Shown here one piece after another: positions 1 through 64,000 of a stretch of DNA of 64,000 bases. The notes under the pieces are model-generated. The model was given only the letters and a program-made list of their open reading frames with translations, did no database searches and was not told the DNA's origin. Origin of the DNA: Actinomycetota bacterium. Its GTDB lineage: Bacteria; Actinomycetota; Acidimicrobiia; Acidimicrobiales; SZUA-35. The translations under genes and the position numbers were made by a program. Numbering within the stretch: position 1 is the first letter of the stretch; each line of letters begins with the position of its first letter. The DNA is taken from positions 12,924 through 76,923 of the forward strand of contig JBCCFL010000019.1 in the NCBI GenBank assembly GCA_039029735.1, written 5' to 3'.

Positions 1-3000
1 GGTGCTGCGGACCGAGGCGATGTCAATCGTCTCGCTGTCGCCATCTCGGTTGTTCGAAATGTCGATCACCGGGAGGTCCTGGAGCGGCACGTCCTGAAGG
101 ATCTCGCCGCCACTGGTGTTCTCAGTGGCCTCGAGGGTCAGATCCGGCACCTCGGTGGGGTTCAACTGACGCAGCGCCGGCTGATCCGACACCGGCTGGG
201 CCGGTGGCCCGTAGACCACGAGGTCGTAGTCGGCGGGCAGGTCACTGAGCGACACGGCCAGGCGAGCCCCGGCCTGCAGGTCGATCCGGAAGAGATCCAC
301 ATCAGTGTCGCTGGCAATGTGGCTTGCGTAGATCGTGTTCGAGATCGCCGTGATCACGCCTGCGTCGCCGATGTCGTCGTTCGGCTCGAACGCCTGCGAC
401 ACACCGACCGATCCGGTGGCCGTGGCCTGCACGCCAGAGCCGGCGAGGCGACCGGTGGTAGTCACCGTCGACGTGCCGAGCGACAACGAGGGCACGAGAT
501 CGAACGAGACCACGTACTCACCGCCAACGTCCACGCCATTGAGGCTCCAGCTCAGCTGGTTGCCGGTGACGGTCGGCTCGCCAAAGCCATTCGGGCTGGC
601 GTTCGTGCTGATCTCGGTCAGCGTGGCCGTGTTGGGCACGTACTGGGCGTCGAGCGGGATGGTGGTAAAGATGTCGAGCGTGCGGGGCACACCAGAGTCG
701 CCACCGATCTCGAAGCCCGTGGAGAACGTAATCGGAGCCGAGGTCGAGTCGAGCTCGATGGCGCCGAGATCAACTTCAGCCCACTCGTAGGCCTCCACGC
801 CGACGAGGGCGAGGAGCAGATCGCCGAAGGTGAGGTCACCGTCGGTGCCATTGGCTACGAGCAGGTCGATCAGCTCAGCGATCGTGGTGCCGTTGTAGGT
901 GGTGAGCTCTTCGAGCGTGACATCCTGCCAGTCGCTGAAGTCGGCGAGCGTGGCCCCGCCCCAGTCGACGTCGCCTTGGCCGAGCGAGGGGTGGAAGTCG
1001 AGGATGTCGCCGAGGCGCAGCGTGCTGAGTGCGCCGAGATAGGGCCCGACCGGCTGGTTCACCGACGGGAGATCGCCGAGGATCATCCCGTCGAGCGAGC
1101 CGCCCTGGGCCACGAGGTCTTCGAGATCGACGAGGCCCTCAGCGGTCAGTTCGGCCTGAAGATCCGCCTCGTCCTCACCGGTGGCGGCGAGCAGGTCGGC
1201 CAAGGTGATCAGGGCCAGTGCCGCCGCACCAAGCTCGGTAAGCGTGGTGGAGTTGCGCTCCGGCACGCTCGGCAGCTCGGCCAAGGTCATGTCGTCGAAG
1301 GTCAAGAAATCGGCGAGCGTCGCCACCGTGCCCTGGCCGTCGATCTGGGCTCGGAGGTCGGCCTCGGAGAACCCACCGACGCCGACGAGGTCGCCGAACG
1401 TGATGCCGATGTCGAGGCCCTCGAAGTCGCCGATGGTGACCGTGGAGAGCAACGCACCGGCGTCCTGCGCGTCAGCCAAGGTGAAGTCGCCTTCGCAGTC
1501 GATCAGCGAGCAGTCGACGAAGGTGCCGATGGCGCCAACCGGAATCGCACCGACCGGGATCGCACCGACCGGGCTGGCCGCCAGGTCGATTGCGCCAACG
1601 GGAATGGCTCCGACGGGAATCGCGCCAACCGGAATGGCGCCCACAGGAATGGCGCCCACAGGAATGGCGCCCACGGGAATGGCGCCAACCGGAATGGCGC
1701 CCACAGGGATCGCACCCACCGGAATGGCGCCAACCGGGGTGGAGTCGATGTCGATGGCACCAACGGGGATCGCGCCCACGGGCGTGGAGGAGATCTCGGT
1801 GGTCTCGATGTCGATGGCACCAACGGGGATGGCACCAACCGGGATCGCACCAACCGGGATCGCACCAACCGGGATCGCACCGACCGGCGTGCCGGTGATG
1901 TCGATGGCACCAACCGGGATGGCGCCAACTGGTGAGGCGGCGACGCCGCCGTTGGCACTCAGTTCGGAGAGCTGGATGCCGCCGATGGTCTGGCCGGTCG
2001 GGCCAACGGGAATGGCTCCCACCGGCGTGCTGCCGACGTCGATCGCGCCGACGGGAATGGCCCCCACCGGGATCGCACCAACCGGGATCGCACCCACCGG
2101 GATGGCACCAACGGGCGCCCCCTGGATGAGGATGGCGCCAACGGGGATGGCACCCACCGGCGTACCGGCGATGTCGATGGCGCCCACGGGGATGGCCCCC
2201 ACCGGGATCGCACCGACGGGCACGTTGCGGATCGGGATGGCGCCAACGGGGATAGCGCCCACCGGGGTGCCCTGGATGGCGAGATCGATCAACGTGTCGC
2301 TGCTCGTGTCGGCCGCCGGGGTGGTGCTGCAGTTGTAGGTGGGGCTGATGTCGCCGAGCAGCGTGCACCAGTCCAGCCCGTCGGGCAGCGTGAGGTCGTC
2401 GAGCGTGGTGCTGGCCACGGCGATGGCGCCCACGGGGATCGCGCCGACGGGGGTGGCGCTGAGATCGAGCGTGCTGAGCTGGGCGTTGTCGAGATTGCCG
2501 GTGGAGATCGCATCGGCCAGAGTCACGTTCTGCAGCGGCAGGCCCTCGAAGTCGGTGCCGAGCAGCACCGGATCCCAGCCACCATCGATGATCACGTCCG
2601 ACAGCAGGATCGACTCCAGCAGGGGGCCGTCAAGGCCCAGGTCACCGATCGTGGTCTGGTCGAGGATCTCGCTGGGGTTGGTAGCGGTGACCGCGGCGTC
2701 CACCGAGTTGAGCGAGGTGCCCACGATGTTCTGCGAGCCGGTCCCGCCGTAGCCGTCCACCGCCGTTGGCGGCAGATCGGCCACTGAGATGCCAGTGGCG
2801 CCGGCGGTGACCGTTGGTGACCCTGGGGTGACGGTCACGCTGTCGATGGTGGAGACCACCGGCGTGCTGCCAGTCGGAATCGTGGTGGTGTAGGTGTAGG
2901 CGGCGCCACCCCTCTCACCGTTCTCGTTGTCGTCCCAGGGGGCTCCGATCACGATCTCGCCGCCAGTGATCGACACCGAGAAGCCGAAGCGTTGGTCGAA

Positions 3001-5247
3001 CAGGTTCCGGTCAGTCGCCTTGAACTCCGAGTCAAGGCTCCACAGGCCCGTGTCCGGATCACGCTTGATGATCGCGGCGCCACCGGTGCGGCCGTTGAGG
3101 CCGTCACCGTTGCCCTGGCCGGGGTGGCCGGCCACAACGATGTCGGTGTCAATCGAGAGATCGCCGGCTCCGAAGGCGTCAGAAACTCCTGGACTGGCCG
3201 ACTTGATCTTGACCGGGGCCCCGAAGAGGCCTGGGGCGGTCTGCTCATAGATCCACACGGCACCGGAGAAGTCCGCGTTGTCGGAGTCGTGCACGGCGAT
3301 GGCGAGCGTGTCGCCTTCGAGGTCAACGGAGTCGCCGAAGAAGAAGTCTTGGGTGGTGTTGGTGTCGGGGTTGGTCAAGGTGCTGTCGAGCATCCACCCG
3401 TCGATCGGGTCGTCGACGTACACGCCAACGGTGCCGAGGCCGTTGGGGTCGACGAAATCGCGATAGCTCACCACCATCACGTCACCCTCGACAGCGACGT
3501 CGTCGGTCTCCTCGGTCGCCCCGCCCGCGGGAAGCACCAAGGAGGTGTTGGCCACGATGTCGTAGACCCCGAACGAGGAGGTGTTCGAGCTCCCCGCGAC
3601 CAGGGTGGTTCCATCGAGGTCGATGGTGGTGAGATTCGTGCCGCCGCCGAGTGCCACGTTCACGTCGGTGACGAAGGCGTAGTCGCTTCCAGCAGCCGGG
3701 CGCTCGTAGATGTCCACCCGGTTGTCGTTGATCGAGCCCACAGCGAGTCGGTTGCCGTCCGTGGCGAGAAGCCCACCGAAGCGTCCACCGTTGTCGGGGT
3801 TGGGTGGTGTGAGCACCTGCTCGATCACCGTGTAGTTGCCGGCACCGTCGGCCGAGCGCACCTCGACGCGGCCGTCGTCGTCGTTGCCGAAGGGGTCGCC
3901 GACGAGCACCACGCCGTCGGCGGCGGCCACGGCCTGACCGTAGAACCGGCTGAGGGGGCCCTCGGTCGACACCGTCTTGTTGGCGGGCGCCGTGGGCTGG
4001 CGAATGTAGAACGGATACACGGCACCGCCGTTGGACTTCACCGGGTCGCCGGCAACGGGCGGGTCGATGTCGGCACCGATGGCCCCGGCCAGCAGGTACA
4101 CGCCCTCCTCGACGGTGCCGATGGTCTCACTGAAGATGGCGACGCTGTGACCGAGCTGGTCGTTGCTGGCGCCGTCGTAGGCGGTCAGGGCCTCCACCTC
4201 GGTCCACGTTCCGCCCACGTCTTCCATGACGTAGACCACGCCGCCGCCGACAATCGCCGGCGCACCGACGGCCAGCAGCCCCGACCTGGAGTCATAGTCG
4301 ATGTCGCGGCCGTAGGCGCCTTCGGTGGGCAGCGTGCTGGAGACGACCTTCTGCGGCGAGTTCGGCCCGGAACCGTCCACGTCGTAGACCCACACTGCGC
4401 CAGCCCCGGCGTGCCCCACGAAGAGCACGTCGGTGTCAGCGGCCAGTGATCGACCGAACTCATTGCCGGTGGTCGTGGTGGGTTCCGGGTTGGTCAGGGT
4501 GAAGTCGACGGCCGTGTTCCACGTGCCGCCGCTCTTCTTGTAGAAGTAGACGGATCCGTCGCCGTTGTCGGGGGCACCGACGGCGATGAAGGCCTCGTCG
4601 CCGCCACCACCGAAGTCGGGGGAGATCACCACGTCGTTGCGCTCGGTGGTGATCGTGGTGGGCACCACGAGCGTGGCCTCGGAGTTCCAGATGAAGCCCG
4701 TGGTGGTCTTGCGGAAGACCTCGGCCTCGGCCGCGCCCTGGCGCAAGATGACGGCCTCGTCGTCCTCGATGTCGACGGCCTCGGTGTTGCTCCGGGCGTA
4801 GGCCACCACGCTGGTGAACGGCGACGAGGCGTCGGGCCGCTCCCAGAACTGCAGGATGTTGTCGCCAGCCACCACCACGTTGTTGCCACTGATGGCAACG
4901 GCCTGGCCGTACTCGGCCTGATCGGACGGGGTCAGGGTGTCGAAGAACAAGGTCTGGATCACGGTCCAGAAGCCGTCGGTGTTCTGCAGGACGTAGGCCT
5001 CGCCGGGGCTGCCGAAGTTGTCGCGGGCGCCCACCACGGCGAAGTCGCCGTCGATGTCGATGTCTGCGCCGAAGTTGGACGGATCGGTGAAGTCGTTGGT
5101 GATCCGCTCCAGTGGCACCTCCGACGCCTCAACCGCACTGAGCGGCAGCACCGACAGCGTTGACGCGATCAGGGCGAGCGAGGCCCCGATGATCCAGAAC
5201 CGACGGCTACCCGCGCTGCGACGACGCGCACCAAGAACTGCCCTCAT
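1..5247 (-). CDS. Giant secreted/cell-surface protein. N-terminus is complete and the C-terminus runs off the window (>=1749 aa). Contains a signal peptide, FG-GAP/integrin-alpha-like repeats, a PVGAI pentapeptide array and a PPC (pre-peptidase C-terminal) domain
   Basis: Absent from the ORF track because there is no stop inside the window. My manual minus-strand translation from ATG 5247-5245 (GGAAGGG SD-like run ~10 nt upstream) stays open to base 1 (5247 nt = 1749 codons). N-terminus MRAVLGARRRSAGSRRFWIIGASLALIASTLSVLPLSAVEA is signal-peptide-like. FG-GAP-type units occur, e.g. FDQRFGFSVSITGGEIVIGAPWDDNENGERGGAAYTY (from nt 3000 downward). A PPC-like stretch FEPNDDIGDAGVI...DTDVDLFRIDLQAGARLAVSLSDLPADYDLVVYG lies at about nt 395-200. 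Confidence 0.85.
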   Translation of the reverse strand, partial: MRAVLGARRRSAGSRRFWIIGASLALIASTLSVLPLSAVEASEVPLERITNDFTDPSNFGADIDIDGDFAVVGARDNFGSPGEAYVLQNTDGFWTVIQTLFFDTLTPSDQAEYGQAVAISGNNVVVAGDNILQFWERPDASSPFTSVVAYARSNTEAVDIEDDEAVILRQGAAEAEVFRKTTTGFIWNSEATLVVPTTITTERNDVVISPDFGGGGDEAFIAVGAPDNGDGSVYFYKKSGGTWNTAVDFTLTNPEPTTTTGNEFGRSLAADTDVLFVGHAGAGAVWVYDVDGSGPNSPQKVVSSTLPTEGAYGRDIDYDSRSGLLAVGAPAIVGGGVVYVMEDVGGTWTEVEALTAYDGASNDQLGHSVAIFSETIGTVEEGVYLLAGAIGADIDPPVAGDPVKSNGGAVYPFYIRQPTAPANKTVSTEGPLSRFYGQAVAAADGVVLVGDPFGNDDDGRVEVRSADGAGNYTVIEQVLTPPNPDNGGRFGGLLATDGNRLAVGSINDNRVDIYERPAAGSDYAFVTDVNVALGGGTNLTTIDLDGTTLVAGSSNTSSFGVYDIVANTSLVLPAGGATEETDDVAVEGDVMVVSYRDFVDPNGLGTVGVYVDDPIDGWMLDSTLTNPDTNTTQDFFFGDSVDLEGDTLAIAVHDSDNADFSGAVWIYEQTAPGLFGAPVKIKSASPGVSDAFGAGDLSIDTDIVVAGHPGQGNGDGLNGRTGGAAIIKRDPDTGLWSLDSEFKATDRNLFDQRFGFSVSITGGEIVIGAPWDDNENGERGGAAYTYTTTIPTGSTPVVSTIDSVTVTPGSPTVTAGATGISVADLPPTAVDGYGGTGSQNIVGTSLNSVDAAVTATNPSEILDQTTIGDLGLDGPLLESILLSDVIIDGGWDPVLLGTDFEGLPLQNVTLADAISTGNLDNAQLSTLDLSATPVGAIPVGAIAVASTTLDDLTLPDGLDWCTLLGDISPTYNCSTTPAADTSSDTLIDLAIQGTPVGAIPVGAIPIRNVPVGAIPVGAIPVGAIDIAGTPVGAIPVGAILIQGAPVGAIPVGAIPVGAIPVGAIPVGAIDVGSTPVGAIPVGPTGQTIGGIQLSELSANGGVAASPVGAIPVGAIDITGTPVGAIPVGAIPVGAIPVGAIPVGAIDIETTEISSTPVGAIPVGAIDIDSTPVGAIPVGAIPVGAIPVGAIPVGAIPVGAIPVGAIPVGAIPVGAIPVGAIDLAASPVGAIPVGAIPVGAIGTFVDCSLIDCEGDFTLADAQDAGALLSTVTIGDFEGLDIGITFGDLVGVGGFSEADLRAQIDGQGTVATLADFLTFDDMTLAELPSVPERNSTTLTELGAAALALITLADLLAATGEDEADLQAELTAEGLVDLEDLVAQGGSLDGMILGDLPSVNQPVGPYLGALSTLRLGDILDFHPSLGQGDVDWGGATLADFSDWQDVTLEELTTYNGTTIAELIDLLVANGTDGDLTFGDLLLALVGVEAYEWAEVDLGAIELDSTSAPITFSTGFEIGGDSGVPRTLDIFTTIPLDAQYVPNTATLTEISTNASPNGFGEPTVTGNQLSWSLNGVDVGGEYVVSFDLVPSLSLGTSTVTTTGRLAGSGVQATATGSVGVSQAFEPNDDIGDAGVITAISNTIYASHIASDTDVDLFRIDLQAGARLAVSLSDLPADYDLVVYGPPAQPVSDQPALRQLNPTEVPDLTLEATENTSGGEILQDVPLQDLPVIDISNNRDGDSETIDIASVRST
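1528..2456 (-). repeat. Intragenic tandem array with 15-bp period, encoding ~37 copies of the pentapeptide P-V-G-A-I
   Basis: Minus-strand translation gives runs such as TPVGAIPVGAIPVGAIPVGAIPVGAIDIETT, plus one 10-copy run. Blocks of 2-10 units are joined by D-[IVL]-x-x-[ST] linkers. The periodicity also shows in the antisense ORF-track entry 1181..2338 as APTG[IM] repeats. Units differ mostly at synonymous positions (ccggttggcgccatt / cccgtgggcgccatt / ccggtgggtgcgatc). Confidence 0.9.
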
Positions 5248-5358
5248 ACAACAAACGCCCTTCCGCTAGATCGACCGGGGGAAGCCGATCTCGGCACGCA
5301 AGATAGCGGTCACCACCGGGGGTCTGTCCAGTGACGCGCCGTGGTCGGAGGCCACAAC

Positions 5359-5376
5359 GTGCGGATTCTTCCGCAC
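5359..5376 (-). terminator. Candidate hairpin terminator downstream of the MaoC-like gene
   Basis: gtgcgga-ttct-tccgcac forms a perfect 7-bp stem with a 4-nt loop. It lies 47 nt after the stop at 5423. On the minus strand it is followed by GTTGTGG, which is only a weak U-tract. Confidence 0.35.
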
Positions 5377-5422
5377 AAGACCAATCCACCCCTACCAGGG
5401 CAAGCAGCCGAATCTGGCGACG

Positions 5423-6334
5423 TCACGGCCTCGACGAGGTACCGCGGAGGACCACCAGACCGTCACGCACCGCGGTTTCCCCGGCCTGGTTCATCACCTC
5501 GAATGGCACCGTCAATCGGCCGTCTACTGTGGGGTTGGCAGGCCATACCCGCACGGTGAGGGTGTCGGGAAGCCGGACCATTGCGGCGAACCGGCAGGCG
5601 ATCCTGCGCACCCGACGAGGATCGCCTCCCCCGGCGGTGTCGATCACCGCCGTCACGCCGTGGGCGAGGTTGGCGGTGCCGTGAAGGATGATGTCGGGCA
5701 GCCCGGCGTCGAGGGCCACCTGCTTGCTGGTGTGGATCGGGTTCCAGATCCTGGCGCACTCGGTGTAGGTGTGAGCTGCGCCGGCCGGCACCGGGATCGT
5801 GACCTCGGTTGGGGTGCCACGGCGCTCGACGCCCTCGATCGAAGCGGGCGGTTCCGGATCGGGGTGGTCGTCGCCGGCCAGCGGTACCCCGAGGTAGATC
5901 CCGTTCTGGGTGGTGGTCGCCACCGGTTCGCCGGCGGCGTCCACGGTGCGGAGCCGGGTGATCGACATGGCGCCGGGCGATTTCTGCACGAGGCCGACCG
6001 TCTCCATGGTGGTGGTGAGCCGATCGCCGGGCCGGACCAGCCGATGGATCTCGGTGTCGTGGGTGGCGTGCACCGACGTGATCACCTCAGCCGCCGACAC
6101 CCCAGCCGCCTCGGTGGCCGCCCGGCTCGACACGATCACCGGCCATTCGGCGCACACCACGAACACCGGATGGGCCACCACCCCATCAGCACTGGTGGTG
6201 TCGTGATAGGCCGGGCGGCAGTCGTCGAGGGCGGCCGCGTAGGCCATGGTCCATCGGTCGTCCACGTCGTGCACCAGCGGCGGGACGGTCATGTCCACGA
6301 GTTCGGTCGGGATGGCCATGGCCGATCTTTGCAT
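5423..6334 (-). CDS. MaoC-like (R)-hydratase/dehydratase, double hotdog fold
   Basis: Taken from ORF 5423..6562(-). The first 76 codons are Arg-rich and overlap the divergent azlC, so I moved the start to ATG 6334, which has a G-rich SD-like run upstream (alternative ATG 6319). The C-terminal half carries ...YTECARIWNPIHTSKQVALDAGLPDIILHGTANLAHG, a MaoC NPxH-type hydratase motif. Confidence 0.7.
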   Translation of the reverse strand: MQRSAMAIPTELVDMTVPPLVHDVDDRWTMAYAAALDDCRPAYHDTTSADGVVAHPVFVVCAEWPVIVSSRAATEAAGVSAAEVITSVHATHDTEIHRLVRPGDRLTTTMETVGLVQKSPGAMSITRLRTVDAAGEPVATTTQNGIYLGVPLAGDDHPDPEPPASIEGVERRGTPTEVTIPVPAGAAHTYTECARIWNPIHTSKQVALDAGLPDIILHGTANLAHGVTAVIDTAGGGDPRRVRRIACRFAAMVRLPDTLTVRVWPANPTVDGRLTVPFEVMNQAGETAVRDGLVVLRGTSSRP

Positions 6335-6450
6335 CCGCCCCCACCCCACCACCAGTGGGCAGGGCCGAACCAAAGCACAGTCCAATTCGGTTGTTGCCCG
6401 CGGCCGTCGCCAGTACAACCGACGGATCGTGCTCTCCCCTCGCCCGAACC

Positions 6451-7233
6451 ATGGCTGACTCGCTCGACGGCGAACCGTCCGAGGCCGATCACGCCGAGAC
6501 CGACGATTCACCTCGCGGTGCAATCCTGCGGCAGGTCCTGTCGATATCGCTGGCCGTCTCACCGTTCGGCGTGGCGTTCGGCGTCGCTGCCCGCCAGGCC
6601 GGGTTGTCCGTCATCGAGGCGATGGGGTTCTCGTTGCTCGTGTTCACCGGCGGAGCCCAGTTCGCTGCCATCAGCGTGCTCCGTGATGCGGGGCCGGATG
6701 CCCCGCTCGTGGTCACGGTGGCTGCTGCGGTGGGGGCGGCGCTGCTGCTGAACCTGCGCACACTGGCGTTCGGGGTGGTGATGGCCCCTGCGCTGAAGGG
6801 CTCGCTGGGGTTCCGAGCCTTCGCGTCGTTCTTCATGATCGACGAGACCACCGCCGTTGGTTCGGCCCAGGCCGACCGACGATGGCAGCGCTACGGCTAT
6901 CTCGTCTGCGGTGTGATCCTGTTCATCTTCTGGAACACCTCCACCTTGCTGGGTGCGTCGGTGCTCGGCGGGGCGGGGTCGGTGATCGAGACCTACGGGT
7001 TCGACGCCACCATCCCTGCATCGTTCCTTGCGCTGTTATGGCCACGGCTGCACGATCCCCGCCAGCGCCTCATCGCGATCGTGGGCGGGATCATCGCCGT
7101 AGCCGGCGCCCCGGTGCTGCCACCGGGCATGCCGATCATCGCCGCCGGTGCCGCCGTGGTGCTCGTGCGCCCGTGGCGAACCCCCGACGCTGCGCCCGAG
7201 CCGAGCGCCGAGCCCGAGGGGGAGCCGTCATGA
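6451..7233 (+). CDS. azlC: AzlC family branched-chain amino acid exporter subunit
   Basis: The frame of ORF 6355..7233 was trimmed to ATG 6451 (MADSLDGEPSE...). Motif LAVSPFGVAFGVAARQAGLSVIEAMGFSLLVFTGGAQFAA and multiple TM segments are present. The stop overlaps the azlD start (ATGA at 7230-7233). Confidence 0.8.
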   Translation: MADSLDGEPSEADHAETDDSPRGAILRQVLSISLAVSPFGVAFGVAARQAGLSVIEAMGFSLLVFTGGAQFAAISVLRDAGPDAPLVVTVAAAVGAALLLNLRTLAFGVVMAPALKGSLGFRAFASFFMIDETTAVGSAQADRRWQRYGYLVCGVILFIFWNTSTLLGASVLGGAGSVIETYGFDATIPASFLALLWPRLHDPRQRLIAIVGGIIAVAGAPVLPPGMPIIAAGAAVVLVRPWRTPDAAPEPSAEPEGEPS

Positions 7234-7547
7234 GCCTTGCGGTGGTCACCCTCGTGACGTTGGCCATCGGTGCCTACGCCCTCAAGGCGGCTGGACCGCT
7301 GCTGCTGGGCGGGGATCGCCGCCTCCCGCCCGTGGTGGAGCGCATGGCGCTGCTGTTGCCGGCGCCGCTGCTCGCTGCGCTGGTGGCCGTGTCGACCTTC
7401 GTCGCCGATCAGGAGTGGTCGCTCGATGCCAGGGCAGTGGGCATCGTCGCCGCCGGCCTTGCGCTGTGGCGCCGCTTGCCGTTCGTGGTCGTGGTGCTGA
7501 TCGCGGCGGCCGCCACCGCCATCACCCGCGCCCTCGTTGGCGGCTGA
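7230..7547 (+). CDS. azlD: AzlD-like small membrane protein
   Basis: This is the C-terminal part of ORF 6882..7547, starting at ATG 7230 (MSLAVVTLVTLAIGAYALKAAGPLLLGG...). It is ~105 aa and hydrophobic, and is ATGA-coupled to azlC. Confidence 0.7.
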   Translation: MSLAVVTLVTLAIGAYALKAAGPLLLGGDRRLPPVVERMALLLPAPLLAALVAVSTFVADQEWSLDARAVGIVAAGLALWRRLPFVVVVLIAAAATAITRALVGG

Positions 7548-7648
7548 CGCACAGCTCCTCTCGGCCGGGCTCACTCTGCCCGTGGTGCCGGTTGCACTCA
7601 GCCGCATCCACTCCGAGAGCAGGACACGGCGGCACTAGGGTGGCGCCC

Positions 7649-8815
7649 ATGCGGCTCACCCAGCGCACTCTCCAGCTCACGGCGTCGCCCATCGCCGAGG
7701 CGCACGACTGGCTCGCCCACCGCACGAGTACGCGGCCGCTGCTCGACCTCTCTCAAGCGGCCCCGTCGTATCCGACGGCGCCGGAGATCGCGGCCCGTAT
7801 CGCCGAGGTGGCCCACTCCGGTGACGGCGGCCGCTACGCCCCACCGCCCGGGCTCCCCGAGCTCCGCGAGGCGTTCGCCGCCGAGCTGACCACCGACTAC
7901 CGCTCACCCATCAGCCCTGAGCAGATCCTGCCCACCAGCGGATGCAACCAAGCATTCTGTGTGGTGACCTCCGCCCTCACCGAGCCGGGCGACGAGGTGA
8001 TCATGGCGGTGCCGTACTACTTCAACCACGACATGTGGCTGAAGCTCGACGGCGTCACGCCCGTGTACCTCACCCCGGGCGCTGACCTCGTGCCCGACCC
8101 CGAGGCCGCCCGGGCGCTGATCACTGAACGCACGGCAGCGATCGTGATCGTCACGCCCGGCAACCCGACGGGTGTGACGATCCCGCCGCTGGTGATCGAG
8201 GCCTTCGCCGATGTTGCCGTCGAGCACGACATTGCTCTGATCGTGGACGAGACCTACCGGAACTTCCGGGCGGTCACCGACCCACCCCATGCCGTGTTCG
8301 CACGGAGCGCGTGGCCCGATCACGTGGTGAGCCTGCACAGCTTCTCGAAGGATCTGGCCATCCCGGGATACCGGGTGGGGGCGGTCGTCGCTGGGCCAGA
8401 GGTGATCTACGAGGTGCTGAAGCTGGTCGATTGCGTGCAGATCAGCGCGCCCCGCATCGGCCAGGAGGCCGTGATCGCCGGCCTTCGCCACGCCCGCGAC
8501 TGGCGTCGCACCCAAGTGGCACGAATCGCCGCCGCCCAGGCGGTGTTCGAAGCCGTCATGGCCGAGCGGCCAGGTGGGTTCGAGCTGGCGTCAGCCGGTG
8601 CGTTCTTCGGCTGGGCCCGCCATCCCTTCGCCGATATGGACACGGCCGAAGTGATCAAACGGCTCGTACTCGACCACGACGTGCTGGCCATCCCCGGCAC
8701 GGCGTTCACGCCGAGCGACGAGCGCTGGGTGCGGTTCAGCTTCGCCAACCTCGACGAACCCGAGCTCCACGAACTTGGCATCCGCCTCTCCGAGATGGGC
8801 GCCCGGCTGACCTGA
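7649..8815 (+). CDS. PLP-dependent aminotransferase, class I/II
   Basis: The frame of ORF 7148..8815 was trimmed to ATG 7649 (MRLTQRTLQLTASPIAEAHDW...). Motifs: GCNQAF, TPGNPTG, and HSFSKDLAIPGYRVG, which is the SxSK Schiff-base lysine motif. Confidence 0.85.
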   Translation: MRLTQRTLQLTASPIAEAHDWLAHRTSTRPLLDLSQAAPSYPTAPEIAARIAEVAHSGDGGRYAPPPGLPELREAFAAELTTDYRSPISPEQILPTSGCNQAFCVVTSALTEPGDEVIMAVPYYFNHDMWLKLDGVTPVYLTPGADLVPDPEAARALITERTAAIVIVTPGNPTGVTIPPLVIEAFADVAVEHDIALIVDETYRNFRAVTDPPHAVFARSAWPDHVVSLHSFSKDLAIPGYRVGAVVAGPEVIYEVLKLVDCVQISAPRIGQEAVIAGLRHARDWRRTQVARIAAAQAVFEAVMAERPGGFELASAGAFFGWARHPFADMDTAEVIKRLVLDHDVLAIPGTAFTPSDERWVRFSFANLDEPELHELGIRLSEMGARLT

Positions 8816-10042
8816 GTGCCCCACACTCAACGTGGTGAGGGGGTGCCCCTATTGTGGGCGACCCACCCCGACGCCGACGCTTCGGGTATGACCGTCACCG
8901 GGCACTGGCCACCTCCTGTCGCCGACACCGTTTCGGAGTTGGCGCCGTCTGCGCCCATCGATCCCAGGCCACGACATCGCCGGCTGCTCCGTCGACGCCG
9001 GATCGTCGAGGCGGTACTCGTGCTCGGCCTGATAGCAGGCGCGCTCGCGTTCGACCGCTCACCGCTGTTCATCCTGCCGTTCGTGTTCGTGCTGGTGGTG
9101 CCCTTCGAGAAGCTCTTCCCCCGCCACCGGGGCCAACCGGTGCGTCGCCCTCAGGTCACCACGGATCTCAGCTACCTCCTGGCGGCTCCGGCTCTGAACA
9201 TCGCCACCGCGTCGGTCGCCATCGTGATCGGGATCGCATCGCTTGCCTGGATTCCCGGGCTGGCCCTGCGACCGGTGGTGGGGTTGATCCCCACCGTTGC
9301 GCTGCCGTTCGTGGGCTTCGTGCTCTTCGATGCCGTGTTCTACTGGGCGCATCGCTGGTCGCACGAGGTGCCGCTCCTGTGGCGCTTCCACGCCGTGCAC
9401 CACAGCACCGAACACCTCGATTGGGTGAGCGGGTTCCGGGTACATCCCCTCGACGGCGCCCTCGTGGCCCCGCCGTTCGTCTTGCTCGTGGCGGCCGGCT
9501 ACACCCCCGAGGTGGCGGGGGCCCTCGCAGTGATTCAGATCGCGCTCGGCATCTTCCTCCACGCCAACGTGCGATGGCGGCTGCGACCACTCCATCGCGT
9601 GGTGATGACACCCGAGTTCCATCACTGGCACCACACGAACGATCCCCAGGCGATCCACTCGAACTACGCCGCCTTCCTGCCGCTGTGGGATCAGCTGTTC
9701 GGCACCTACTTCATGCCCGCCGATCGACGGCCGCAGAACTACGGGATCGACGAGCCGATGCCGGCGGGGATGGTGGCGCAACTGCGCCACCCGTTCCGGG
9801 GGATCGGCAATCCGCTCGGCGGCATCCGTCGGCCCCTTTCCAGCGCGAGGTGGCTCGCCGGCCAGGTGGCGCTGGTGGTCCGCCAGATCGCCCGGTCGAC
9901 CACCAGGCCCCGCCACCAGCTCCCCACCGTGAGCAGCGCAGCGCGACGGCCCGCCCCGAACGCTGCACAGGCGACAGAGGCAGCACAGGCGACAGCGGCC
10001 ACCACGGCGCCGGAGGCGCTGACCTCAGAAGCTGTCGGGTAG
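8816..10042 (+). CDS. Fatty acid hydroxylase / sterol desaturase family membrane protein
   Basis: His-box motifs HRWSHE, HAVHHS and HHWHH occur in a polytopic membrane protein. The start is uncertain: GTG 8816 directly after the aminotransferase stop, or ATG 8888. The 3' end overlaps the convergent gene by 18 nt. Confidence 0.75.
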   Translation: MPHTQRGEGVPLLWATHPDADASGMTVTGHWPPPVADTVSELAPSAPIDPRPRHRRLLRRRRIVEAVLVLGLIAGALAFDRSPLFILPFVFVLVVPFEKLFPRHRGQPVRRPQVTTDLSYLLAAPALNIATASVAIVIGIASLAWIPGLALRPVVGLIPTVALPFVGFVLFDAVFYWAHRWSHEVPLLWRFHAVHHSTEHLDWVSGFRVHPLDGALVAPPFVLLVAAGYTPEVAGALAVIQIALGIFLHANVRWRLRPLHRVVMTPEFHHWHHTNDPQAIHSNYAAFLPLWDQLFGTYFMPADRRPQNYGIDEPMPAGMVAQLRHPFRGIGNPLGGIRRPLSSARWLAGQVALVVRQIARSTTRPRHQLPTVSSAARRPAPNAAQATEAAQATAATTAPEALTSEAVG

Positions 10043-12118
10043 GTCGCCGTGACCGACTCCCGGATCGGCATGGTCGACCTGGCCTCCGTTGGGCTCGGAC
10101 CGCTCGTCCCGGTTGAGATCGTTGAACTCTTGTTCCCGACGCCGGGCGTCGACCACGTCGGCCTCGCGTTGGCGTCGCTCGGCCTCGGCCTGGGCCTGGC
10201 GTTCTCGCTCCTGTTCGGCCCGTTCGATCTCTTGTGAGAGTTCGAACTCGGCGTCGGCCAGCTCGACCGCCGCCTCCTGTTCAGTGAACACACCGGCTGG
10301 GTCGCCCGTCTCACGAAGCTGCTCGCGGCGCAGCGCGTCGCGCCTGGCCAACAGCTCCTCGATCTCACGACGACGATCGGCGTCGATGGCGTCCGGCCCG
10401 ACGTAGGCGACACCAATGCTGCCGAAGGTGAAGGTGTTGCCGGTGAGGAACGACACGGCGGCATCGAGGCCCTTGGCCCGAGCGCTGGCGACACCGAGCA
10501 GGCTCCCTGCCGCTTCCCCTGCGGTGGTGGTGAGGAACCCGGCGTCGATGTCATCGGCCCGCAGATCGTCGAGATCGGCGATCTCGTTGTTGAGGGCATC
10601 GATGCGCCCTTCGAGCGCTGCGATGTCGTTCTTGGTTTCCTCGTCCAACGCAAAGCCCTCTTCGTCGGCGTCGGCGATCGCCCGGTCGAGCTGTTCCTGG
10701 CGGATCTGCTCCTGTTGGGCCCGGAGTTCGCGTATCTCCTCGTCGTACTCCTCCACCTGAGCGCGGGCCGCATAGTCCTCGGCCACGGCGATCCCGCCGA
10801 CCACCACTGCGGCCGCGACCCCGGGAGGGCCCAGGAACGACGCGCCGAACCCGATCGTGCCGCTGATCACGCCGAACTCGAACGATTCGCCCTCCCGTTC
10901 GCTCCGGGCCGCTGCGGTCGTGTCGATGCCCGCACCGATCTCGCTTAGTTCGTTCGCCAATTCGGCATCGGTCAGGCCACTGAGGCCGGCCGACGGGTCG
11001 GTCGAGGTCTCCGTTGAGGCCGATGCGAGCACCACGGAGCCATCGGTCGTCACGTCCACCGTGCCTGGCCCGGCGAACGCGGGGATTGCGGTGAGATCGA
11101 GCGGCTCGCCGGTCCGGCGGAAACGGGCTTCGGCGGCGATGGCCACGGCCCGGCTCACCTCGGCTTCGGAGAGCCCGGACGCCTCGCTCGTTGCGGCGAT
11201 CGAGATCTCGCCAGAGGCGAACCGGTCGAGGTTGTGATCGATCGCCCGGGTGGTGGCGGTGACGGCCAGCCCCTCATAGAGCCGCCGATTCACGAAGTCG
11301 ACGGCGAACCCAACCGGGGTGCGCCGATTGTCGATGGGCTCGGTTCGCGTCCGTTTCCGGTCCTCCTTGTCGCTACTGCTGTAGTAGGTCTCGGTGAAGG
11401 TGACACGCACCTCACCGCCCCCGAGCGCCCCTGCGAGCAGGCGGAGATCGCGGGCTTGATCGTCGGAGAGTCGGCCTTCGTCGATCGGCGTGCCCGACAG
11501 GAACGCCGGCAGATAGAACGCGTCGAGGCGATCCACCACGTCGGCCGGCAGAGGGGCCCCGGCGAGGTCGAGCAGGTCGGCGGTGGAGTCGATGCGCAGG
11601 TCGTCCACATCTGCGAGCGCGGCGAGCACGTGATCGCGGCGGATCACCCCGTTGAGGGCAAGCGCCTGGATCTGGAGGTTCAGCACCGCTCGGGGTACGC
11701 CGAGGGCGGCGGCGATCTCGTCGAGATCAGCCTCGGCGGCCACCCCTCGGGCGAAGAGCGCATCGAGCAGGGGTGTGGTCTCGTCGGGCCCGGCAGCGAG
11801 GGTGCCGTCTGCGATCGACGTGGCAAGCGCCTCCGCCACGGCCTCGCTCTCCGCGAGGGTCAGACCGAGGCGCACCACGAGATCGGCAGGGTCGACGGTG
11901 AATCCCTCAGCCACGTCGGCCCGCACCGTGAGCACGACCCCGACCCGCTGGAGGCCGAGGCCAACATCGTCGAGCGTGATCGGCACTGCCGACTCCAACT
12001 GCGACAGCGCGAGCGCAGCGGTGACGTCGCGCTGGATGCCGTCAGTCTGCTCCCCGGCTCCGGTCAACGCCGCAGCCAAGGCCCGGGTGGCGACAGGATC
12101 CAATCCGACGAACGCCAT
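10025..12118 (-). CDS. Hypothetical protein (~697 aa) with a central hydrophobic segment and a long acidic/basic coiled-coil C-terminal half
   Basis: ORF 10025..12166(-). I place the start at ATG 12118 because AAGGAG sits 6 nt upstream (cgaacAAGGAGcgcaccATG). N-terminus is MAFVGLDPVATRALAAALTGAG. There is a GFGASFLGPPGVAAAVVVGGIAVA hydrophobic stretch. The C-terminus is E/R/Q/A-rich (EIRELRAQQEQIRQEQLDRA..., ERAEQERERQAQAEAERRQREAD). I recognise no family. Confidence 0.6.
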   Translation of the reverse strand: MAFVGLDPVATRALAAALTGAGEQTDGIQRDVTAALALSQLESAVPITLDDVGLGLQRVGVVLTVRADVAEGFTVDPADLVVRLGLTLAESEAVAEALATSIADGTLAAGPDETTPLLDALFARGVAAEADLDEIAAALGVPRAVLNLQIQALALNGVIRRDHVLAALADVDDLRIDSTADLLDLAGAPLPADVVDRLDAFYLPAFLSGTPIDEGRLSDDQARDLRLLAGALGGGEVRVTFTETYYSSSDKEDRKRTRTEPIDNRRTPVGFAVDFVNRRLYEGLAVTATTRAIDHNLDRFASGEISIAATSEASGLSEAEVSRAVAIAAEARFRRTGEPLDLTAIPAFAGPGTVDVTTDGSVVLASASTETSTDPSAGLSGLTDAELANELSEIGAGIDTTAAARSEREGESFEFGVISGTIGFGASFLGPPGVAAAVVVGGIAVAEDYAARAQVEEYDEEIRELRAQQEQIRQEQLDRAIADADEEGFALDEETKNDIAALEGRIDALNNEIADLDDLRADDIDAGFLTTTAGEAAGSLLGVASARAKGLDAAVSFLTGNTFTFGSIGVAYVGPDAIDADRRREIEELLARRDALRREQLRETGDPAGVFTEQEAAVELADAEFELSQEIERAEQERERQAQAEAERRQREADVVDARRREQEFNDLNRDERSEPNGGQVDHADPGVGHGDLPDSF

Positions 12119-12269
12119 GGTGCGCTCCTTGTTCGTGTTCGTGCCAGGGTTCGAGCCCGATGGCACCAGTTGGTCGAGCCGTTTTCGCCGTCACCGGGGC
12201 GATCGGTTCCCGATTGGTGAGGATCGGCCTCGGATTCACCCCGGGGGCTCCCCGCTAGAGTCCCTCGGC

Positions 12270-12722
12270 GTGAGGCAAGCTGTGCTGCTCTTCGGAGCCC
12301 TGGCTCTGATCGTGGCTGGCTGCGCAGCCAACGACGAGAACGACGGCGATGGCACAGCCAACGTCACTGGGCCCACGTTCGTCGACCTCCGCTTCGATGG
12401 CGTGTTCACACTCGACGAGTTCGTGATCGAGGGCGAGGCGGCGCCCCTCACCGGCACGACCGCCGTCACGTTGGACGCCCAGTTCGGCGAGATCGCAGTG
12501 AGCAGCGCCTGCGGCACCCGGCTCGGCGCCTTCAGCCTCCTGCCAGATGGTCGAGCCGGCGTCACGATCGCCGGTGGTTCCACCCGGGAGTGCGGCGATG
12601 CGGCCGCAGCCCAGGAGGTGGCGCTCACGGCGGCGCTCAGTCGTGTCGACGCCTGGGAGGAATCAGATTCGACGCTGGTGCTTCTCAGCTCGGCTGAGGA
12701 TCAGCTCCGCCTCGTGCGCTGA
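12270..12722 (+). CDS. META-domain (HslJ-like) lipoprotein
   Basis: This is the C-terminal part of ORF 11652..12722, starting at GTG 12270 (VRQAVLLFGALALIVAGC, i.e. a lipobox). META-like features: ACGTRLGAF, STRECGD, and a TLVLLSS...LRLVR ending. Confidence 0.6.
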   Translation: MRQAVLLFGALALIVAGCAANDENDGDGTANVTGPTFVDLRFDGVFTLDEFVIEGEAAPLTGTTAVTLDAQFGEIAVSSACGTRLGAFSLLPDGRAGVTIAGGSTRECGDAAAAQEVALTAALSRVDAWEESDSTLVLLSSAEDQLRLVR

Positions 12723-13956
12723 GCGGATCCATCGGTTCGGCCCGCTCCCCGGGATCGGGCCCACGGAGATCGGGCCCCTCGGAATCGGTCTCAGCCCCAC
12801 GCTCGAACACCTGCACCGACAGCCCGCCGTGGCGAAATCGGGCCACCCGTCGCAGGCGACGATCGGCGGCAGCCGCAAGCTTGGGATCGGGGCACACCAT
12901 GGCCAGGCGCCAGCCGGGGAGGCGGTCACGCAGCACGGCACCGAAACGGCGGTAGAGGCCGTCCAGCGTGCCGTCGCCCAGTCGCTTCCCGTACGGCGGG
13001 TTGGCGGCGACGAGCCCAGGGGCGGGTAGCGCCTTGGTGTGCGACACCACCCTGGTCGAGAACTCGATGTCGCCGGCCACGCCAGCCCGTTCGGCGTTCG
13101 CCTCGGCCATGGCGATCACGGCGGAGTCGCGGTCGGCGCCAGCGATGATGGAGGGCGCCGATGCCGAGGCTCGGGCTGCGATCTCACCTCGAACACTGGC
13201 CCAGGTGCCGGAGTCGAACGTCGGCCACTCCTGGAAGGCGTAGGGCCGATCCCCGCCGGGTGGCAGACCGCGGGCCGCGAGGGCGGCTTCGATGGGGATC
13301 GTGCCGGCGCCGCAGAAGGGGTCGAGCAGGCCGACGTCGCCCGTCCATCCGCAGGCCATGAGCAGACCAGCCGCCATGGTGGTTCGCAGCGGCGCCTCAC
13401 CCAGCTCGGTGCGCCACGGCCGATGGTGGAGGGGCGCGCCGGATGCGTCGATCGACATGGTGACGGTGTTTCGATCGATCCGGACGATCACCAGCTGCTC
13501 GGGCTCGCCAGTGGACGGCGGGCCCACCACCTGATGGAGGCGCTGGGCGATGGCGTCGGTGTGGTAGAGCTTCGAGTCGGACGAGCTCACCCGGAACGAC
13601 GGTGCGTAGCCGGCGGGGAGCCAGCGATCCCACTCGATCTCGCCTGCCCGCTGCTGCAGGTGAGCGAAGTCGGTGGCGCGAAACGTGCCGACGCGAACCA
13701 CCACCCGCACTGCGGACCGGAGCCACACGTTGGCGGCGTAGAGCTGGCGCAGCGTGGGGTTGAACGCAACCGTGCCGGGGCCGGCGGGCTTCGGGCGGCA
13801 TCCGAGCGCCTCCAGCTCCTGGCGGCACACGAACTCCAGCCCGGGGGCGCAGACCGCAGCGGCGCTCAATCGGCGCGCCCCGCCTCGGTTGTTCTTCGCG
13901 CTGCCCGCCGACGCAGGCCGGCCCGGCGTTCGGTCCGATGTAGTGGGCGGTGTCAT
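12685..13956 (-). CDS. THUMP-domain class I SAM-dependent RNA methyltransferase (RlmL/RlmK-like)
   Basis: SAM-binding motif LLDPFCGAGTIPIEAA and catalytic motif NPPYGKR are present, with a THUMP-like N-terminal half. The C-terminal tail overlaps the convergent META gene by 38 nt. Confidence 0.75.
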   Translation of the reverse strand: MTPPTTSDRTPGRPASAGSAKNNRGGARRLSAAAVCAPGLEFVCRQELEALGCRPKPAGPGTVAFNPTLRQLYAANVWLRSAVRVVVRVGTFRATDFAHLQQRAGEIEWDRWLPAGYAPSFRVSSSDSKLYHTDAIAQRLHQVVGPPSTGEPEQLVIVRIDRNTVTMSIDASGAPLHHRPWRTELGEAPLRTTMAAGLLMACGWTGDVGLLDPFCGAGTIPIEAALAARGLPPGGDRPYAFQEWPTFDSGTWASVRGEIAARASASAPSIIAGADRDSAVIAMAEANAERAGVAGDIEFSTRVVSHTKALPAPGLVAANPPYGKRLGDGTLDGLYRRFGAVLRDRLPGWRLAMVCPDPKLAAAADRRLRRVARFRHGGLSVQVFERGAETDSEGPDLRGPDPGERAEPMDPLSARGGADPQPS

Positions 13957-14101
13957 CTCAGCGCCAAGCGTAACGGTCGTGACCCAACCAGCGGATCGTG
14001 CCGCAGACGCCGGCGCCTGCGCCCATGGGCGTCAGCCGTGCCGCGCCCACCGGCGCCACTCCGAGCTGCGTCACCCGGTGCGGCGGCACTCCCGGGCGGC
14101 G

Positions 14102-15121
14102 TCACGCAGACCAGCGGGATCGGCGGGTGGCGTCGGCGCCCAGCGATGCCCGTCGCAGGGCCCGTTCGAGCACATGCGGATCGCCGAGGCGCCGCCGGAG
14201 CTGATGCTCCAGACCGGCGATCGGGTACAGGTTCTGCGGCGCCCGGGCCTCACGGTGCGGCTCGCTGGCGAAACGGGGAAGCGCGGCGCTGATGGCATCG
14301 GCGCGGGCGGCAGCATCGTTGACGCCTGCGCCGTCGACCCTGGGCAGCTCGACGCGCACCACGCCGTCGAGCGCATGGGCCTGGTTCACCGGCAGGCGGA
14401 GATACCACGACCACCGGGGCCTCGGGTCGCCGATGGCGAACAACGGGGTGCGCTCCCCCGGGCCGAGCCGGGCGACCACCGCCTGGGTGGGCCCGTCGAG
14501 ATACTGGATCCGTTGGGTCTTCACGTACCCGGCACCGTTCAGGTGGCGGCGAGAGCGGAGGGGGCCGTCGTAGACGACGAGCTCACCCTCGGTGGCCAAC
14601 GCCTCGGAGACGGCCTCCTCGAGATCGGCCATGGCGTCGTTGATGGCCTGGTAGGTGGCCGACTCCTCCACGCCTCGGACAGGTCGAACCCGGTACCGGA
14701 TGGGTTCACCGGCCCCAGTGGCAGCGAGAACCTCGTCGCCGAGCCCTGGATGGTCACCAGCGCCACCGGGAGCGTCGCGTCGTTGCACGGCTTCCGGTGA
14801 GGTGAACACGGCCCGCTCCACCCGGGTGTCGATCACCTCGGCTCGGCCGGGAATGCACCGCACCGCACCAGCCCCGATCGTGGTGCACAGGCCCAACGCC
14901 GAGCCCTGGGGAGTATCGATCCACAGCCGACAGTCGATGCGTTGCACACCGTCGACGAACACGAGCTCGGAGGGCGCCGATCCCGGGTGCGGCCGGATTG
15001 GGGCCCACGTCTCGGGATCGACCTCGACGGACGCGTCGACCGTCGCTCCTTGGACCTCGTCGAGATCGTCGCGGGAGGCAGAACCGTAACCGGGCTCCCA
15101 GGTCTCAACGGTGAACCCCAT
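14102..15121 (-). CDS. Putative NurA-like nuclease, last gene of the herA-sbcD-sbcC operon
   Basis: 339-aa ORF whose ATG (15121) overlaps the sbcC stop by 1 nt (TGATG). The call rests mainly on operon position. An SELVFVDGVQRID stretch resembles the NurA N-terminal xxDGS acidic motif. The fold was not verified. Confidence 0.4.
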   Translation of the reverse strand: MGFTVETWEPGYGSASRDDLDEVQGATVDASVEVDPETWAPIRPHPGSAPSELVFVDGVQRIDCRLWIDTPQGSALGLCTTIGAGAVRCIPGRAEVIDTRVERAVFTSPEAVQRRDAPGGAGDHPGLGDEVLAATGAGEPIRYRVRPVRGVEESATYQAINDAMADLEEAVSEALATEGELVVYDGPLRSRRHLNGAGYVKTQRIQYLDGPTQAVVARLGPGERTPLFAIGDPRPRWSWYLRLPVNQAHALDGVVRVELPRVDGAGVNDAAARADAISAALPRFASEPHREARAPQNLYPIAGLEHQLRRRLGDPHVLERALRRASLGADATRRSRWSA

Positions 15122-17610
15122 CAGCGATCCACCCGGTCGATGGTCGAGGTGCCGCCGGCTGATCGCACCTCGAATCGCACCGGCATGCGCTCGGCCAGGT
15201 CGCGCACATGGGTGACCACGGTGACGAGTCGGCCTGCCGCCGACAGCTCCTCGATGGCCGAGGCCAACACGTCGAGCGTTTCGGGGTCGAGCGTTCCGAA
15301 TCCCTCGTCGAGGAAGATCGACTCCAGACGAGGGCCGTCGGTGGTGGCCAGCTCAGCGATCGACTCCGCCAACGCCAGCGCCAACGACAACGAGGCGAGG
15401 AAGATCTCGCCGCCCGACAGCGTGCGCACGTCTCGCCGTTCATCGGCGTTGCCGTGGTCGCGCACGGCGAACGAACCGTCGACCACCTCGAGCGAGTAGC
15501 GGCCGTTCGACAGCTCGTGAAGGCGCAACGTGGCGTGATGCACGAGATGGTCGAGCGCCTCCTGCAGCAGCCACCGCTCGAACCCGTTGGCTGCAAGGTG
15601 CCGGCCGAGCGACTCGTGCACCGTCTGCTCCTCGTCGAGCTCGGCGGCCTGACGCTCCAACTCGGTGCGGCGGCCGATGCCAGCATCGAGGGCCGCCATC
15701 TCGGCGTCGAGCCGGGCCCGAGCCGCCGCGGCCAAGGGAGCCAGGCGAGCCACGTCGTCGCTGTCAGCGGTGTCGAGATCGACGTCGGTGTCGAGGCCGG
15801 CGGCCGAGGCCTGAGCCCAGAGATCGGTGGCCAGTTTCGACCGGGCGGCCCGCAGTTCGACGCCGGCCGCCTCGATCTCGGCCAGCTGCTCCCCCAGAGC
15901 GGTCCGTCGGTCGGTCGCCCAGACCGTGAGGCGGGCCCAGGCGTTGGCCAGGGGCTGGTCGGGATCCCAGGCGGGCGCGCCGAGGGCGGTGACACGGTCG
16001 CGCTGGGCCACGAACTGGGGCCGGAGATCGGCCTCGCGGCCACTGATCGCATCGACGGCCGCTCTGGCCCTGCCGGCCGCGGTGTCGGCGCGGTCGACGG
16101 CGGCTGCGGCGGCGGACGATGCGACGGCGGCGGCCTCGGCCCGCTGGAGGTCGCCGGTCACCCGGTCGAGGGTGCTGGCGCCGGCCGCAAGTTCATCCGC
16201 CGTGAGCTGACCGGCAAGGCGCTCGTCGATCTCGGTGAGTTCAGCCCGGTGGCGGACAGCGGCGGCGGCGGCCGCATCAGTGCGCCCGTGCGCCCGAGCC
16301 GCAGCCACCGTGGCATCGTCGAGCGCCACGGCCACCGTGGCCACCAACTCGTCAGCGGTGGCGAGCGCGTCGGGCGAGGCCGTGGCTGGTACCTCGTGCA
16401 CCGTTTGTTCGCACACCGGGCACGCCTCACCGGCTCGTAGCTGATGCACCCACACGGCGGCGTCGGCCGCCTGACGGTGAGCGGCCAGCGCCGCCCGGGC
16501 GACCTCCATCTCCCCGGTGAGCCGGACCTGCTCGGCCTGCGCCGTGGTGGCGTCGGCCTCGGCCGTGCCGCGCTCGGCATCCACGTCGCGAATCTGGCTT
16601 ACGAGCGCCTCCCGCCGCACCAGCAGATCAGCGGTTCGGGCGAGCGTGGCCGCGTCGCCGGCTGCGTCGGCGGCCACCCGACACTCCTGCAGCTCGGTTC
16701 GAGCGGCGGCCAGGTCGGCCTCCGCGGCCACGGCGGCCAGGCGTGCCTGCTCCAGTTCGGTGTGGACGGCCGCCGCATGATCGGGCACGGCAACCGCGGC
16801 GAGGTCGGCGATGGCCGCTTCGGTGGTGCGGTATGTGGCGCGCCGGTCGCTCAGCTCCACATCGTGGCGCTCGATCTCGGCGAGCTGATCGCCGAGCGAG
16901 CCGGCGAACCCGTCGACCCGCTCCCCCTGCTCCGCCAGGGCGAGGCGAGCCGCGGGAGTGGCGGCCGCCAGGCGTTCGAGCTCGGCCCGCTGCGCGTCCA
17001 TCGCGTAGCCCGCACGAGTGGCCCGCTCTCGGGCCTGAGCCGCCATGTCGGCATAGAGGCCGAGATCGAGCAGGCGCCTCAGCAGGCGTTGGCGATTGGC
17101 CGGGTCGTCGGTGAGGAACTCGGCGAAGGCCCCCTGGGGGAGCACGATCGTGCGGGTGAACTGGGAGAAGTCGAGGCCGATCAAGGCTTGGACCTCGGCG
17201 TCCATCTCGCGCACCGATCCGGCGAGCACGGTGGTGGGGCCATCAGGGTCTGGCCCGTGCCAGCGCTCCAACCGAGCTTCCCGGGTCTTCGCTCGGGGTG
17301 GCGACCCTGGCGAGGCGTTCGACTCCGCTCGCCGCACCACCCGCACGGCGCTGTAGCGGGCACCAGCCAGCTCGAAATCGAAGCGCACCCGGGCCTCGAC
17401 CGCCAGCTGGCTGATCACTGGCGCCACCAGTGACGGATTGTCGTAGCGAGCCACGGAGCCGTAGAGGGCGAAGGTGATGGCGTCGATCACCGTGGACTTG
17501 CCCGATCCCGTTGGGCCCACGAGGGCGACGAGATCGAGGCCTGCGAAGTCGATCTCGGTGCGATCCCGGAAGGCACCGAACCCTTCGAGGTCGACTCGGA
17601 GCGGCCTCAC
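15121..17610 (-). CDS. sbcC: SbcC/Rad50-family DNA repair ATPase (829 aa)
   Basis: Walker A LVGPTGSGKST near the N-terminus. Long Ala/Glu/Arg-rich coiled coils with a central CxxC zinc hook (AGEACPVCEQ). C-terminal signature and Walker B: LSGGEIFLASLSLALALAE...IFLDEGFGTLD. The start overlaps the sbcD stop by 4 nt. Confidence 0.9.
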   Translation of the reverse strand: MRPLRVDLEGFGAFRDRTEIDFAGLDLVALVGPTGSGKSTVIDAITFALYGSVARYDNPSLVAPVISQLAVEARVRFDFELAGARYSAVRVVRRAESNASPGSPPRAKTREARLERWHGPDPDGPTTVLAGSVREMDAEVQALIGLDFSQFTRTIVLPQGAFAEFLTDDPANRQRLLRRLLDLGLYADMAAQARERATRAGYAMDAQRAELERLAAATPAARLALAEQGERVDGFAGSLGDQLAEIERHDVELSDRRATYRTTEAAIADLAAVAVPDHAAAVHTELEQARLAAVAAEADLAAARTELQECRVAADAAGDAATLARTADLLVRREALVSQIRDVDAERGTAEADATTAQAEQVRLTGEMEVARAALAAHRQAADAAVWVHQLRAGEACPVCEQTVHEVPATASPDALATADELVATVAVALDDATVAAARAHGRTDAAAAAAVRHRAELTEIDERLAGQLTADELAAGASTLDRVTGDLQRAEAAAVASSAAAAAVDRADTAAGRARAAVDAISGREADLRPQFVAQRDRVTALGAPAWDPDQPLANAWARLTVWATDRRTALGEQLAEIEAAGVELRAARSKLATDLWAQASAAGLDTDVDLDTADSDDVARLAPLAAAARARLDAEMAALDAGIGRRTELERQAAELDEEQTVHESLGRHLAANGFERWLLQEALDHLVHHATLRLHELSNGRYSLEVVDGSFAVRDHGNADERRDVRTLSGGEIFLASLSLALALAESIAELATTDGPRLESIFLDEGFGTLDPETLDVLASAIEELSAAGRLVTVVTHVRDLAERMPVRFEVRSAGGTSTIDRVDR

Positions 17611-18917
17611 AGGCCCATGCTCAGTTGCTCGGCGTCGGCGCTCTCGGCCGCCGACGAGGGGTCGGTGCGCTCGGGCTCGGCTGGTTCCGCCCCGTCGGCC
17701 ACCTCAGGGGTGACGTGCTCGTCGTGGAGCGCAGTGAACGCCGCCACCAGGCGGGGGTCGTTCACCTCTCGCTCGGTGAGGTACTCGGCGAAGAGCTCGG
17801 TGGGGCTCAGCCCATCGCGGCGGGCTCGCACCTGGGCGCGCTGGTCGCCCAACACCCGAGACTCGATCCGTACATCGACCACGGCAGGCCCGATGGCCGC
17901 TCGCACCTCGTCGGCGAGGCCGGCTCGGGCTTGCTCGGTGAGGCGCACCCGAATCCATGGCACGCCGGCATCGCCTCCATTGGCCACCGCCTCCTCGCCC
18001 GCTCCTCCCGAGCCGGAGCCGGGGAAGGCTCCGAGCTCACGAGCCTGCGCTCGCACGTCGTCGAGGGTGCCGACCAAGGTGACGAGCGATCGACCGGACC
18101 GCAGAGGCACCGCTGTCACCTTGGCCGGCAGACCGGGTTCGCAGGTTGCGAGGTTGATCTGCTTGATCTGGGCTTCTTCACCGAAGTCGAGCGCCAACGG
18201 AGAGCCGCAGTAGTGCACGGCCATTGGCGCCGGAAGCTGCTGAGGGCGGTGAAGATGGCCCAGGGCAACGTAGTTCGCCGTGGTGGGGAGATCGGGAATG
18301 GTCACGCCGTACTCGTCGGCCAGGTGGGCCGACCGCTCTCCCCCGCCGGCCTTGGCGCCGGTGACGAACAGGTGGGCGGCGAGCAGATTCACCGAGTCGC
18401 CGTCGAACCCGGTGGCCAGCGCTGCCATCACAGCCCTAATCCGCTCGGCGTAGGTCTGCACGTTCCGGAAGGCGGCCGAGTCCATGAGGTCGGCGGCTCG
18501 GATGATCGCCCGCTGGGACTGGAACGGCAACAGGGCCACGTTCACCGGCACGCCGCCGGCACTGAGCCGCAGCACCCCACCGTCATCGGGGCGCCGCAGG
18601 GCGGCCGCCATCGTGATGCGGCCGAGCTGCAGCGGCCGAGCCACAGCATCGAGGCGCCGCGGGTTGTCGTGATTGCCGGCGACAACCACCACCGGGGCGA
18701 CCTCCGCCAGATCGAGCAGGGCGTCGTAGACGAGCGCCTCACTCTCGGCGGTCGGCGCCGCAGTGTCGAACAGGTCGCCGACCACGAGCGACAGATCGAC
18801 CTCTTCGGCCCGGGCGACCGACACGATCTCGGCGAGCACGGCGCGATGCTCGCCAGCACGACTGTGGCCGCGGATCGCCTTCCCGACGTGCCAGTCAGAG
18901 GTGTGGAGCAGCTTCAT
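17607..18917 (-). CDS. sbcD: SbcD/Mre11-family nuclease
   Basis: MKLLHTSDWHVGK..., VVGDLFD and VVVAGNHDNP are calcineurin-like phosphoesterase motifs. I prefer ATG 18917; the ORF-track start 18926 is a GTG three codons upstream. Confidence 0.9.
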   Translation of the reverse strand: MKLLHTSDWHVGKAIRGHSRAGEHRAVLAEIVSVARAEEVDLSLVVGDLFDTAAPTAESEALVYDALLDLAEVAPVVVVAGNHDNPRRLDAVARPLQLGRITMAAALRRPDDGGVLRLSAGGVPVNVALLPFQSQRAIIRAADLMDSAAFRNVQTYAERIRAVMAALATGFDGDSVNLLAAHLFVTGAKAGGGERSAHLADEYGVTIPDLPTTANYVALGHLHRPQQLPAPMAVHYCGSPLALDFGEEAQIKQINLATCEPGLPAKVTAVPLRSGRSLVTLVGTLDDVRAQARELGAFPGSGSGGAGEEAVANGGDAGVPWIRVRLTEQARAGLADEVRAAIGPAVVDVRIESRVLGDQRAQVRARRDGLSPTELFAEYLTEREVNDPRLVAAFTALHDEHVTPEVADGAEPAEPERTDPSSAAESADAEQLSMGL

Positions 18918-18950
18918 GGCCGCCACCGCACTGCGACGAGGCCGACCATG

Positions 18951-20726
18951 TCATCCGACCAGCCCGGCGAACGGGTCGGCGGTGGCACCGCTCTCGCTGA
19001 GATCGAGCGTGTCGCGATCGCCGTTGGCCACGGCCGCCTCGGCCGACCGGGTGGCCCAGGCCGGGAACGGGAACTCCACGAGCAGTGGCACCGGGAGGCG
19101 GGGCTGGGCCACGTACATCGAGCCCGGCTTGAGGATCGTGGCCCGCTGGCGCTGAACCGCCGGCAGGAACCCGTACTCGTCGCGCCGAGCCTCGGCCGGG
19201 TCGAGCCGGCCCACGACGCGGATGGCGCTGTTGGCCACCACCCGGCGCTCCACCTCGCTCGCCGTCTGTTGGGCGCCGATCAAGATAATGCCGAGGGAGC
19301 GCCCGCGCTCGGCCACGTCGAGCAGGATCTCCTTGATCGGGCTGGACGAGTCGCGCGGGGCGTACTTGTTGAGCTCGTCGAGCACCACGAGCTGGAGGGG
19401 CTTGGCCACCCCGCTCGCCTCTTTGGCCTCGAACGCCTGGCGCAGCACAACACCCACCACGAACCGCTTGGCCCGATCGTGGAGCGCGTGCAGGTCGACC
19501 ACCGTCACCTGGTGCCGATCGAGGTCGAGCCCGTATGAGGTGGCTTCGCTCACGTCGGCCCGGATGAGGTGCTCGACGTGGCGACGGGCTGAGGCGAGAC
19601 GGCGTACGAACGCGCTCACGGTGCCGCCGCTGACGGCCCGGCCCGTCCACCGGCTGGTTTCGGCGGGATCGGCGGAGTCGTCGGGGAGCAGCTTCGCCTC
19701 GATCGCGTCGACCAACTGCCCGAAGGTGCGGATCGTCTGGCCGTCGAGGCGAACGGCTCCGTCGCCGGCATCGCTCAGCTGAGCCAGCTGGGCGGTGACG
19801 GCCTGCACCACGATCGTGTACTGCTGGCGCTCGTCCTCGGCATCGGCGAAGAGGAACGGGAGCAGGCCCTGGCGGCAGAAGTCGGCCACGGTCCACAGGA
19901 ACGGGCTCACGCCGAGGTGGCGCGAGCCGGTGGCCGGCGTTGCGTTGGGGTCGCCCTTGCGGGGAGGGGCCAGGATGCCGACGTCGGCGAAGGGCCGGGG
20001 GGCGAGACCGAGGGCGTCGTAGCGGGCGGCCCGATCGGGGGCGAGGGCGGTGTTGGCGTGATCGAGGAAGAGCAGGTCCTCCCCCTTGACGTTGAAGATC
20101 AGGGCCTTAGTGTTGGCCGCCTCGGCCCCGAGCACGCCGGAGTTGAACATCGAGTAGAGCAGGAAGGTGGCATAGCTGGTTTTCGTGGCAACGCCCGACA
20201 CGCCCGAGATGTTGATGTGGGCGCCCTTGGTGCCGTCGACGAAGTCGAGGTCGAGGAACACGGGCTCCCCGCTGCGGGACAACCCGGCCGGCAGCTTGCG
20301 CTCGACCTCGTCGAACGACAGCGCAAGGTCGCGTTCGGCGTCGGTGGCCAGGCGCACGGCGTTGCCCGGGAGCGGCGGGAGCAGCACCTCCGGCTCGAAG
20401 CGGGTGGGCTGCACGAGCGCTGCTTCGCTCACTTCGGCTGGGAGCACGCCATCATCGATCAGGAACACGTCGCTCTGGAACTTGGCGCCCTCGTGACGGG
20501 CCCGCACCTGGGTGACGATGCCGAAGATCGACAGCCGATCTCCCTCGGGGAGCACCCGGTCCACCGCCACCACGTCGTCGAGCTGGAGGGTGCGGCCGGG
20601 CGCGACGGCAACCCAGAACTCGAGTGGGGTGGCGTCGTCGATGCCCAGCACCAGGCCCACCGCAGGGCCCTCGGAGCCGGACTGGCCCCCGTTCAGCGTG
20701 TGATTCGAGGCATCCGCCATTCCCAT
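18951..20726 (-). CDS. herA: HerA/FtsK-like ATPase (DUF87-type) with an N-terminal HAS-barrel-like region
   Basis: ORF 18951..20783(-) was trimmed to ATG 20726 (alternative 20720). HAS-barrel-like stretch: LEFWVAVAPGRTLQLDDVVAVD...IFGIVTQVRARHEG. The P-loop region ISGVSGVATKTSYATFLL is deviant, with Thr rather than Gly before the Lys. Walker B is LQLVVLDELNKYAP, followed by GRSLGIILIGAQQTASEV. Confidence 0.7.
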   Translation of the reverse strand: MGMADASNHTLNGGQSGSEGPAVGLVLGIDDATPLEFWVAVAPGRTLQLDDVVAVDRVLPEGDRLSIFGIVTQVRARHEGAKFQSDVFLIDDGVLPAEVSEAALVQPTRFEPEVLLPPLPGNAVRLATDAERDLALSFDEVERKLPAGLSRSGEPVFLDLDFVDGTKGAHINISGVSGVATKTSYATFLLYSMFNSGVLGAEAANTKALIFNVKGEDLLFLDHANTALAPDRAARYDALGLAPRPFADVGILAPPRKGDPNATPATGSRHLGVSPFLWTVADFCRQGLLPFLFADAEDERQQYTIVVQAVTAQLAQLSDAGDGAVRLDGQTIRTFGQLVDAIEAKLLPDDSADPAETSRWTGRAVSGGTVSAFVRRLASARRHVEHLIRADVSEATSYGLDLDRHQVTVVDLHALHDRAKRFVVGVVLRQAFEAKEASGVAKPLQLVVLDELNKYAPRDSSSPIKEILLDVAERGRSLGIILIGAQQTASEVERRVVANSAIRVVGRLDPAEARRDEYGFLPAVQRQRATILKPGSMYVAQPRLPVPLLVEFPFPAWATRSAEAAVANGDRDTLDLSESGATADPFAGLVG

Positions 20727-20805
20727 CAACGCTAGGCGGGCCCAGTGACACTCGGGCTGATACTTCCTCCCCAAACTCGCCAAACCCAGGGGCAGTGGCG
20801 ACCGG

Positions 20806-21474
20806 TCAGAGCGAGAACGGCTCGCCGTCGGCCGTCTCGCGCACCACGAACTCCTCCACGGCCACCCGCCGGAGCTTCGTGAGCTGCTTCACGGGCTTGC
20901 CGATCGGCACCAGGGCCGCCACTGCCTCATGCGGTTCGAGGTTGAGCATCTCCTGCACCTCGGGTTCGGCACTGGTGATCAGCGTGGTCATCGTGCCGCC
21001 GAGGCCCTCGTTGCGAGCCGAGAGGATGATGTTCCAGACCAGCGGGTAGATGGAGGCTCCGCTCGCCACCCCGATCCGGTCGAGATGCCAGTCGGTCGAC
21101 GCCACCTTGCGGAGATCCACGGTGACGATCAGCACCACCGGTACCTCCCCCATCGCCCGGAACATGGGCAGGATGTCCGACGGGGTGGCCTTGGCCTTCT
21201 CGAGATCCACCGTGGTGGGCACGATCGTGTTCCACGGGAACTCGCCGGCCTGGCGCTGCTGGTCGTAGATGCGGAGCGCGGGCTCGCACAACAACCCGAG
21301 GCGCTGCTTGCGCTCGGTGTCGCGAACCACGATCACCCGCTGACCCTGCCGGTTCCCGCCTGAGGGGGCGAACCGGGCGTTGTCGAAGATGCGATGGAGT
21401 GTCTCGTCGGTCACCGGGTCGTCGGTGAACTCCCGGGCTGCGAACGTGGTGCGCATGACGTCGTAGAGATCCAT
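20806..21474 (-). CDS. Nitroreductase family protein
   Basis: MDLYDVMRTTFAAREFTDDPVTDETLHRIFDNARFAPSGGNRQGQRVIVV is a typical nitroreductase N-terminus. Confidence 0.8.
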   Translation of the reverse strand: MDLYDVMRTTFAAREFTDDPVTDETLHRIFDNARFAPSGGNRQGQRVIVVRDTERKQRLGLLCEPALRIYDQQRQAGEFPWNTIVPTTVDLEKAKATPSDILPMFRAMGEVPVVLIVTVDLRKVASTDWHLDRIGVASGASIYPLVWNIILSARNEGLGGTMTTLITSAEPEVQEMLNLEPHEAVAALVPIGKPVKQLTKLRRVAVEEFVVRETADGEPFSL

Positions 21475-21538
21475 GTCGGAACCCTGTCACGTGGCCGGGC
21501 CCGAGAAAACTCCGACCCCGGTGCGCAATACTTGGCCG

Positions 21539-21931
21539 ATGAGCGAGGTGACGGTTCATGGCATCGACCACGTGGTGCTGAACGTGGCCGACCCGGAGCG
21601 ATCCATGCGGTGGTACCGCGACGTGCTCGGCCTGCTCCCGGTGGACTACGAGGGGTGGAAGGCGGGCCGCGCCGGGCTGCTCGCCATCCGGATCAACGAC
21701 ACCTCGATCATCGACCTGGTGCCCACCGACGCCGAGCGCACCGGTGAGAACATGAACCACCTTGCGTTCTGGGTCGACGGAGACCTCGACGAGTTCCTCG
21801 CCCGCGACGACGTGGACGTGTGGCGGCGCGACGAGGGGTTCATCGGTGCCCAGGGTGCGGGACCGTCCGCCCAGATCGTGGATCCCGACGGCAACCGCAT
21901 CGAGCTGAAGCAGTACCTGCCGCTGGCGTAG
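21539..21931 (+). CDS. VOC/glyoxalase-bleomycin resistance family protein
   Basis: ORF 21473..21931 was trimmed to ATG 21539 (MSEVTVHGIDHVVLNVADPERSMRWYRDVLGL...). The ending is DPDGNRIELKQY. Confidence 0.75.
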   Translation: MSEVTVHGIDHVVLNVADPERSMRWYRDVLGLLPVDYEGWKAGRAGLLAIRINDTSIIDLVPTDAERTGENMNHLAFWVDGDLDEFLARDDVDVWRRDEGFIGAQGAGPSAQIVDPDGNRIELKQYLPLA

Positions 21932-22214
21932 CTACGACGGCCCTGCGGATCGAATCGCGGCGGCTCGGCCTCGGTCGTCGCTCGATCACGGTTTCGTTGA
22001 CGGGTGGACCGACCTGTTCGACGAGTTCTGGGCTCCAGTGCTCGTCATTGGGCTGAGCTGCGCCCGACACGACCATGTCGCGGATGTCGTCCACCGCGAT
22101 GTGCACCCCTCGGCCGAAGCCTGCAGCGAGCGCCCGACTGGCGGTGCTCTTGCCGACCGCTGGGCTGCCGACCACGACGTACAGCGGCGCGTCCATGTGG
22201 ACCACGCTGCTCAT
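21840..22214 (-). pseudogene. Truncated P-loop kinase/AAA-like gene remnant
   Basis: The N-terminus MDAPLYVVVGSPAVGKSTASRALA...HIAVDDIRDMV is a good P-loop NTPase start. After about 75 codons the sequence turns into Arg/Pro/Ala-rich filler and runs 92 nt into the 3' end of the convergent VOC gene. No other frame continues the homology. Confidence 0.4.
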
Positions 22215-22433
22215 AGCCCGGCAACCCTATGTTGGCGACTCCCGTGGCCCGGGACGACACCGGAATCGCTCGAACTCCCGTCGGCCGCTCCGGGTCGCAA
22301 CCCTCCCCGGCCGCCACCGAACCCAGTGCGGTACCCGTCCCCGATCGGTGCCAGTATCTAGAGCGAACGTTCCGCCCGAGCGCACGCGGCACCACGCGGG
22401 TCCTCCCGCTTCGATGACTGAAGGGATCAACAC

Positions 22434-23753
<1,320 letters not shown>

Positions 23754-23825
23754 CCGAAGCCGAGGCGTCGAGCGATCGCCCGGCTTCTGATCATCCATCA
23801 TTCGCCTGGCCCCAGCCTGGCCGCC

Positions 23826-24248
23826 ATGACCGAGGCGGTCGAGGTTGGGGCCCGCGGCGCGTGTGCGGCGCTCGCCGATGCCGGTGAGGTAGCGCCCAAC
23901 GTGGTGGTGCGAGCTGCATTGGACACCACCGTCGATGACGTGTTGGCGGCCGACGGATACGTGCTCGGCACGCCGGCCAACCTCGGCTACATGAGCGGTG
24001 CGCTCAAGCACGTATTCGATCAGATCTACGAGCCCTGCCTCGATCGCACGGTGGGCCGCCCCTATGGCCTGTATCTCCACGGCCGAACCGACACCGACGG
24101 GGCCCGCCTCGCCATCGAGAAGATCACCACGGGGCTCAAATGGCGTCTGGTTCAGGAGCCCGTATCGTCGCTGGGCCCAACCCGGGCGACCACCACCGAT
24201 GCGTGCTGGGAGCTGGGAGCCGCGCTGGCGGCAACGGTCGCCAGCTGA
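23826..24248 (+). CDS. Flavodoxin-like fold / NAD(P)H-dependent FMN reductase-like protein; the annotated ATG probably truncates the true N-terminus
   Basis: Body contains ADGYVLGTPANLGYMSGALKHVFDQ. The same frame is open back to 23754 and there encodes RLLIIHHSPGPSLAA. That is the expected first beta-strand and phosphate loop, but no ATG/GTG/TTG precedes it. Confidence 0.6.
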   Translation: MTEAVEVGARGACAALADAGEVAPNVVVRAALDTTVDDVLAADGYVLGTPANLGYMSGALKHVFDQIYEPCLDRTVGRPYGLYLHGRTDTDGARLAIEKITTGLKWRLVQEPVSSLGPTRATTTDACWELGAALAATVAS

Positions 24249-24282
24249 GGCGCCGGGTGTGTTCGCACCCGCCCCCGTCGGC

Positions 24283-25158
24283 TCAGACCCCGAGCAACGC
24301 GTCGATCACCTGGGCCACGCCATGCTCGTGGTGGGGTGGGGCCACAGCATCGGCGGCGCCCTTCACGAGGTCGTCGGCCCCGGCCATCGCGTAGCCGGTG
24401 CCGACCCAGCGCAGCATGGAGAGATCATTGGAGTGGTCGCCGAATGCGATCGTGTCCGCCTGGTCGATGCCGAGTGTGGCGCAGAGATCGGCGACGGCCT
24501 GCCCCTTGTTGGCGTCGGCTCGCGTCACCTCGACGAATGCGGCGCCGGAGGTCGAGGCGCTCAGGCCGTGGGGAACGACGGGCGTGAGGGCATCGAGCCA
24601 CTCGTAGGTGCTCAGTCGATCGTGGGCGAGCATGAGCTTCACCAGCTGCTCGGCGTGGGGGTCGAACGGTCGGCGTCGACCCTGGTATTCAAGCGGAATG
24701 GGCCGCCCGAGAGCGGCTCGATTTCGCTCCCATTGCTCGGTGTGATGCACCCCTTCCGGGGTCTCCCAGGAGATGCCCACTTCAGGGAATTCCGCGGTTA
24801 CCGCGGAGACTGTTTCCACAATGTGATCCACCGGGATGAGGCGTCGCTGCACCACTGCGCCCTTCTCCACGTCGAAGAGGGTGGCTCCGTTCGAGCCGAT
24901 CAGCCAGCGGATGCTCTCGGTGGGCAGGATCCTGGGCAGGGCGCTCCAGTGGCTGCGGCCGGTGGCTGCGACCACCTCGATGCCTGCGGCACGGGCCCTC
25001 TTGAGGGCGTCGACGGTGACCGGGGACACCTGGCTGTCGAGGCCCAGCAACGTGCCGTCGAGGTCACTGGCAAGCAGGCGCGGGGCAGGGGTCGGCACGG
25101 CTCGGAACGGTAGCAGTGGCCGCTGCTGGTGCGGGCAGTCGCGCTGTCGACCACGCAC
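24283..25158 (-). CDS. Cof-type HAD-IIB phosphatase
   Basis: Motifs: LLASDLDGTLL, ATGRS, and GDHSNDLSML near the C-terminus. The start is uncertain (ORF-track start 25158, or GTG 25098 closer to the DxDGT motif). Confidence 0.8.
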   Translation of the reverse strand: MRGRQRDCPHQQRPLLPFRAVPTPAPRLLASDLDGTLLGLDSQVSPVTVDALKRARAAGIEVVAATGRSHWSALPRILPTESIRWLIGSNGATLFDVEKGAVVQRRLIPVDHIVETVSAVTAEFPEVGISWETPEGVHHTEQWERNRAALGRPIPLEYQGRRRPFDPHAEQLVKLMLAHDRLSTYEWLDALTPVVPHGLSASTSGAAFVEVTRADANKGQAVADLCATLGIDQADTIAFGDHSNDLSMLRWVGTGYAMAGADDLVKGAADAVAPPHHEHGVAQVIDALLGV

Positions 25159-25225
25159 GGTGTTGCCAGGCAGTTACAACCTCACAACATCGTGATGGCA
25201 GTTCGACAAGCCTGTGCATGAAGCA

Positions 25226-25286
25226 GTGGACAACCGGTGGACGGCCAGGGGAAAGCTGGGGACGGCCGAAAAAACCTGCGGACAAC
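25226..25286 (+). promoter_or_regulatory. Four phased direct repeats GNGGACRRC in a long non-coding region
   Basis: The copies are GTGGACAAC (25226), GTGGACGGC (25237), GGGGACGGC (25258) and GCGGACAAC (25278), with spacings of 11, 21 and 20 nt. Related TTGTCCTG copies lie at 25420 and 25449, and a palindrome TGTCCTG-G-CAGGACA lies at 25450-25464. Confidence 0.35.
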
Positions 25287-25856
25287 TGTGGGGATTTCGC
25301 GAAACGCCTTGACCTGGGCAAATACAGCGTCAAGGATGACGCCCAGGACGACTGATCAAGGCGGAAGTCCAGCGAGGGAGTGGGCGACTTTTACTCCAGT
25401 ACACGGAGTCCGTTTCGTCTTGTCCTGAAGGTGGCCTTCCGCAGCCAGTTGTCCTGGCAGGACATACACCCCATCGGTGCGACGAAGCGGCGGTCGGCAG
25501 CAATGCCGGAATAGTGACGGAGCACCCCAGACCCCGACGGCGGTCCACCCGCTGCCTGAAGGAAAATGGAACAGCTCACCAGCCCTTCTCACTGGTGAGC
25601 AACTGGCGAAGCCATCACCCTCGTTGTGTCAGCACTCGTGAGAGTACGACAGCGGGTCGTGATGGTGGTGGATGTCATTGCCTGTTGCGGTACCCCTGCG
25701 GACGGACAACCCATCGCCGCCGCGGGGGTACCGCCCTCCTCAACGGGTCGGTGTGCGCTCCCGCCTCCCCTCCTCCAAGGGGTGCACACGAGGAGCCGAC
25801 GAGCGCCACCGCACAGCGACGTGGTGGCTCGCCGGCGCGCCTGGTTGAATCCCTTC

Positions 25857-27248
25857 ATGCAGGACTACGACCTCGTCATCGTCGGAACCGGCTCGGGGAA
25901 CAGCATCCCGGGGCCCGAGTTCGACGGTTGGAACATCGCCATCGTTGAGAAGGGGGTGTTCGGCGGCACCTGCCTCAACGTGGGGTGCATTCCGTCCAAG
26001 ATGTTCGTGTACGCCGCCGACGTGGCCGAGACGATCCGCCACGCCTCCACCTACGGCATCACCGCCGAAATGCACCACGTGGACTGGCCCTCGATCCGCG
26101 ACCGGGTGTTCGGCCGGATCGACCCGATCGCGGCCGGCGGCGAGGAGTGGCGGCGGGGTGACGAGAACCCCAACATCACCGTGTACGGCGGCACCGCCCG
26201 CTTCACCGACACCAAGACGCTCACGGTCGACATGAATGACGGCGGCACCGAGACGATCTCGGGGCGCCACATCGTGCTCGGCGCTGGGGCCCGGCCCTGG
26301 GTGCCGCCGTGGAAGGGCATCGAGGACGTGGCCTACCACACGTCCGACACGATCATGCGGCTGCCGGCACTCCCGGAGCGGCTGATCGTGATGGGAGGCG
26401 GTTACATCGCCTCGGAGCTCGGCCACGTGTTCGCCAGCCTCGGATCGCACGTGACGATGATCAACCGCAGCAACGCCCTGTTGCGGGCCGAGGACGAGGA
26501 GATCTCGCACCGGTTCACCACCGTGTTCGGGCGTCGGGTGGACCTGCGCTGCGGGTCCGACGTGGAGGAGGTGACCCAGGACGACCAGGGCGTGCACGTA
26601 CGGCTGTTCCGCAACGGCGAAGAGGAGACCGTGCACGGCGACGTGCTCCTCGTGGCCACCGGGCGCCGCCCCAACGGCGACGTGCTCGACGTCGAGGCCG
26701 CCGGCATCGAGCACGACATGCACCGGGTTCTGGTGGACGAGCACTTCCGCACCAACGTGGACGGCATCTGGGCCTTCGGCGACCTGTCGAACACCTACCA
26801 GCTCAAGCACCTGGCCAACGCCGAGGTACGGGTGCTGCGCCACAACCTCCTGGTGGCCGATGGGCGCCTCGACGAGCCCATGCGCACCGTCGACACCAGG
26901 TTCGTGCCCCACGCCGTGTTCGGGAACCCGCAGGTGGCCTCTGTGGGCCTCACCGAGGCCGAAGCCCGCATGGCCGGCCGCAACATCGTGGTGGCCACGA
27001 AGGACTACGGCTCCACCGCCTACGGCTGGGCCATGGAGGACTCAGACGCTTTCGCCAAACTGATCGCGGATGCCGACACCCGGCAGCTGATAGGGGCCCA
27101 CATCATCGGCGCCCAGGCGTCTTCGCTGATCCAGCAGCTCATCCAGGGCATGCAGTTCGGTCAGACGGTCGACGAGATGGCTCACGGCCAGTTCTACATC
27201 CACCCCGCCCTGCCCGAGGTGATCGAGAACGCCCTCCTCGACTTGTGA
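25857..27248 (+). CDS. mtr: Mycothione reductase (pyridine nucleotide-disulfide oxidoreductase)
   Basis: ORF 25626..27248 was trimmed to ATG 25857. MQDYDLVIVGTGSGNSI...GGTCLNVGCIPSKMFVYAADVA matches the GTGSGN + CxxxxC N-terminus I know from mycobacterial Mtr, rather than the Lpd-type GAGPGGY. Confidence 0.85.
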   Translation: MQDYDLVIVGTGSGNSIPGPEFDGWNIAIVEKGVFGGTCLNVGCIPSKMFVYAADVAETIRHASTYGITAEMHHVDWPSIRDRVFGRIDPIAAGGEEWRRGDENPNITVYGGTARFTDTKTLTVDMNDGGTETISGRHIVLGAGARPWVPPWKGIEDVAYHTSDTIMRLPALPERLIVMGGGYIASELGHVFASLGSHVTMINRSNALLRAEDEEISHRFTTVFGRRVDLRCGSDVEEVTQDDQGVHVRLFRNGEEETVHGDVLLVATGRRPNGDVLDVEAAGIEHDMHRVLVDEHFRTNVDGIWAFGDLSNTYQLKHLANAEVRVLRHNLLVADGRLDEPMRTVDTRFVPHAVFGNPQVASVGLTEAEARMAGRNIVVATKDYGSTAYGWAMEDSDAFAKLIADADTRQLIGAHIIGAQASSLIQQLIQGMQFGQTVDEMAHGQFYIHPALPEVIENALLDL

Positions 27249-27257
27249 GCCCCGGTC

Positions 27258-27481
27258 TCACCGGTTCTCGACGGTCGCCACCCCTGCAGTTCGAACCACC
27301 GTCTGATCCTGCCGAAGGCTGTATCCCTCGAAGGTGACGACATCGACGACGAGCCCCGGCTGGTAGTAGATCGAGCCGGATCATGGCAGCACGCCACCAC
27401 CGTCCGGAGGATCGCGTCGAAGTCCTCGCCGAAGCGCACCGAATGGGCCGATCCGAGGACATGGAGTTGTGCCGAACTCAA
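27258..27481 (-). pseudogene. Possible frameshifted small ORF downstream of the 81-aa ORF
   Basis: ORF 27194..27481(-) starts at TTG, overlapping the upstream stop. After ...AILRTVVACCH its frame becomes Ser/Arg-rich and runs 55 nt into mtr. A different frame from about 27380 encodes SIYYQPGLVVDVVTFEGYSLRQDQTVVRTAGVATVENR. That frame has GC-rich third positions and stops at 27258, clear of mtr. Confidence 0.25.
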
Positions 27482-27723
27482 ACTGAGTGCTCGTCCCTCA
27501 CTGGCGAGTTGTCGGCAACGAACGCTGCGATGAGATCAGAGTCGCCTTCGGCGAGAGCACACAGATCGGGGTGCGGTTCTCGTCCGAGCGCGCGCAATCC
27601 ACGTGCGGCGCGCACCGCGTCGGCCACGGCGATCACGGCGAGCGACTTGGCGTCGAGCCCGAGATCCTCGAGACGTACCGGACCGCTCCTGTCGATCGGC
27701 TCGCCGGTACGTTTCAGGACCAT
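27478..27723 (-). CDS. Hypothetical 81-aa protein immediately downstream of the FDH operon
   Basis: ATG 27723 lies 43 nt after the stop of the Fe-S subunit gene on the same strand. Third codon positions are GC-rich. Sequence is MVLKRTGEPIDRSGPVRLEDLGLDAKSLAVIAVADAVRAARGLRALG.... No family recognised. Confidence 0.45.
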   Translation of the reverse strand: MVLKRTGEPIDRSGPVRLEDLGLDAKSLAVIAVADAVRAARGLRALGREPHPDLCALAEGDSDLIAAFVADNSPVRDEHSV

Positions 27724-27766
27724 TCACGCAACGTAGCGCACCGGTGTGACAGGGGGCGGCGCTGGC

Positions 27767-28660
27767 TCAGGAGCCGTGGACGTAGCCCCAGCCGAAGCGG
27801 CCCTTGATGCACAGATGCCCCGACGTCACCGAGTGATCCGCCGGTGAGGTCACCTTGACGATCTGCTCGTCCTGCACGTGCAGTTCGAGGTTGCACCCCA
27901 CACCGCAGTACGAGCACACCGTCTGGGTCACGGTCTGCTCCTCGGGCCGCCACTTGGCCGCCTCCCGCAAGTCGAACTCGGTCTTGAACTGCAGCGCGTT
28001 GGTGGGGCAGACCGCCACGCAGTTGCCGCAGTAGACGCAGGCCGAGTCGGGCAGTTCGGCGTCGAACTCGGTTCGGATCCTCGCGTCGAAACCTCGGCCC
28101 GCCACGGCGATCGCGTAGGTGTGCTGTGCATCGTCGCCGCACGCCTCCACGCACTTGTAGCAGAGCACGCACTTGTCGTAGTCACGAATGTAGAGGTCGT
28201 CCTCGATCCGGACCGGCTCGTCCATGCGGGCCCGGTCCACGCCGTAGCGATCGGGGTCGGCGCCGTAGGCCTCGATCCAGGTGTTGATGTCGTCGGCCTG
28301 GCTCAGGTCGACGCCGGTGGCGAGGAACTCCAGCACCATCTTGCGACTGTGGCGCACGCGCTCGGAGTCGGTCTGGATCTCCATGCCAGCCTCGGCGGGC
28401 CGGGAGCACGCGGGTACCAACGTGCGCGAGCCCTCCATCTCCACCACGCACACCCGGCAGGCGTTCACCGGTGTGAGGTTCTCGGCATAGCAGATCGTTG
28501 GCGTGTCGACGCCGGCCGCCGTACACGCATCGAGCACCGATGCGCCGGCGGGCACCTCGACGGCCTGGCCATCGATCGTGAGCGACACCGGGGTCTCCAC
28601 CGCATCACCGCCACCGGCCGGGGCCGAGCCGTTCGTGTTGGGGGTCATCGACGTGGTCAT
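27767..28660 (-). CDS. Formate dehydrogenase Fe-S module: a NuoG/FdsA N-terminal-like [2Fe-2S] and 2x[4Fe-4S] region, plus the Mo-bisPGD-type [4Fe-4S] motif, encoded as a separate polypeptide
   Basis: ORF 27767..28855(-) was trimmed to ATG 28660 (GGGAGGG SD; ATGA overlap with the upstream stop). Motifs: SLTIDGQAVEVP...ICY...NACRVCVVE (2Fe-2S), CVLCYKCVEAC and CVYCGNCVAVCP (4Fe-4S). It ends ...TVCSYCGVGCNLELHV...HLCIKGRFGWGYVHGS*, which is exactly where canonical FdsA/FdhF continues with RLT.PL.R. Confidence 0.8.
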   Translation of the reverse strand: MTTSMTPNTNGSAPAGGGDAVETPVSLTIDGQAVEVPAGASVLDACTAAGVDTPTICYAENLTPVNACRVCVVEMEGSRTLVPACSRPAEAGMEIQTDSERVRHSRKMVLEFLATGVDLSQADDINTWIEAYGADPDRYGVDRARMDEPVRIEDDLYIRDYDKCVLCYKCVEACGDDAQHTYAIAVAGRGFDARIRTEFDAELPDSACVYCGNCVAVCPTNALQFKTEFDLREAAKWRPEEQTVTQTVCSYCGVGCNLELHVQDEQIVKVTSPADHSVTSGHLCIKGRFGWGYVHGS

Positions 28661-30402
28661 GATTGCCCTCCCACGAGGCCAAGATCGATCGCCGACCGCA
28701 CGGCGGTGGCCGCAGTGTGTCCGAGCCCGCAGATCGACGCATCCTTCATGGCCTGATCCATCTCGGCCAGCAGCGCCACTGGGGTTGCGCCCGGCGCCGC
28801 GAGCAACTCGTGCTGGCGGATCGTGCCCACCCGACACGGCACGCATTGGCCGCACGACTCGTCGCGGAAGAACTCGGCGATCCTGGTGACGACGGGCTCC
28901 ATGTCGATCGTGTGGTCGAAGGCCATCACCACCCCCGAGCCGAGCGACACCCCGGCAGCCCGGGTGTCTTCGAACGTGAGTGGCAGATCGAGGGAGCTGG
29001 CGTCCACGAACGAACCGGCCGCCCCACCCAGCAGCACGGCCTGCAGGTCGCCAGCCACACCACCGGCGAGGTCGAGCAGCTCACGGAGCGTCATGCCGAA
29101 CGGCACCTCGTACAACCCGGGGCTGGCCACCCGGCCCGACACGCAGAACAGCTTCGTGCCAGTCGAGCCGTCGGTGCCCACCGAGGCGTAGGCCTCTCCC
29201 CCGTCGGTCACGATGTCGAGCACGTTCAGCAACGTCTCGGGGTTGTTGACCACGGTGGGGGCGTCGAACAGGCCGTTCGTGGTGGGGAACGGCGGCTTCT
29301 GCCGTGGCTCGCCCCTGAACCCTTCGAGGGAGTTGAACAGCGCCGTCTCCTCCCCACAGATGTAGGCGCCGGCACCACGGCGGATCTCGATATCGAACGA
29401 GAACGACGACCGGGCAATCCGCTCTCCCAGGAAGCCAGCCTCGCGAGCCTGGTCGATGGCACCCTGCAACCGGGCGGTCGCCAACGGATACTCGCCCCGG
29501 ATGTAGATCCAGCCCTTGGTCGCCCCGACGGCGAAGCCGGCGATCGTGGCGGCCTCGATCACGGCGAACGGATCGTTCTCCATCACGATGCGGTCTTTGA
29601 ACGTGCCGGGCTCCGACTCATCGGCGTTGACCACCACGTGTTTCGGGCCTGCCTCGTCGGCAACGGCCCGCCACTTGATCCCGGTAGGGAACGCGGCGCC
29701 GCCCCGGCCCATCAGCCGGGCCGCCTGCACCTCGGCAATCACCCCGTCGGCCCCGCTGGTGAACGCCTCGGCGAGGGCCTTGTAGCCGCCAGCACCGACG
29801 TAGCTCTGCAGGTCGGTGGGGTCGACCACACCAACGCGGCGAAGGAGCCGGAGGCGAGGGTCGGCCCGCTGGGGCACGAGCGGGGCCGGGGGCGTGTCGG
29901 CGGCGACATCGACCGGCACCCAGTCGGCCTTGGCTCGGCCCTGGACGAACTGGGCCACCGGCCGCTCGCACTGCCCGAGGCAGGGGCTCCGGTGGACGTG
30001 GCGGCCGGCCGCTTCGGCCTCGGCGATCACCTCGGCCGCACCGGCGATCTGGCAGGCCGCGTCGACACACACGTGCACCACGTCGTCGCTGTGGCCGGGG
30101 TCGTCCACCCGGAACAGGTCGTAGAAGGTGGCCACGCCGTAGGCCTCGGCCGGTGGCACGCCGAGCACCTCGGCGATGTGGTTGAGGCCACCCGGACTGA
30201 TCCATCCTGCCTCACGCTGCAGGGCGTGGAGGCACGGGAGCAGCAGGTGACGCCGCTCGTTGCGGCGGCTCACACCACCGAGCACGAGCCGCTCGTTGGC
30301 CACCACCACGGTGGGGCCGGCAGCCGAAGCCGCGACAACAGCGTCGATCGCCGCCGCCTCCGCCTCCGTCGCCTGGTCGGCGGAGATGTGCAGATCGGTC
30401 AC
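28657..30402 (-). CDS. NuoE-NuoF fusion-like diaphorase subunit (FdsG/FdsB-like; FMN, NAD, Fe-S)
   Basis: The N-terminal part is thioredoxin-like [2Fe-2S] (CVDAAC...SPCLGQCE). The NuoF-like part has GRGGAAFPTGIKW, NADESEPGTFKDR, and ESCGQCVPCR...CGLG. The GTG start overlaps the upstream stop (GTGA). Confidence 0.85.
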   Translation of the reverse strand: MTDLHISADQATEAEAAAIDAVVAASAAGPTVVVANERLVLGGVSRRNERRHLLLPCLHALQREAGWISPGGLNHIAEVLGVPPAEAYGVATFYDLFRVDDPGHSDDVVHVCVDAACQIAGAAEVIAEAEAAGRHVHRSPCLGQCERPVAQFVQGRAKADWVPVDVAADTPPAPLVPQRADPRLRLLRRVGVVDPTDLQSYVGAGGYKALAEAFTSGADGVIAEVQAARLMGRGGAAFPTGIKWRAVADEAGPKHVVVNADESEPGTFKDRIVMENDPFAVIEAATIAGFAVGATKGWIYIRGEYPLATARLQGAIDQAREAGFLGERIARSSFSFDIEIRRGAGAYICGEETALFNSLEGFRGEPRQKPPFPTTNGLFDAPTVVNNPETLLNVLDIVTDGGEAYASVGTDGSTGTKLFCVSGRVASPGLYEVPFGMTLRELLDLAGGVAGDLQAVLLGGAAGSFVDASSLDLPLTFEDTRAAGVSLGSGVVMAFDHTIDMEPVVTRIAEFFRDESCGQCVPCRVGTIRQHELLAAPGATPVALLAEMDQAMKDASICGLGHTAATAVRSAIDLGLVGGQS

Positions 30403-32402
30403 GTGACAGCTGCCCCTTCCAGCTCATCGGTGCTGGTGTGCTGCGCGGCTGGGTCGAGCTTCTCCACCCGGATGGCGGCCGCCTTGAACTCGGCCGTGCC
30501 GGACCGCTTGTCCCAGGCGTCGTTGGTCAACACGTTGGCATCCACCAGTTCGGGAAAGTGGAAGGTGGTGAAGGTCAAGCCCCGAGGCAGGTCGGGCTGG
30601 ATCCGTACCGCCATCTCCACCGAACCCCGCGGCGAGCTGACGAGCACCCGCTCTCCGTCACCGATGCCGAGCGCCTGGGCGTCGTCGGGATTGACGTCGA
30701 GCGCCTCGCCGTAACGAATGGGCGACGAGAGGGACCCCGACTGCACGCCCGTGTTGTAGGAGTCGAGCGATCGGCCCGTGGTGAGGCGCAGGGGGAAGTC
30801 TGGGGTGAGCGCCTCCTTCGGGCCCTCGTGCTCCACGACGCTGAACGGGGCGGGGTCACGGCCCTCACGATCGGCGGCCCAGAGCCAGCCGTGGAGGAAT
30901 GGGCTGCCGGGATGATCCTCGGACGGGCAGGGCCACTGGAGCCCACCCTCGGACTCCAGCCGATCCCAGGTCATCCCCTGATGCAGCGGCGAGAGCGAGC
31001 GCAGCTCGTCCCACAGCTCGTGCGGGGTCGGAGTGCCCCAGCCGGCGCCCATGCGGTTGGCGAGGTCGGCCAGGATGTCGATGTCGTGGCGGGCCTCGCC
31101 CGGCGGCGGCACGGCGGCCCGTACCCGCTGCACCCGGCGCTCGCTGGAGGTCACGGTGCCGTCGGACTCCGCCCACGCCACCGAGGCGGGAAGCACCACG
31201 TCGGCCAGTTCGGCGGTGCGGGTCAGGAAGATGTCCTGCACAACGAGGAGGTCGAGGCCCTCCAGCAGATCGCGGGCGTGGGCCACGTCGGCCTCGGAGT
31301 CGGCCGGGTTCTCACCGATGCAGTAGACGGCCCGCAGCTCGCCGGCCTTCATTGCCTCGAACATGAGTGTGAGGTGGAGCCCGGGCTCGGGGTTGAGCTC
31401 CACCCCCCAGGCGGCCTCGAACTTGGCCCGGGCGGCGGGATCGACCACGTCCTGGAAGCCGGGGAACTTGTTGGGCAGCGCGCCCATGTCGCCCCCGCCC
31501 TGCACGTTGTTCTGCCCCCGCAGGGGGACGAGCCCCGAACCCCAGCGGCCGACGTGGCCGGTGAGCAACGCGAGGTTGCACAGCGACAACACGTTGTCGA
31601 CGGCGTTGTGGTGCTCGGTGATGCCCAGCGTCCAGAGGATCTGCGCCTTGTCGGCGGTGGCGTAGGCCTCGGCCAACTCGGCGATGGCGGCCGCCGGCAC
31701 GCCGGTGATCTCCTCAGCCACCTCGAGCGTGTAGGGCTCGACAGCATCGACGTAGGCGTCGAAGCCCTGGGTGGCGTGGGCGATGAACTCTGCGTTGTGC
31801 CAGCCGTTGGCGATGATGTGGCGACCAACGGCGTTGGCGAGGGCGATGTCGGTGCCCACGTTCAGGCCGAGCCAGGCGTCGGCGAACTTCGCCGACGAGG
31901 TGCGGCGCGGGTCGACGGCGAACATCTGAGCGCCGTTGTCCAACCCCTTCATGAGGTGATGGAAGAAGATCGGGTGGGCCTCTCGGGCGTTGGAGCCCCA
32001 GAGCACGATCACATCAGTTTCGTGGATCTCCTGGTAGGAGCAGGTGCCGCCGCCGGCACCGAACACTGTCGCCAGACCGACGACGGAGGGAGCGTGTCAA
32101 GTTCGGTTGCAGGAGTCGATGTTGTTCGACCCCAGCACGGTGCGAGCAAACTTCTGGGCGGCGAAGTTCATCTCGTTCGTCGCCTTCGAGCAGCTGAACA
32201 TGCCCACTGCCCGGGGGCCGTGCTCGTCGACGGTGGCTCGCAGGCCAGTGGCCACCCGGTCGAGGGCCTCGTCCCACGTGGCGGGCCTGAGCTCGCCGTT
32301 GTCGCGCACGAGGGGCTGGGTGAGGCGCGGACGCTGTCGAGCCAGCCGACCCCGGCGACGGCCCGAGCGGGAGGAGCCGTTGGTGTGGGTGGGAGCAGTC
32401 AT
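30399..32402 (-). CDS. Formate dehydrogenase catalytic (molybdopterin bis-PGD) subunit, read through an in-frame UGA (selenocysteine candidate); lacks the usual N-terminal Fe-S module
   Basis: ORFs 32097..32477(-) and 30399..32066(-) share a frame and are separated only by TGA 32099-32097. The joined sequence reads ...SNNIDSCNRT-U-HAPSVVGLATVFGAGGGTCSYQEIHETDVIVLWGSN.... I place the start at ATG 32402 (MTAPTHTNG...RLTQPLVRDNGELRPATWDEALDRV). Confidence 0.8.
32068..32084 (-). other. Candidate SECIS apical hairpin
   Basis: The mRNA reads UGA CAC GCU CCC UCC GUCGUC-GGUCU-GGCGAC. This gives a 6-bp stem (one G-U pair) and a GGUCU loop starting 13 nt after the UGA. It occupies the same V/A-G-L codon context as the GGUC loop of the E. 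coli fdhF SECIS. Confidence 0.5.
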
Positions 32403-32470
32403 GGGTGCCGAACCTCGTCTGGACGTGGGTAGTGATCTGGGGCCGCAGGATTGTCCCACGAAGCGGAACA

Positions 32471-32486
32471 GTTCCACTCTGCGGAT
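32471..32486 (-). promoter_or_regulatory. Weaker copy (12/16) of the C1-cluster 16-mer, 69 nt upstream of the FDH operon start
   Basis: The minus strand reads ATCCGCAGAGTGGAAC, against TTCTGCATCGTGGAAC at 56348 and 61113. It overlaps the palindrome GGAAC-A-GTTCC. Confidence 0.3.
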
Positions 32487-32595
32487 CCCCTAATGGTAGC
32501 CGCCCCCACGCAGCGGAGCCCGGCCGAACCAGGCCATACACCCGAGTCGCAAAACCGGGAGATGCGCACCATTGAGAGGGATAGCGTGAGTTGCG

Positions 32596-34302
32596 ATGCG
32601 ATGGTCCAAGTTGTTCATCCCCACCCTGCGTGATGCGCCGGGTGACGCCGAAGCGATCAGCCACGCCCTGTTGGTGAAGGGCGGGTTCATCCGCCAGCTC
32701 CACAGTGGCCACTACTCGCTTCTCCCGTTGGGGTGGCGCGTGCACCAGAAGGTGGAAGAGGTGGTCCGCCAGGAGATGGACGCCATCGGCGGCCAGGAGT
32801 TCCTCCTGCCGACGATGCACCCTGCCGGCATCTGGCAGCAGTCCGGCCGGTGGGACACGATGGGCGAGATCATGTTCCGCCTCACCGACCGGCGGCACAA
32901 CGACCTGGCGCTCGGCATCACCCACGAGGAGATCTTCGCCACCGTCGCCACGGAGCTCTCGTCCTACAAGGAACTCCCCCAGGTCTGGTATCAGGTCCAG
33001 ACGAAGTTCCGCGACGAGGCGCGGCCCAAGTCGGGCCTGCTGCGCGTTCGTGAGTTCGCGATGAAGGACTCCTACTCGTTCGACCTCGACTGGGACGGGC
33101 TCGACGAATCGTTCCAGGCCCACCACGACGCCTACGTGCGGATCTTCCAGCGCTTCGGCCTGAAGGCCATGCCGGTGCAGGCATCGAGCGGCGCGATGGG
33201 CGGCAACACCTCCACCGAGTTCATGGTCCCCTGCGACGCAGGGGAGGACGACGTGATCGTGTGCCCCAACTGTGGCTACGCCGCCAACATCGAGAAGGCC
33301 ACATCCACACTGCCCGCCGTCAACGACGAGCCCGGCCCCGACGCCCCCGAGCGGTTCGCAACGCCCGGCGTGCGCACGATCGCGGCGCTTGAGAGCTTCG
33401 AGGGTGGGGCGGCGGCCGACCGCCAGATCAAGACGATGGTGATGGTCACCGACGGCGAGGTCACGCTCGCCCTGCTCCGAGGCGATCACCAGCTCAACCT
33501 CCAGAAGCTCATCGACGCCACCGGCACCATCGAGCTGCGACCAGCCGAGGCGGCGGAGACGCTGTCGAACCTCGGGGCCAACCCCGGGTCGCTCGGGGCG
33601 GTGGGCGTCAAGGGCCTCCGCATCGTGGCCGACGAGGCGCTGCGAGGGCGGACGAACCTCACCACCGGCGCCAACGAGGACGACTGGCACTTCCGTGGCG
33701 TTGACATCGAACGCGACATCGACGTCGACCTCTGGGCCGACCTTCGCGAGGTGTCGGCCGGCGAGGCCTGCCCGCAGTGCGGCACGGCCGTGGGGATGGT
33801 GCGCTGCGTCGAGGCCGGCCACATCTTCAAGCTCGGAACCGGCTACGCCGAGAAGTTCAACGTCACGGTGAGCGACGCCGACGGCAAACCCCGACCTGTG
33901 GTGATGGGCAGCTACGGCATCGGCATCGGCCGCAACATGGCTGTGATCGCCGAGAGCCACAACGACGACCGCGGCATCATCTGGCCCGTCGCTGTTGCGC
34001 CGTACGAGGTTGTGATCACCCCCCTCAAGCTCGACGCCGACACGATGGCAGCCGCCGAAGGCGTGTACGACGCCCTGCGCGCCCGGGGCGTCGACGTGCT
34101 CCTCGACGATCGCGACGCCCGAGCCGGCGTGAAGTTCGCCGACGCCGAACTGATCGGTGTGCCCTACCGAATCACACTCGGCCCGAAGGGCCTCGCCAAC
34201 CGCGAGGTGGAGTTCACTCCGCGGGCCACCGGCGACACCGAGATGGTGTCACTCGACGGTGTCGCGGGGCGCGTGGCCGACGAGGTGGTCGCCGCCCGCT
34301 GA
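32596..34302 (+). CDS. proS: Proline--tRNA ligase
   Basis: MRWSKLFIPTLRDAPGDAEAISHALLVKGGFIRQL..., FRDEARPKSGLLRVREFAMKDSYSF, and a class II aaRS plus anticodon-binding C-terminus. Confidence 0.95.
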   Translation: MRWSKLFIPTLRDAPGDAEAISHALLVKGGFIRQLHSGHYSLLPLGWRVHQKVEEVVRQEMDAIGGQEFLLPTMHPAGIWQQSGRWDTMGEIMFRLTDRRHNDLALGITHEEIFATVATELSSYKELPQVWYQVQTKFRDEARPKSGLLRVREFAMKDSYSFDLDWDGLDESFQAHHDAYVRIFQRFGLKAMPVQASSGAMGGNTSTEFMVPCDAGEDDVIVCPNCGYAANIEKATSTLPAVNDEPGPDAPERFATPGVRTIAALESFEGGAAADRQIKTMVMVTDGEVTLALLRGDHQLNLQKLIDATGTIELRPAEAAETLSNLGANPGSLGAVGVKGLRIVADEALRGRTNLTTGANEDDWHFRGVDIERDIDVDLWADLREVSAGEACPQCGTAVGMVRCVEAGHIFKLGTGYAEKFNVTVSDADGKPRPVVMGSYGIGIGRNMAVIAESHNDDRGIIWPVAVAPYEVVITPLKLDADTMAAAEGVYDALRARGVDVLLDDRDARAGVKFADAELIGVPYRITLGPKGLANREVEFTPRATGDTEMVSLDGVAGRVADEVVAAR

Positions 34303-34310
34303 GCGGAGCA

Positions 34311-34328
34311 GAGCGCCCCGTGGCGCTC
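34311..34328 (+). terminator. Candidate hairpin terminator after proS
   Basis: gagcgcc-ccgt-ggcgctc forms a 7-bp stem with a 4-nt loop, 9 nt after the stop. There is no U-tract. Confidence 0.4.
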
Positions 34329-34390
34329 ATCACTGTCAACCCGTCAGCCGATCGGCACTACGATGGACCGCTCCACCACGAAGGGCGCGT

Positions 34391-35137
34391 ATGTCGGGTG
34401 TGCAATCGATCGAACGGGCTTTCGCGTTGCTGCGAGCGCTCGCCGTCGGCTCTGCCGGTGTCACCGACCTGGCCGAGCGGGCTGATCTCCCGAAGAGCAC
34501 TGTGTCGCGCCTGCTCGCTGCACTCGAGCAGGAAGGGGCGGTCGAACAGGAGGAGATCGGGGGCGAGTACCGCCTCGGGAGTGCGCTCGCCGATCTTGCC
34601 GGTGCTGCCGGCCCCGGGTACAACCTCGTTACCGCCGCCCGCCCTCACCTGATCGAACTCACCGCCCAGACCGGCGAGTCGAGTGGCCTGGCCGTGCTCG
34701 AAGACGGGATGGTGTACTACCTCGATCACGTCGACGCCGAGGAGAACGTGATGGTGCGGAGCTGGACCGGGGAGCAGATCCCGTTCCACGTCGTACCCTC
34801 CGGCTTGGCGCTCCTGGCCGCCGCCCGCCCGTCGGTGATCGAGGACCATCTGCGCCAGCCGCTCGAACCGAGCACCGAGCGGACAGCGATCGACCCGATC
34901 GAGATCCGCCGGAGGATCGAGCACGTGTCGCGCGCCGGTTACCTCTGGTTCCATCGGGAGTACGACGACGAGATCTCCTCGGTGGCGGCTCCGGTGTGGG
35001 GGCCGGGGCGACGCGAGGTTCTCGCGGCAGTACACGTGCACGGTCCGGCCTACCGATTTCCTGGAGACGGCTCGGCCGACGAGATCGGCGCCCTGGTGAG
35101 CGATGCGGCATCCCGTCTCGCTGATCAGTTGCACTGA
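34391..35137 (+). CDS. IclR family transcriptional regulator
   Basis: ORF 34157..35137 was trimmed to ATG 34391 (MSGVQSIERAFALLRALAVGSAGVTDLAERADLPKSTVSRLLAALE), followed by an IclR effector domain. Confidence 0.85.
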   Translation: MSGVQSIERAFALLRALAVGSAGVTDLAERADLPKSTVSRLLAALEQEGAVEQEEIGGEYRLGSALADLAGAAGPGYNLVTAARPHLIELTAQTGESSGLAVLEDGMVYYLDHVDAEENVMVRSWTGEQIPFHVVPSGLALLAAARPSVIEDHLRQPLEPSTERTAIDPIEIRRRIEHVSRAGYLWFHREYDDEISSVAAPVWGPGRREVLAAVHVHGPAYRFPGDGSADEIGALVSDAASRLADQLH

Positions 35138-35153
35138 TCAAACCCGGCCTCAC

Positions 35154-35885
35154 ATGGAGTTTCTCGGCCTCTCGGCCGCTGCCTGGGCCGTCGCCGTCGG
35201 CATCGTGTTCGTCGGGGCGGTGATCCAGAGTTCAGCCGGCTTCGGGTTCGGAATCGTGTCGGCGCCGGTGCTGGTGGTGCTCGATCCTGCGCTGGTGCCG
35301 GCTGTAGTGATCGGAATGGGAGTACCGGCGAGCCTGCTCGTCATCTGGCGGGAGCGGGCGAACGTCCGATTGGCCACCGTGCAATGGGTGCTGCTCGGCC
35401 GGCTGCCCGGGAGTTACCTGGGGGCGCTCGCCGTGGTGGCCCTCGGCGATCGGGCCCTGGCGCTCATGTTCGCCGTGTCGCTGCTCACCGCCGTTGGCCT
35501 GAGTGTGGCTGGCCTCCAGGTGCGGCACACGGCGCCGAACATGGCCGCCGTGGGGCTCGTCTCGGGGGCCATGGGCACGGCCACGTCCATCGGCGGGCCC
35601 CCGCTGGCGCTGCTCTACCAACGCGAGTCCGGCCCCGATCTGCGGGCCGCGATGTCGGTGTTGTTGGCCACGGGCAGCGTGATGTCGCTCAGCTTTCTCG
35701 CCCTCGGGGGCGCCTACTCGTGGTTCGACGCCCAGCGGACCATCGCCTTCTACCCGGTGGTGCTGCTCGGCTTCGCGGCATCTCGCTGGACCGTTCGGTG
35801 GCTCGACGGTGGCTACACCCGCGCTGCGGTGCTCGTGTTCGCAGCCGGGGCCGCGCTGCTGATCGGGGCACGAGCCCTGTTCTGA
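35154..35885 (+). CDS. TauE/SafE (DUF81) family anion exporter
   Basis: ORF 35103..35885 was trimmed to ATG 35154. It is polytopic and carries VGAVIQSSAGFGFGIVSAPVL and GTATSIGGPPLALL. Confidence 0.7.
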   Translation: MEFLGLSAAAWAVAVGIVFVGAVIQSSAGFGFGIVSAPVLVVLDPALVPAVVIGMGVPASLLVIWRERANVRLATVQWVLLGRLPGSYLGALAVVALGDRALALMFAVSLLTAVGLSVAGLQVRHTAPNMAAVGLVSGAMGTATSIGGPPLALLYQRESGPDLRAAMSVLLATGSVMSLSFLALGGAYSWFDAQRTIAFYPVVLLGFAASRWTVRWLDGGYTRAAVLVFAAGAALLIGARALF

Positions 35886-35947
35886 CCCCTCGACGACCAC
35901 TAGTGTTCGCGACGGGTAGACAAACACACATGGAAGGGGAGGGTTCG

Positions 35948-36361
35948 ATGGATGTCATCGTGCTCATTGGACGGATCGTGTTCTCGCTGCTGTTTCTCGG
36001 CTCGGGCGTAGGGCACCTCATGCAAACAGCGCAGACCGCAGCGACAGCAGCCGAGAAGGGCCTACCGCAACCAGAGCTCATGGCTCGCCTCAGCGGCGTG
36101 GCCTGGCTGGCCGGCGGCCTCGGCGTGGTGCTCGGCATCTGGCCCGACCTGGCCGTGGCCGGCCTCGCCCTGCTGCTGGTGATCGTGAACGCCACGATGC
36201 ACCGCTTCTGGGAAGAGACCGACGCCGAGCGCCAGCAGTGGGAGATGTCGCAGTTCATGAAGAACCTCTCCATCGCCGGTGCCTGCATCGTGATGTTCGG
36301 CATCTTCGCCTACGGCAACGACGCGCTGCAGCTCGTCGGGCCCGCCCTCAACCTGAGTTGA
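35948..36361 (+). CDS. DoxX family membrane protein
   Basis: This is the C-terminal part of ORF 35384..36361. ATG 35948 is preceded by GGAAGGGGAGGG (alternative ATG 35930). Four hydrophobic segments are present, beginning MDVIVLIGRIVFSLLFLGSGVGHL. Confidence 0.55.
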   Translation: MDVIVLIGRIVFSLLFLGSGVGHLMQTAQTAATAAEKGLPQPELMARLSGVAWLAGGLGVVLGIWPDLAVAGLALLLVIVNATMHRFWEETDAERQQWEMSQFMKNLSIAGACIVMFGIFAYGNDALQLVGPALNLS

Positions 36362-36371
36362 CGGTCAGCAC

Positions 36372-36401
36372 GGGGTCGGTCGACTAGGCTCGACCGACCC
36401 C
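36372..36401 (+). terminator. Strong hairpin after the DoxX gene
   Basis: ggggtcggtcga-ctaggc-tcgaccgacccc forms a perfect 12-bp stem with a 6-nt loop, 11 nt after the stop. Confidence 0.6.
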
Positions 36402-36422
36402 AGTGATCGAGAGGCGAGACGG

Positions 36423-36803
36423 ATGGACGAGCGGCTGACAGGCGCACCACTGTTCGATGGGATGAGCGACGCCGAGCGGGAGACGGCGGCCGCGCTGTTC
36501 CAGCCGGTACGCGTGCTCATGGGCGAACAACTCACCTCCGAGGGCGACTTCGGCTACTCGTTCTTCGTGGTGTTGGCGGGCCGGGTCAAGGTGGACGTCG
36601 GCCCCGACGAGCCCGTCGAACTCGGCCCCGGCGATCACTTCGGTGAGGTGTCACTCGTGACGGGCAACCGTCGCAACGCCACCGTCACCGCGTTGGAAGG
36701 CTGCGAGTTGGCCAAGATCATGACCTGGGACTTCCCGGAGCTCATGAACCAGCACCCTGCGCTCGCATCACGGATCCAGGCCAGCGCCGACGAGCGCGGC
36801 TGA
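36423..36803 (+). CDS. Stand-alone cyclic-nucleotide-binding domain protein (126 aa)
   Basis: Contains LFDGMSDAERE..., GDHFGEVSLV...RRNATVTA (the FGE...R[ST]A phosphate-binding cassette). Confidence 0.75.
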   Translation: MDERLTGAPLFDGMSDAERETAAALFQPVRVLMGEQLTSEGDFGYSFFVVLAGRVKVDVGPDEPVELGPGDHFGEVSLVTGNRRNATVTALEGCELAKIMTWDFPELMNQHPALASRIQASADERG

Positions 36804-36828
36804 TCCCTCACCTGTCATCCGAACCGAC

Positions 36829-37260
36829 GTGGCTGGCGAGACCGATCTCGACGCGATGCTTCGCACCCTCCAGGTCGAACGCCGGCCGGGCGTCTTCGCA
36901 TTCCTGACGCTGGGGCCCGATGCCGCTGAGCGCTGGCGGGCCCAGAGCCTGGCCACGATCACCGAGACCGAGGGCATCACGGTGGTTGTGCCGGCCGACA
37001 CCGCCCGGGCCGCCGGCCACGGTGATGCGTTCGAAGCTGCCTGGCTCACACTCACGGTGCACAGCTCGCTGGACGCGGTGGGGTTGACGGCTGCGGTGTC
37101 CACGGCGCTGGCGGAGGCGGGGATCGCCTGCAACATGATCGCCGGCTTCTACCACGACCATCTCCTCGTGCCGGTCGACCGGGCGGCGGAGGCCGCAGCG
37201 TTGCTCACGAGTCGTTGGCGGCCCGATACTGAGGGCCATGTCGACCATCCCTCAGGCTGA
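36829..37260 (+). CDS. ACT-domain-containing small protein
   Basis: AWLTLTVHSSLDAVGLTAAVSTALAEAGIACNMIAGFYHDHLLVP resembles the ACT_7-type family. Confidence 0.55.
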   Translation: MAGETDLDAMLRTLQVERRPGVFAFLTLGPDAAERWRAQSLATITETEGITVVVPADTARAAGHGDAFEAAWLTLTVHSSLDAVGLTAAVSTALAEAGIACNMIAGFYHDHLLVPVDRAAEAAALLTSRWRPDTEGHVDHPSG

Positions 37261-38245
37261 GATCGCTGTTCCCTTCCCCGACGAGCTGCCCCCCGGCTAC
37301 GCCTGGCTGCCGGACGAGCCGGCGTTCGACGCCGATCGCCATCTCGCGCTGGAGGTGCCGGCCTCCGCGCTCACACTGTCGGATCTGGGCTACGACGACG
37401 CCGAGATCGCCACCAAGGCCACGCCGTTCGCAGCGTCGGCCCCGTTCCGGGTGCTGTCCGACGAGGGCGCCGAGATCATGCTCGACGTGGCTCGGCGGCT
37501 GAAGCAGTTCGTGCGGCCGGCCGGTGATCGCATCGAGAACACGGTGCGGGGTGGGGTGTACCGGTCACGATGGCTGGCCGACCTCTCGATCAGCCCCGAG
37601 CTGACGGCGCACTTCGCCTCGATCTACGGCGTGTCGGTGGCGCCCCATCCGATGCCGGTTCACCTGGCCCACCTGAACTACGAGCCGACCACCCTCGACA
37701 CCGCCGTCGACAAGTGGCATCACGACACGATCCCGCTCGACATGGTGATGATGGTGACCGATCCGACCACTACCCCAGGTGGGCAGTTCGAGTACTTCCT
37801 CGGCACGAAGGCGGAGATGGCCGAGTTGCGGGCCAACGGTGAGCTGCCGCCGCTCGATCGGGTGGTGGCCCCGCCCTTCGACGGGCCTGGCTACGCCATT
37901 GCGCTCCACGGCGACATGGTGGTGCACCGCGGTGCGCCGCTCGACGCGCCGGCCGAGCGGATCACGATGGTGAACGGCTACGTGGCCGCCGACACCTCAA
38001 CCGACGAGCAGAGCCGCTCTCGCGACCTGATCGGGATCGACGACAACAACACGCTCTACACCGAGTGGGCCAAGTTCGTGGCGTGGCGGTCGAGGGGCCG
38101 TCTCGACCAATTGATCGCCGACCTCGACTTCACGCCCAACGTCGACTCCGTCACCGCGGAGTTGGAGAACGCGATCGCCGACGTACGCCAGGCGATCGAC
38201 GAGATGCGCGCCGGCCCCCGCCCCGCCGAACACTACGAACGCTGA
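37238..38245 (+). CDS. Hypothetical protein, possibly Fe(II)/2-oxoglutarate-dioxygenase-like
   Basis: 335 aa. A possible facial triad is formed by WHHDTIPLD ... HGDMVVHRG. The 5' end overlaps the ACT gene by 23 nt. The call is weak. Confidence 0.35.
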   Translation: MSTIPQAEIAVPFPDELPPGYAWLPDEPAFDADRHLALEVPASALTLSDLGYDDAEIATKATPFAASAPFRVLSDEGAEIMLDVARRLKQFVRPAGDRIENTVRGGVYRSRWLADLSISPELTAHFASIYGVSVAPHPMPVHLAHLNYEPTTLDTAVDKWHHDTIPLDMVMMVTDPTTTPGGQFEYFLGTKAEMAELRANGELPPLDRVVAPPFDGPGYAIALHGDMVVHRGAPLDAPAERITMVNGYVAADTSTDEQSRSRDLIGIDDNNTLYTEWAKFVAWRSRGRLDQLIADLDFTPNVDSVTAELENAIADVRQAIDEMRAGPRPAEHYER

Positions 38246-38287
38246 ACGGCCGAGCCTCTCCGGCGTCACGCCGACTCGCTGATCAGC

Positions 38288-38333
38288 TTTCGTTCAGAGA
38301 GGCGAACGAAACCCGAAAGACTTCAGGGTTTCG
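38288..38333 (+). terminator. Two overlapping, mutually exclusive 8-bp hairpins downstream of 37238..38245
   Basis: Hairpin 1 is tttcgttc-agagaggc-gaacgaaa (38288-38311). Hairpin 2 is cgaaaccc-gaaagacttca-gggtttcg (38307-38333). They share nucleotides 38307-38311. Confidence 0.35.
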
Positions 38334-38469
38334 ATCAAATCAGGGCAGTTTTCCTGGCCCTGACCAGTCGGCGAATCTACGCTCCGCTGGCAACGCGGGA
38401 CACGAATCACGGTATGGACCATCAACGAGTTGTGGGCTGGCGAGCCGGCCCACAGAAAGAGTGGGAACC

Positions 38470-38853
38470 ATGTCGATATCGAAAGTGCTGTGCGGCCTCA
38501 TGTTGACGGCCGTCATGACCTTCGGGTTCGTTCCGTCCGCCGTCACTCCATCAGCGCTCGAGGCGCCGCCGGCCGAGGCCGGACCAGGCGACTTCCAGGG
38601 TGGCTGTGCTGTCGCGTTCGGATCGATCTTCGTTCCGTGGGCCCGGGCCGGAGGCTGGGTGGCCAAGTGGTTGGGCAACAGGTGGGTGGCGTCGGGAACG
38701 ACCGCAGCCACGCTCTTCTCATGTCAGAAGTTCCCGCCGAGCTACCCGAACGGACCGTGCGTCTCCTGGAACGGGCCACGAGGGCGATGTAGCCATTACG
38801 CCAACGGCTGTATGCGATTCGGCACGCCATACCAGCGGAGCCTCTGCAAGTAA
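38470..38853 (+). CDS. Small secreted Cys- and Trp-rich protein (127 aa)
   Basis: This is the C-terminal part of ORF 38065..38853. ATG 38470 is preceded by GAAAGAGTGGGA. Signal peptide is MSISKVLCGLMLTAVMTFGFVPSAVTPSALEA. The mature part has six Cys and the segment FVPWARAGGWVAKWLGNRWV. It uses a TAA stop and sits in locally lower GC. Confidence 0.6.
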   Translation: MSISKVLCGLMLTAVMTFGFVPSAVTPSALEAPPAEAGPGDFQGGCAVAFGSIFVPWARAGGWVAKWLGNRWVASGTTAATLFSCQKFPPSYPNGPCVSWNGPRGRCSHYANGCMRFGTPYQRSLCK

Positions 38854-38865
38854 ATCGTCCGCATT

Positions 38866-38895
38866 GGTGCCGATCGCGAAGACGCGGTCGGCACC
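38866..38895 (+). terminator. Hairpin after the small secreted-protein gene
   Basis: ggtgccgatcgcg-aaga-cgcggtcggcacc forms a 13-bp stem (one T-G pair) with a 4-nt loop, 13 nt after the TAA stop. Confidence 0.5.
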
Positions 38896-38943
38896 AAGCC
38901 ACCTTCACAGTTTCTTCACGGCGCTCGACATACCGTCGGCGTC

Positions 38944-40698
38944 GTGCTCAGGTCTCCAGCCCCAGTCCGATTCCTCGGCTCGACGATCATGGTGGTATCG
39001 CTGCTCGCCGCATCGTGTTCGTCAGGATCAGCGCCGGCCCTGCCATCGGAGGACACGACGTCGATCCCGGAGGCCGCCACAACGCCAGCTGGGGCCGCCG
39101 CTGCACCAACCGTCGCTGCCGGCGACGAGGAGTGGCTCCTGACGTCGTTCACCTACTACCCGATCGAGCAGGCCCAGCCCACCGATGCCAACGCTGGCTT
39201 CTCGATGTATGTGGCGGCATGGCCGTTCCAACAGACCTACCCCGGTGCCGAGTACCAGACTGGTCTCCCGAGCACCTGGCTGAAGCCTGCGAATCTCGAC
39301 GGCGACGAGCGAGAGCTCTACTCGACCATCGAAGGCGGGCTCGGCTGGTGGACCGACACCCGCTTCGCCACGGAAACCCCGAAGTTCATCATGGGTGGGG
39401 TGTCGCTCGACTTCACCGAGTGGGCCAACGGGCCGGGGGCGGGAGCCGGCTTGGCCGACGTGGACCGGCGCGACTGGGATCAACCTCAGGGGAAGTACGG
39501 GGTGGCCCAGCTGAGCCCCAACGTGCTCTGGGCCCCCGACGGACTCAACCTGGCCGAGGGCACGAACGGTGAGCTCTTCGGCTACGGCTACCACCCACTC
39601 CCGATCATCGACGCCCAGACCACCTCGCGTGGCGATGCCGTGCCCACCGGTGACAACAGCTGGACGCTGTTCCTCAGCACGGCCAACTTCCAGGGCCCGG
39701 TCAGCTTCTTCATTCCGAACTTCTTCACCAAGCCCGCGGTCGGTGACCCGAGCCTGGAGGGGCTGTTCTTCGATACGAGCGGTACCGACTACGGCCGGGC
39801 GATCGGCCTCGAGACGCAGGTGATCCCGGCGGTGCACGCCACGGTCGACGGCGTGTCGTACGCAAGGGTGACCCGCATGCAATACCCGGCCACCGACGAC
39901 GTGTCATCGGTGGTGCTGCACCGCATCACCTCCTACCGCGACGACGCCCTGGCCGACGACGTCGGCTCGTGGTTCGAGGGCGGACCGCCGCCCTCGGGCG
40001 AGTTCGACCCGGCTGCCGCCCACCTCAGCCCGTTCACCGACGCTGATGCCGGTGACGATGTGTTCATGACCTTCGTCGGCGAGAACATGGGCGAGGACGA
40101 CGAGTACCCCGTCGACTTCGGGGCCCTGGCCGACGTCGACGTCAGTGACCCCGCCACGTTCCGGTACGCATGGAACCTCGATCTCGTCGACCGAGTCGGT
40201 GACTCGTTCGTCCTGCCCGACTACTACCGGCTCGAACCGGACGCCGACGGCATGATTTGGCGACCGGTCGACCCATCGGAAGTACCGCCGGAGTCGGGGC
40301 TGCAGTCACACGTGTTCGAGGAGTTGGGCACCCGCAACGACAGCGAGCCCTTCGTTACCCCGGATGAGTCGGACAGCCTGTGGCGCTCGCCAGGCCCTGC
40401 AGCCGGTCCCTTCACCGCCGACCTCGGTGACGGCAGCACGGTGACCTATCACTGGTACCGGTTCGTCGACCAGCCGGCCATCCGGTACTGGGAGTTCAGC
40501 AACGCCGAACTGGCCACGATCCAGGCTCGGGTCGAGGCGATCCACCGGGAGTGGACCCCTGATCGGAGCTACCTCGCCCCGCCCGCCGTCGGCGAGCTCG
40601 CACGCCTCGATCCAGCCATCGTCGTGGAGCCACCTGCTGGTCTGGAGATCGGCTACGTCCCGATCGTCACCCGCCAGGAGCGCACTGCGATGCCCTAG
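38944..40698 (+). CDS. Lipoprotein of unknown function (584 aa)
   Basis: GTG start. Lipobox-like VVSLLAASCSSGS is followed by a Pro/Ala/Thr linker and a large domain that I do not recognise. Confidence 0.65.
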   Translation: MLRSPAPVRFLGSTIMVVSLLAASCSSGSAPALPSEDTTSIPEAATTPAGAAAAPTVAAGDEEWLLTSFTYYPIEQAQPTDANAGFSMYVAAWPFQQTYPGAEYQTGLPSTWLKPANLDGDERELYSTIEGGLGWWTDTRFATETPKFIMGGVSLDFTEWANGPGAGAGLADVDRRDWDQPQGKYGVAQLSPNVLWAPDGLNLAEGTNGELFGYGYHPLPIIDAQTTSRGDAVPTGDNSWTLFLSTANFQGPVSFFIPNFFTKPAVGDPSLEGLFFDTSGTDYGRAIGLETQVIPAVHATVDGVSYARVTRMQYPATDDVSSVVLHRITSYRDDALADDVGSWFEGGPPPSGEFDPAAAHLSPFTDADAGDDVFMTFVGENMGEDDEYPVDFGALADVDVSDPATFRYAWNLDLVDRVGDSFVLPDYYRLEPDADGMIWRPVDPSEVPPESGLQSHVFEELGTRNDSEPFVTPDESDSLWRSPGPAAGPFTADLGDGSTVTYHWYRFVDQPAIRYWEFSNAELATIQARVEAIHREWTPDRSYLAPPAVGELARLDPAIVVEPPAGLEIGYVPIVTRQERTAMP

Positions 40699-41150
40699 GA
40701 GCCGCGCTGTTCATTGCGGGAGAAGAGAGCAACGAGCCCGTCGAGACAGGCCCCCCATCCCATCTGGGTGTTGGCGACTCGGCCAGGGTCGGTGATGCGC
40801 TGGTGCGAGACCACGACTTCGGTGCCGTCGGCGTGCGCCTTGAACTGGACGGTGACCAGCTCTTCCGGCCCTTCGACGGGGCCGGTCGCCCACGTGTAGC
40901 TCAGCCGATCGGGCGGGCCGACATCGACGAAGTGCCCCGTGATCGACACGATCGAGCCGTCGGGCAGCTCGTTCACGATCTCGTAGCGGCCGCCGACCCG
41001 TAGATCGACCTCGGCGCCACGACACCGGCCCCCCGGCGGACCCCACCACTGCACCAACTGATCGGGCGAGGTCCAGGCCGCGAACGTGCGCTCCGGAGTT
41101 GCCGGCACGACCCGACGCACCTCGAGTTCTGCTCGCTCAGTCGGTTCCAC
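40695..41150 (-). CDS. SRPBCC / AHSA1 (Aha1-like) domain protein
   Basis: Contains RVVPATPERTFAAWTSPDQLVQWWGPPG...GGRYEI...ITGHFVDVGPPDRLSYTW. Confidence 0.75.
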   Translation of the reverse strand: MEPTERAELEVRRVVPATPERTFAAWTSPDQLVQWWGPPGGRCRGAEVDLRVGGRYEIVNELPDGSIVSITGHFVDVGPPDRLSYTWATGPVEGPEELVTVQFKAHADGTEVVVSHQRITDPGRVANTQMGWGACLDGLVALFSRNEQRGS

Positions 41151-41505
41151 GGGTGTCGTCCTTGCTCAGATGCGAAGCCAGCGAGTCGAGTTGGTGCTCC
41201 CAAAACCGCTGGTTGCGGGTGATCCAGGCATCGGCCTGTTCGAGGCCCTCCGGCTGGAGCGTGCACCGATGGATTCGGCCATCGACCCGGCGCCGCACGA
41301 GCCCGGCCCCTTCGAGTACGCGTACGTGCTTCGAGGCACCAGGCAGCGACATCTCGAATGGCTCAGCCAGGTCGCTGATCGTGGAGGGCCCCGTCATCAA
41401 CCGATCCAGCATTGCGCGCCGCGTGCGGTTGGCGAGCGCGTTGAAGATGCGATCCAGGTCGTCGTCCGATGGCTCGGGGACGGACGCGACTTCGACGGTT
41501 GACAT
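41137..41505 (-). CDS. ArsR/SmtB family transcriptional regulator
   Basis: ORF 41137..41565(-) was trimmed to ATG 41505. Contains IFNALANRTRRAMLDRLMTGPSTISDLAEPFEMSLPGASKHVRVLEGAGLV. Confidence 0.85.
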   Translation of the reverse strand: MSTVEVASVPEPSDDDLDRIFNALANRTRRAMLDRLMTGPSTISDLAEPFEMSLPGASKHVRVLEGAGLVRRRVDGRIHRCTLQPEGLEQADAWITRNQRFWEHQLDSLASHLSKDDTRGTD

Positions 41506-41524
41506 CACCACGAATCCAAATATA

Positions 41525-41538
41525 AAACCGAGTGGTTT
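41525..41538. promoter_or_regulatory. Inverted repeat AAACC-GAGT-GGTTT in the AT-rich divergent promoter region (candidate ArsR-type operator)
   Basis: The 53-bp intergenic region 41506-41558 reads caccacgaatccaaatataAAACCgagtGGTTTactattcaaggaggaatgcg. Confidence 0.35.
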
Positions 41539-41558
41539 ACTATTCAAGGAGGAATGCG

Positions 41559-41954
41559 ATGTCAACGCGAATTCAGCAATCCGAGGTCATCCCGGCCGAG
41601 CCGGCTGTCGTCTACGAGCTCCTCACATCGAGCGAGCGCTTCAGCGAGATGACTGGCGGTGCCCCGGCCAACATCGACGCTGCCGCTGGCGGCGCGATCT
41701 CGCTGTTCGGCGGGATGATCACCGGCCAAACGATCGAGGCGGTCGACGGCAAACGGTTGGTGCAGGCCTGGCGCCCGCAACCGTGGGCCGACGGCACCTA
41801 TTCGATCGTCCGCTTCGACATTGCACCCGAGGGTGTCGACTCCAGCCGGGTGACGCTCGAACACGTCGGCTTCCCCGACGACGAACTCGACCACCTCACG
41901 CAGGGATGGATCGACAACTACTGGAACCCGATGCGAGCGCTCGTGGGCCCCTGA
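41559..41954 (+). CDS. SRPBCC superfamily protein
   Basis: ORF 41532..41954 was trimmed to ATG 41559 (AAGGAGG SD 6 nt upstream). Sequence begins MSTRIQQSEVIPAEPAVVYELLTSSERFSEMTGG.... Confidence 0.7.
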   Translation: MSTRIQQSEVIPAEPAVVYELLTSSERFSEMTGGAPANIDAAAGGAISLFGGMITGQTIEAVDGKRLVQAWRPQPWADGTYSIVRFDIAPEGVDSSRVTLEHVGFPDDELDHLTQGWIDNYWNPMRALVGP

Positions 41955-41982
41955 CCGCCGACAGCGCCCTAACGTCACCCGC

Positions 41983-42909
41983 ATGGGATGCGACGTCAGA
42001 GCGGCCCGACACTTCATCCAGGCCAATGCCCGGCTGCTCGATCAACGGCTGGCCTCGGTTGTCCTCGACGGGGGCGAACCGGAGGGCATCGTGTCGGCTC
42101 TGAAGGCCTACCAGAACGCTGATGGCGGATTCGGGCATGGCCTGGAGCCCGACAAGCGGGCCCCGGCGAGTCAACCTCTCGACGTCGAGATCGCCTTCGA
42201 GTACCTGGCCACTGCGGGAGTGCAGGCGACGGCGCTCACGACGCCGGCCTGCGACTGGTTGGACTCGATCGCCGCCGCGTCGGGCGCCGTGCCGGTGCTC
42301 CTGCCTTCCGTCGCGGGGTTCCCTCGGGCAGCCCACTGGGAGCCCACCCGCTACGAGCCCAGCCTGAACCCGACCGCCGCCATTGTGGCCCACGCCCATG
42401 CGTTGGGCGTCAATCATCCGTGGGTCGGTCGGGCGACCGCCTGGTGCTTCGGCCAGATCACGCAGGGTCGAGTGCCGTCATCAGCCGTGACGCTGCTCAC
42501 CGTGGCCAAGCTGGTGAGCGCCCAGCGCGAGCAGCCCGAGGCCGCAGCAGCAGCCCGCCTCGCTGCCGCCGCCATCCCGACCGCCGAGTGGATGATGCTC
42601 GATGCCGAGGCGACCGACTACGGCGTCACACCGCTCGACTTCGCGCCAACGCCGTCCTCAGTGGCGCGTGACTGGTTCAGCGACGACGTGATGGCGGCGC
42701 ACCTCGATCGACTCGAACGCGACCAGCAGCCCGACGGCGGATGGCCGCTGCTCTGGACGCCTCCGAGCCAGGCGGCGACCTGCGAGTGGCGGGCGATACG
42801 CACACTGGCGGCCCTCCGCACCCTCGTGGCCTACGGCCGAACGTCGGTGCGGTCGACCCTGCCATCGCCCGGCAACCCTGATGCGAAGCCGGATCCCGCC
42901 GTGCGGTAG
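41983..42909 (+). CDS. Hypothetical protein with prenyltransferase/terpene-cyclase-like alpha-alpha toroid repeats
   Basis: Contains the YQNADGGFGHG and QQPDGGWPLLW repeat signatures. Confidence 0.4.
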   Translation: MGCDVRAARHFIQANARLLDQRLASVVLDGGEPEGIVSALKAYQNADGGFGHGLEPDKRAPASQPLDVEIAFEYLATAGVQATALTTPACDWLDSIAAASGAVPVLLPSVAGFPRAAHWEPTRYEPSLNPTAAIVAHAHALGVNHPWVGRATAWCFGQITQGRVPSSAVTLLTVAKLVSAQREQPEAAAAARLAAAAIPTAEWMMLDAEATDYGVTPLDFAPTPSSVARDWFSDDVMAAHLDRLERDQQPDGGWPLLWTPPSQAATCEWRAIRTLAALRTLVAYGRTSVRSTLPSPGNPDAKPDPAVR

Positions 42910-43241
42910 GCGTCACGGGGTGGGGCCAAGATGTCCATCACCGTTGCCCCTTCGGGCCCGGCGGTGAACCCGTGATCGACTCCGCCGGGTGTGAGCCAGA
43001 AGTCGCCGTTGGTGACCGGCACCGATTCTCCGCCCTGGATGCGAACACTCCCGGCAATGAGCACACCCCATTGCTCTTCGGGATGGCTGTGGATCGTGCC
43101 AACGCTGTCGGGCTCGAAGCTCACCACCGAGATCATCGCCTGCTCACCGGCGAAGATCGACGTGCTGATTCCCGGCGACAAGGTGCGGGCGATGCCAGCG
43201 CTGAGGTCGGCAAGGTTGAAGAACGTGTCGGGTCGGCTCAT
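42831..43241 (-). CDS. Cupin domain protein
   Basis: Contains GTIHSHPEEQWGVLIAGSVRIQ...GDFWLTPGGVDHGF. The 3' end overlaps the convergent gene by 79 nt. Confidence 0.7.
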   Translation of the reverse strand: MSRPDTFFNLADLSAGIARTLSPGISTSIFAGEQAMISVVSFEPDSVGTIHSHPEEQWGVLIAGSVRIQGGESVPVTNGDFWLTPGGVDHGFTAGPEGATVMDILAPPRDAYRTAGSGFASGLPGDGRVDRTDVRP

Positions 43242-44068
43242 CGGGCGGTGCCCTCCTGCGGTTCTGGTGTCGACGCATCGCAGCGGTCGAGGAACTCGGC
43301 CATCACCGCCCAGAGCTCAACCGGGTTCGAGTACATCGGGAAGTGGCCGGCGAACTGGATCTCGGCGGTTTCCACGCCGATCCCCGGCAGCCCGTCGAGA
43401 TATGACAGGTGGCGGTTCTGCTCGCCGTACACGAACACCCGGGGGCACCTCAGGCCGGCCATGAGGTCGAGCAGTGGCATGGTGTCGGACAGCTCCACCA
43501 TTGAGGTGAAGATCGGGTGCACCACCGACGGGCGCACCTTCAGCGGCAACGAAGTGGCATACAGCCGGGAGGCGAACTCGGGCCGCTCGGCCACCCGCTC
43601 CACGAATGCGTCGAAGAAGGTCTTCTCGTCGTCAGCCGGAAAGTCGATGATCTGGCGCGACAAGAAGCAGTCCTCCGGCGCGAGGTTCCCCTCGATGTCG
43701 ACGAAGCTCAGCACCCGTTCCGGCCGGGCGTTCGCCAACAGAAGCGCCGTGAGGCCGCCCATGGAGTGGCCACTCAGATGGAATCGATCCAGCCCGAGGG
43801 CGTCGCAGGCGCCGGCGGCCACCTCGACCAGGAACGGGATCGTGACCGCGGCGGGTTCATCGACCGTGGAGGCCCCGCACCCGGGGGCGTCGAGGAGCAC
43901 CAGGCCCCGATCGGCGAAGGCAGGATGGAGGGCGAGGTCGGCGTAGTCCTCCTTGGTCGAACCGAAGCCGTGCAGGCACACGAGCGGGGGCCGCGAGCCG
44001 CCGCGCTGCAACACCGCAAGCTGCACGGTGGTGCCGCCCGTGGCCAACGTCACCGTCGATTCGTCCAT
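43238..44068 (-). CDS. Alpha/beta hydrolase
   Basis: Contains LVCLHGFGSTKEDY and the nucleophile elbow LSGHSMGG. The stop overlaps the cupin start by 4 nt. Confidence 0.8.
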   Translation of the reverse strand: MDESTVTLATGGTTVQLAVLQRGGSRPPLVCLHGFGSTKEDYADLALHPAFADRGLVLLDAPGCGASTVDEPAAVTIPFLVEVAAGACDALGLDRFHLSGHSMGGLTALLLANARPERVLSFVDIEGNLAPEDCFLSRQIIDFPADDEKTFFDAFVERVAERPEFASRLYATSLPLKVRPSVVHPIFTSMVELSDTMPLLDLMAGLRCPRVFVYGEQNRHLSYLDGLPGIGVETAEIQFAGHFPMYSNPVELWAVMAEFLDRCDASTPEPQEGTAR

Positions 44069-44128
44069 TGGCCACCCGTCTCCGCTGCTCTTGGTGTGCT
44101 ACTGAACCGCCTCCGAAACGGCTACTGT

Positions 44129-44143
44129 ATCGATGATTCATCG
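44129..44143. promoter_or_regulatory. Perfect palindrome TCGATGA-T-TCATCGA 22 nt upstream of the Lrp/AsnC gene
   Basis: Seen in ...ctactgtaTCGATGATTCATCGAcaacagtgaaagaacaacgcATG. Its right half (GATTCATCGACAACAGT) also resembles the C1-cluster motif GATTCTGCATCGTGGAAC when gapped. Confidence 0.35.
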
Positions 44144-44164
44144 ACAACAGTGAAAGAACAACGC

Positions 44165-44659
44165 ATGATCGACGGCATCGATCGGGAGATACTGACGATC
44201 CTACGCAACGACGCCTCCACTACGAAGGCGGAGATCGCCCGCCGTGTCGGGCTGGTGGCATCCGCGGTGTCGGAACGGGTGCGTCGCCTGGAGGCCGATG
44301 GAGTGATCGCGGGATACGAGGCCCGGCTCGACCCGCATCTGCTCGGCAAGCCACTCTTGGCCTTCGTGTTCGTCACCGACGCCAAACCCAACCACGGCTT
44401 CGACGTGGCCGCTGCCCTCACTGGCGTCACCGGCCTGGAAGAGCTCCACAAGATCGCCGGCGACGACTGTTACTTGTTGAAGATCCGGGCCGCCGACACC
44501 GACGAGCTGAACTCGATCATCGAGCGCGAGATCAACGTGGTCGAGGCCGTGACCCGGGTGCGTACCACGATCGTGTTGCGCCCCGTGACCGAGCGTCCAC
44601 CGCTCGCTGGCCACGATCTCCAGCAACCCGAGGCCGTCGGCCGGGCAGCCACCCCATGA
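44165..44659 (+). CDS. Lrp/AsnC family transcriptional regulator
   Basis: ORF 43517..44659 was trimmed to ATG 44165 (MIDGIDREILTILRNDASTTKAEIARRVGLVASAVSERVRRLEADGVI). The stop is ATGA-coupled to the next gene. Confidence 0.85.
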   Translation: MIDGIDREILTILRNDASTTKAEIARRVGLVASAVSERVRRLEADGVIAGYEARLDPHLLGKPLLAFVFVTDAKPNHGFDVAAALTGVTGLEELHKIAGDDCYLLKIRAADTDELNSIIEREINVVEAVTRVRTTIVLRPVTERPPLAGHDLQQPEAVGRAATP

Positions 44660-46161
44660 CTCGACGGAGGAGCCGCACCCGGCCCGCCCCGCCGCCGCGT
44701 CCGCTCGTCACCCCTCCCCCACTCGGCGGTTCGTATCGCCCCTTGTCGGCCGCCGACGCCGACCGGATCGTCGACCACGCCTTCGACATGCTCGGCGCCG
44801 TCGGCATGGCCGGCGCTCCCGTGCGCCATGCCGACCTGTTGCTCGCGGCCGGCGCCTCCCGGCGCGACGACGGGCGGCTCCTGTTCCCGCGCCCGATGGT
44901 GGAGGCGGCGTTGCGTCGATCACCGTCGGCGGTGCAGCTCCCCGGGTTCATCGAGGATCGAGGCGTGACCATTGGCGGCGGCCGCGTGCACATCGGCACC
45001 GGCGGGGCCGCCGTGCAGGTGCTGGACGCCGCCACGGGAACCTATCGCGACTCCAAGCTGCGTGACCTCTGGACGATGATGCGGGTGCTCGACGAGATGG
45101 CGAACATCCACTACGGGCTTCGGCCTCTCGTGGCCCGCGACGTGGTGGATCCGCTCGAACTCGATCTCAACACGGCCTTCGCCGTCACGGCGGCAACGGC
45201 TAAGCCCACCGGGGTGAGCTTCACCTCGGCCGCCACCGTCGACCCGGTGGTTGACCTGTTCGACGCCGCCCTCGGCGGTGAAGGGCGCTTCGCCCGCCAA
45301 CCGTTCTCGATGGCCGTGGTGGTGCACGTGGTGCCGCCGCTGCGCTTCTCGCCGGAGGGCTGCGAAATCATGGAGCGGGCGATCGAGCGCGGCATGATCG
45401 TGCAGACGTGCTCGGCCGGGCAGGCCGGCGCCACCTCTCCCCCGTCACTCGCTGGCAGCCTGGCTCAGGGCCTGGCCGAGATCCTGGCGGGCGTGGTGTT
45501 GGCCGACGCAATCAAGCCCGGCCATCCCTGCATCCACGCCTTCATGCCCTTCGTGTCCGACCTGCGCACCGGCGCCATGACCGGCGGTAGCGGCGAGGCC
45601 GCCGTGACCAGCGCCGCTGCGGCCCAGCTGCTGCGGCAGCTGGAGATTCCCCACGCCGTATCGGCCGGAATCACCGAGGCGAAGGAGGCCGACAACCAGG
45701 CCGGATACGAGAAGGGCTACACCGTGGCCCTGGCAGCCCAAGCAGGAGCGGAGATGGTGCAGCTGTCGGTGGGCATGCTCGGCTCGATCATGGTGGCGAG
45801 CCCCGAGACTCTCGTGATCGACAGTGACATGTGTGGCGCCATCCTCCGCTCCGTTCGGGGCGTGGAGGTGGACATCGGGTACCTCGACATGGCGATCATC
45901 GAAGAGGTGGTGGGCGGCGACGGTCACTACCTGGGCTCGGCCCAAACGCTGGAGCTGATGCGCAGCGAGTACGTGTATCCCGACCTGGGCGACCGGCAGT
46001 CGGTCGACGAGTGGGTGTCGGCCGGCAGCCCGGCCCTGTGGGCCCGGGCTTCGGCCCAGGTTGCCGACATCGTTGCCGGAGGACGGGCTGGCCATCTCTC
46101 CGTCGATGCCGAGGCGGCGATCCGCTCCCGCTTCCCGATTCGTCTGGAGGCCACACCATGA
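44656..46161 (+). CDS. MttB-superfamily methyltransferase homolog (non-pyrrolysine; glycine betaine/quaternary amine type)
   Basis: 501 aa with no in-frame TAG. Contains YRPLSAADADRIVDHAFDMLGAVGM..., GGGRVHIGTGGAAVQVLD, QTCSAGQAGATSP, and VIDSDMCGAILRSVRG. Confidence 0.75.
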   Translation: MTRRRSRTRPAPPPRPLVTPPPLGGSYRPLSAADADRIVDHAFDMLGAVGMAGAPVRHADLLLAAGASRRDDGRLLFPRPMVEAALRRSPSAVQLPGFIEDRGVTIGGGRVHIGTGGAAVQVLDAATGTYRDSKLRDLWTMMRVLDEMANIHYGLRPLVARDVVDPLELDLNTAFAVTAATAKPTGVSFTSAATVDPVVDLFDAALGGEGRFARQPFSMAVVVHVVPPLRFSPEGCEIMERAIERGMIVQTCSAGQAGATSPPSLAGSLAQGLAEILAGVVLADAIKPGHPCIHAFMPFVSDLRTGAMTGGSGEAAVTSAAAAQLLRQLEIPHAVSAGITEAKEADNQAGYEKGYTVALAAQAGAEMVQLSVGMLGSIMVASPETLVIDSDMCGAILRSVRGVEVDIGYLDMAIIEEVVGGDGHYLGSAQTLELMRSEYVYPDLGDRQSVDEWVSAGSPALWARASAQVADIVAGGRAGHLSVDAEAAIRSRFPIRLEATP

Positions 46162-48626
46162 GCGACGACCGGTTCGAGATCGTTGTGATCGGCGGCGGCG
46201 CCGTCGGTACCGCGATCCAATGGCATCTGGCGATGGCGGGCCGGACCGACTCGGTACTGATCGAGAAGCACGAGCTCACCGCCGGTTCCACGTGGCACGC
46301 CGCCGGCAACGTGCCGACGTTCTCGAACAGCTGGCTCGGCCAGCGGGCCGGCAACTACGCCTGGCGGCTCTACTCCGAGCTGGCCGCCGATCCCGACGAT
46401 CCGATCACGTATCGCCACACCCGAGCCTTCTGGCCGGGGCACACGCCGGAACGCATCGATCACTTCCATCACCTCCTGGCGATCGCCACCGGGCTCGGGT
46501 TCGATCTGCAGCTCGTGTCGCCGTCTGAGATGGAGGCGATGCACCCGTTCTGGCACGACGACGGCTCGGTGATCGCTGGCCTCCTCGACCCCTACGAGGG
46601 CGACATCGACCCAAGCGGCCTCACCCAATCGCTCGCCCGTCGCTCCCGCGCCCTCGGCGCCGAGGTGCGCCGCCACACCCGGGTGGTTGGCATCGACCGG
46701 CTGAACGGCGGCGACGCGCGATGGCGGGTGCACGTTCACACTGCGGCCGGAGCCGGCTTCATCGACTGCGACATCGTGATCAACGCGGCCGGGTTCTACG
46801 GTGCCGACGTCTCCGCGATGGTGGGCGTCGAGGTGCCGCTCGCCGTGCTCGAACACCAGTACCTCGTCACGGGGCCCGTGCCAGAGCTGAAGGCTCACGA
46901 CGAGGTGTTCCCCCTCGTGCGCGACCCGGAGATCATGTTCTACCTCCGGCGAGAGAACGACCGGCTGCTCTTCGGCAACTACGGCCACGAGGGCCGAACC
47001 GTGTGGGAGGACGGTCGGCCCGACGTGTTCGACTCGTCACTCTTCGCCGCCGACGACGAAGGCATCGCCGAGGTGGCCGAACAGGCCATGGCCCACCTGC
47101 CGATTCTGGGCGAAGTCGGGATCGCCGAGTTCGTGAACGGGCCGATCACCTACACCCCCGATATGAACCCGCTGATCGGTCCGGCGGCCGGCGTCGATGG
47201 CTTCTATCAGGCGATCGGGGTGCAGATCGGCATCACCCACGCGGCGGCAGCAGGCAAGGTGCTCACCGAGCTGATCACGGCCGGCGACACCGAATGGGAC
47301 GTGTGGCCCTGGGATCCCCGTCGCTTCGGCCGGTGGTCGCTCGCCGGACAGGGGCGGGACTCCTACGCCAACGCCCGAGTGCGGGAGATGTACGAGCACC
47401 AGTACGGCGCGCCGTTCCCGCACCGGCTGTGGACGACGGCCCGCCCCGTACAGCAGACGCCGCTGTATGAGACGTTGGCGGCCAAGGGCGCCCGCTTCGG
47501 GCAGATCGCCGGCTGGGAGCGGGCGTTCTGGTTCGGCGCCGAGGAGTACAGCCACCGCACGTTGAGCTACCGCGACGAACACTGGCACGATGCCGTGGCT
47601 GGGGAGTGCGCCGCCGTTCGCGATCACGTCGGGGTGATGGACCACGGGGGCTTCACTCGCTTCGAGGTGTCGGGGCCTGGGGCCGAGGCCTTCCTGGACC
47701 GGATGTTCTGCACGAGGCTGCCCAACCCCGGCCGGGTGCGGCTGTCGTACATGCTCCGCCCAAACGGCACGGTGTGGAGCGAGGCCACGATCGGTCGGCT
47801 CGGTGAGGATCACTTCCTGCTCCTCGGCCCGACGGCGGCCCGCGAACGCGACTTCGACTGGCTCGATCGCCACCTGCCCCGCAACGGCTCAGTCGAGCTC
47901 CGCTACGGCGTCGACCGCACATCGACGCTGATGGTGATGGGGCCTCGGTCGCGTGAGCTGTTGGGACGGCTCACCGACGCCGATCTGTCGAAGGAGGCGG
48001 CACCGTGGATGTCGCTGCGGGAGATCGAGATCGCCGGGGCGATGGTGACCGCGTTGCGGGTGAGCTTCGTCGGTGAGCTCGGCTGGGAGCTGCACTGCGA
48101 TGATGCCGACCTCGTGGCGCTCTATCGCGCCATCCACGATGCCGGCACCGACCTCGGGATCAGGGACTTCGGCTCCTACGCGCTCAACGCGATGCGCGTC
48201 GAGAAGGGCTACCACGGCTGGGGCAGCGAGTTCGGCGTGGAGTACACGCCCTACGACGTGGGGCTCGAACGCTTCCTCGCCCTCGACAAGGGCGACTTCG
48301 TGGGGCGGGATGCAGCGCTCAGGGCCGGCGCGGCGCCGGCCGAGTGGAGCTACGGCGTGTGGACGGTGGACACCTCCGGTGTCGACGGGCCAGCCGGCGA
48401 TCCGCCACCGTCGGCGCCAATCCGGGTCGATGGCAAGGCGGTGGGGTTCGTAACGTCGGCGTCGATGGGCTTCCGGATCGGCGGCCGGGTGTGTCTGGGC
48501 TACGTGGAGGGCGCCGTCGCTCACCAGATGGACGGCTTCACGATCGACGCCTATGGCGCCGACTGCCCGGCCCAACGCCACCCCCACGGCGTGTACGACC
48601 CCGACCACGAACGCCCCCGCAGCTGA
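46158..48626 (+). CDS. Dimethylglycine/sarcosine dehydrogenase-family enzyme (FAD DAO domain + GcvT folate-binding domain, 822 aa)
   Basis: ORF 45831..48626 was trimmed to ATG 46158, which is ATGA-coupled to the MttB stop. Contains MSDDRFEIVVIGGGAVGTAIQWHLA...GSTWHAAGNVP. The C-terminal GcvT-like part has GVMDHGGFTRFEVSGPGA...VSFVGELGWELH. Confidence 0.85.
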   Translation: MSDDRFEIVVIGGGAVGTAIQWHLAMAGRTDSVLIEKHELTAGSTWHAAGNVPTFSNSWLGQRAGNYAWRLYSELAADPDDPITYRHTRAFWPGHTPERIDHFHHLLAIATGLGFDLQLVSPSEMEAMHPFWHDDGSVIAGLLDPYEGDIDPSGLTQSLARRSRALGAEVRRHTRVVGIDRLNGGDARWRVHVHTAAGAGFIDCDIVINAAGFYGADVSAMVGVEVPLAVLEHQYLVTGPVPELKAHDEVFPLVRDPEIMFYLRRENDRLLFGNYGHEGRTVWEDGRPDVFDSSLFAADDEGIAEVAEQAMAHLPILGEVGIAEFVNGPITYTPDMNPLIGPAAGVDGFYQAIGVQIGITHAAAAGKVLTELITAGDTEWDVWPWDPRRFGRWSLAGQGRDSYANARVREMYEHQYGAPFPHRLWTTARPVQQTPLYETLAAKGARFGQIAGWERAFWFGAEEYSHRTLSYRDEHWHDAVAGECAAVRDHVGVMDHGGFTRFEVSGPGAEAFLDRMFCTRLPNPGRVRLSYMLRPNGTVWSEATIGRLGEDHFLLLGPTAARERDFDWLDRHLPRNGSVELRYGVDRTSTLMVMGPRSRELLGRLTDADLSKEAAPWMSLREIEIAGAMVTALRVSFVGELGWELHCDDADLVALYRAIHDAGTDLGIRDFGSYALNAMRVEKGYHGWGSEFGVEYTPYDVGLERFLALDKGDFVGRDAALRAGAAPAEWSYGVWTVDTSGVDGPAGDPPPSAPIRVDGKAVGFVTSASMGFRIGGRVCLGYVEGAVAHQMDGFTIDAYGADCPAQRHPHGVYDPDHERPRS

Positions 48627-48668
48627 GGCCGGGCGCGCCCATCGAGGAGTTGTCGAGCCCTCGACGCG

Positions 48669-49106
48669 TCACCCTTTTCGATACCAGGTCGTTTCTTCGG
48701 TGACGATGTTCTCGCCGTAGTGGCAGCGACGGGTCACCGCGCAGTAGGGGCCCACGCCAAAGACATCAACCAGATCGCATTGGGAACTGCTCTTGGGCTG
48801 GTTGTCAGACACCATCTTCAGGGTGAGAAGGGCGACCAGTGACGAAATCCCGGTGTCGGTCGGCGCCTCCGATGAGGCGTCGAGATCTACGTGCCCGAGC
48901 GCAGCCGACTCCAGCACCTTTGCGGCGAGTTCGTATCCGACCTCGTGCCCTCCAGCAATCAGATCCCGTGCGAGCTGGAGCTGTTCGTCCGGGCTCATCC
49001 GAGTCCGCTCCCCGATACTTTCTCCCCATGGGGTCGAAACACCCGTCTTGCTCTGATTCACTAAAGTCACTTGCGGCTCTCCTTTCGACTTGGAGAGTTG
49101 TACCAC
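48669..49106 (-). CDS. Hypothetical protein (145 aa; possibly 109 aa from an internal ATG)
   Basis: Located in the lower-GC island. Sequence includes MSPDEQLQLARDLIAGGHEVGYELAAKVLESAALG...CAVTRRCHYGENIVTEETTWYRKG. No family recognised. Confidence 0.45.
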   Translation of the reverse strand: MVQLSKSKGEPQVTLVNQSKTGVSTPWGESIGERTRMSPDEQLQLARDLIAGGHEVGYELAAKVLESAALGHVDLDASSEAPTDTGISSLVALLTLKMVSDNQPKSSSQCDLVDVFGVGPYCAVTRRCHYGENIVTEETTWYRKG

Positions 49107-49161
49107 ACAAGCTCTATTGACGTATATGTAGAACGATTCACATCATCAAAACTGACGCTCC

Positions 49162-51129
49162 ATGCACCGAGCTCTAGCAACTGCGGTTCTTGTAACCGCC
49201 GGCATAGGCATCCTTTTCGGCATCGTGCTCAACCTGAGGTCGATACGCCCAGCCGACGCTGCACGGCTGCACGCCGCAGCCCGACACTCCTCGATCGAAA
49301 TCATCCCCCTCACCGGCGATCAGAACGACCTGACCCCGAGGCGCGTGTCAGTCTCCTTGTCCTTCCACATCGACAGGCCCCGCGATCTCGTACTGCGATT
49401 GTCCGGCGATCCGGGCCAGCGTGTGGCCATGATCTTCTCGACTACCCGTATCGTCGATGCCCGGGGTCTCAGCGCAGCGCTGTCACAACCCGCGCCTGAG
49501 CCGCTGCCACTGGTGTATCCCGGTGACGCCACGATGCTTGACGGCGATCAACTCGACCGATTTCGAGTCCTACGCTGCCAATCCGGGCCGGCAGGGGTCC
49601 CGCCAAACAGTCGATTGTGTCAAGAGTCAGCGTGGGCGATCGTCGTGTTTCTCGAAACGCCACCGGCACGATCCAACCAGATCGGTGAGCCGTTCACAGA
49701 GGCCGAGTTCACACTCGGGGTGGCCCCCGTTGCCTCCGGATCCGAGACAATGGCTGCGCTGATGCCCAACGTGACCCTGGGAACGCCGGTCACAGGCGTG
49801 TTTGACGCCGGGCCCACGACACCACCCAACCTGACAGTTCCGGAGGAGCTGAGCGCGCTGCCGACATCTGACGGAACAGATCTGTGGCGGGACGCCGTAC
49901 CGCTCCAGGAGGGCTCGCGCCTCACGATCACGGTGGAGAGTGGAGCGGCCGATCGGCTCATCGGAGGTTCCACGGCCACGACGGTCGGGGAGTTTGCTGA
50001 GACGGTGTCCTCGAGTCGGTACCGCGTGGTCGGGGAAATCGCTGACGAGGAGAGCGATGGGTACTCAGACACGAGTCCAGTCGTCGCAACGGGCGTGTCG
50101 GAGGCCATCTTCGAGTTGACCGGACGGTCGCGTGAGATGCGGGCCAGGATTGTGTTCGGTAGCGCGTTGATCGGCACGGCCGCTTCCCTTCTCGCCAGTG
50201 CTCTGCTGCAGCTCATCAGCTCACAACAGGCGACATCTGCGCTGCCGACCATCCTGCCTCGTGTCGAACGCCAGAGCACGAACGGCCGCAGGGTCGACGC
50301 AGCGCACGGCCCGAGATCAACAGTCCGGCTGGCAGTGTGGAGCCTTGCCCCACCTGAGAAAGCTCCTTACACGACCTATGCGCAGGCGGCGCACGCCGTA
50401 GTCGCTTTGGATCCTGATCTGTTGGTGATCACAGACCTCGCCCCAACGTTCGACCTTTTGGAGCTCGAGCGACATCTACGAGAATGCTCTGGCCTGGCGT
50501 ATCGGGGCGAGATATGCGATGCCTCACTCGGAAATGACCCATCAGCGAGGATCGCCATTCTGTGTCGGACTGAAGTGTGGATAGAACAGTTTGAGCGATT
50601 CCGTTCATTCGATCTGGCGCAAGGTCGCACCCGCTTCATGATCGCGATCAACGCTGAAGTCAGCGACCTCGAGTTCAAGGTCGCAGTATCCGGGGTCGAT
50701 CTCGCCTTGCAGGACCACAACTTGCCTCCTAGTAGGGTGGCGTCGGCGCCCGACTCGGATCCGTACGATGCGCTGCGGGCGTGGGTGGCGTCAGGTGAGA
50801 AGGTGCTTCTCTTCGCCGACTCGGCCTTCCAGATGGACGGCACGCTGAATCACGTGTCGGCCTGGGAGCGAAACAGCAGATCGATGCCCAGGCTTGGGGG
50901 CGACGACGGCCCGGCGGTGAGCAACTTCGCCATCAGTCCGAACATGTCGACCCGATACGTCAGAGGCAGCCTCCAACGAGTGCCGCTCCATTGGGCGCTG
51001 AACATGGGCCGTCGGAGGTTCGAGAGGTCGATCTCATCTCACACTCCCCTCGTTGCCTCCGTCCTCATCAGGTTGCCGCCCACCGCGGCACCTCGTCATC
51101 GAACGGAGGAGAAGCGTCGTCGCAAGTAG
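49162..51129 (+). CDS. Two-TM membrane protein (655 aa) with a C-terminal region resembling a degenerate endonuclease/exonuclease/phosphatase (EEP) fold
   Basis: TM1 is ALATAVLVTAGIGILFGIVLNL. A ~300-aa domain follows, then TM2 IVFGSALIGTAASLLASALLQLI. The C-terminal blocks occur in EEP order but with substituted catalytic positions: VRLAVWSL, DPDLLVITDL, ARIAILCR, KVAVSGVDL, VLLFADSAF, ISSHTPLVASV. Confidence 0.55.
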   Translation: MHRALATAVLVTAGIGILFGIVLNLRSIRPADAARLHAAARHSSIEIIPLTGDQNDLTPRRVSVSLSFHIDRPRDLVLRLSGDPGQRVAMIFSTTRIVDARGLSAALSQPAPEPLPLVYPGDATMLDGDQLDRFRVLRCQSGPAGVPPNSRLCQESAWAIVVFLETPPARSNQIGEPFTEAEFTLGVAPVASGSETMAALMPNVTLGTPVTGVFDAGPTTPPNLTVPEELSALPTSDGTDLWRDAVPLQEGSRLTITVESGAADRLIGGSTATTVGEFAETVSSSRYRVVGEIADEESDGYSDTSPVVATGVSEAIFELTGRSREMRARIVFGSALIGTAASLLASALLQLISSQQATSALPTILPRVERQSTNGRRVDAAHGPRSTVRLAVWSLAPPEKAPYTTYAQAAHAVVALDPDLLVITDLAPTFDLLELERHLRECSGLAYRGEICDASLGNDPSARIAILCRTEVWIEQFERFRSFDLAQGRTRFMIAINAEVSDLEFKVAVSGVDLALQDHNLPPSRVASAPDSDPYDALRAWVASGEKVLLFADSAFQMDGTLNHVSAWERNSRSMPRLGGDDGPAVSNFAISPNMSTRYVRGSLQRVPLHWALNMGRRRFERSISSHTPLVASVLIRLPPTAAPRHRTEEKRRRK

Positions 51130-51133
51130 CCGC

Positions 51134-51487
51134 CTACTCGTCGCAGGACCAGCGATCCCACCGCCCCGGGCCCACCAGGCCGTACTGCACGCACCCACCA
51201 ACGGGGTCGTCCCAGCCGACTGTGCACCCGCCATGCGCCTCAGCAAGCGTTTTCGCTGGCATGGCCTCGACTCTGAGTTCGGCGTCATCCGGTGTCGGCA
51301 CGGCCGCGGTGGCCTCCCACTGCTGAGCGCACCACGCAGCGTCGGCCGGTGCCGGCGTCCAGCGCTGCGCCGCCTTCACGGCGCCGAACCCGCCGACGAC
51401 CACAACGGCGATGCCGACGAAGGCAATGCCGGCGACGTCCAACACTCGACCACCGAAGGTCTGGACTCCGTTCAGGCGAAGAACCAA
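51134..51487 (-). CDS. Small membrane-anchored protein (117 aa) with 4 Cys in the extracytoplasmic part
   Basis: TM segment is VAGIAFVGIAVVVVGGFGAV. The tail is ...WCAQQW...GGCTVGWDDPVGGCVQYG...WSCDE. Confidence 0.45.
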   Translation of the reverse strand: MVLRLNGVQTFGGRVLDVAGIAFVGIAVVVVGGFGAVKAAQRWTPAPADAAWCAQQWEATAAVPTPDDAELRVEAMPAKTLAEAHGGCTVGWDDPVGGCVQYGLVGPGRWDRWSCDE

Positions 51488-51747
51488 CTGAAGAGGCCGA
51501 GCACGAGGGGGAGGATGATCACGCCGACGAGCAGCACCACCAGCACGATGCGGGCCATGCGCCGCGCCGGCCGCGAGCCTCCGGCGTAGGCCGAGCCGAT
51601 CACCCCGGCGCCATACACGTCGGGGGCGGCCCAGCGCACGCTGTCGTCCATGTGATCGTCGTGGCCGGCGAACCCGGGCTCGCCCGTCATCTCGTCGGGG
51701 AACTCGTCGGTCTCGTGATCGATGTCGTCCTGTCCCATACCCGCCAC
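51472..51747 (-). CDS. Small tail-anchored membrane protein with an acidic N-terminus (91 aa)
   Basis: Sequence is MGQDDIDHETDEFPDEMTGEPGFAGHDDHMDD... followed by the C-terminal TM IVLVVLLVGVIILPLVLGLFSWFF. It overlaps the downstream ORF by 16 nt. Confidence 0.45.
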   Translation of the reverse strand: MAGMGQDDIDHETDEFPDEMTGEPGFAGHDDHMDDSVRWAAPDVYGAGVIGSAYAGGSRPARRMARIVLVVLLVGVIILPLVLGLFSWFFA

Positions 51748-51780
51748 GCTAGAAGAACGGAGGGGCGCCGTCCGGTCGCG

Positions 51781-52758
51781 TCAGGCGCCGCGGCGGCGTC
51801 GGATCTCGGCTGAGATCGCCGGAACCACCTTGTGGAGATCGGCGATCACGGCGTAGTCGGCCTTCGACACCATGTTGGCTTCCGGGTCGGTGTTGATGGC
51901 CAGGATGCGCTTGGAGGCCATGGCCCCCACCCAGTGCTGGATGGCACCCGAGATGCCGGTGGCGATGTAGATCTCAGGCGCGATCCTCGTGCCGGTCTGA
52001 CCCACCTGATCGCTGTGGGGCCGCCAGCCGTTGTTGGTGACGGCTCGGGAGCACCCCACCACACCGCCGAGCAGCTCGGCGAGCTCCTCCAGGGGAGCGA
52101 ATGCGTCGGCCGAACCGACGCCACGACCGCCCGACACCACCACCGGTGAGGTCGACAGGGTGATGCCCTGACTGAGCACGTCGCGGTCGGCGATCATCGT
52201 GACGGTGACCGACTCGTCCAGGTCGGGCTCGAAGGTCTCCACGGTGGCATCACCGGCGGCGTCGGCCGGTTCGGCGGCCACCGCGTGATGGGCGTAGGTG
52301 ACGAGCTTGCGGTCGGCGGTGAGCGTCACATCTTCGAGCAGCGAGCCGCCCCACTGCACCCGGGTGACCGACCACGGGTCGTCGTCGGTGTCGATCTCGG
52401 TGCAGTTGGCCACGAACGGGGCGTCGATGCGGGCCGCCATCTGGGCCATCACCTCGTTGCCACGGTCGGTGCCGACCGACATCACCACATCGGCATCGGC
52501 GTCGTCAGCCAGCTGGGCCAGGGCCTCGGCCCAGGCGTCGGGCCCGTAGTCGGTGAGCAGGTCGTGGCTCACCACGTGCACGGTGTCGGCACCGAAGCGG
52601 CCGGCTTCGTCCACCACATCATCGGCCCCGGCACCGATGGCGACGGCGTCGATCGACTCGCCGAGCGAGTCACCCAGGATCCGAGCCGCAGTCAGCGCCT
52701 CACGCGCCGCCTCAGTGATCTCGCCGCAATCATGTTCGAGGAGAACCAGCATCGTCAT
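51781..52758 (-). CDS. etfA: Electron transfer flavoprotein alpha subunit
   Basis: Contains VVSGGRGVGS...GCSRAVTNNGW...QVGQTGTRIAPEIYIATGISGAIQH. The start overlaps the etfB stop by 4 nt. Confidence 0.9.
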   Translation of the reverse strand: MTMLVLLEHDCGEITEAAREALTAARILGDSLGESIDAVAIGAGADDVVDEAGRFGADTVHVVSHDLLTDYGPDAWAEALAQLADDADADVVMSVGTDRGNEVMAQMAARIDAPFVANCTEIDTDDDPWSVTRVQWGGSLLEDVTLTADRKLVTYAHHAVAAEPADAAGDATVETFEPDLDESVTVTMIADRDVLSQGITLSTSPVVVSGGRGVGSADAFAPLEELAELLGGVVGCSRAVTNNGWRPHSDQVGQTGTRIAPEIYIATGISGAIQHWVGAMASKRILAINTDPEANMVSKADYAVIADLHKVVPAISAEIRRRRGA

Positions 52759-53546
52759 TGGGTACCCCCGAGCACGCCGATCTCTTCGAGCAGGTCGACG
52801 ATGGCAGCGGCAGCGGTCTCGTCGGTACCGAGGATCCGGGTTTCCTTCACGGTCTCGGCCGGGCGCTTGAGCTGCACCATGGCCTGACCACCGGCACCAG
52901 CTGCGATGTCACGCACCTGCATGTCGGCCTTCTTCGACGCCAACCGGCCCTTCATCGTGGGGTAGCGCGGGAGGTTGATGCCCTCTTTCACGCCGAGCAC
53001 CGCAGGGCGGGGCAGCCGGTAGACCTCGAACCCACCATCGATGGCCCGACGGGCGACGATCTGGTCACCGTCGAGTTCAGTGCCCTTGATGCCGTTCACG
53101 ATCGGTCGGCCGAGGGCCCGGGCCACGCGAACGCCGACCTGGAACCCACCCGAGTCGGCCGACTCGTTGCCGAACATGATCAGATCGAACGGCCCACCGT
53201 CGGCCTCGATGGCCTGGATCGCATCAGCAAGGGCCGAGGCTGTGCGCTGGGGATCCCACGCTGCGAGCCCGTCCTCGATGGGCACAAGCACGAGATCGGT
53301 GGCGCCGACACTGGCGGCGTAGCGGAGCTGCTCCTCGGCCTCGGGCGGGCCGAGGGTGAGCACGGTCACCGCGCCGCCGTTGGTCTCCACGAGCTGCACC
53401 GCCTCTTCGACGGCGCACTCCTCGTGGGGGCTGGTGGTGAACCCGAGATGCGCCGTCTCCACGGCCTGCCCATCATCGGTCACGTTGATCCGCGCCCCGG
53501 GCGCCGGCACCCGTTTCACACAGCAGAGGACCCTGAGTTCGCTCAT
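52755..53546 (-). CDS. etfB: Electron transfer flavoprotein beta subunit
   Basis: ORF 52755..53633(-) was trimmed to ATG 53546 (MSELRVLCCVKRVPAPGARI...NPHEECAVEEAV...). Confidence 0.9.
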   Translation of the reverse strand: MSELRVLCCVKRVPAPGARINVTDDGQAVETAHLGFTTSPHEECAVEEAVQLVETNGGAVTVLTLGPPEAEEQLRYAASVGATDLVLVPIEDGLAAWDPQRTASALADAIQAIEADGGPFDLIMFGNESADSGGFQVGVRVARALGRPIVNGIKGTELDGDQIVARRAIDGGFEVYRLPRPAVLGVKEGINLPRYPTMKGRLASKKADMQVRDIAAGAGGQAMVQLKRPAETVKETRILGTDETAAAAIVDLLEEIGVLGGTQ

Positions 53547-53653
53547 CGATCTCCTCGGGGGACGTTCGCCAGGGTGGCCCCCGGCCAGCCTGCGAACTCC
53601 AGGTGGCGCTCGCGCCACACCTTCACGCAGCACAGAATGCGCAGTTCGCTCAC
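53543..53653 (-). CDS. 36-codon upstream ORF whose first 11 codons duplicate the EtfB N-terminus; it bridges the upstream stop and the etfB start
   Basis: The GTG at 53653 overlaps the TGA of the upstream dehydrogenase gene (GTGA). It encodes VSELRILCCVKVWRERHLEFAGWPGATLANVPRGDR*. Its TGA overlaps the etfB ATG (ATGA). The true EtfB begins MSELRVLCCVKRVP. Confidence 0.4.
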   Translation of the reverse strand: MSELRILCCVKVWRERHLEFAGWPGATLANVPRGDR

Positions 53654-56196
53654 GACTTCATCCGGGCGTCATCGGGATCGAACAACGGCTGTGACCCCAC
53701 CCGGGCAACGGTGACAGGGAACATCTCGTTCATGTACATCACCTGCAGCTTCGTGCCCTCCACCGCCTGCGCCGGCGGGAGGTACGACATGAGCAGGTAC
53801 TGGCCCAACGACGGAGCCATGCCGGCCGTGGTCACCCGGCTCACGCGGCCCTTGCGGTCCACGATGCGGTCACCGTCGAGGGTGAGGATCGGCTCGTTGC
53901 CACCGGTCATGTACCGCGTCCGCCCTTGGGCGTCGGTGTGGTCGTCGACGGTGAGCGTGCACAGCGTGGCCGCCGGAGTCTCCTCGTCGCGGGCAGCCAG
54001 GTATGCCTCCTTGCCCATGAAGTCGGCCTTCTTCACCTTCGGACGGGCGAGCCCGGCCTCCACCGGCGTGTACTCGCTCTCGAGCTCAGCACCCATCAGG
54101 CGGTACCCCTTCTCGATGCGGCCCGAGGTGCCGTACACCCCGATGCCGACGGGAACCACGCCGTGGTTCTGACCCTCGTTCCAGAGGGCGTCCCACACGG
54201 CCGGGGCCTCGTCCCAGGGGATGTAGATCTCCCAGCCGGTGTCGCCAACATAGGAAATCCGGAACGCCCGGCACGCAACGCCCGCGATCGTCAGTTCAGC
54301 GGTGGAGCCGTAGGGGAACGCGTCCTGGCTCATGTCCGCCCCGGACACCGCGGCGACGAGCGCCGGGGCGTTCGGACCCCACACGCCGATCGTCGAGATG
54401 TCCGTCGTCCGGTTGGCGAAGGTCACCGAGCCGTCGGCCGGCAGGTAGCGGTTGATCCAGAACTCATCGCGCCCACCATCGAAGGCGCCAGTGACGACGC
54501 GGAAGTGATCGTCGGCGAGGCGGAGGACCGTGAGGTCGGAGTGGAAGCCGCCGCCCTGGGTGAGGAACGGGGTGTAGATGGAGCGGCCGACGGCCACGTC
54601 GCACTGGTTGACGGCCAGGTACTGCACGTAGTCGAGCGCGCCCGGACCGGTGAGATCGAAGATCTGGAACGCCGACAGATCCACCATGCCAACGTTCTCA
54701 CGCATGGCGAGGTGCTCGGCCTCCTGGATGGGAGACCACCAGCGATCGTCCCACTCGGCGTCACGCTGCGGCGCGATGCCGTAGGTCTCGACGAGCGCGG
54801 CGTTGTGCTCGTACCACTGCGGGCGCTCCCAGCCCCGGGCGTCGTAGAACTCGGCGCCCAAGGCCTCCTGGCGGGAGTAGAAGGGCGTCTTGTGGTGGCC
54901 TCGCTCGCTGGCCCACTGCTCGCGGGGGTGGACGATGCCGTAGGTCTTGTTGAAGTGTTCCGAGCAGCGGGCGTCGATGTGGTCCCAGGTGCGCTCGTGG
55001 GCGTAGAGCCGGGCGATGTCAGAGCCCTCGGGGTCGCAGATGTGGGGATAGCCGTAGGTCATCCACTCGGCAACGAGCTGGGCGATACCGGGCCCCTCCT
55101 TCACCCACACCGCGGCCGCCGACCAGAGGTCGCGCACCTCGGTCTCACCAAGCACCGGCATGGCGTCGGGGGTGAGCGAGAGCAGGCCATTGATGGCGTA
55201 CTTGATCTCGGCATCGTCGAGGATGTCGCCCATCAACTCCAGCGCCTGCTCCAGCTGGAGATCGAAGTCGTCCGGGGTGAAGGGCATCTCGGTAGGCGAG
55301 AGCGCGGCCTCCTCGTTGGAGGGGATCTCCTCCGGGCGGTGCAGGATCGGACGGTGGGCGTAGGAGCCGACCTCCATCGACCCAGCGCTCTGCCGCTCGT
55401 AACAGAAGGTGTCCATGTCACGGACGATCGGGTACCCGATCTCGTTGTTGGTCTCCTGGAGGATGTCGATCGGGCCGACGTCGGCCATCTGGTGCACGGC
55501 CGGCGTGAGCGGGATCGTCGCTCCTGCCATCTCGGCCAGCTTCGGGCTCCACACGCCACAGGCGATGGCCACGGTGTCGCAGGTGATGCGGCCCTTGTCG
55601 GTGACCACTGCGGTCACCTTCGAAAAGCCGTTGCCGTCGTCGGTGGTCTCGATGTCGAGCACCTCGGTGTTGGCGAACACCTTGAGCACACCCTTGTCCT
55701 GGGCCTTCTTGCGCATGACGGTGCCGGTCTCCAGCGAGTCGACCACCGACACACTCGGCGTGTAGAAGCCGCCGAGGAGGATGTCGGCGTTGATGAAGGG
55801 CACCTTCTCCTTGATCTGAGCGGGGGTGAGCAGCTCGGCCTCCACGCCCCAGGCCTTGGCCGAGGTCATGCGGCGACGAAGTTCCTCCATCCGCTCCTCG
55901 GTCCGGGCCACCTCGATGCCACCACAGGTGGTGTTCATGCCCAGCTCTTCGTACTGGCGCTGGCTCTCAGCGGTGAGGAACGCCATCTCCTTGTTGTGGT
56001 CGACGGGGAAGATGAAGTTCGAGGCGTGACCGGTGGAGCCGCCCGGGTTGGGCAGCGGGCCTTTGTCGAGCAGGACCATGTCGTCCCAGCCGAGGTCGGC
56101 CAGGTGCCCGACCAGGCAGTTTCCGACGATTCCGGCACCGATGACGATGCACTTCGCGTGCTCAGGCACCGCAGGGGTGGAAGCCGTGTCACTCAT
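53650..56196 (-). CDS. Dimethylglycine oxidase / sarcosine dehydrogenase-family enzyme (FAD + GcvT domains, 848 aa)
   Basis: Contains KCIVIGAGIVGNCLVGHLA...GGSTGHASNF (covalent-flavin His context). The C-terminal GcvT-like part has GMVDLSAFQIFDLTGPGA...ISYVGDTGWEIY. Confidence 0.85.
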   Translation of the reverse strand: MSDTASTPAVPEHAKCIVIGAGIVGNCLVGHLADLGWDDMVLLDKGPLPNPGGSTGHASNFIFPVDHNKEMAFLTAESQRQYEELGMNTTCGGIEVARTEERMEELRRRMTSAKAWGVEAELLTPAQIKEKVPFINADILLGGFYTPSVSVVDSLETGTVMRKKAQDKGVLKVFANTEVLDIETTDDGNGFSKVTAVVTDKGRITCDTVAIACGVWSPKLAEMAGATIPLTPAVHQMADVGPIDILQETNNEIGYPIVRDMDTFCYERQSAGSMEVGSYAHRPILHRPEEIPSNEEAALSPTEMPFTPDDFDLQLEQALELMGDILDDAEIKYAINGLLSLTPDAMPVLGETEVRDLWSAAAVWVKEGPGIAQLVAEWMTYGYPHICDPEGSDIARLYAHERTWDHIDARCSEHFNKTYGIVHPREQWASERGHHKTPFYSRQEALGAEFYDARGWERPQWYEHNAALVETYGIAPQRDAEWDDRWWSPIQEAEHLAMRENVGMVDLSAFQIFDLTGPGALDYVQYLAVNQCDVAVGRSIYTPFLTQGGGFHSDLTVLRLADDHFRVVTGAFDGGRDEFWINRYLPADGSVTFANRTTDISTIGVWGPNAPALVAAVSGADMSQDAFPYGSTAELTIAGVACRAFRISYVGDTGWEIYIPWDEAPAVWDALWNEGQNHGVVPVGIGVYGTSGRIEKGYRLMGAELESEYTPVEAGLARPKVKKADFMGKEAYLAARDEETPAATLCTLTVDDHTDAQGRTRYMTGGNEPILTLDGDRIVDRKGRVSRVTTAGMAPSLGQYLLMSYLPPAQAVEGTKLQVMYMNEMFPVTVARVGSQPLFDPDDARMKS

Positions 56197-56326
56197 GTGG
56201 AGGTTCCTCGTGATGGCGTGGATTCGGATCGATGTGGGCGGAGCCCGATCGGCACCCTAGAACGGGGCCGGCTCGTCCACGACCATCACCAGGTGCGCTG
56301 CGTCATGAGGTGCAGTTGCCTGCCCT

Positions 56327-56363
56327 CTGTTCTGCATTGCGGAATGATTCTGCATCGTGGAAC
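56327..56363 (+). promoter_or_regulatory. Conserved 37-nt motif (copy 1) in the divergent promoter region between the dehydrogenase-etfBA operon and the lipoprotein-coxL operon
   Basis: The sequence is CTGTTCTGCATTGCGGAATGATTCTGCATCGTGGAAC. It matches copy 2 at 28/37 positions, including an identical 16-mer. It contains two RTTCTGYAT units 18 nt apart. An inverted ATTCTGCA unit lies at 56382-56389. Confidence 0.55.
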
Positions 56364-56487
56364 GACGGTCTCTGAGCGTATTGCAGAATCGCCACGACTG
56401 TCGAGTAGTAGGTGTCAACGCGCCACCGCGTCCGCCGCTGGCGCCGAAGGGCTCACGGCGGCATCCGGCGATCCGATACGAAGCGTC

Positions 56488-57060
56488 ATGGCCTGGGCCC
56501 GCCACGCTCTCCTCCGCCGGCTCGTCGGCGCACTTGCCATCGTCGCGCTGGTCGCCATCAGCGGGTGCGGAGGCGACGGCGAGGAGACCACCTCGGCCAC
56601 GTTCTGGGTGTTCCGGGACGACGGCATCCGCCCCCCGTCGCGGGGCACCGAGCCGGCACCGGACGCACCCCCCGACAGCGTGCTCCGCTTTGCCACCACA
56701 ACCACGTTCGGCACACTGCCCCCGCTGCCGATGAGCGAGTTCGACGGCGCGTACTGCGCGGCCCTCACCGAGATGTGGGAGCGAACGTTCCTCGTGTTCA
56801 TCGGCCGCAACACCGACGGCACCTGGCCCACGTTCTCCGAGGACCTGAACGGCTTGGCCGACGTGGTGGACACAGCCGCCGATCTGGCACCGCTGCCCCA
56901 TCGCCCGCATCTCACCGGCAGCGCCGACGACTACCGCCGCATTGCGGCCAAGCCGTGGGTCGAGGCCCAGTACGAACCGCTGTTCAACGGCGGAGCCAAC
57001 CTGGAGTACGCCACCGACGCCTACTTCAACCAGGTGTGCCTCGGCCAGCCACCAGGCTGA
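56488..57060 (+). CDS. Lipoprotein of unknown function (190 aa)
   Basis: This is the real 3' part of the artefactual 1044-aa ORF 53926..57060. ATG 56488 gives MAWARHALLRRLVGALAIVALVAISGCGGDG, which contains a lipobox. Confidence 0.6.
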   Translation: MAWARHALLRRLVGALAIVALVAISGCGGDGEETTSATFWVFRDDGIRPPSRGTEPAPDAPPDSVLRFATTTTFGTLPPLPMSEFDGAYCAALTEMWERTFLVFIGRNTDGTWPTFSEDLNGLADVVDTAADLAPLPHRPHLTGSADDYRRIAAKPWVEAQYEPLFNGGANLEYATDAYFNQVCLGQPPG

Positions 57061-57091
57061 CCCTCGCCGTTGAGCCCACTAGGTTGGCCCC

Positions 57092-59515
57092 GTGGTGGCG
57101 CACACCCCCTCGAACGCAGCCGACGCGCCCTTCGTCGGTCGACCACTCCCCGCCGTCGACCGAGCGCTCCTCGACGGCACGGCCCGATTCGCCGCCGACA
57201 CCGTTCCGGCTGCTGGTGCATTGGAGCTGGCCCTCGTACGCACGGCGCAGGCCCACGCCGACATTCACCACATCGATACGGCGGAGGCGCAACGACGTCC
57301 GGGAGTGGAGGCGGTGATGACCGGTGCCCAGTTGGCCGAGCGCTGCCGCCCTCTCGGCAACATCCTCACGGCGGACGCACCGTTCTACCCGCTGGCGGTC
57401 GATCGCATCCGGTACTGGGGCGAGCCGGTCGCAGCCGTGGTCGCCAATACCCGAGCGCTCGCCGAGGACGGGGCCGACGCCGTGACGGTGGACGCAGCAC
57501 CGCTCCCGGTTCTCGTCGACCCGGTCGAGGCCGCCGAGCCCGGAGCCCCGACCCTCCACACGGCGCTGGCCACGAACGTGGTCCACGATCGGTCGTTCAC
57601 CTACGGGCAACCCGATGATGCGTTCGCAACGGCGGCCCACGTGGTTCGCTACGAGGCGACCTTCCCCCGCAGCTCAGCGTTTCCGCTCGAACCTTTCGTG
57701 GCCTGCGCCGAGTACGACCCCGACCTCGACCGCACCACGGTGTGGGCCAACTACGGCGGCCCGCTGGCGCTTCACGCCGTGGTGGCCGGTGCGCTCGGTG
57801 TTGGCCTCGACCGGCTGCGGCTGGTCGTACCCGACCGTATCGGCGGGAACTTCGGGCTGAAGCAGGCCCTGTATCCCGCCCTCGTGCTGGTTGCCGTGCT
57901 CGCTCGCACGACCGGCCGACCGGTCCGCTGGGTGGAGGACCGCAACGAGCACCTCGTTGCGTCCTCGGCTGGAAGCCAGCGGGTCACATCGATGGACGGG
58001 GCATTCAGCTCCGATGGCCGACTGCTCGCCCTCCGAATCGACCAGCTGGAGAACACCGGCGCCTACGTCCGCACGCCGGAACCAGCCGGCCTGTATCGGA
58101 TGCACGGAACGCTGAACGGCCCCTACGACGTGGACCACGTCGCCGTCCGCAACCGCGTGGTACTCACCAACCAGGTGCCGAGCGGGCTGAACCGCGGGTT
58201 CGGAGGGCCGCCGTTCTTCCATGCGCTGGAGTCGATGCTCGACACCGCAGCGCGCGAGCTTGGGCTGGACCGAGCCGACCTGCGGCGGCGCAACCTCGTC
58301 ACGACCTTCCCGTACTCGTGCCCCTCGGGTTCGACCCTCGATCACAGCGACTACCGAGCCGTGCTGGATCGGGCTCTCGACCTGGCTGGATACGTCAGCG
58401 CAACCGACGCGGCGACCGCGGCTCGAACGGAGGGTCGCCTCGTCGGTGTGGGCCTCGGCTGCTCGGTGGAGAGTTCGGGCAACAACCTCGGGTACATGAA
58501 CCTGGCCGGTGATCCAAGCCTCGGGGCGGCCCGCTCCCCGCGGTCGGGGGCCGGCGCCACCGCCACGGTCGCGATCGATCCCTTCGGTGCGGTGTCGCTC
58601 CAGCTCGACAGCCCCGACTGCGGCCAGGGGTACCGAACCGTGGCGGCCCAGGTGGTGGCTGACGAGTTGGGGCTCGACCCGAGCCGCATCACGGTCCGCA
58701 CCGCCCTGGACACTGCGACCGACGGCTGGACCCTCACGTCGGGCAACTACGCCAACCGGTTCTCGACGGCCGTGGCGTCGGCCGCCGCCCGGGCGGCCCG
58801 TCGCGCCGGAGCCAAGCTCCGGACCCTGGCCGGTGCTGAGCTCGAGGTCGAGGCCGATCAGCTGGAGCTGCGCGACGGGCAGATCATCGACCCGGTCTCG
58901 GGCCGATCGCTTCCACTCGGGCGTCTTGCCGGTCAGCTCCATTGGGATCTGGCGAACCGGGCCGAAGGTGTCGGTGGGCCGATCCGGGAAACGGCGGTGT
59001 ACGCTCCATCCGAACTCGGATCGCCAGACGAACTCGGCCGGATCTCCACATCGTTCACATTCAGCGTCCAGTGCGATCTCGCGATCGTCGAGATCGACCC
59101 TGCCACCGGTGAGATCGACGTCGACCGCTACGTCACGGTGCATGATGCGGGCACCATCTTGAATCCCGGCTTGTTCGAGGGTCAGGTACGAGGCGGGTTC
59201 GCCCACGGATTCGGAGCTGCGATGCGCGAAGCGCTGATCTACCGGCCCGATGGGGTACCGAACGCACGGGATCTGCGCGCCTATGGCCCCGTGCTCGCCA
59301 CCGATCTCCCTCCGCTCATCATCGACCACCTCGTGAGCCCGTCCCCGAACACCGAGCTGGGGGCCAAGGGTCTTGGCGACGGCTGCGCCATCCTCGCTCC
59401 CACCGTGATGGCGTCAGCCATCGCCGATGCGCTGGAGCTGCGGCGGCCGCCCGTCCCTCCTTTCACTCCGGCTCGGGTGTGGCGACTGGCTGCCCACACA
59501 AGCGGAGAGCGATGA
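57092..59515 (+). CDS. Xanthine dehydrogenase/CoxL-family molybdopterin-binding large subunit
   Basis: 807 aa with a GTG start. Contains RIGGNFGLKQ (the GGGFGxK-type motif) and GLNRGFGGPPFFHALE. The typical C-terminus is ELGAKGLGDGCAI. I see neither the form-I CODH loop VAYRCSFR nor AYRGAGR. Confidence 0.8.
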   Translation: MVAHTPSNAADAPFVGRPLPAVDRALLDGTARFAADTVPAAGALELALVRTAQAHADIHHIDTAEAQRRPGVEAVMTGAQLAERCRPLGNILTADAPFYPLAVDRIRYWGEPVAAVVANTRALAEDGADAVTVDAAPLPVLVDPVEAAEPGAPTLHTALATNVVHDRSFTYGQPDDAFATAAHVVRYEATFPRSSAFPLEPFVACAEYDPDLDRTTVWANYGGPLALHAVVAGALGVGLDRLRLVVPDRIGGNFGLKQALYPALVLVAVLARTTGRPVRWVEDRNEHLVASSAGSQRVTSMDGAFSSDGRLLALRIDQLENTGAYVRTPEPAGLYRMHGTLNGPYDVDHVAVRNRVVLTNQVPSGLNRGFGGPPFFHALESMLDTAARELGLDRADLRRRNLVTTFPYSCPSGSTLDHSDYRAVLDRALDLAGYVSATDAATAARTEGRLVGVGLGCSVESSGNNLGYMNLAGDPSLGAARSPRSGAGATATVAIDPFGAVSLQLDSPDCGQGYRTVAAQVVADELGLDPSRITVRTALDTATDGWTLTSGNYANRFSTAVASAAARAARRAGAKLRTLAGAELEVEADQLELRDGQIIDPVSGRSLPLGRLAGQLHWDLANRAEGVGGPIRETAVYAPSELGSPDELGRISTSFTFSVQCDLAIVEIDPATGEIDVDRYVTVHDAGTILNPGLFEGQVRGGFAHGFGAAMREALIYRPDGVPNARDLRAYGPVLATDLPPLIIDHLVSPSPNTELGAKGLGDGCAILAPTVMASAIADALELRRPPVPPFTPARVWRLAAHTSGER

Positions 59516-61044
59516 AGCCGGCGCCCTTCGGGTACGTCCGACCCTCCTCGATCGAGGAGGTGACGACCATCCTGGCCGAGCGCGGCGCCACCGCATCAGT
59601 GATCGCCGGCGGTCAGTCGCTGATGCCGCTGCTGGCCCAGCGCCAGCGACGCCCTGCGATCGTGGTGGACCTGGCCGCAATCAACGAGCTTCGCCGGGCC
59701 GTGATCACCCCCGAGGCCGTCGAACTGGGCGCCCTGGTCGGCCAGGCCCTCGGGCCAGAGCTGACCGAGGCCCTCCCGCTCCTGGCTCTGGCGCTCCCCA
59801 ACGTCGGCCACGCCCAGACGAGGAACCGAGGCACGATCGCCGGCTCGGTCGCCCACGGCGATCCGCTGGCCGAGATTCCCCTGGCACTGCTGGTGGGCGG
59901 AGGGGAGGTGGAACTCGCCTCGGCGCGCGGGCGGCGCCGCGTCCCGATCGACGCCTTCCTCGACCGGGCGTTCGCTCCGGCACGCATGGACGACGAGTTG
60001 GTCGTGGCAACCCACTGGGCCCGGCCGAGCCCCGGCGCCGGACATGCGTTTCTCGAGATCACGTCGGGCACTACCGTGGCGGCAGCAGCCGCGGTCGTGA
60101 CGGTCGACAACGGGCAGGTGACCTCGGCTCGGGTCGGGGTGATCGGTCCTGGTGAGCGTCCTGTGTGCATGGGGGTGGGCACCGCGCCGGCGGTCGATCC
60201 GACCAGCCGAGCTCGGGGTGAGGCGGTGGAACTGGCCGCAGCACGGCAACATGAAGAGGTCCTCGCGTTGAGCCACCAGCTGGCGACGCGCCTCGTCGAT
60301 GGCGTGGTGTTCGTCGATGATGCGGCGTCGGACCCCGAGCACCGGCGAGCAGTGGCAATCGAGCTGGCAATCCGGGCACTCGTGGCCGCCGTCGCCGACA
60401 GTGCGGATCGCGGCGCTGAGGCCAATGCAGCCCGCAACGCACCTGATCCGCCACTTGCTCCGGGCGAGGCGCTCGGCGCCGATGGACACCGGCCGCGCAG
60501 CCCAGCATTCGACGAAGCGGTGGAGATCGATCCCGCCCAGCGTGTTGCCGTGACCCTCGACGTCGACGGCCGAGCGCACGCCACGGTGATCGAACCGCGA
60601 ACGAGTCTGACTGACGCCCTTCGTGAGGTGGGCGTGACCGGAGTGAAGGTCGGCTGCGAACAGGGCGTGTGTGGCTCGTGCACCGTGCTGCTGGACGGGA
60701 CGAGTCAGCGCTCGTGCCTCGTGCTGGCCGTCCAGGTCGACGGCGTCGAGATCACCACTGCGGCGGGGCTGACGGCACCAATCGAGGAGTTGCGCACGGC
60801 GTTCGTCGACCACTTCGCGGTGCAATGCGGCTTCTGCGCGTCCGGCGTGTTGGTCACCGCCGCAGCCGAGCTCGCCGAGCGCCAACGCGCCGGAACGCTC
60901 GACAGCCTCGACCGGCCGACGATCTCCCGCTTGTTGTCCGGCAACGTCTGTCGCTGCACGGGCTACGCCTCGATGGTGACCGCCATCGAACAGGCGGCCG
61001 AGCGCCTGGGCGCCGCATCCGCCCACCCGACCTCGGACCCCTGA
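59512..61044 (+). CDS. Fused CoxM-like FAD-binding subunit and CoxS-like [2Fe-2S] subunit (510 aa)
   Basis: ATG 59512 is ATGA-coupled to the large-subunit stop. The N-terminus is MKPAPFGYVRPSSIEEVTTILAERGATASVIAGGQSLMPLL. The C-terminus is ...GCEQGVCGSCTVLLDG...QCGFCASG...CRCTGY. Confidence 0.75.
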   Translation: MKPAPFGYVRPSSIEEVTTILAERGATASVIAGGQSLMPLLAQRQRRPAIVVDLAAINELRRAVITPEAVELGALVGQALGPELTEALPLLALALPNVGHAQTRNRGTIAGSVAHGDPLAEIPLALLVGGGEVELASARGRRRVPIDAFLDRAFAPARMDDELVVATHWARPSPGAGHAFLEITSGTTVAAAAAVVTVDNGQVTSARVGVIGPGERPVCMGVGTAPAVDPTSRARGEAVELAAARQHEEVLALSHQLATRLVDGVVFVDDAASDPEHRRAVAIELAIRALVAAVADSADRGAEANAARNAPDPPLAPGEALGADGHRPRSPAFDEAVEIDPAQRVAVTLDVDGRAHATVIEPRTSLTDALREVGVTGVKVGCEQGVCGSCTVLLDGTSQRSCLVLAVQVDGVEITTAAGLTAPIEELRTAFVDHFAVQCGFCASGVLVTAAAELAERQRAGTLDSLDRPTISRLLSGNVCRCTGYASMVTAIEQAAERLGAASAHPTSDP

Positions 61045-61091
61045 CCCCTCGTGGTTCGAGATCTGCCCCGTGCCTCTGTACCCGGGCGAAC

Positions 61092-61128
61092 CTGTTCTGT
61101 ATGATGGGCCAGTTCTGCATCGTGGAAC
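61092..61128 (+). promoter_or_regulatory. Conserved 37-nt motif (copy 2), 52 nt upstream of fhs
   Basis: The sequence is CTGTTCTGTATGATGGGCCAGTTCTGCATCGTGGAAC. It has the same orientation and the same 18-nt unit spacing as copy 1. Confidence 0.55.
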
Positions 61129-61179
61129 AGTCTTGATCAGCCAGGGACCTCTGATCCCCGAACCCGGAAGCAGCCGCGA

Positions 61180-62877
61180 ATGCCTTTCCCCAGCGACCTC
61201 GAGATCGCCACCGGTGCCAACCTGCAATCGATCCCCGAGATTGCCGACCGCGCCGGTATCCCTGCTGAGCACCTCGAGCCCTACGGTTCGGGCGCGGCGA
61301 AGATCTCGCTCGACGCCGTCGAGGCCATGTCCGACCGCCCTGACGCCCGCTACGTGGTGGTCACGGCGATCACCCCCACCCCTCTCGGCGAGGGCAAGAC
61401 CACCACCACCGTCGGCCTGGGTCAGGGCTTCAGCCACATCGGCAAGAACGCCACGATCGCAATCCGCCAGCCCTCGATGGGCCCGACCTTCGGCATCAAG
61501 GGTGGCGCCGCCGGTGGCGGCTACAGCCAGGTGGTGCCGATGGAGCTGCTCAACCTCCATCTCACCGGCGACATGCACGCCGTGACCGCGGCCCACAACC
61601 TCTGCTCGGCGATGCTCGACGCCCACCTCTACCACGGCAATACCGCCGGGTTCGACATGCACAACATCACATGGCGCCGCGTGGTCGACGTGAACGACCG
61701 GGCGCTGCGCAACATCGTGGTGGGCATGGGTGGCCGCCTCGACGGCATCCCCCGTGAGACCGGGTTCGACATCACCGCCGCCTCCGAGGTGATGGCCGCC
61801 CTGGCCCTGTGCACCTCGCTCCAGGATCTCCGGGCCCGGATGGGGCGCATCGTGCTCGGCTACACCAAGAGCGGAGACCCGATCACCGCCGAGGAGATCG
61901 GCGCCGCCGGGGCCATGACCGTGATCCTGCGCGAGGCCATCAAGCCCAACCTGATGCAAACGCTGGAGAACACACCGGCCCTGGTCCACACCGGCCCCTT
62001 CGGCAACATCGCCACGGGCAACTCGTCGATCGTGGCCGACATGGTGGGCATCAAGTCGGGCGACTTCCTGATCACCGAGGCCGGCTTCGGGGCCGACATG
62101 GGCGCCGAGCGCTTCTTCAACATCAAGTGCCGCAACTCGGGCCTCACCCCGGATGCCGCCGTGGTGGTCGCCACCGTGCGCGGCCTCAAGGCGCACTCCG
62201 GCAACCACAAGATCGTGGCCGGCAAGCCGCTGCCCGATGCCCTCCTCGCCCAGAACCCCGACGAGGTGCACCAGGGCGGCGACAACCTGCGCAAGCAGCT
62301 CGAGAACATGAAGATCCACGGCGTGACCCCCGTGGTGGCGATCAACATCTTCCCCGGCGACCACGAGGGCGACATCGCCGCCATCGGTGAGATCGCCGAG
62401 GAGTACGGGGCCCGCTGGGCCCGGGCCACCCACTTCGCCGACGGGGGCAAGGGGGCAGCCGAGCTCGCAACGGCAGTGGCCGAGGCCGCCGAGGAGCCGA
62501 GCAACTTCGCCGTGCTCTACCCCGACGACGCCCCGCTCACCACCAAGATCGAGACCGTGGCGGAGAAGGTCTACGGCGCCGACGGCGTTGACTACTCCCC
62601 GACGGCCACCAAGCAACTCGCCACCTACACCGCAGCCGGATTCGACAACCTTCCGGTGTGCATCGCCAAGACCCACCTGTCGATCTCGTCCGACGCCAAA
62701 CTCAAGGGCGCCCCAACGGGCTGGCGTCTGCCCGTGCGCGAGGTGCGCGCCTCGGTTGGTGCCGGCTTCGTCTACCCGATCTGCGGCGACATGCGCACGA
62801 TGCCCGGCCTCGGCACCGCCCCGGCTGCGCTCGGTATCGACATCGACGCCAACGGCGACATCGTGGGGCTCAGCTGA
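61180..62877 (+). CDS. fhs: Formate--tetrahydrofolate ligase
   Basis: Contains VVVTAITPTPLGEGKTTTTVGL...IRQPSMGPTFGIKGGAAGGGYSQV...NLHLTGDMHA. Confidence 0.95.
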   Translation: MPFPSDLEIATGANLQSIPEIADRAGIPAEHLEPYGSGAAKISLDAVEAMSDRPDARYVVVTAITPTPLGEGKTTTTVGLGQGFSHIGKNATIAIRQPSMGPTFGIKGGAAGGGYSQVVPMELLNLHLTGDMHAVTAAHNLCSAMLDAHLYHGNTAGFDMHNITWRRVVDVNDRALRNIVVGMGGRLDGIPRETGFDITAASEVMAALALCTSLQDLRARMGRIVLGYTKSGDPITAEEIGAAGAMTVILREAIKPNLMQTLENTPALVHTGPFGNIATGNSSIVADMVGIKSGDFLITEAGFGADMGAERFFNIKCRNSGLTPDAAVVVATVRGLKAHSGNHKIVAGKPLPDALLAQNPDEVHQGGDNLRKQLENMKIHGVTPVVAINIFPGDHEGDIAAIGEIAEEYGARWARATHFADGGKGAAELATAVAEAAEEPSNFAVLYPDDAPLTTKIETVAEKVYGADGVDYSPTATKQLATYTAAGFDNLPVCIAKTHLSISSDAKLKGAPTGWRLPVREVRASVGAGFVYPICGDMRTMPGLGTAPAALGIDIDANGDIVGLS

Positions 62878-63749
62878 TGGCGAGCCGGTTCACCGCCCGG
62901 GTCAAGGAGACTCCCCAGAGCGAGCAGTACCGCCTCGACCTGATTGCCGGGCTCACCCACGAGCTCATCCCGCTCAAGTCGGTGGACGCTGCCATCGAGG
63001 CGCTGCCACCGTCGTCGAAGGTGTCGGTCACCTGCTCACCGGTGAAGGGCATCGACACCACGATTGAGCTGACCGACCGGATACGGGCCGCCGGGCACAT
63101 GGCGATTCCCCACATCTCGGCCCGCATGGTGGAAGACGCCGACCACGTGGCTCGGATCGCGGCCTGGCTACGTACCGAAGACGTGGGCACGATGTTCCTC
63201 GTCGGCGGCGACGCCGATCCACCCGGCGCCTATCCCGATGCGATCTCGTTCCTGCGAGATCTGCTGGACGCCGACCCCGGGCTGCGCACCATCGGCGTGA
63301 CCGCCTACCCAGACAGCCATCCGCTCATCGACACCGACGTGTTGCACGAGGCGCTCCACGCCAAGCAGGCCCTGCTCGCGGAGGCGGGCGTCGCCGGCTA
63401 CGCCAGTACCCAGATGTGCTTCGACTCGGGCAAGATCGTGAGCTGGCTCGAACGCGAACGTGCCGCTGGGCTCACGCTGCCGATCCACCTGGGCGTCGCC
63501 GGTGTGGTCGATCGATCGAAGCTGATGACGATGGGCGTGCGCCTCGGCATCGGTTCGTCGCTGCGATATCTGAAGAAGAACCGCAATGCCATCGGCCGAC
63601 TCCTCACGTCGGCGAGCTTCGACCCGAATAAGCTTCTTGTACCACTGAGCCCTCACCTCGAGCCGTTGGCCGTCGAGGGGCTGCACTGTTTCACGTTCAA
63701 TCAGGTCGACGCCACGGTGTCGTGGCAGAAGCGAGTTTTGGAGAGCTGA
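62877..63749 (+). CDS. metF: Methylenetetrahydrofolate reductase family protein
   Basis: ORF 62658..63749 was trimmed to ATG 62877, which overlaps the fhs stop (TGATG). Contains IGVTAYPDSHP, STQMCFD, and AGLTLPIHLGVAG. Confidence 0.65.
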   Translation: MASRFTARVKETPQSEQYRLDLIAGLTHELIPLKSVDAAIEALPPSSKVSVTCSPVKGIDTTIELTDRIRAAGHMAIPHISARMVEDADHVARIAAWLRTEDVGTMFLVGGDADPPGAYPDAISFLRDLLDADPGLRTIGVTAYPDSHPLIDTDVLHEALHAKQALLAEAGVAGYASTQMCFDSGKIVSWLERERAAGLTLPIHLGVAGVVDRSKLMTMGVRLGIGSSLRYLKKNRNAIGRLLTSASFDPNKLLVPLSPHLEPLAVEGLHCFTFNQVDATVSWQKRVLES

Positions 63750-64000
63750 TGCACAATCCGGATCTCGTGTCCCGGACCGTTCCGGAGGGGCACGAGATTC
63801 CGGGCCTCCCCCTCCTGGAGGCCCCCGTCGTCACCGAGACGACCCCTGAGGTGGACCCCGGTTCCGACTACGCTGGTCCACTCCTCGATGCGAGGAGGAA
63901 CACCGCCGCCGCAACGTGGGCGCTGTTCCTCGGCATCGGACTGCTGATGTTGGGCAACGGCCTCCAGGCCACGCTCATCGGCGTGCGCACCCAGGTGGAG
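63749..64000 (+). CDS. MFS-type transporter, 5' fragment (runs off the window)
   Basis: ATG 63749 overlaps the metF stop (TGATG). Sequence is MHNPDLVS...AATWALFLGIGLLMLGNGLQATLIGVRTQVE. Only about 84 codons are visible. Confidence 0.45.
   Translation, partial: MHNPDLVSRTVPEGHEIPGLPLLEAPVVTETTPEVDPGSDYAGPLLDARRNTAAATWALFLGIGLLMLGNGLQATLIGVRTQVE

What the first reader, a model, noticed from the sequence alone, without database searches (positions are those of the whole stretch)
1528..2456. About 37 tandem PVGAI pentapeptides: a repeat that does not look like any repeat family I know
Within the giant secreted protein, the minus strand encodes P-V-G-A-I repeated in blocks of 2, 3, 5 and 10 units. 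The blocks are joined by short D-[IVL]-x-x-[ST] linkers, e.g. ...PVGAIPVGAIDITGTPVGAIPVGAI.... This is not the classical A(D/N)LXX pentapeptide repeat, and it is not a collagen, PE/PPE or PT-linker pattern.

The DNA copies differ mostly at synonymous sites. The array therefore appears to be maintained at the protein level, rather than being a recent slippage product.

The strict 5-residue period with Pro and Gly at fixed positions suggests a regular solenoid or extended stalk. It sits between an FG-GAP propeller region and a C-terminal PPC domain.
Basis: seen in the sequence. Interest (0 to 1): 0.65.

Follow-up and report, generated by a model that had tools for sequence, protein, structure and literature searches.

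The report
Proline-type pentapeptide repeat array (PVGAI)
A giant secreted actinobacterial protein carries 37 letter-perfect copies of the five-residue unit PVGAI; it belongs to a large, unnamed family in which each protein has its own uniform P-hydrophobic-x-x-hydrophobic unit, and the pattern looks like a proline-bearing cousin of the known pentapeptide-repeat proteins.

Summary
The minus strand (window 1528-2451) encodes exactly 37 perfect PVGAI units in blocks of 1 to 10, joined mostly by 5-residue linkers. There are 24 different 15-mers, and every difference between them is synonymous.

An orthologue with 54.5% identity elsewhere keeps the units 96% identical and has almost the same layout. 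Synonymous sites between the two are saturated, so this is strong protein-level selection and not recent slippage.

An exhaustive search finds 286 relatives at E<=1e-10. Of the best 150, 134 carry such arrays, with 64 different main units (PLGSI, PIGSI, PLRAI and others). The consensus is P-[LVI]-x-[SA]-[I] with D-[LIV]-x-G-[ST] linkers.

Read as I-P-V-G-A / I-D-I-A-G, the pattern matches the classical A(D/N)LXX scheme. The family profile hits solved pentapeptide-repeat proteins (E 7e-7) and LRRs, and a permuted control hits neither. One homologue passes Pfam Pentapeptide_4. This protein hits no Pentapeptide model.

AlphaFold gave no confident fold for the array.

Best reading (about 0.5): a fixed-length, regular solenoid-like rod that acts as a spacer. 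Main rival (about 0.3): a flexible, elastin-like spacer.

The parts
1..5247 (-). Partial CDS of a giant secreted protein. 1749 aa lie in the window; the full length is 2993 aa (P0004 / MEM7339570.1). The C-terminal 1244 aa lie beyond the window start.
   Evidence: Open frame. 100% match to P0004. NCBI name.
5125..5247 (-). N-terminal signal peptide (MRAVLGARRRSAGSRRFWIIGASLALIASTLSVLPLSAVEA). The SRRFW stretch looks like a twin-arginine motif.
   Evidence: Read from the translation. This is an inference; no signal-peptide predictor was available.
2878..5070 (-). FG-GAP repeat (propeller-type) region.
   Evidence: Pfam FG-GAP_2, E 1.7e-26, 6 stretches, the last at aa 736-786. The boundaries are approximate.
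2452..2610 (-). Conserved pre-array module (..GGWDPVLLGTDFEGLPLQNVTL..LDLSAT).
   Evidence: Aligned in relatives over query positions 1-621. Visible in P0005, P0010 and L003.
2422..2451 (-). First block: 2 PVGAI units (aa 933-942).
2266..2421 (-). 52-aa insert with two conserved cysteines (..DWCTLLGDISPTYNC..LIDLAIQGT), aa 943-994. In P0006 it recurs before every array.
1996..2265 (-). Array segment of 18 pentads (aa 995-1084): 13 PVGAI units, linkers PIRNV, DIAGT, LIQGA and DVGST, and one degenerate unit PVGPT.
1933..1995 (-). 21-aa insert GQTIGGIQLSELSANGGVAAS (aa 1085-1105), conserved in relatives (..GGVAAS).
1528..1932 (-). Array segment of 27 pentads (aa 1106-1240): 22 PVGAI units in blocks of 2, 5, 2, 10 and 3, with linkers DITGT, DIETTEISST, DIDST and DLAAS.
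748..1527 (-). Conserved post-array module. It starts GTFVDCSLIDC..FTLADAQDAGALL (two invariant Cys) and continues with repeated TLxDL motifs.
   Evidence: Alignment A1, invariant C11/C16. AF2 pLDDT is 80-92 for about the first 65 residues of this module (model residues 278-340; the confident stretch begins inside the array at about residue 251). No PDB fold match and no Pfam family.
1..303 (-). Start of a PPC (pre-peptidase C-terminal) domain, aa 1649 onward, cut by the window edge.
   Evidence: Pfam PPC: 11.4 bits in the window fragment, 18.4 bits in P0004, 24 bits in L003. All are below the 25.9 cut-off.

Best explanation
The PVGAI array is a proline-type pentapeptide-repeat array. It is the local member of a large, so far unnamed family found in giant secreted proteins, mostly from Acidimicrobiia-like Actinomycetota.

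Read in the register I-P-V-G-A, each pentad has two inward-type hydrophobic residues (positions i-2 and i), a proline where classical A(D/N)LXX repeats have Asp/Asn (i-1), and two small, lineage-variable residues (i+1, i+2). The 'linkers' are pentads of the same register (I-D-I-A-G, then T-P-V-G-A) that carry the classical Asp.

I infer that units and linkers together build one continuous, regular, rod-like solenoid of fixed length, in segments of 18 and 27 pentads. The successive five-residue faces would stack on each other, in the manner of pentapeptide-repeat (Rfr) or LRR solenoids, possibly with three pentads (15 residues) per turn.

The rod would act as a rigid spacer. It would hold the N-terminal FG-GAP propeller at a set distance from the C-terminal PPC / C25-like peptidase / PKD / RTX part.

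Stacking of equivalent residues from neighbouring units would explain why all units of one protein stay identical while the unit drifts between lineages.

Shown: the array, its selection, the family, the pattern-level similarity to PRPs and LRRs, and the conserved length. Inferred: the folded solenoid state, the number of pentads per turn and the spacer role.
For: 1. Purifying selection.
- 37 of 37 units are identical in protein, with 24 distinct DNA versions.
- Against orthologue L003 the units are 96% identical, compared with 54.5% in 1304 other aligned columns.
- Third-position identity of orthologous units (0.42) is about the same as for random unit pairs (0.40).

2. Fixed geometry.
- The array spans of the window and L003 align 325 to 323 aa with a single 2-aa indel.
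- In relatives with 50-69% identity the segments keep 18±1 and 27±1 pentads by hand count of the layouts. Individual pentads switch between unit and linker, and the unit changes (PVGAI, PIGAI, PIGSI, PVGAV).
- Short linkers are 5 or 10 aa, so the register is kept.

3. Family pattern (134 proteins).
- P is invariant. Position 2 is L/V/I/F, position 5 is I/V/F/L, and positions 3-4 are small or polar and variable.
- The linker consensus D-[LIV]-x-[GAS]-[ST] does not depend on the unit sequence.

4. Similarity to known solenoids.
- The family profile hits synthetic and natural pentapeptide-repeat proteins (4yfo E 6.8e-7, 2j8k 2e-4, DotG 1.7e-3) and LGR4 LRRs (3e-6). The P/D column aligns to D/N and the L column to L.
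- The consensus 15-mer repeat hits the same proteins. A within-pentad permuted control does not.
- P0133 passes Pfam Pentapeptide_4 (43 bits, above 38).
- JGI annotates P0029 as a pentapeptide-repeat protein.

5. AlphaFold2 with a 22-sequence alignment.
- It models the last ~5 pentads next to the flank at pLDDT ~83-85, with one bridge plus one short turn per five residues.

6. Three-pentad periodicity.
- Linker placement shows a 3-pentad periodicity: conditional frequency is 0.34, 0.27 and 0.31 at lags 3, 9 and 12, against 0.15-0.20 at most other lags; lag 6 (0.22) is no higher than lag 7 (0.23).
- In P0020, PLASI and PLHSI units alternate in 15-residue super-units.
Against: - AlphaFold2 gave pLDDT 33-41 for the bulk of the array, both without and with an alignment. 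Classical pentapeptide-repeat proteins are usually modelled confidently (own knowledge).
- The window's own array hits no Pfam Pentapeptide or LRR model.
- hhalign of the family alignment against one PRP sequence found nothing.
- Ile at i-2, where Rfr proteins have Ala, would overpack a standard 20-residue square coil. A proline in every 3-residue strand also costs a backbone hydrogen bond (own knowledge).
- Family members with Arg or Asp at position 3 (PLRAI, PLDAI) would stack like charges.
- Linker spacing is not restricted to multiples of 3 or 4 pentads.
- The 3-pentad signal could simply reflect 45-nt DNA duplications.
- The spacer role is inferred from domain order only.
Confidence: 0.5

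Rival explanations
1. The array is an intrinsically disordered, elastin-like or otherwise flexible hydrophobic spacer. It would be an entropic spring or tether between the propeller and the protease part. Its sequence would be kept because of bulk properties (Pro + Gly content, hydrophobicity) and not because of a fold.
For: - AlphaFold2 pLDDT is 33-41 over more than 200 residues in two runs.
- The composition is only P, V, G, A and I, like elastomeric proteins (VPGVG-type). It sits at about the Pro/Gly level that is said to separate elastomers from amyloids (own knowledge of Rauscher et al. 2006, not checked here).
- The only Pfam similarity of the window's array is a sub-threshold periodic-proline match to Extensin_1 (27.6 bits against 105).
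- The linker-less SPFGI and PFGAS arrays of relatives look young and slippage-prone at DNA level.
Against: - Bulk-property selection does not predict 37 of 37 identical units, or 96% identity against 54.5% in folded domains.
- It does not predict a family-wide linker consensus that keeps the 5-residue register.
- It does not predict pentad counts conserved to ±1 in 50-69% identical relatives.
- It does not predict pattern-specific hits to solenoid proteins that a permuted control loses.
- There is no Pro-Gly dipeptide, the hallmark of elastin-like units.
Confidence: 0.3
2. The array is a display of identical short motifs that are each read by something else. The reader could be copies of the same array on neighbouring molecules (a homotypic zipper for aggregation or self-recognition, with a lineage-specific unit) or a dedicated binding or modifying partner, in the way the RNA polymerase II CTD heptads are read.
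For: - Units are strictly uniform within a protein, but there are 64 different main units among 134 relatives, varying mostly at positions 3-4.
- In close relatives the whole array has switched unit (V to I, A to S) while keeping its layout.
- The surface-type positions are under as strong a constraint as the hydrophobic ones.
Against: - There is no candidate partner or modifying enzyme next to the gene. The neighbours are a MaoC dehydratase, AzlC, an aminotransferase, a fatty-acid hydroxylase and SbcCD.
- There is no experimental hint of aggregation.
- Uniformity can equally come from stacking inside one solenoid.
- This reading is compatible with, and not exclusive of, a folded rod.
Confidence: 0.12
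3. The array is a recent slippage product, an assembly artefact or a mis-framed region, and has no selected function.
For: - TRF finds 15/45/135-nt periodicity.
- Related long-read MAG assemblies carry frameshifts inside their arrays (L002 has the array in three frames).
Against: - There are 24 distinct 15-mers with saturated synonymous sites and no replacement change.
- Codon diversity is higher than expected from the gene's own usage (z 3.1; 0 of 2000 simulations reach it).
- The frame is open for 1755 codons.
- An independent genome (L003) has the same array and layout.
- There are 286 relatives at E<=1e-10.
Confidence: 0.02

Closest known systems
Pentapeptide repeat proteins (Rfr fold; Pfam clan Pentapeptide: PF00805, PF13599, PF13576; e.g. 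MfpA, Qnr, NP275/276, synthetic 'beta1' SynRFR)
   Same: - Tandem 5-residue period.
- Hydrophobic residues at i-2 and i, and variable i+1/i+2.
- The linker pentads (I-D-I-A-G) fit A(D/N)LXX almost literally.
- The family profile and the consensus repeat hit these proteins specifically.
- One homologue passes PF13599.
   Different: - Proline replaces Asp/Asn at i-1 in every unit.
- i-2 is Ile/Val instead of Ala.
- The window's array hits no Pentapeptide HMM.
- The units of one protein are letter-identical, which classical PRPs never are.
- The quadrilateral beta-helix fold is not confirmed.
- The context is a giant extracellular protein, not a small cytoplasmic DNA mimic.
Leucine-rich repeats (LxxLxLxxNxL; e.g. 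LGR4, VLRs, bacterial LRR 8z5u)
   Same: - The stretch L-G-S-I-D-L-A-G-T-P-L (unit end + linker + unit start) reproduces LxxLxLxx(N/T)xL.
- The profile hits LGR4 (E 3e-6), VLR (4.5e-4) and 8z5u (1.7e-3).
   Different: - The commonest super-unit is 15 residues, below the ~19-30 residues of known LRRs (own knowledge).
- Long runs of pure units lack the Asn/Thr position.
- There is no Pfam LRR hit for this protein. LRR_1 reaches E 0.0026 in one of 22 relatives.
Elastin-like and other proline-periodic structural repeats (VPGVG; plant extensin/PRP PPVYK pentapeptides)
   Same: Five-residue period with a fixed Pro; Val, Gly, Ala and Ile composition; location in an extracellular structural protein.
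   Different: - There is no Pro-Gly turn motif.
- Extensin_1 scores 20-31 bits against a 105-bit cut-off.
- Exact unit identity, register-keeping linkers and a conserved length are not features of those families.
Stalk repeats of Gram-positive surface proteins (Ser-Asp repeats of Clf/Sdr proteins, serine-rich repeat adhesins)
   Same: - A long, uniform short-period array lies between functional domains of a surface protein.
- The array is kept at protein level with mixed codons. Relatives mix TCN and AGY serine codons inside units, as SD repeats do (own knowledge).
   Different: Different chemistry (apolar here, not Ser/Asp), no known glycosylation, and a different period and taxon. The resemblance is functional only and was not tested here.

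Membership tests
Pentapeptide repeat family (Pfam clan Pentapeptide / Rfr fold) | Tandem repeats with a strict 5-residue period | tested here: met
   37 perfect units. The linkers are 5 or 10 aa and keep the register.
Pentapeptide repeat family (Pfam clan Pentapeptide / Rfr fold) | Consensus A(D/N)LXX: small residue at i-2, Asp/Asn at i-1, Leu/Phe at i | tested here: not met
   The units read I-P-V-G-A: Ile at i-2, Pro at i-1 and Val at i. Only the linker pentads (I-D-I-A-G and similar) fit the consensus. The hydrophobic spacing (i-2, i) is shared.
Pentapeptide repeat family (Pfam clan Pentapeptide / Rfr fold) | Match to a Pfam Pentapeptide HMM above the gathering score | tested here: not met
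   No Pentapeptide hit for the window protein at E<=1, nor for its 370-aa array segment at E<=10. Among relatives, P0133 scores 43 bits against a cut-off of 38 and P0029 scores 30 bits.
Pentapeptide repeat family (Pfam clan Pentapeptide / Rfr fold) | Detectable sequence similarity to proteins with a solved Rfr fold | tested here: inconclusive
   For: family profile against 4yfo E 6.8e-7, 2j8k 2e-4 and others; consensus repeat 1.3e-6; the permuted control finds none. Against: the window's own sequence finds no PRP, and hhalign gives probability 0.25%.
Pentapeptide repeat family (Pfam clan Pentapeptide / Rfr fold) | Right-handed quadrilateral beta-helix, 4 pentads per coil | tested here: inconclusive
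   AF2 pLDDT is 33-41 for the array. Only the last ~5 pentads are confident, and no coordinates could be inspected. No PDB fold match. Linker spacing favours 3 pentads over 4.
Leucine-rich repeat | LxxLxLxxNxL segment recurring with a period of about 19-30 residues | tested here: not met
   The motif is present across linkers, but the period is 15, 20, 30 or 55 residues in this protein and 15 is commonest in the family. No Pfam LRR hit.
Elastin-like polypeptide (VPGXG) | A Pro-Gly dipeptide in each pentapeptide | tested here: not met
   The unit is P-V-G-A-I. In the family, position 2 is always hydrophobic.
Extensin_1 (PF02095) | Pfam gathering score of 105 bits | tested here: not met
   19.8-27.6 bits. 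This is a periodic-proline match only.
Unnamed P-hydrophobic-x-x-hydrophobic array family of giant FG-GAP / PPC / C25-like proteins (defined here) | Pre-array GGW..LPLQ.VTL module, WC...C insert, uniform P-pentads with D-[LIV]-x-x-[ST] linkers, and a post-array VDCxL[IV]DC..TLGDA..AGAL module | tested here: met
   All these elements are present in the window protein and in P0005, P0007-P0010, P0020, P0022, P0034, L003 and others.

The most novel reading that the evidence does not exclude
The arrays form a new kind of beta-solenoid built from proline-containing pentads. It would have about three pentads (15 residues) per turn and so be distinct from the four-sided Rfr fold. Inter-unit stacking, or homotypic array-to-array contact, would force all units of a protein to co-evolve. 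The unit sequence would then become a lineage-specific 'barcode' (64 variants seen), possibly used for self-recognition or surface-lattice assembly of these giant proteins.
Probability: 0.15. Interest if true: 0.85.

Novelty: new variant of a known kind. Interest (0 to 1): 0.66.

Why it matters
If the reading is right, this extends the pentapeptide-repeat/solenoid world to a large proline-bearing class that current domain libraries miss. About 860 residues of this protein (aa 787-1648) carry no significant Pfam or NCBIfam annotation, only sub-threshold matches.

The family also shows an unusually clean evolutionary pattern. Units are letter-identical within a protein despite saturated synonymous divergence and a conserved array layout, yet the unit differs between lineages. 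That makes it a natural system for asking how repeat homogeneity is maintained without DNA homogeneity: through selection for stacking or self-interaction, or through gene conversion.

Idealised, length-defined natural repeat rods are also of interest as scaffolds for protein design.

Practically, these arrays break long-read assemblies and gene calls in MAGs, so recognising them improves annotation of giant surface proteins in Acidimicrobiia.

Tried and rejected
- The word-index homology search with the array plus flanks found only 3 proteins. With the flank alone it found none, and it missed even the identical database protein. The exhaustive HMMER search was needed.
- AlphaFold2 on the single sequence gave pLDDT 36, which is uninformative. 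With a 22-sequence alignment the array stayed at 33-41.
- Foldseek of that model against the PDB gave no match.
- hhalign of the family alignment against one synthetic PRP sequence gave probability 0.25%.
- NCBIfam gave no hit.
- Literature searches for the repeat strings, for pentapeptide repeats in Acidimicrobiia or Ilumatobacter, and for proline-type solenoids found nothing relevant. The paper citing PDB 8z5u concerns a Vibrio flagellar motor.
- Polyprotein or released-peptide idea, and substrate for the in-cis C25-like peptidase: rejected. Most units have no Arg/Lys cleavage site, the linkers keep the structural register, and the linker-less relatives have nothing to cut at. This is argument only.
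- Operon partner (hydroxylase or glycosyltransferase): none nearby.
- Several top 'homologues' are spurious low-complexity matches (PVQSS, PKGAL, PQGTR, PTNTM, PIEET, PIDEV, PTGDV) and were excluded from the family statistics.
Full report
**1. What is there**

The minus strand is open from the ATG at window 5247 to the window start, giving at least 1749 codons. The product is identical to residues 1-1749 of a 2993-aa database protein. That protein is P0004 = NCBI MEM7339570.1, 'hypothetical protein' from an Actinomycetota MAG.

It starts with a signal peptide that has an SRRFW, Tat-like stretch (read). It carries FG-GAP_2 repeats up to about aa 786 (E 1.7e-26). From aa 1649 there is a weak PPC domain.

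Beyond the window, P0004 continues with a C25-like region, Big_7/PKD domains and six RTX calcium-binding repeats. Peptidase_C25 reaches 36.5 bits in the homologue L005, 26 bits in P0006, 25 in P0020 and 19 in L003. Residues 787-1648 match nothing significant in Pfam or NCBIfam.

**2. The observation**

- PVGAI occurs exactly 37 times between aa 933 and 1240, which is window 1528-2451.
- The layout is [2] - 52-aa two-cysteine insert - [2 PIRNV 3 DIAGT 2 LIQGA 5 DVGST 1 PVGPT] - 21-aa insert - [2 DITGT 5 DIETTEISST 2 DIDST 10 DLAAS 3].
- This gives segments of 2, 18 and 27 pentads in which every short linker is 5 or 10 residues.
- The 37 units use 24 different 15-mers. Mean pairwise difference is 0.57 at third codon positions and 0 at first and second positions.
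- TRF sees periods of 15, 45, 60 and 135 nt.
- The motif occurs nowhere else in the window.

Only the end coordinate is 5 nt too generous.

**3. Selection, not slippage**

A genome scan with the conserved post-array module found L003 (Actinomycetota MAG JBCCGJ010000261), which has the same PVGAI unit.

- The two array spans align 325 to 323 residues with a single 2-aa indel. Pentad counts are preserved even where a unit and a linker have swapped places (ours [2 PIRNV 3] against [3 PIESL 2]; ours [10] against [5 PIESI 4]).
- Amino-acid identity is 96% in the units. It is 54.5% in 1304 other aligned columns and 56% in linkers and inserts.
- Third-position identity of orthologous units (0.42) equals that of arbitrary unit pairs (0.40), so synonymous sites are saturated.
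- Codon diversity inside the array exceeds what the gene's own codon usage predicts: 0.566 against 0.469, z 3.1, with 0 of 2000 simulations reaching it. L003 gives z 2.1.
- Rare T-ending codons are enriched (GTT 43% against 8%, GGT 41% against 18%, ATT 30% against 9%), and GC3 is 0.73 against 0.88.

The array is therefore old. It is kept letter-perfect by purifying selection and is, if anything, scrambled at the DNA level.

By contrast, the linker-less SPFGI and PFGAS arrays of more distant relatives (L005, L006) have less codon diversity than expected (z -2.9 and -3.7). They look younger or more homogenised.

**4. A large family**

The word-index search almost missed the family. The exhaustive HMMER search with aa 880-1500 found 1261 proteins at E<=1e-3, 286 at E<=1e-10 and 82 at E<=1e-30.

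- Of the best 150 cluster representatives, eight obvious low-complexity false positives were removed. Of the rest, 134 carry at least 8 in-register P-pentads.
- There are 64 different main units: PLGSI (15 proteins), PVGSI, PLGAI, PLSSI, PISAI, PIGSI, PLRAI, PLHSI, PLDAI, PVNQL and others.
- Position 1 is P in 134 of 134. Position 2 is L73/V24/I23/F8. Position 3 is G72/S28/R13/A8/N8. Position 4 is S69/A45. Position 5 is I88/V15/F9/T9/L8.
- The median share of the main unit within a protein is 0.82, and it is at least 0.9 in 46 proteins.
- The 626 five-residue linkers have their own consensus, D-[L/I/V]-x-[G/A/S]-[S/T], whatever the unit. The commonest block is two units (279), then three (114).
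- True members share the pre-array GGW..LPLQ.VTL module, the WC...C insert and the post-array VDCxL[IV]DC..TLGDA..AGAL module with two invariant cysteines. In P0006 the insert is repeated before each of more than 12 arrays, for 103 units in total.
- Named sources are Actinomycetota, Acidimicrobiaceae and Ilumatobacter MAGs.

Close relatives (50-69% identity) keep segments of 18±1 and 27±1 pentads by my hand count of the layouts printed (P0011 is truncated inside its third segment). Meanwhile the unit changes as a whole (PVGAI, PIGAI, PIGSI, PVGAV, PIGAV), and individual pentads flip between 'unit' and 'linker'.

**5. Relation to known repeats**

Read in the register hydrophobic-P-hydrophobic-x-x, the unit is I-P-V-G-A. 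The linker with its neighbours is I-D-I-A-G / T-P-V-G-A. This has the hydrophobic spacing of the classical A(D/N)LXX pentapeptide repeat, with Pro in place of Asp/Asn and with the classical Asp appearing in the linkers. The same stretch also reads LxxLxLxx(T/S)xL, the conserved segment of LRRs.

Tests in favour of a relation:
- A profile of 22 family segments (A3) hits synthetic and natural pentapeptide-repeat proteins in the PDB: 4yfo E 6.8e-7, 4yc5 2.4e-5, NP275-276 2e-4, DotG 1.7e-3, plus All3740, Alr5209, Rfr and Qnr more weakly. P/D aligns to D/N, L to L and I to A. It also hits LGR4 LRRs at 3e-6.
- The consensus repeat (IDLAGTPLGSIPLGS)x8 gives the same hits: 4yfo 1.3e-6 and VLR 4.5e-4.
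- A control permuted within each pentad, with the same composition and period, hits none of them.
- The homologue P0133 (unit PLRNI) passes Pfam Pentapeptide_4 at 43 bits against a cut-off of 38. P0029 (PLRAV) scores 30 bits, and JGI calls it 'YjbI with pentapeptide repeats'.

Tests against a relation:
- The window's own array hits no Pentapeptide or LRR model.
- Its only PDB sequence hit is an LRR protein at E 1.7e-3.
- hhalign of A3 against one PRP sequence found nothing.

I conclude that the array shares the design of pentapeptide-repeat/LRR solenoids. Formal membership of the Pentapeptide clan is not established.

**6. Structure**

- AlphaFold2 on the single sequence gave pLDDT 36.
- With the 22-sequence alignment the array stayed at 33-41. 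The last ~5 pentads and roughly the first 65 residues of the post-array module reached 80-92.
- In that confident stretch there is one bridge plus one short helical turn per five residues.
- Foldseek found no PDB match.

The fold is therefore unresolved.

Indirect arguments for a regular folded rod:
- the register-keeping linkers with a conserved consensus of their own;
- pentad counts conserved to ±1;
- conservation of two hydrophobic positions and the proline, against variable positions 3-4;
- a 3-pentad periodicity of linker placement (0.34, 0.27 and 0.31 at lags 3, 9 and 12, against 0.15-0.20 at most other lags, though lag 6 at 0.22 does not exceed lag 7 at 0.23);
- 15-residue [linker-PLASI-PLHSI] super-units in P0020.

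Arguments against:
- the low pLDDT;
- bulky Ile at the position that is Ala in Rfr coils, and a proline in every short strand (own knowledge);
- the like-charge stacks that PLRAI or PLDAI units would make.

**7. Mechanism and verdict**

Most likely (about 0.5): units and linkers form one continuous solenoid-like rod of defined length, which spaces the FG-GAP propeller from the PPC/C25-like/PKD/RTX part. Stacking of equivalent residues would explain the within-protein uniformity.

Main rival (about 0.3): a flexible, elastin-like hydrophobic spacer. This fits the AlphaFold result and the composition. It does not explain the letter-perfect conservation, the conserved length or the pattern-specific solenoid hits.

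A third reading (about 0.12): the uniform units are read by a partner or by each other, as a homotypic, lineage-specific zipper. No partner gene lies nearby.

An artefact or recent slippage is excluded for practical purposes.

No paper in the searchable library describes these arrays. I rate it a new variant of a known kind and of good interest, mainly for the family-wide pattern of uniform units within a protein and different units between lineages.

Noticed in passing
window 1528-2451 (minus strand), compared with the rest of the CDS 1-5247: Codon usage inside the array shifts toward rare T-ending codons (GTT 43% against 8%, GGT 41% against 18%, ATT 30% against 9%; GC3 0.73 against 0.88). 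Codon diversity exceeds expectation (z 3.1). This suggests selection against DNA-level repetitiveness, or a local strain on the tRNA supply.
   Followed up: partly
window 748-1527 (minus strand), aa 1241-1500: The post-array module has two invariant cysteines (VDCSLIDC) and repeated TLxDL motifs. It has no Pfam family. Roughly its first 65 residues were modelled confidently by AlphaFold2 (pLDDT 80-92) as short helix/bridge repeats with no Foldseek match in the PDB. It may be an undescribed domain in its own right.
   Followed up: partly
beyond the window start (P0004 aa 1750-2993); L003, L005, P0006, P0020: The same protein continues with a region resembling Peptidase_C25 (a gingipain-like His ... 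GCHxG motif; 19-36.5 bits in homologues), then Big_7/PKD domains and six RTX calcium-binding repeats. So the array sits inside a putative giant surface protease/adhesin.
   Followed up: partly
L002 9000-10200 and L001 4285-14306: In two long-read MAG assemblies the homologous giant genes are broken by frameshifts. The PIHSI array of L002 is read in all three frames, and the L001 gene is split into three calls. These are probably assembly errors in repeats, which truncate the database proteins P0001 and P0002.
   Followed up: partly
L001 11122-11422; L005 and L006 arrays: Serine in the SPFGI and PFGAS units is encoded by both TCN and AGY codon families within one array. Those codons are not connected by a single synonymous step.
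   Followed up: no
P0003 (JGI MFS transporter), C-terminal tail: An unrelated DHA3-family MFS transporter ends in a degenerate G-A-T-P-x repeat that includes IPVGAIPVGA. It was picked up only through the repeat and is probably an independent low-complexity tail.
   Followed up: no
window 5125-5247 (minus strand): The signal peptide contains SRRFW, which resembles a twin-arginine (Tat) motif. This is unusual for a protein of ~3000 aa that also ends in RTX repeats.
   Followed up: no
window 10025-12166 (-) and 18951-20783 (-): Two long ORFs with coding-like GC3 (713 aa and 610 aa) have no Pfam match at E<=1e-5. The ORFs at 15121-17610 and 17607-18926 look like SbcC and SbcD.
   Followed up: no
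method note: The word-index protein search missed the 100%-identical database protein and almost the whole family. Its 8000-candidate limit was probably filled by low-complexity word sharers. Only the exhaustive HMMER search revealed the family.
   Followed up: yes

Follow-up and report, generated by a model that had tools for sequence, protein, structure and literature searches.

To our knowledge, work on the bacterial HerA-NurA pair is confined to Deinococcus and Thermus, in which the pair stands apart from SbcCD and its phenotypes are puzzling. In T. thermophilus, inactivation of nurA or herA reportedly results in UV resistance (Fujii 2018). The D. radiodurans HerA-NurA pair is a DNA-dependent ATPase and nuclease which resects DNA ends and cuts both strands in vitro (PMC9960219), and analysis of nurA and herA mutants indicates that the pair makes little contribution to radiation resistance in this species (PMC4663267). 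As the mutant phenotypes in these two bacteria are mild or paradoxical, a central resection role for HerA-NurA is at most a proposal for any bacterium. In Sulfolobales the genes are arranged as herA-mre11-rad50-nurA (PMC13748450), and HerA-NurA may take over from Mre11-Rad50 in archaea or bind to it. In addition, a nurA-hepA-sbcD-sbcC arrangement was noted in Oceanithermus profundus by Blesa et al. 2017 (PMC5448004).

The herA-sbcD-sbcC-nurA locus and its products

The window, by which we mean the whole 64,000-nucleotide stretch of actinobacterial (Acidimicrobiia) DNA analysed here, carries a real and intact four-gene set, which is chromosomal and single-copy and probably forms the operon herA-sbcD-sbcC-nurA. 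Its four ORFs all lie on the minus strand at 14102..20726, beginning with herA (18951..20720, 589 aa), for which the ATG at 20720 is the likelier start, giving the same length as the protein P0001, while a start at 20726 would extend the protein to 591 aa. This is followed by sbcD (17607..18917, 436 aa), sbcC (15121..17610, 829 aa) and nurA (14102..15121, 339 aa). The ORF listing and a reading of the junctions showed that 33 nt separate the herA TGA from the sbcD ATG, that sbcD and sbcC have GTGA in common in a 4-nt overlap, and that sbcC and nurA have TGATG in common in a 1-nt overlap, the gap and overlap lengths being those that the initial annotation had given for these four co-directional genes. 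Its likening of the order to the crenarchaeal end-resection operon also holds, with herA-mre11-rad50-nurA, likewise on one strand, being the order in Sulfolobales (PMC13748450), although the description of the genes as fully translationally coupled is overstated for herA/sbcD, where there is a gap. Neither an internal sigma-70-like promoter nor an intrinsic terminator was found within the four-gene cluster.

By homology, the first gene encodes a bacterial-clade HerA, a predicted hexameric DNA translocase/ATPase. Using phmmer, residues 12-564 (12-317 and 326-564) were matched to D. radiodurans HerA (PDB 7f6d_B) with E=1.1e-145. Pfam returned no family at E<=0.1, with DUF87 and HAS-barrel both unmatched, and the NCBIfam model HerA_Thermprot gave 12 bits against a cut-off of 800; the curated HerA models describe archaeal HerA and miss this bacterial clade. 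Numbered in the 591-aa reading, the Walker A motif is SGVATKTS at residues 177-184 (K182/T183) and the Walker B motif is VLDELNKY (D450/E451), and these, together with the catalytic-acid region NVKGED, align with K175/T176, D487/E488 and D220 of the D. radiodurans protein, respectively. The Walker A Lys/Thr, the Walker B Asp-Glu and the catalytic acidic residue are also invariant in the alignment of relatives. This P-loop had been called deviant, yet it is the same as the experimentally verified Walker A of D. radiodurans HerA, in whose crystal structure K175 and T176 touch the nucleotide and Mg2+ (7F6D; PMC9960219). By analogy with that enzyme (PMC9960219), we infer that the window HerA would form a hexameric ring with DNA-dependent ATPase and translocase activity.

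SbcD, a Mre11-family nuclease subunit, scored 156.9 bits against NCBIfam TIGR00619 (sbcd; cut-off 77.65), and 166.7 bits with sbcd_Bac versus 45 bits with Mre11_Sulfo, and all five phosphoesterase motifs were found (DWH, GDLFD, GNHD, HLFVTG and GHLH). SbcC, a Rad50-family ATPase with a short coiled coil, scored 247.7 bits against TIGR00618 (sbcc), which is under the cut-off of 478.5 with matches in the head domains only, while the Pfam families AAA_23 and SbcC_Walker_B exceeded their cut-offs; here too the bacterial sbcc model (248 bits) far outscored an archaeal one, Rad50_Halo (73 bits). It contains a Walker A motif (GPTGSGKS, residues 32-39), an LSGGE signature at 731, a Walker B motif (IFLDE) at 765 and an H-loop (TH) at 800, and the CxxC zinc hook reported earlier is present as CPVC at residues 397-400 of 829, encoded at 16411..16422 on the minus strand.

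The last gene product had been considered possibly a divergent or different nuclease, but the 339-aa protein is a clear NurA of the bacterial clade and a predicted nuclease. It matched D. radiodurans NurA (7f6d_H) with a phmmer E=8.5e-22, and a structure search with the product of 14102..15121 recovered an RNase H-like NurA fold: the AlphaFold model (pLDDT 88.5, pTM 0.87) gave Foldseek matches in the PDB to 7f6d_G (3e-18), TM1739 (1zup; 1e-13) and S. solfataricus NurA (2ygk; 1e-5), with further matches to P. furiosus NurA (3taz) and EndoV. All three NurA motifs, which are defined as xxVDG (I), xxxDG (II) and a C-terminal motif with a His (III) (PMC13748450), were found as FVDG, YDGP and EPHxxxRAPQNL (H289, R293), respectively. 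In an alignment of 36 sequences, D57 (FVDG), E168, D185 (YDGP), K201, R293-APQNL and E305 were invariant and H289 was nearly so, being present in at least 90%. No Pfam family was matched by the window NurA at E<=0.1, so PF09376 (NurA) is unmatched, and a precomputed PF09376 match exists for ~20 of 120 listed NurA relatives.

Distribution and gene order of the cluster

This HerA is present in 90 of 401 sampled Actinomycetota genomes. Eighty HerA-bearing genomes were checked, and these contained NurA in 79 cases and SbcD in all 80, with herA and sbcD on one contig in 76, where sbcD was always close downstream on the same strand. The distance between them was usually tens of bases, with inserts of 2.7-14 kb in a few. 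In 20 fetched Actinomycetota regions all four genes were confirmed to be contiguous, and among the 79 loci from Acidimicrobiia and Nitriliruptoria that had sufficient flanking DNA, almost every one carried these genes in the order seen in the window. Likewise, the four genes were together in each of 25 fetched regions that came from other families and a second phylum, the second phylum containing the cluster in both of the gene orders described below. Since the same four genes sit together in related loci and in the fetched regions, this is not a chance juxtaposition. The initial annotation held that bacterial herA-nurA genes usually stand apart from sbcCD, which is true for Deinococcus and Thermus but not for Actinomycetota, as this survey of the gene neighbourhoods of the HerA clade found sbcD near herA on the same strand wherever the two shared a contig. 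The arrangement is common in related genomes, although the genes there bear no more than generic labels ('ATP-binding protein' or 'hypothetical protein').

The cluster is kept in all 12 genomes of the genus and also across classes, with a patchy distribution within the order. NurA is seemingly absent altogether from two close relatives, and either SbcCD-HerA stands without NurA in these or the metagenome-assembled genomes are incomplete. We define the order in the window, herA-sbcD-sbcC-nurA, as type A, and nurA-herA-sbcD-sbcC as type B, the latter being the order in 45 of the 80 checked Actinomycetota genomes. On a HerA tree, sequences from loci with the type-A order are split off from the others by a branch with 95-99% support, and with a midpoint root they are a single group nested within type B. 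Assuming this root, the type-A order arose once in bacteria, when nurA, at first the leading gene of an older nurA-herA-sbcD-sbcC cluster, was relocated to its end.

A putative damage-responsive promoter and a proposed role in end resection

A putative RecA-NDp/PafBC-type promoter with the sequence TGTCACTG-N8-TAGCGT is located at 20729..20750 on the minus strand. As the -10 hexamer TAGCGT ends 8 nt upstream of the herA ATG at 20720, the mRNA is probably leaderless, and this one promoter before herA would transcribe the complete operon. A motif of the same build was found before the leading gene of the cluster in 39/86 type-A loci and 9/15 type-B loci. With a background of 0.006 per 230 nt, this is an enrichment of ~80-fold ahead of the first gene in relatives, and in type-B loci the motif moves to nurA, the first gene there. 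In several of the nearest relatives (L001-L008), the -10 hexamer is good but the element upstream of it is different. In the genome from which the window comes, this promoter motif also precedes uvrB, radA, dnaE2, lhr-like, uvrD-like and pafA genes, and also rmuC, alkZ-like, HNH endonuclease and HTH-WYL-WCX regulator genes, at a distance of 4-13 nt from the start codon, and TGTCAC-N10-TAnnnT occurs 30 times compared with 6-13 times in shuffles. This genome also encodes a PafBC-type regulator, an HTH_11-WYL-WCX protein. The mycobacterial upstream element reportedly reads TGTCGGTG, which is attributed to Gamulin 2004, and the element here differs from it at 2/8 positions, with TGTCAC in the window and TGTCGG in the mycobacterial consensus. 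Transcription from a promoter of this type would mean that DNA damage probably switches on the operon together with the other regulon members, among them uvrB, radA, dnaE2 and lhr.

Overall, these observations are best explained by a damage-inducible break-end resection module, a reading that we consider probable. SbcCD, the bacterial Mre11-Rad50, would recognise DNA ends, tether them via its zinc hook, and open or clean blocked ends and hairpins, and a HerA hexamer capped by a NurA dimer would then thread the duplex and degrade it processively to leave a RecA substrate. The module would work alongside an AdnAB/AddAB-like helicase-nuclease, whose genes lie elsewhere in the genome, without replacing it. 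As both DNA strands are cut in vitro by the D. radiodurans complex, a clean 5' resection stays only a proposal, and both this polarity and the cooperation of HerA-NurA with SbcCD, whether physical or functional, are inferred. A stronger version, to which we attach somewhat less than even odds, would have HerA-NurA and SbcCD act as one four-protein machine and as a third bacterial double-strand break resection pathway, beside RecBCD/AddAB/AdnAB and RecQ-RecJ. Under the same proposal, the four-gene cluster would be the usual bacterial state and the isolated pairs of Deinococcus and Thermus derived from it, PafBC would switch the machine on independently of RecA in Actinomycetota, and the Sulfolobales-like order would have been reached independently. 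If this is true, the independent arrival at such an order hints at selection, for example on assembly order or stoichiometry.

Alternatively, the four genes could be neighbours with separate functions, where SbcCD does what is usual for it in bacteria and cleaves hairpins and protein-blocked ends at replication forks, HerA-NurA modulates RecJ or restrains growth and recombination, roles that have been proposed in Deinococcus and Thermus, and the linkage reflects shared damage regulation only. This would fit with D. radiodurans, in which HerA binds and stimulates RecJ and the mutants matter little for radiation resistance (PMC4663267), and with the Deinococcus and Thermus pairs that are unlinked to sbcCD, the 33-nt gap at the first junction, and the 1-14 kb herA-sbcD inserts tolerated in several relatives. 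We none-the-less think it unlikely, given that herA is followed by sbcD on the same strand in 76/80 genomes, which are all those with both genes on one contig, and that the herA-sbcD linkage outlived the rearrangement of nurA and recurs in a second phylum. Furthermore, this linkage is far stronger than shared regulation requires, because the other members of the regulon are scattered over the genome, and archaeal Mre11 interacts with HerA (PMC2288612).

We regard an anti-phage or anti-plasmid defence system degrading foreign linear DNA as more doubtful still, and improbable. Such a reading would draw on the view of bacterial NurA-HerA as immune nucleases and on the HerA-like and SMC-like ATPases that defence systems employ. 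PADLOC gave weak matches of HerA to mad8 (2.4e-10) and to 'HerA, Type III coevolved' (1.8e-9), and of SbcC to mad3 (2.4e-25) and LmuB (7e-15), bacterial NurA-HerA is stated in a 2026 review to degrade mainly viral DNA (PMC13748450), and the patchy distribution within the order also speaks for this reading. However, the PADLOC matches fall in generic ATPase regions and are far weaker than those to repair proteins, and each of the four genes is present in a single copy in the genome, amid metabolic and housekeeping neighbours (a nitroreductase, an RlmL-like methyltransferase, an acyl-CoA dehydrogenase and a glyoxalase) with no defence or mobile genes adjoining. The cluster also has the same promoter type as uvrB, radA and dnaE2, its retention in 12/12 genomes of the genus and across classes argues against this role, and its GC content (0.70-0.73) is in line with the remainder of the window (0.65-0.70) and native to the genome.

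Import of the four-gene block from a thermophilic archaeon, with the Sulfolobales order inherited, is the least credible reading and highly improbable: the order is identical to that of Sulfolobales (PMC13748450) and older literature holds bacterial HerA to be archaeal in origin (PMC5448004), but SbcD (167 vs 45 bits) and SbcC (248 vs 73 bits) belong with the bacterial models, HerA scores 12 bits to HerA_Thermprot yet E=1e-145 to the D. radiodurans protein, the best structural match of NurA is bacterial, the type-A order is one derived group among type-B clusters on the HerA tree, and the GC content is native.

The preferred reading is therefore of an under-described repair module which is common in the phylum and is not a rare archaeal import. 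It is no new kind of system, as every part belongs to a known family and one earlier mention of the linkage exists, for Oceanithermus in 2017. In roughly one in five of the Actinomycetota sampled, and also in another phylum, the four genes make up one conserved and probably damage-responsive unit, which offers mesophilic bacterial proteins for reconstitution of the four-protein reaction.

Comparison with known systems

The mycobacterial PafBC/RecA-NDp regulon and the window share a TGTC-type element, 12 nt and TAnnnT near the start codon, and the same kinds of genes carry it in both genomes (uvrB, radA, dnaE2, lhr, helicases and pafA), while in the literature we found no report of herA, sbcCD or nurA as mycobacterial regulon members (PMC6789036, PMC8223512). 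The operon of Sulfolobales and Pyrococcus furiosus resembles the window in its four roles and gene order, and a similar division of labour may apply to both, with Mre11-Rad50 proposed to carry out short-range and HerA-NurA long-range resection. The archaeal operon is UV-induced, and that of the window is probably damage-inducible. In contrast, the window has bacterial SbcCD families together with a Deinococcus-type HerA/NurA clade, and its host, a high-GC actinobacterium of mesophilic appearance, possesses an AdnAB/AddAB-like enzyme as well. Since SbcCD scores as bacterial, the archaeal-looking gene order looks convergent, and judged from the SbcD and SbcC families and from the order being a single derived group, it is not evidence of an archaeal origin.

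For HerA and NurA themselves, the closest described system is that of D. radiodurans (7F6D, 7WRW/7WRX; PMC9960219; Cheng 2015), both proteins of which belong to the same bacterial clade as those of the window, with ~55% identity for HerA and 28% structural identity for NurA. The two systems are alike in the Walker A (ISGxSGVATKTS), the Walker B (VVLDELNKY) and the NurA DG motifs, and a HerA hexamer with a NurA dimer is the expected architecture in both. They differ in that Deinococcus has an isolated nurA-herA operon, whereas in the window sbcD-sbcC lies between herA and a terminal nurA, the window NurA has an extra loop of ~20 residues (~113-136, low pLDDT), and regulation in the window is probably PafBC-type. 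Finally, Oceanithermus profundus, of the Deinococcota, shares with the window a HerA-NurA pair directly linked to bacterial SbcD-SbcC, but in the type-B order, with nurA first, rather than type A. Blesa et al. 2017 (PMC5448004) took this linkage to mean that sbcCD had been recruited locally, whereas our survey suggests that the four-gene state is the common one.

Composition of the operon and identity of its products

The four-gene feature is real and intact, with an ORF listing of the minus strand showing four long ORFs arranged head to tail from 14102 to 20783, namely herA (18951..20720), sbcD (17607..18917), sbcC (15121..17610) and nurA (14102..15121). Direct reading of the junctions placed the herA stop codon TGA at 18953-18951 and, across a gap of 33 nt, the sbcD start ATG at 18917, which yields the usual N-terminus MKLLHTSDWH, while sbcD and sbcC share a GTGA overlap and sbcC and nurA share a TGATG overlap. 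The coordinates and spacings of the initial annotation are therefore correct, and its description of the cluster as fully translationally coupled is slightly too strong for herA/sbcD with its 33-nt gap. All four genes are single-copy in the 6.05-Mb assembly, and GC content is high across the whole window (0.65-0.73). A scan of 13500..21200 found no sigma-70-like promoter or intrinsic terminator, including inside the operon.

Neither HerA nor the 339-aa product of the last gene has a usable match in Pfam or NCBIfam, which explains the caution with which both were initially described, and they were instead identified by sequence search against solved PDB structures. HerA matched Deinococcus radiodurans HerA (7f6d_B, from the solved HerA-NurA complex) over almost its full length with E=1.1e-145. 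Its P-loop, SGVATKTS, had been regarded as deviant, but this is the sequence of D. radiodurans HerA, ISGISGVATKTSYA, in whose crystal structure K175 touches the beta-phosphate and T176 binds Mg2+ (PMC9960219). Likewise, the Walker B residues D450/E451 of the window HerA correspond to D487/E488 in the D. radiodurans protein, and the Walker A and Walker B residues are invariant across twelve relatives.

The initial annotation considered that the last gene might encode a divergent or different nuclease and proposed a check of 14102..15121 for NurA and its RNase H-like fold; NurA was matched by both sequence and structure. The PDB sequence search returned D. radiodurans NurA (7f6d_H, E=8.5e-22), and an AlphaFold model built from 36 homologues (pLDDT 88.5, pTM 0.87) gave the same protein as its top fold match (E=3e-18), followed in order by the Thermotoga TM1739 nuclease, Sulfolobus NurA, Pyrococcus NurA and EndoV, all of which are RNase H-like. 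All three NurA motifs, as defined in PMC13748450, are found in the protein, and over 36 sequences D57 (FVDG), E168, D185 (YDGP), K201, R293-APQNL and E305 are invariant, with H289 nearly so (at least 90% of sequences). Together, the PDB match, fold matches and motifs identify the 339-aa protein as a bona fide NurA. It evolves much faster than HerA, with a maximum of 52-55% identity where HerA is 85% identical. The window NurA also carries an extra Gly/Ala/Pro-rich loop of ~20 residues (~113-136; window 14714-14785), modelled with low confidence (pLDDT 64-70), that most relatives do not have.

Curated models class both SbcD and SbcC as bacterial types. SbcD scored 156.9 bits to TIGR00619 (cut-off 77.65), and 167 bits to sbcd_Bac versus 45 bits to Mre11_Sulfo, and five of five phosphoesterase motifs were found. 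SbcC scored 248 bits to TIGR00618 versus 73 bits to Rad50_Halo, and at only 829 aa it falls below the full-length family cut-off; Walker A, a central CPVC hook (397-400), the LSGGE signature, Walker B and the H-loop were all found.

Distribution and origin of the two gene orders

Using a HerA profile we scanned one genome per prokaryotic species, which gave >593 encoding stretches, and the best 79 loci were kept. These come from Acidimicrobiia (Microthrixaceae, Ilumatobacteraceae, Iamiaceae and the cultured Salinilacustrithrix flava) and Nitriliruptoria (Egicoccus and Euzebyaceae), and in nearly all of those with enough downstream DNA, tblastn searches using the window proteins recovered the four genes co-directional and in the window's order, herA-sbcD-sbcC-nurA. 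In an even sample of the phylum, window-type HerA was detected in 90 of 401 Actinomycetota genomes (E<=1e-30). The rarity that had been implied for the arrangement is thus not upheld.

Eighty of the 90 carriers were examined further, with NurA (detected with the NurA profile A2) present in 79 and SbcD in all 80. Where herA and sbcD lay on one contig (76 genomes) they were always on the same strand and usually tens of bases apart, with inserts of 2.7-14 kb between them in a few genomes. Two gene orders were found among the 80: herA-sbcD-sbcC-nurA, as in the window (type A), in 25 genomes plus ~5 split by contig ends, and nurA-herA-sbcD-sbcC (type B) in 45, including five with nurA overlapping herA. 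Type-A HerA proteins are >=60% identical to the window HerA, with one exception at 52%, and type-B proteins are 43-58% identical. In the twenty regions inspected all four genes were contiguous, in types A and B alike. A second phylum, that of locus L062 and labelled Acidobacteriota at NCBI, has HerA in 7 of 251 genomes, with the four-gene cluster in 5/5 regions inspected and both gene orders occurring. HerA was present in 12/12 genomes of the window's genus but missing from the majority of the order's remaining families, with the cluster found in several other classes as well as the second phylum; this patchy spread implies repeated loss and/or transfer.

Some clusters were interrupted or altered. 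In loci L009, L012, L017, L041, L058 and L068 and in sampled genomes G072, G179, G068, G401, G027, G235 and G149, herA is separated from sbcD, or elsewhere sbcC from nurA, by inserts of 1 to 14 kb, so the cluster evidently tolerates splitting. Within a sub-clade of the closest relatives, an ORF of ~546 aa lies directly at the sbcC stop (L002:6067-7695, L003:6189-7376, L005:15415-17025, L006:15426-17066 and L008:15591-17201), with 62-79% identity among the five loci. Its product is apparently a multi-pass membrane protein, and we rejected it as a NurA replacement or nuclease (hhalign to NurA gave a probability of 0.2%, with no PDB or Pfam match). In L005 and L008, nurA is found ~2.5 kb further on, past an opposite-strand DUF2786/DUF7168 gene, while the L002 and L006 genomes yielded no NurA at all; these may be incomplete metagenome-assembled genomes. 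In addition, the NurA frame of the closest relative (L001, 15358-16341) has an in-frame stop 18 codons short of the aligned end, and at L076:13782-13932 SbcC is apparently truncated and NurA detectable just as an N-terminal fragment of ~40 residues; these are signs of local cluster decay in some genomes.

In a maximum-likelihood HerA tree every type-A row fell on one side of a single branch (support 95/98, and 99/99 in a second run), and with midpoint rooting the type-A group was nested among type-B rows. The simplest reading, which depends on the midpoint root, would be a single bacterial relocation of nurA from the head of the operon to its tail. Because the type-A group is derived on this tree and SbcCD is bacterial-type, identity with the Sulfolobales gene order looks convergent and not inherited; the archaeal flavour initially given to the operon is not supported, and transfer of an archaeal block is rejected. 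The tree also included a D. radiodurans HerA partially reconstructed from its printed alignment with the window HerA, which sat, on a long branch, within the range of HerAs encoded in four-gene clusters. This hints, again dependent on the root, that the isolated Deinococcus pair is the derived state.

A putative damage-responsive promoter

The intergenic region between the upstream nitroreductase gene and herA contains TGTCACTG-N8-TAGCGT at 20750..20729, which we compared with the PafBC-type promoter consensus, TGTCGGTG-N8-TAnnnT. The -10 hexamer ends 8 nt ahead of the herA ATG at 20720, and this putative promoter has the spacing of one that gives a leaderless actinobacterial mRNA. This favours the 589-aa HerA start, which is also the gene caller's choice (P0001). 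Relatives were searched for [TCG]GTC[AG]N-N10-TAnnnT within <=200 nt upstream of the cluster's first gene, and motifs of this build were found in 39/86 type-A loci and, upstream of nurA, in 9/15 type-B loci, against a background of 0.006 per 230 nt.

Across the window's own genome there are 30 copies of TGTCAC-N10-TAnnnT versus 6-13 in shuffles. The strict mycobacterial form TGTC[AG]NTG-N8-TAnnnT (8 versus 3-7 in shuffles) is uninformative alone, and the looser TGTCR-N11-TAnnnT showed no enrichment (57 versus 64-71), with the signal carried only by the TGTCAC form combined with position near start codons. Copies lying 4-13 nt before long ORFs precede pafA, uvrB, radA and dnaE2 (error-prone polymerase), and also genes for Lhr-like, UvrD/PcrA-like and DEAH helicases, RmuC, an AlkZ-like crosslink glycosylase, an HNH endonuclease and a PafB/PafC-type HTH_11-WYL-WCX regulator. 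Genes of these kinds are what one expects in the RecA-independent damage regulon of actinobacteria (PMC6789036, PMC8223512). From these motif positions, genes with a start codon 4-13 nt beyond the motif form a candidate RecA-independent damage regulon, most members of which are apparently leaderless, and the operon is probably damage-inducible.

In the same genome, three paralogues of ~138-146 aa with N-termini ..LWGRxLRM.. (C24:39900-40319, C37:32235-32648 and C84:12297-12737; loci L110, L116 and L119) each start 7 nt behind a herA-type TGTCAC-N10-TAnnnT motif. None of the three matched Pfam or NCBIfam, and the damage regulon may count them among its uncharacterised members.

Possible role and relation to known HerA-NurA systems

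The genes flanking the operon encode a nitroreductase, an RlmL-like methyltransferase, an acyl-CoA dehydrogenase and a glyoxalase, and with neighbours of this metabolic or housekeeping type the locus is not a defence island; we rejected the defence reading of the operon. The same genome also encodes an AdnAB/AddAB-like end-resection enzyme in an overlapping gene pair (C54:20650-27047; L123:4151-10548). Its two proteins, one of 1015 aa and the other a UvrD-type helicase of 1117 aa, both carry a PD-(D/E)XK domain at the C-terminus, and HerA-SbcCD-NurA is therefore an additional pathway and not the sole one. We infer that HerA-NurA and SbcCD would cooperate, because archaeal Mre11 interacts with HerA (PMC2288612) and because the linkage persists across phyla and through a rearrangement. 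In the mechanism with the best support, DNA damage would induce the operon and SbcCD would bind DNA ends and open or clean them, after which HerA6-NurA2 would thread and degrade the duplex, feeding RecA. Deinococcus and Thermus mutants have mild phenotypes (PMC4663267), which calls for caution on this mechanism.

Each part of the operon belongs to a known family, and the linkage itself is not new, since Blesa et al. 2017 reported nurA-hepA-sbcD-sbcC in Oceanithermus profundus (PMC5448004). Reviews cover bacterial HerA-NurA solely from Deinococcus and Thermus, and our findings on the four-gene cluster correct a statement in the current literature. The link of HerA-NurA to sbcCD was left open by an earlier paper (PMC4663267), and the operon described here provides a bacterial system in which the coupling of HerA-NurA to Mre11-Rad50 could be studied.

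What the first reader, a model, noticed from the sequence alone, without database searches (positions are those of the whole stretch)
27767..32402. Permuted, split FdsA: the Fe-S N-terminal module, including the Mo-proximal [4Fe-4S] motif, is encoded after the diaphorase gene, downstream of the catalytic module
In canonical NAD-dependent FDH (FdsA) and FdhF, one polypeptide carries the N-terminal Fe-S domains, then the CxxCxxxC...C cluster, then RLT.PL.R and the Mo-bisPGD domains.

Here the operon order (minus strand) is:

1. A catalytic module that starts just before RLTQPLVRDNG and has no Cys-cluster motif (30399..32402).
2. A NuoE-NuoF fusion (28657..30402).
3. A 297-aa protein carrying the 2Fe-2S and 4Fe-4S motifs. 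It ends ...CSYCGVGCNLE...CIKGRFGWGYVHGS* (27767..28660), exactly at the point where the catalytic module begins.

All junctions are GTGA/ATGA overlaps. The FS0 cluster would therefore have to be supplied in trans from the C-terminus of another subunit. This amounts to a fission plus a circular permutation of gene order.
Basis: partly seen in the sequence, partly recalled or inferred. Interest (0 to 1): 0.7.

Follow-up and report, generated by a model that had tools for sequence, protein, structure and literature searches.

The report
Split, gene-permuted selenocysteine formate dehydrogenase
This three-gene operon encodes an NAD-linked formate dehydrogenase whose first iron-sulfur cluster sits on a different protein from the molybdenum site it serves, a layout that is conserved across several bacterial phyla, unnamed in databases and, as far as I could find, undescribed.

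Summary
On the minus strand lie three genes: a catalytic Mo/W-bisPGD subunit (30399..32402), a NuoE-NuoF fusion (28657..30402), and a 297-aa Fe-S protein (27767..28660). The Fe-S protein ends with the Molybdop_Fe4S4 (FS0) domain. The junctions are GTGA and ATGA overlaps.

The two pieces are exact complements. They match positions 1-49 and 48-672 of the Fdh-alpha model, and residues 22-303 and about 304-933 of Rhodobacter FdsA.

This is neither an artefact nor decay. Every related locus with enough upstream DNA (67 complete, plus partial ones) has the same order, including closed chromosomes from Acidimicrobiia, Eremiobacterota, Acidobacteriota and others. All 16 cluster cysteines and the FS0 lysine are invariant. 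Fused relatives (about 40% identity) keep the canonical E-F-[FeS-cat] order.

- The catalytic gene carries an in-frame UGA at the active site (32097..32099), TGA in 67/67 loci, followed by a conserved SECIS-like hairpin.
- The off-pathway His-ligated cluster (A4 of RcFDH) is absent.

Gene callers cut the catalytic subunit at the UGA, which hides the architecture. I found no published description.

Verdict: a new structural variant of a known enzyme class. Trans delivery of FS0 is inferred, not shown.

The parts
30399..32402 (-). Catalytic subunit of a formate dehydrogenase (667 aa including Sec). It has the Mo/W-bisPGD domains only and no FS0 domain. It starts 25 residues before the conserved RLTxPLVR motif.
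   Evidence: PF00384 (residues 26-450) + PF01568 (538-642). TIGR01591 positions 48-672 at 658.3 bits, just under the 666.25 cut-off because the first 47 positions are missing. It aligns to FdhF/FdsA structures only from their residue about 56-64 or about 304 onward. U102, H103 and R295 (RGQNNVQG) are invariant in 67 relatives.
32097..32099 (-). In-frame TGA at the active-site position, read as selenocysteine (SCNRT-U-HAPSV).
   Evidence: Seen in the translation and sequence. It is TGA in 67 of 67 related loci and never a Cys codon.
32068..32084 (-). SECIS-like hairpin with a 6-bp stem (GUCGUC/GGCGAC) and a GGUCU loop. It starts 12 nt after the UGA.
   Evidence: Third codon positions are invariant or compensated only inside this hairpin and vary freely around it. 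99.6% of cells are paired, with one compensatory CG->GC pair and UG/UA/CG alternation. A possible lower helix enclosing the UGA is only 83% paired and is inconclusive. No Rfam family matches.
28657..30402 (-). NuoE-NuoF fusion (581 aa), the diaphorase. It carries a [2Fe-2S] thioredoxin-like domain, an FMN/NADH site and a [4Fe-4S] cluster.
   Evidence: Pfam PF01257, PF01512, PF10531, PF10589. It aligns over residues 46-572 to the beta subunit of Methylorubrum extorquens FDH1 (7e5z_B, 44-556). The motifs VCVDAAC...PCLGQC, GRGGAAFPTG, GAGAYICGEETAL and ESCGQCVPC...ICGLG can be read in the translation. It has no extra C-terminal ferredoxin domains.
27767..28660 (-). Fe-S subunit (297 aa). It has a NuoG/HoxU-like [2Fe-2S] cluster plus two [4Fe-4S] clusters, and ends with the FS0 [4Fe-4S] domain of the molybdoenzyme.
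   Evidence: Pfam. It aligns to R. capsulatus FdsA 6tg9_A residues 22-303. 16 Cys are invariant in 83 sequences (C57/68/71/85, C164/167/170/174, C208/211/214/218, C249/252/256/284). The HxxxCxxCxxxxxC motif is present in 0/83 and PF10588 is not detected.
27776..27934 (-). FS0 (Molybdop_Fe4S4) domain at the C-terminus of the Fe-S subunit: CSYCGVGC...C-I-K-GRFGW.
   Evidence: PF04879 at residues 243-295, E 8.7e-21. TIGR01591 positions 1-49 at 55.4 bits. C249, C252, C256, C284 and K286 are invariant. In all relatives the ORF stops 0-40 aa after GRFGWxYV.
32403..32595 (.). Intergenic region between the operon and the divergently transcribed proS gene. It is the presumed promoter region.
   Evidence: proS (tRNA-synt_2b, tRNA_edit, HGTP_anticodon) starts at 32596 on the + strand. 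No sigma-70-like site or intrinsic terminator was detected in 27300..32700. A GAGG lies about 11 nt upstream of the ATG at 32402.

Best explanation
The operon encodes a soluble, three-subunit, NAD+-linked, selenocysteine-containing Mo/W formate dehydrogenase of the FdsABG/MeFDH1 kind. The ancestral alpha subunit has been cut in the short linker just after its FS0 [4Fe-4S] domain.

The Mo/W-bisPGD part is made first as its own protein. The NuoE-NuoF diaphorase follows. The NuoG-like Fe-S module, still carrying FS0 and the conserved Lys at its C-terminus, is made last.

In the assembled enzyme the C-terminal FS0 domain of the Fe-S subunit would dock onto the catalytic subunit where its own N-terminal domain would normally be. 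Electrons from formate oxidation at Sec-Mo/W would then cross a subunit interface to FS0. From there they would pass through two [4Fe-4S] clusters and the [2Fe-2S] cluster of the same subunit, then the [4Fe-4S] cluster of the NuoF part, to FMN and NAD+.

- Shown: the gene structure, domain complementarity, conservation of ligands, Sec codon and hairpin, and conservation of gene order across phyla.
- Inferred: trans docking, substrate, direction, and the origin. The origin could be a tandem duplication of an E-F-[FeS-cat] operon with loss of the outer parts, or a translocation of the catalytic part.

The likely physiological role is oxidation of formate released from the tetrahydrofolate C1 pool.
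For: - Complementary halves: TIGR01591 positions 1-49 on the Fe-S protein and 48-672 on the catalytic protein. The scores are 55.4 + 658.3 bits against a cut-off of 666.25, so only the two together reach it.
- FdsA residues 22-303 versus about 304-933. Every solved stand-alone FdhF-type enzyme has about 55-60 N-terminal residues with no counterpart in this catalytic protein.
- The order cat->EF->FeS is found in all loci with enough sequence. That covers 67 with the full catalytic gene, includes closed chromosomes, and spans Acidimicrobiia, Eremiobacterota, Acidobacteriota, Chloroflexota, Spirochaetia and Nitriliruptoraceae. More distant members at 51% and 41% identity have it too.
- All on-pathway cluster ligands and K286 are invariant. 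U102/H103/R295 are invariant.
- The only missing cluster is the His-ligated A4, which in RcFDH lies outside the bis-MGD-to-FMN path at the dimer interface (PMC7171172).
- The diaphorase aligns full-length to the MeFDH1 beta subunit.
- Fused relatives keep the order E, F, A.
- The genes are translationally coupled.
- FdhD neighbours the operon in 11 loci and FolD+FTHFS in 6 loci. In this window FTHFS, MttB-like, two DMGDH/SARDH-like genes and ETF lie within 30 kb.
Against: - No structural or biochemical evidence shows that FS0 docks in trans.
- No selA/selB/selD genes or tRNA-Sec are present in the window or the fetched loci, so Sec decoding capacity is inferred from the codon and hairpin only.
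- No FdhD or FdsD is in the window.
- TIGR01591 is narrowly missed by the catalytic protein alone.
- The substrate and the metal (Mo or W) are not testable here.
Confidence: 0.8

Rival explanations
1. The arrangement is an assembly or binning artefact, or a decaying pseudogene cluster.
For: The window comes from a MAG. Gene callers report the catalytic gene as two fragments.
Against: The architecture is identical in 67/67 loci, including complete chromosomes (for example NZ_OZ253573.1, OY759762.1) and 1-5 Mb long-read contigs. 159 columns are invariant in the catalytic protein and all cluster ligands are invariant. The 'break' in the catalytic gene is always a TGA at the Sec position, followed by a conserved hairpin.
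Confidence: 0.01
2. The enzyme is an electron-bifurcating (Bfu/HydABC-type) formate dehydrogenase that also uses ferredoxin, not a simple NAD-linked enzyme.
For: The NuoF part scores highest against HydB/NfnB/Bfu-type subunits in the PDB. One fused relative (L084) has a 637-aa NuoF homologue with extra ferredoxin domains. Fdh-Bfu enzymes with the pterin on a separate subunit are known (PMC9304861).
Against: The NuoE-NuoF fusion here has no additional C-terminal or N-terminal ferredoxin-type domains. It aligns end to end with the non-bifurcating MeFDH1 beta subunit. No ferredoxin-binding module is present in the operon.
Confidence: 0.07
3. The Fe-S protein and the diaphorase form an independent module. 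[quoted passage not shown]
For: Complex I NuoG keeps an FS0-equivalent cluster with no catalytic role (own knowledge). Some DMSO-reductase-family enzymes lack FS0 (own knowledge). The catalytic protein alone falls just below the TIGR01591 cut-off and also matches NasC/NasA models more weakly.
Against: The three genes are always adjacent and usually overlapping. The FS0 cysteines and the Lys two residues after the fourth Cys are invariant. The Sec-His and Arg active-site residues typical of FDH are invariant. The break falls exactly at the domain boundary, so the two proteins sum to a complete Fdh-alpha. FdhD and formate-THF ligase are recurrent neighbours.
Confidence: 0.05

Closest known systems
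Methylorubrum extorquens AM1 tungsten FDH1 (MeFDH1, alpha-beta; PDB 7e5z/7vw6)
   Same: It is soluble and NAD-linked. The beta subunit is a NuoE-NuoF fusion that aligns with the window protein over its full length. The alpha subunit contains the same Fe-S module and Mo/W-bisPGD domains.
   Different: In MeFDH1 the Fe-S module, FS0 and the pterin domains form one 989-995-aa polypeptide. Here they are two proteins, encoded at opposite ends of the operon. The active-site ligand here is Sec, whereas the NAD-dependent FDHs listed in the 2026 review are Cys enzymes. The His-ligated cluster is absent here.
Rhodobacter capsulatus / Cupriavidus necator FdsGBACD (RcFDH, PDB 6tg9/6tga)
   Same: The cofactor chain is the same: bis-MGD -> A1(FS0) -> A2 -> A3 -> A5 -> B6 -> FMN (PMC7171172). 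The Fe-S protein aligns to FdsA 22-303 and the catalytic protein to about 304-933.
   Different: FdsA is a single chain. FdsG and FdsB are separate proteins. FdsD and FdsC are present. Cluster A4 (His117/Cys121/124/130) is present at a dimer interface. The active site is Cys-Mo. The gene order is G-B-A-C-D.
Fused Sec-containing relatives found here (L083, L084/L085; about 40% identity to the Fe-S protein)
   Same: They have the same module set, and L084 has a Sec codon at the same position. L084 also has FolD, FTHFS and FdhD next door.
   Different: They have the canonical order NuoE, NuoF, then [FeS-FS0-cat] in one gene. NuoE and NuoF are not fused. PF10588 (the His-ligated cluster) is present.
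Stand-alone FdhF-type enzymes (E. coli FdhH 1aa6; T. kivui HDCR FdhF 7qv7_S) and Fdh-Bfu types 2/3 with a separate pterin subunit
   Same: These are the best sequence matches to the catalytic protein (532 and 449 bits). The pterin subunit is separate from the NuoG-like subunit (PMC9304861).
   Different: These separate FdhF subunits keep their own N-terminal FS0 domain. The alignments start at their residue 59-61. Here FS0 has gone with the other subunit.
Formylmethanofuran dehydrogenase FwdB/FwdD
   Same: It is a precedent for a Mo/W-bisPGD catalytic unit split into two polypeptides. PMC7171172 notes that the FdsA C-terminus is replaced by an additional subunit in M. wolfeii.
   Different: That split removes the C-terminal pterin-binding domain, not the N-terminal FS0 cluster domain. 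No gene-order permutation around a diaphorase is involved.

Membership tests
Metal-dependent (Mo/W-bisPGD) formate dehydrogenase, catalytic subunit (TIGR01591 Fdh-alpha) | Molybdopterin oxidoreductase domain plus molybdopterin dinucleotide-binding domain | tested here: met
   PF00384 E 7.7e-74 and PF01568 E 1.6e-24.
Metal-dependent (Mo/W-bisPGD) formate dehydrogenase, catalytic subunit (TIGR01591 Fdh-alpha) | Active-site Sec/Cys followed by His, and the conserved Arg (RGQNNVQG) | tested here: met
   U102-H103 and R295 are present and invariant in 67 sequences.
Metal-dependent (Mo/W-bisPGD) formate dehydrogenase, catalytic subunit (TIGR01591 Fdh-alpha) | Whole-protein score above the curated equivalog cut-off (666.25 bits) | tested here: not met
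   658.3 bits for model positions 48-672. The missing positions 1-49 score 55.4 bits on the Fe-S protein.
Metal-dependent (Mo/W-bisPGD) formate dehydrogenase, catalytic subunit (TIGR01591 Fdh-alpha) | FS0 [4Fe-4S] domain (CxxCxxxC...C-x-K) at the N-terminus of the same polypeptide | tested here: not met
   There is no Cys motif in the catalytic protein or in its in-frame upstream extension (0/67). The domain is at the C-terminus of the 297-aa protein.
NAD-linked FDH of the FdsABG / MeFDH1 kind | NuoF-like FMN/NADH subunit with a [4Fe-4S] cluster and a NuoE-like [2Fe-2S] module | tested here: met
   PF01512, PF10589 and PF01257 occur in one 581-aa protein. It aligns full-length to the MeFDH1 beta subunit.
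NAD-linked FDH of the FdsABG / MeFDH1 kind | NuoG/HoxU-like Fe-S module covalently fused to the catalytic module in one alpha subunit | tested here: not met
   They are separate genes at opposite ends of the operon in all loci examined.
NAD-linked FDH of the FdsABG / MeFDH1 kind | His-ligated [4Fe-4S] cluster (A4; PF10588) | tested here: not met
   PF10588 is not detected. The motif is present in 0/83 sequences. A gap appears in the alignment to FdsA.
NAD-linked FDH of the FdsABG / MeFDH1 kind | Accessory FdsD / FdsC-FdhD genes in the operon | tested here: not met
   None is found in the window. FdhD-like genes are adjacent in 11 related loci.
NAD-linked FDH of the FdsABG / MeFDH1 kind | Formate:NAD+ oxidoreductase activity | not testable with these tools
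   This needs purified enzyme.
Bacterial selenoprotein (Sec-FDH) | In-frame UGA at the catalytic position | tested here: met
   TGA at 32097..32099, and TGA in 67/67 relatives.
Bacterial selenoprotein (Sec-FDH) | SECIS stem-loop immediately downstream of the UGA | tested here: met
   A 6-bp stem with a GGUCU loop lies 12 nt after the UGA. It is 99.6% paired, has compensatory change, and shows synonymous-site conservation confined to the hairpin. No Rfam model matches.
Bacterial selenoprotein (Sec-FDH) | selA, selB, selD and tRNA-Sec in the genome | not testable with these tools
   None is found in the 64-kb window or the fetched flanks. Whole genomes could not be scanned.
Electron-bifurcating Bfu (HydABC-type) Fdh | BfuB/HydB-type NuoF with extra ferredoxin-like cluster domains | tested here: not met
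   Only NuoE + NuoF core domains are present.

The most novel reading that the evidence does not exclude
The split is adaptive rather than a neutral rearrangement. Moving FS0 and its Lys to the C-terminus of the last-translated subunit would make electron coupling between the pterin site and the Fe-S chain depend on a late, reversible docking step. That step could act as an assembly checkpoint: the slowly made Sec/Moco subunit matures first and is wired up only afterwards. It could also be a way to disconnect or exchange an oxygen-damaged catalytic subunit in aerobic hosts. The cassette would then have spread between phyla as a unit. If so, this would be the first natural case of a DMSO-reductase-family enzyme whose proximal cluster belongs to the partner subunit, and it would offer a ready-made split site for modular FDH engineering.
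Probability: 0.15. Interest if true: 0.75.

Novelty: new variant of a known kind. Interest (0 to 1): 0.58.

Why it matters
In the Mo/W-bisPGD enzymes compared here, and as far as I know in the family generally, the proximal [4Fe-4S] cluster (FS0) and its electron-transfer Lys are part of the catalytic polypeptide. This widespread environmental clade shows that they can be supplied by a partner subunit.

- It gives enzymologists a natural test of how tightly FS0 must be integrated with the pterin domain.
- It gives engineers of CO2-reducing FDHs a naturally validated split point.
- It is a clear operon-level circular permutation whose origin can be studied.
- It adds a selenocysteine enzyme to the NAD-linked FDH class, whose characterised members in the 2026 review are Cys enzymes.

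There is also a practical annotation problem. Public catalogues cut the catalytic subunit at the UGA, name the Fe-S subunit only '2Fe-2S iron-sulfur cluster-binding protein', and name the diaphorase 'NAD(P)H-dependent oxidoreductase subunit E'. Formate oxidation capacity in Acidimicrobiia, Eremiobacterota and Acidobacteriota is therefore probably under-called in metabolic reconstructions.

Tried and rejected
- **Fe-S subunit alone.** AlphaFold2 with a 28-sequence alignment gave mean pLDDT 47.8, with the cluster regions below 50. The model is unusable, so no fold search was run.
- **Rfam.** Scans at gathering score and at E<=10 around the UGA gave no bacterial SECIS family, only chance snoRNA hits. 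Single-sequence folding of the region was not significant against shuffles (z -0.5). Support for the hairpin comes from the comparative analysis instead.
- **Lower helix.** A lower helix enclosing the UGA is 83% paired without covariation, so it was left as inconclusive.
- **Promoter/terminator scan.** It found nothing.
- **81-aa ORF.** The ORF downstream (27478..27723), considered as a possible FdsD, has no Pfam match and is not a recurrent neighbour. It was rejected as part of the system.
- **Tat signal.** The Arg-rich N-terminus of the catalytic subunit has no hydrophobic region before the conserved RLTxP, and in relatives the leader is as short as 4-6 residues. A Tat signal was rejected.
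- **Charge complementarity.** Any complementarity between the basic catalytic N-terminus (mean +2.3) and the Fe-S C-terminal tail (mean -0.45) is weak.
- **tRNA-Sec.** A search in the window and 52 loci found none.
- **Exact look-ups.** Look-ups of the window's catalytic fragments and of P0001's contig found nothing on record.
- **Literature.** Eight searches found no description.


Full report
**What is in the sequence**

Three tightly packed genes lie on the minus strand between 27767 and 32402.

- The first gene (30399..32402) encodes a 667-residue protein with only the Molybdopterin and Molydop_binding domains.
- The second (28657..30402) encodes a 581-aa fusion of a NuoE-like [2Fe-2S] domain with a NuoF-like FMN/NADH/[4Fe-4S] module.
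- The third (27767..28660) encodes a 297-aa protein with a [2Fe-2S] Fer2_4 domain and a two-cluster ferredoxin domain. Its last 55 residues form the Molybdop_Fe4S4 domain (PF04879, residues 243-295).

The stop and start codons overlap as GTGA and ATGA. The in-frame sequence upstream of the first gene has no cysteine motif. The gene is preceded by a 190-bp spacer and a divergent proS gene.

**Complementarity of the two halves**

The curated Fdh-alpha model TIGR01591 matches the catalytic protein at model positions 48-672 (658.3 bits). It matches the C-terminus of the Fe-S protein at positions 1-49 (55.4 bits). Neither piece alone reaches the 666.25-bit cut-off, but together they do.

Against solved structures, the Fe-S protein aligns to residues 22-303 of Rhodobacter capsulatus FdsA. 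The catalytic protein aligns from about 295/304 to 933.

All stand-alone FdhF-type structures (T. kivui HDCR FdhF, F420-dependent FDH, E. coli FdhH) align only from their residue 56-64 onward. Each of them has an FS0 domain that this catalytic protein lacks.

The cut is not at the boundary between the HoxU-like module and the FdhF-like module, which is about residue 250 of FdsA according to PMC7171172. It falls about 55 residues later, inside the FdhF-like unit and immediately after FS0.

1. The catalytic reading frame contains an in-frame TGA at 32097..32099, in the context SCNRT-TGA-HAPSV. This is the position of the Mo/W-ligating Sec or Cys.
2. Twelve nucleotides downstream lies a hairpin, GUCGUC-GGUCU-GGCGAC (32084..32068).
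   - Across 67 related sequences the third codon positions inside this hairpin are invariant, or change only in a compensated way (CG to GC in L041 and L078).
   - Third positions on either side vary freely.
   - 99.6% of cells are paired.
   - From memory, the spacing and the GGUC-type loop resemble the minimal E. coli fdhF SECIS. I did not verify that here.
3. The His-x3-Cys-x2-Cys-x5-Cys motif of the NuoG/FdsA module is absent. PF10588 is not detected, the motif occurs in 0 of 83 clade members, and the alignment to FdsA shows a gap there. In RcFDH this cluster (A4) lies outside the bis-MGD-to-FMN pathway, at the dimer interface (PMC7171172). Its loss need not break the electron path, but it may change the oligomeric state.

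**Is it real and conserved?**

A search of 5.8 billion proteins returned more than 120 clusters of 260-300-aa proteins at 75-87% identity, all ending with PF04879.

A scan of one genome per GTDB species returned 80 loci. In every locus with enough upstream DNA the order is catalytic gene, NuoE-NuoF fusion, Fe-S gene. The same holds on a 5.39-Mb contig and a 1.1-Mb contig, and for more distant members at 51% and 41% identity.

- 67 of 67 complete catalytic genes carry TGA at the active site.
- Every Fe-S ORF stops 0-40 residues after GRFGWxYV.
- None of the 67 has a CxxCxxxC motif in the upstream in-frame extension.

The carriers are mostly Acidimicrobiia, including Ilumatobacter, Microthrix-related organisms and sponge-associated genera. 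Others are Eremiobacterota/Vulcanimicrobiota, Acidobacteriota (Bryobacterales, Terriglobia), Anaerolineaceae, Spirochaetia and Nitriliruptoraceae. Several are closed chromosomes.

Sixteen cysteines are invariant: four for the [2Fe-2S] cluster and four for each of the three [4Fe-4S] clusters. Lys286, two residues after the fourth FS0 cysteine, is also invariant. In the catalytic protein 159 columns are invariant, including U102, H103 and R295. These data exclude an assembly artefact or a pseudogene.

**Relation to fused enzymes**

In a library of 50%-identity representatives the split family stands apart. Its members are at least about 50-60% identical to the query. The next relatives, at no more than 43% identity, are long fused proteins, or fragments of about 350-380 aa that are fused proteins truncated at a Sec codon.

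I examined two such relatives. Both have the canonical order NuoE, NuoF, then one gene for [Fe-S module-FS0-catalytic domains]. In L084 that gene is interrupted only by the Sec codon and is preceded by FolD, FTHFS and FdhD.

The module order E, F, FeS, cat in these relatives becomes cat, E-F, FeS here. That is a circular permutation at operon level, combined with one fission (FeS|cat) and one fusion (E-F).

A tandem duplication of an E-F-[FeS-cat] operon, followed by loss of the outer parts, would produce exactly this order. A translocation of the catalytic part would do so too. The data do not distinguish the two routes, and this step is inference.

**How it most likely works**

The NuoE-NuoF fusion aligns end to end with the beta subunit of M. 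extorquens FDH1. It lacks the extra ferredoxin domains of bifurcating HydB/BfuB subunits. The enzyme is therefore most likely a simple NAD-linked FDH.

By homology with RcFDH (PMC7171172), the proposed path has these steps:

1. Sec-Mo/W-bisPGD in the catalytic subunit.
2. FS0 in the Fe-S subunit (C249/252/256/284, with K286).
3. The two ferredoxin-type [4Fe-4S] clusters.
4. The [2Fe-2S] cluster (C57/68/71/85).
5. The NuoF [4Fe-4S] cluster.
6. FMN, then NAD+.

The NuoE [2Fe-2S] cluster would be off-path. The first step would cross a subunit interface. From memory of the FdhH structure, domain I is built from the N-terminal FS0 segment plus later segments of the chain. If so, the C-terminal 55 residues of the Fe-S subunit would complete a domain together with parts of the catalytic subunit, which implies an obligate tight complex. 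This is inferred. I could not model the complex, and the model of the Fe-S subunit alone was too poor to use.

**Physiological context**

Within 30 kb the window encodes:

- an MttB-family methyltransferase;
- two DAO+GCV_T proteins of the dimethylglycine/sarcosine dehydrogenase type;
- ETF alpha and beta;
- formate-tetrahydrofolate ligase.

In relatives, FolD and FTHFS directly precede the operon in six loci, and FdhD neighbours it in eleven. A plausible role is oxidation to CO2 of formate released from the tetrahydrofolate C1 pool, for example after demethylation of glycine betaine derivatives, with NADH gain. The direction and the substrate remain inference.

**Novelty**

Eight full-text searches found no description of an FDH whose FS0 domain is on a separate subunit, or of this gene order. 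Neither did targeted reading of:

- a June 2026 review of metal-dependent FDHs;
- the ForCE paper with its FDH phylogeny;
- the Bfu family survey.

The review lists the characterised NAD-dependent FDHs as Cys enzymes. The library is incomplete, so prior description elsewhere cannot be excluded.

Public annotation does not recognise the system:

- The Fe-S subunit is called '2Fe-2S iron-sulfur cluster-binding protein', 'YjgC' or 'HndD'.
- The diaphorase is called 'NAD(P)H-dependent oxidoreductase subunit E'.
- The best 120 database relatives of the catalytic subunit are all 533-575-aa fragments that begin after the UGA.

I rate this a new structural variant of a known enzyme kind. It would be moderately surprising to a molybdoenzyme specialist, and it is directly testable.

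Noticed in passing
window 44137..62877: A cluster of C1 and methylated-amine genes. It holds an MttB-family methyltransferase (about 44137..46161), two DAO+GCV_T proteins of the dimethylglycine/sarcosine dehydrogenase type (45828..48626 +, 53650..56256 -), ETF beta and alpha (52755..53657, 51781..52908), a xanthine-DH/CO-DH-family Mo enzyme with FAD and 2Fe-2S parts (57083..61044), and formate-THF ligase (61105..62877). It fits a route from methyl groups to formate that the FDH could complete.
   Followed up: partly
public protein catalogues: All 120 best database relatives of the catalytic subunit are 533-575-aa fragments starting after the Sec UGA. The about 98-aa N-terminal piece is called as a separate ORF (L001 4216-4512, L002 4205-4504). 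The three subunits carry uninformative names, so this FDH is probably missed in metabolic reconstructions.
   Followed up: partly
L037 about 1..2385 (Microthrixaceae): An FdhD-like ORF (…TMRTPGHDFELAVGFCFTDGLL…) lies directly upstream of the catalytic gene and in the same frame. FdhD-like genes also follow the Fe-S gene in 11 loci, mostly Eremiobacterota (for example L057 2487..3332). The family assignment rests on motif recognition and on Pfam PF02634 in L084 only.
   Followed up: partly
L034 and L053: Loci binned as Gammaproteobacteria and Verrucomicrobiales carry Fe-S subunits 73% and 65% identical to the Actinomycetota window. This is either horizontal transfer of the cassette or mis-binning. 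More generally, 60-66% identity between Acidimicrobiia, Eremiobacterota and Acidobacteriota suggests that the three-gene cassette moves between phyla.
   Followed up: no
window 32328..32402 and the catalytic N-termini of relatives: The leader of the catalytic subunit before RLTxP is short (4-25 aa) and basic (mean net charge +2.3 in 64 sequences). The tail of the Fe-S subunit after GRFGWxYV is short and on average slightly acidic (-0.45). This could be a weak electrostatic substitute for the lost linker. It is not a Tat signal.
   Followed up: partly
window 27478..27723 (-): An 81-aa ORF lies just downstream of the Fe-S gene. It has no Pfam match and is not a recurrent neighbour in relatives. 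It is probably not a gene, or not part of the system.
   Followed up: yes
window 1..5265 (-): A very large ORF of more than 1754 aa runs off the window start. It contains an FG-GAP repeat and is probably a surface or secreted protein.
   Followed up: no
window 15121..18950 (-): An SbcC/Rad50-like ATPase (AAA_23, SMC_N, SbcC_Walker_B) followed by a calcineurin-like phosphoesterase. This looks like an SbcCD-type nuclease pair.
   Followed up: no
L086 (contig_47090): A distant member (41% identity) has the same gene order and FTHFS/FolD upstream. Its catalytic and NuoF genes are broken into several short ORFs, which probably reflects long-read frameshift errors rather than decay.
   Followed up: no
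window 32101..32106 with 32054..32059 (-): In this window CCGAAC, just before the UGA, is perfectly complementary to GUUCGG, 3 nt after the hairpin. Together they would enclose the UGA in a longer stem. Across relatives this helix is only 83% paired and shows no covariation.
   Followed up: yes
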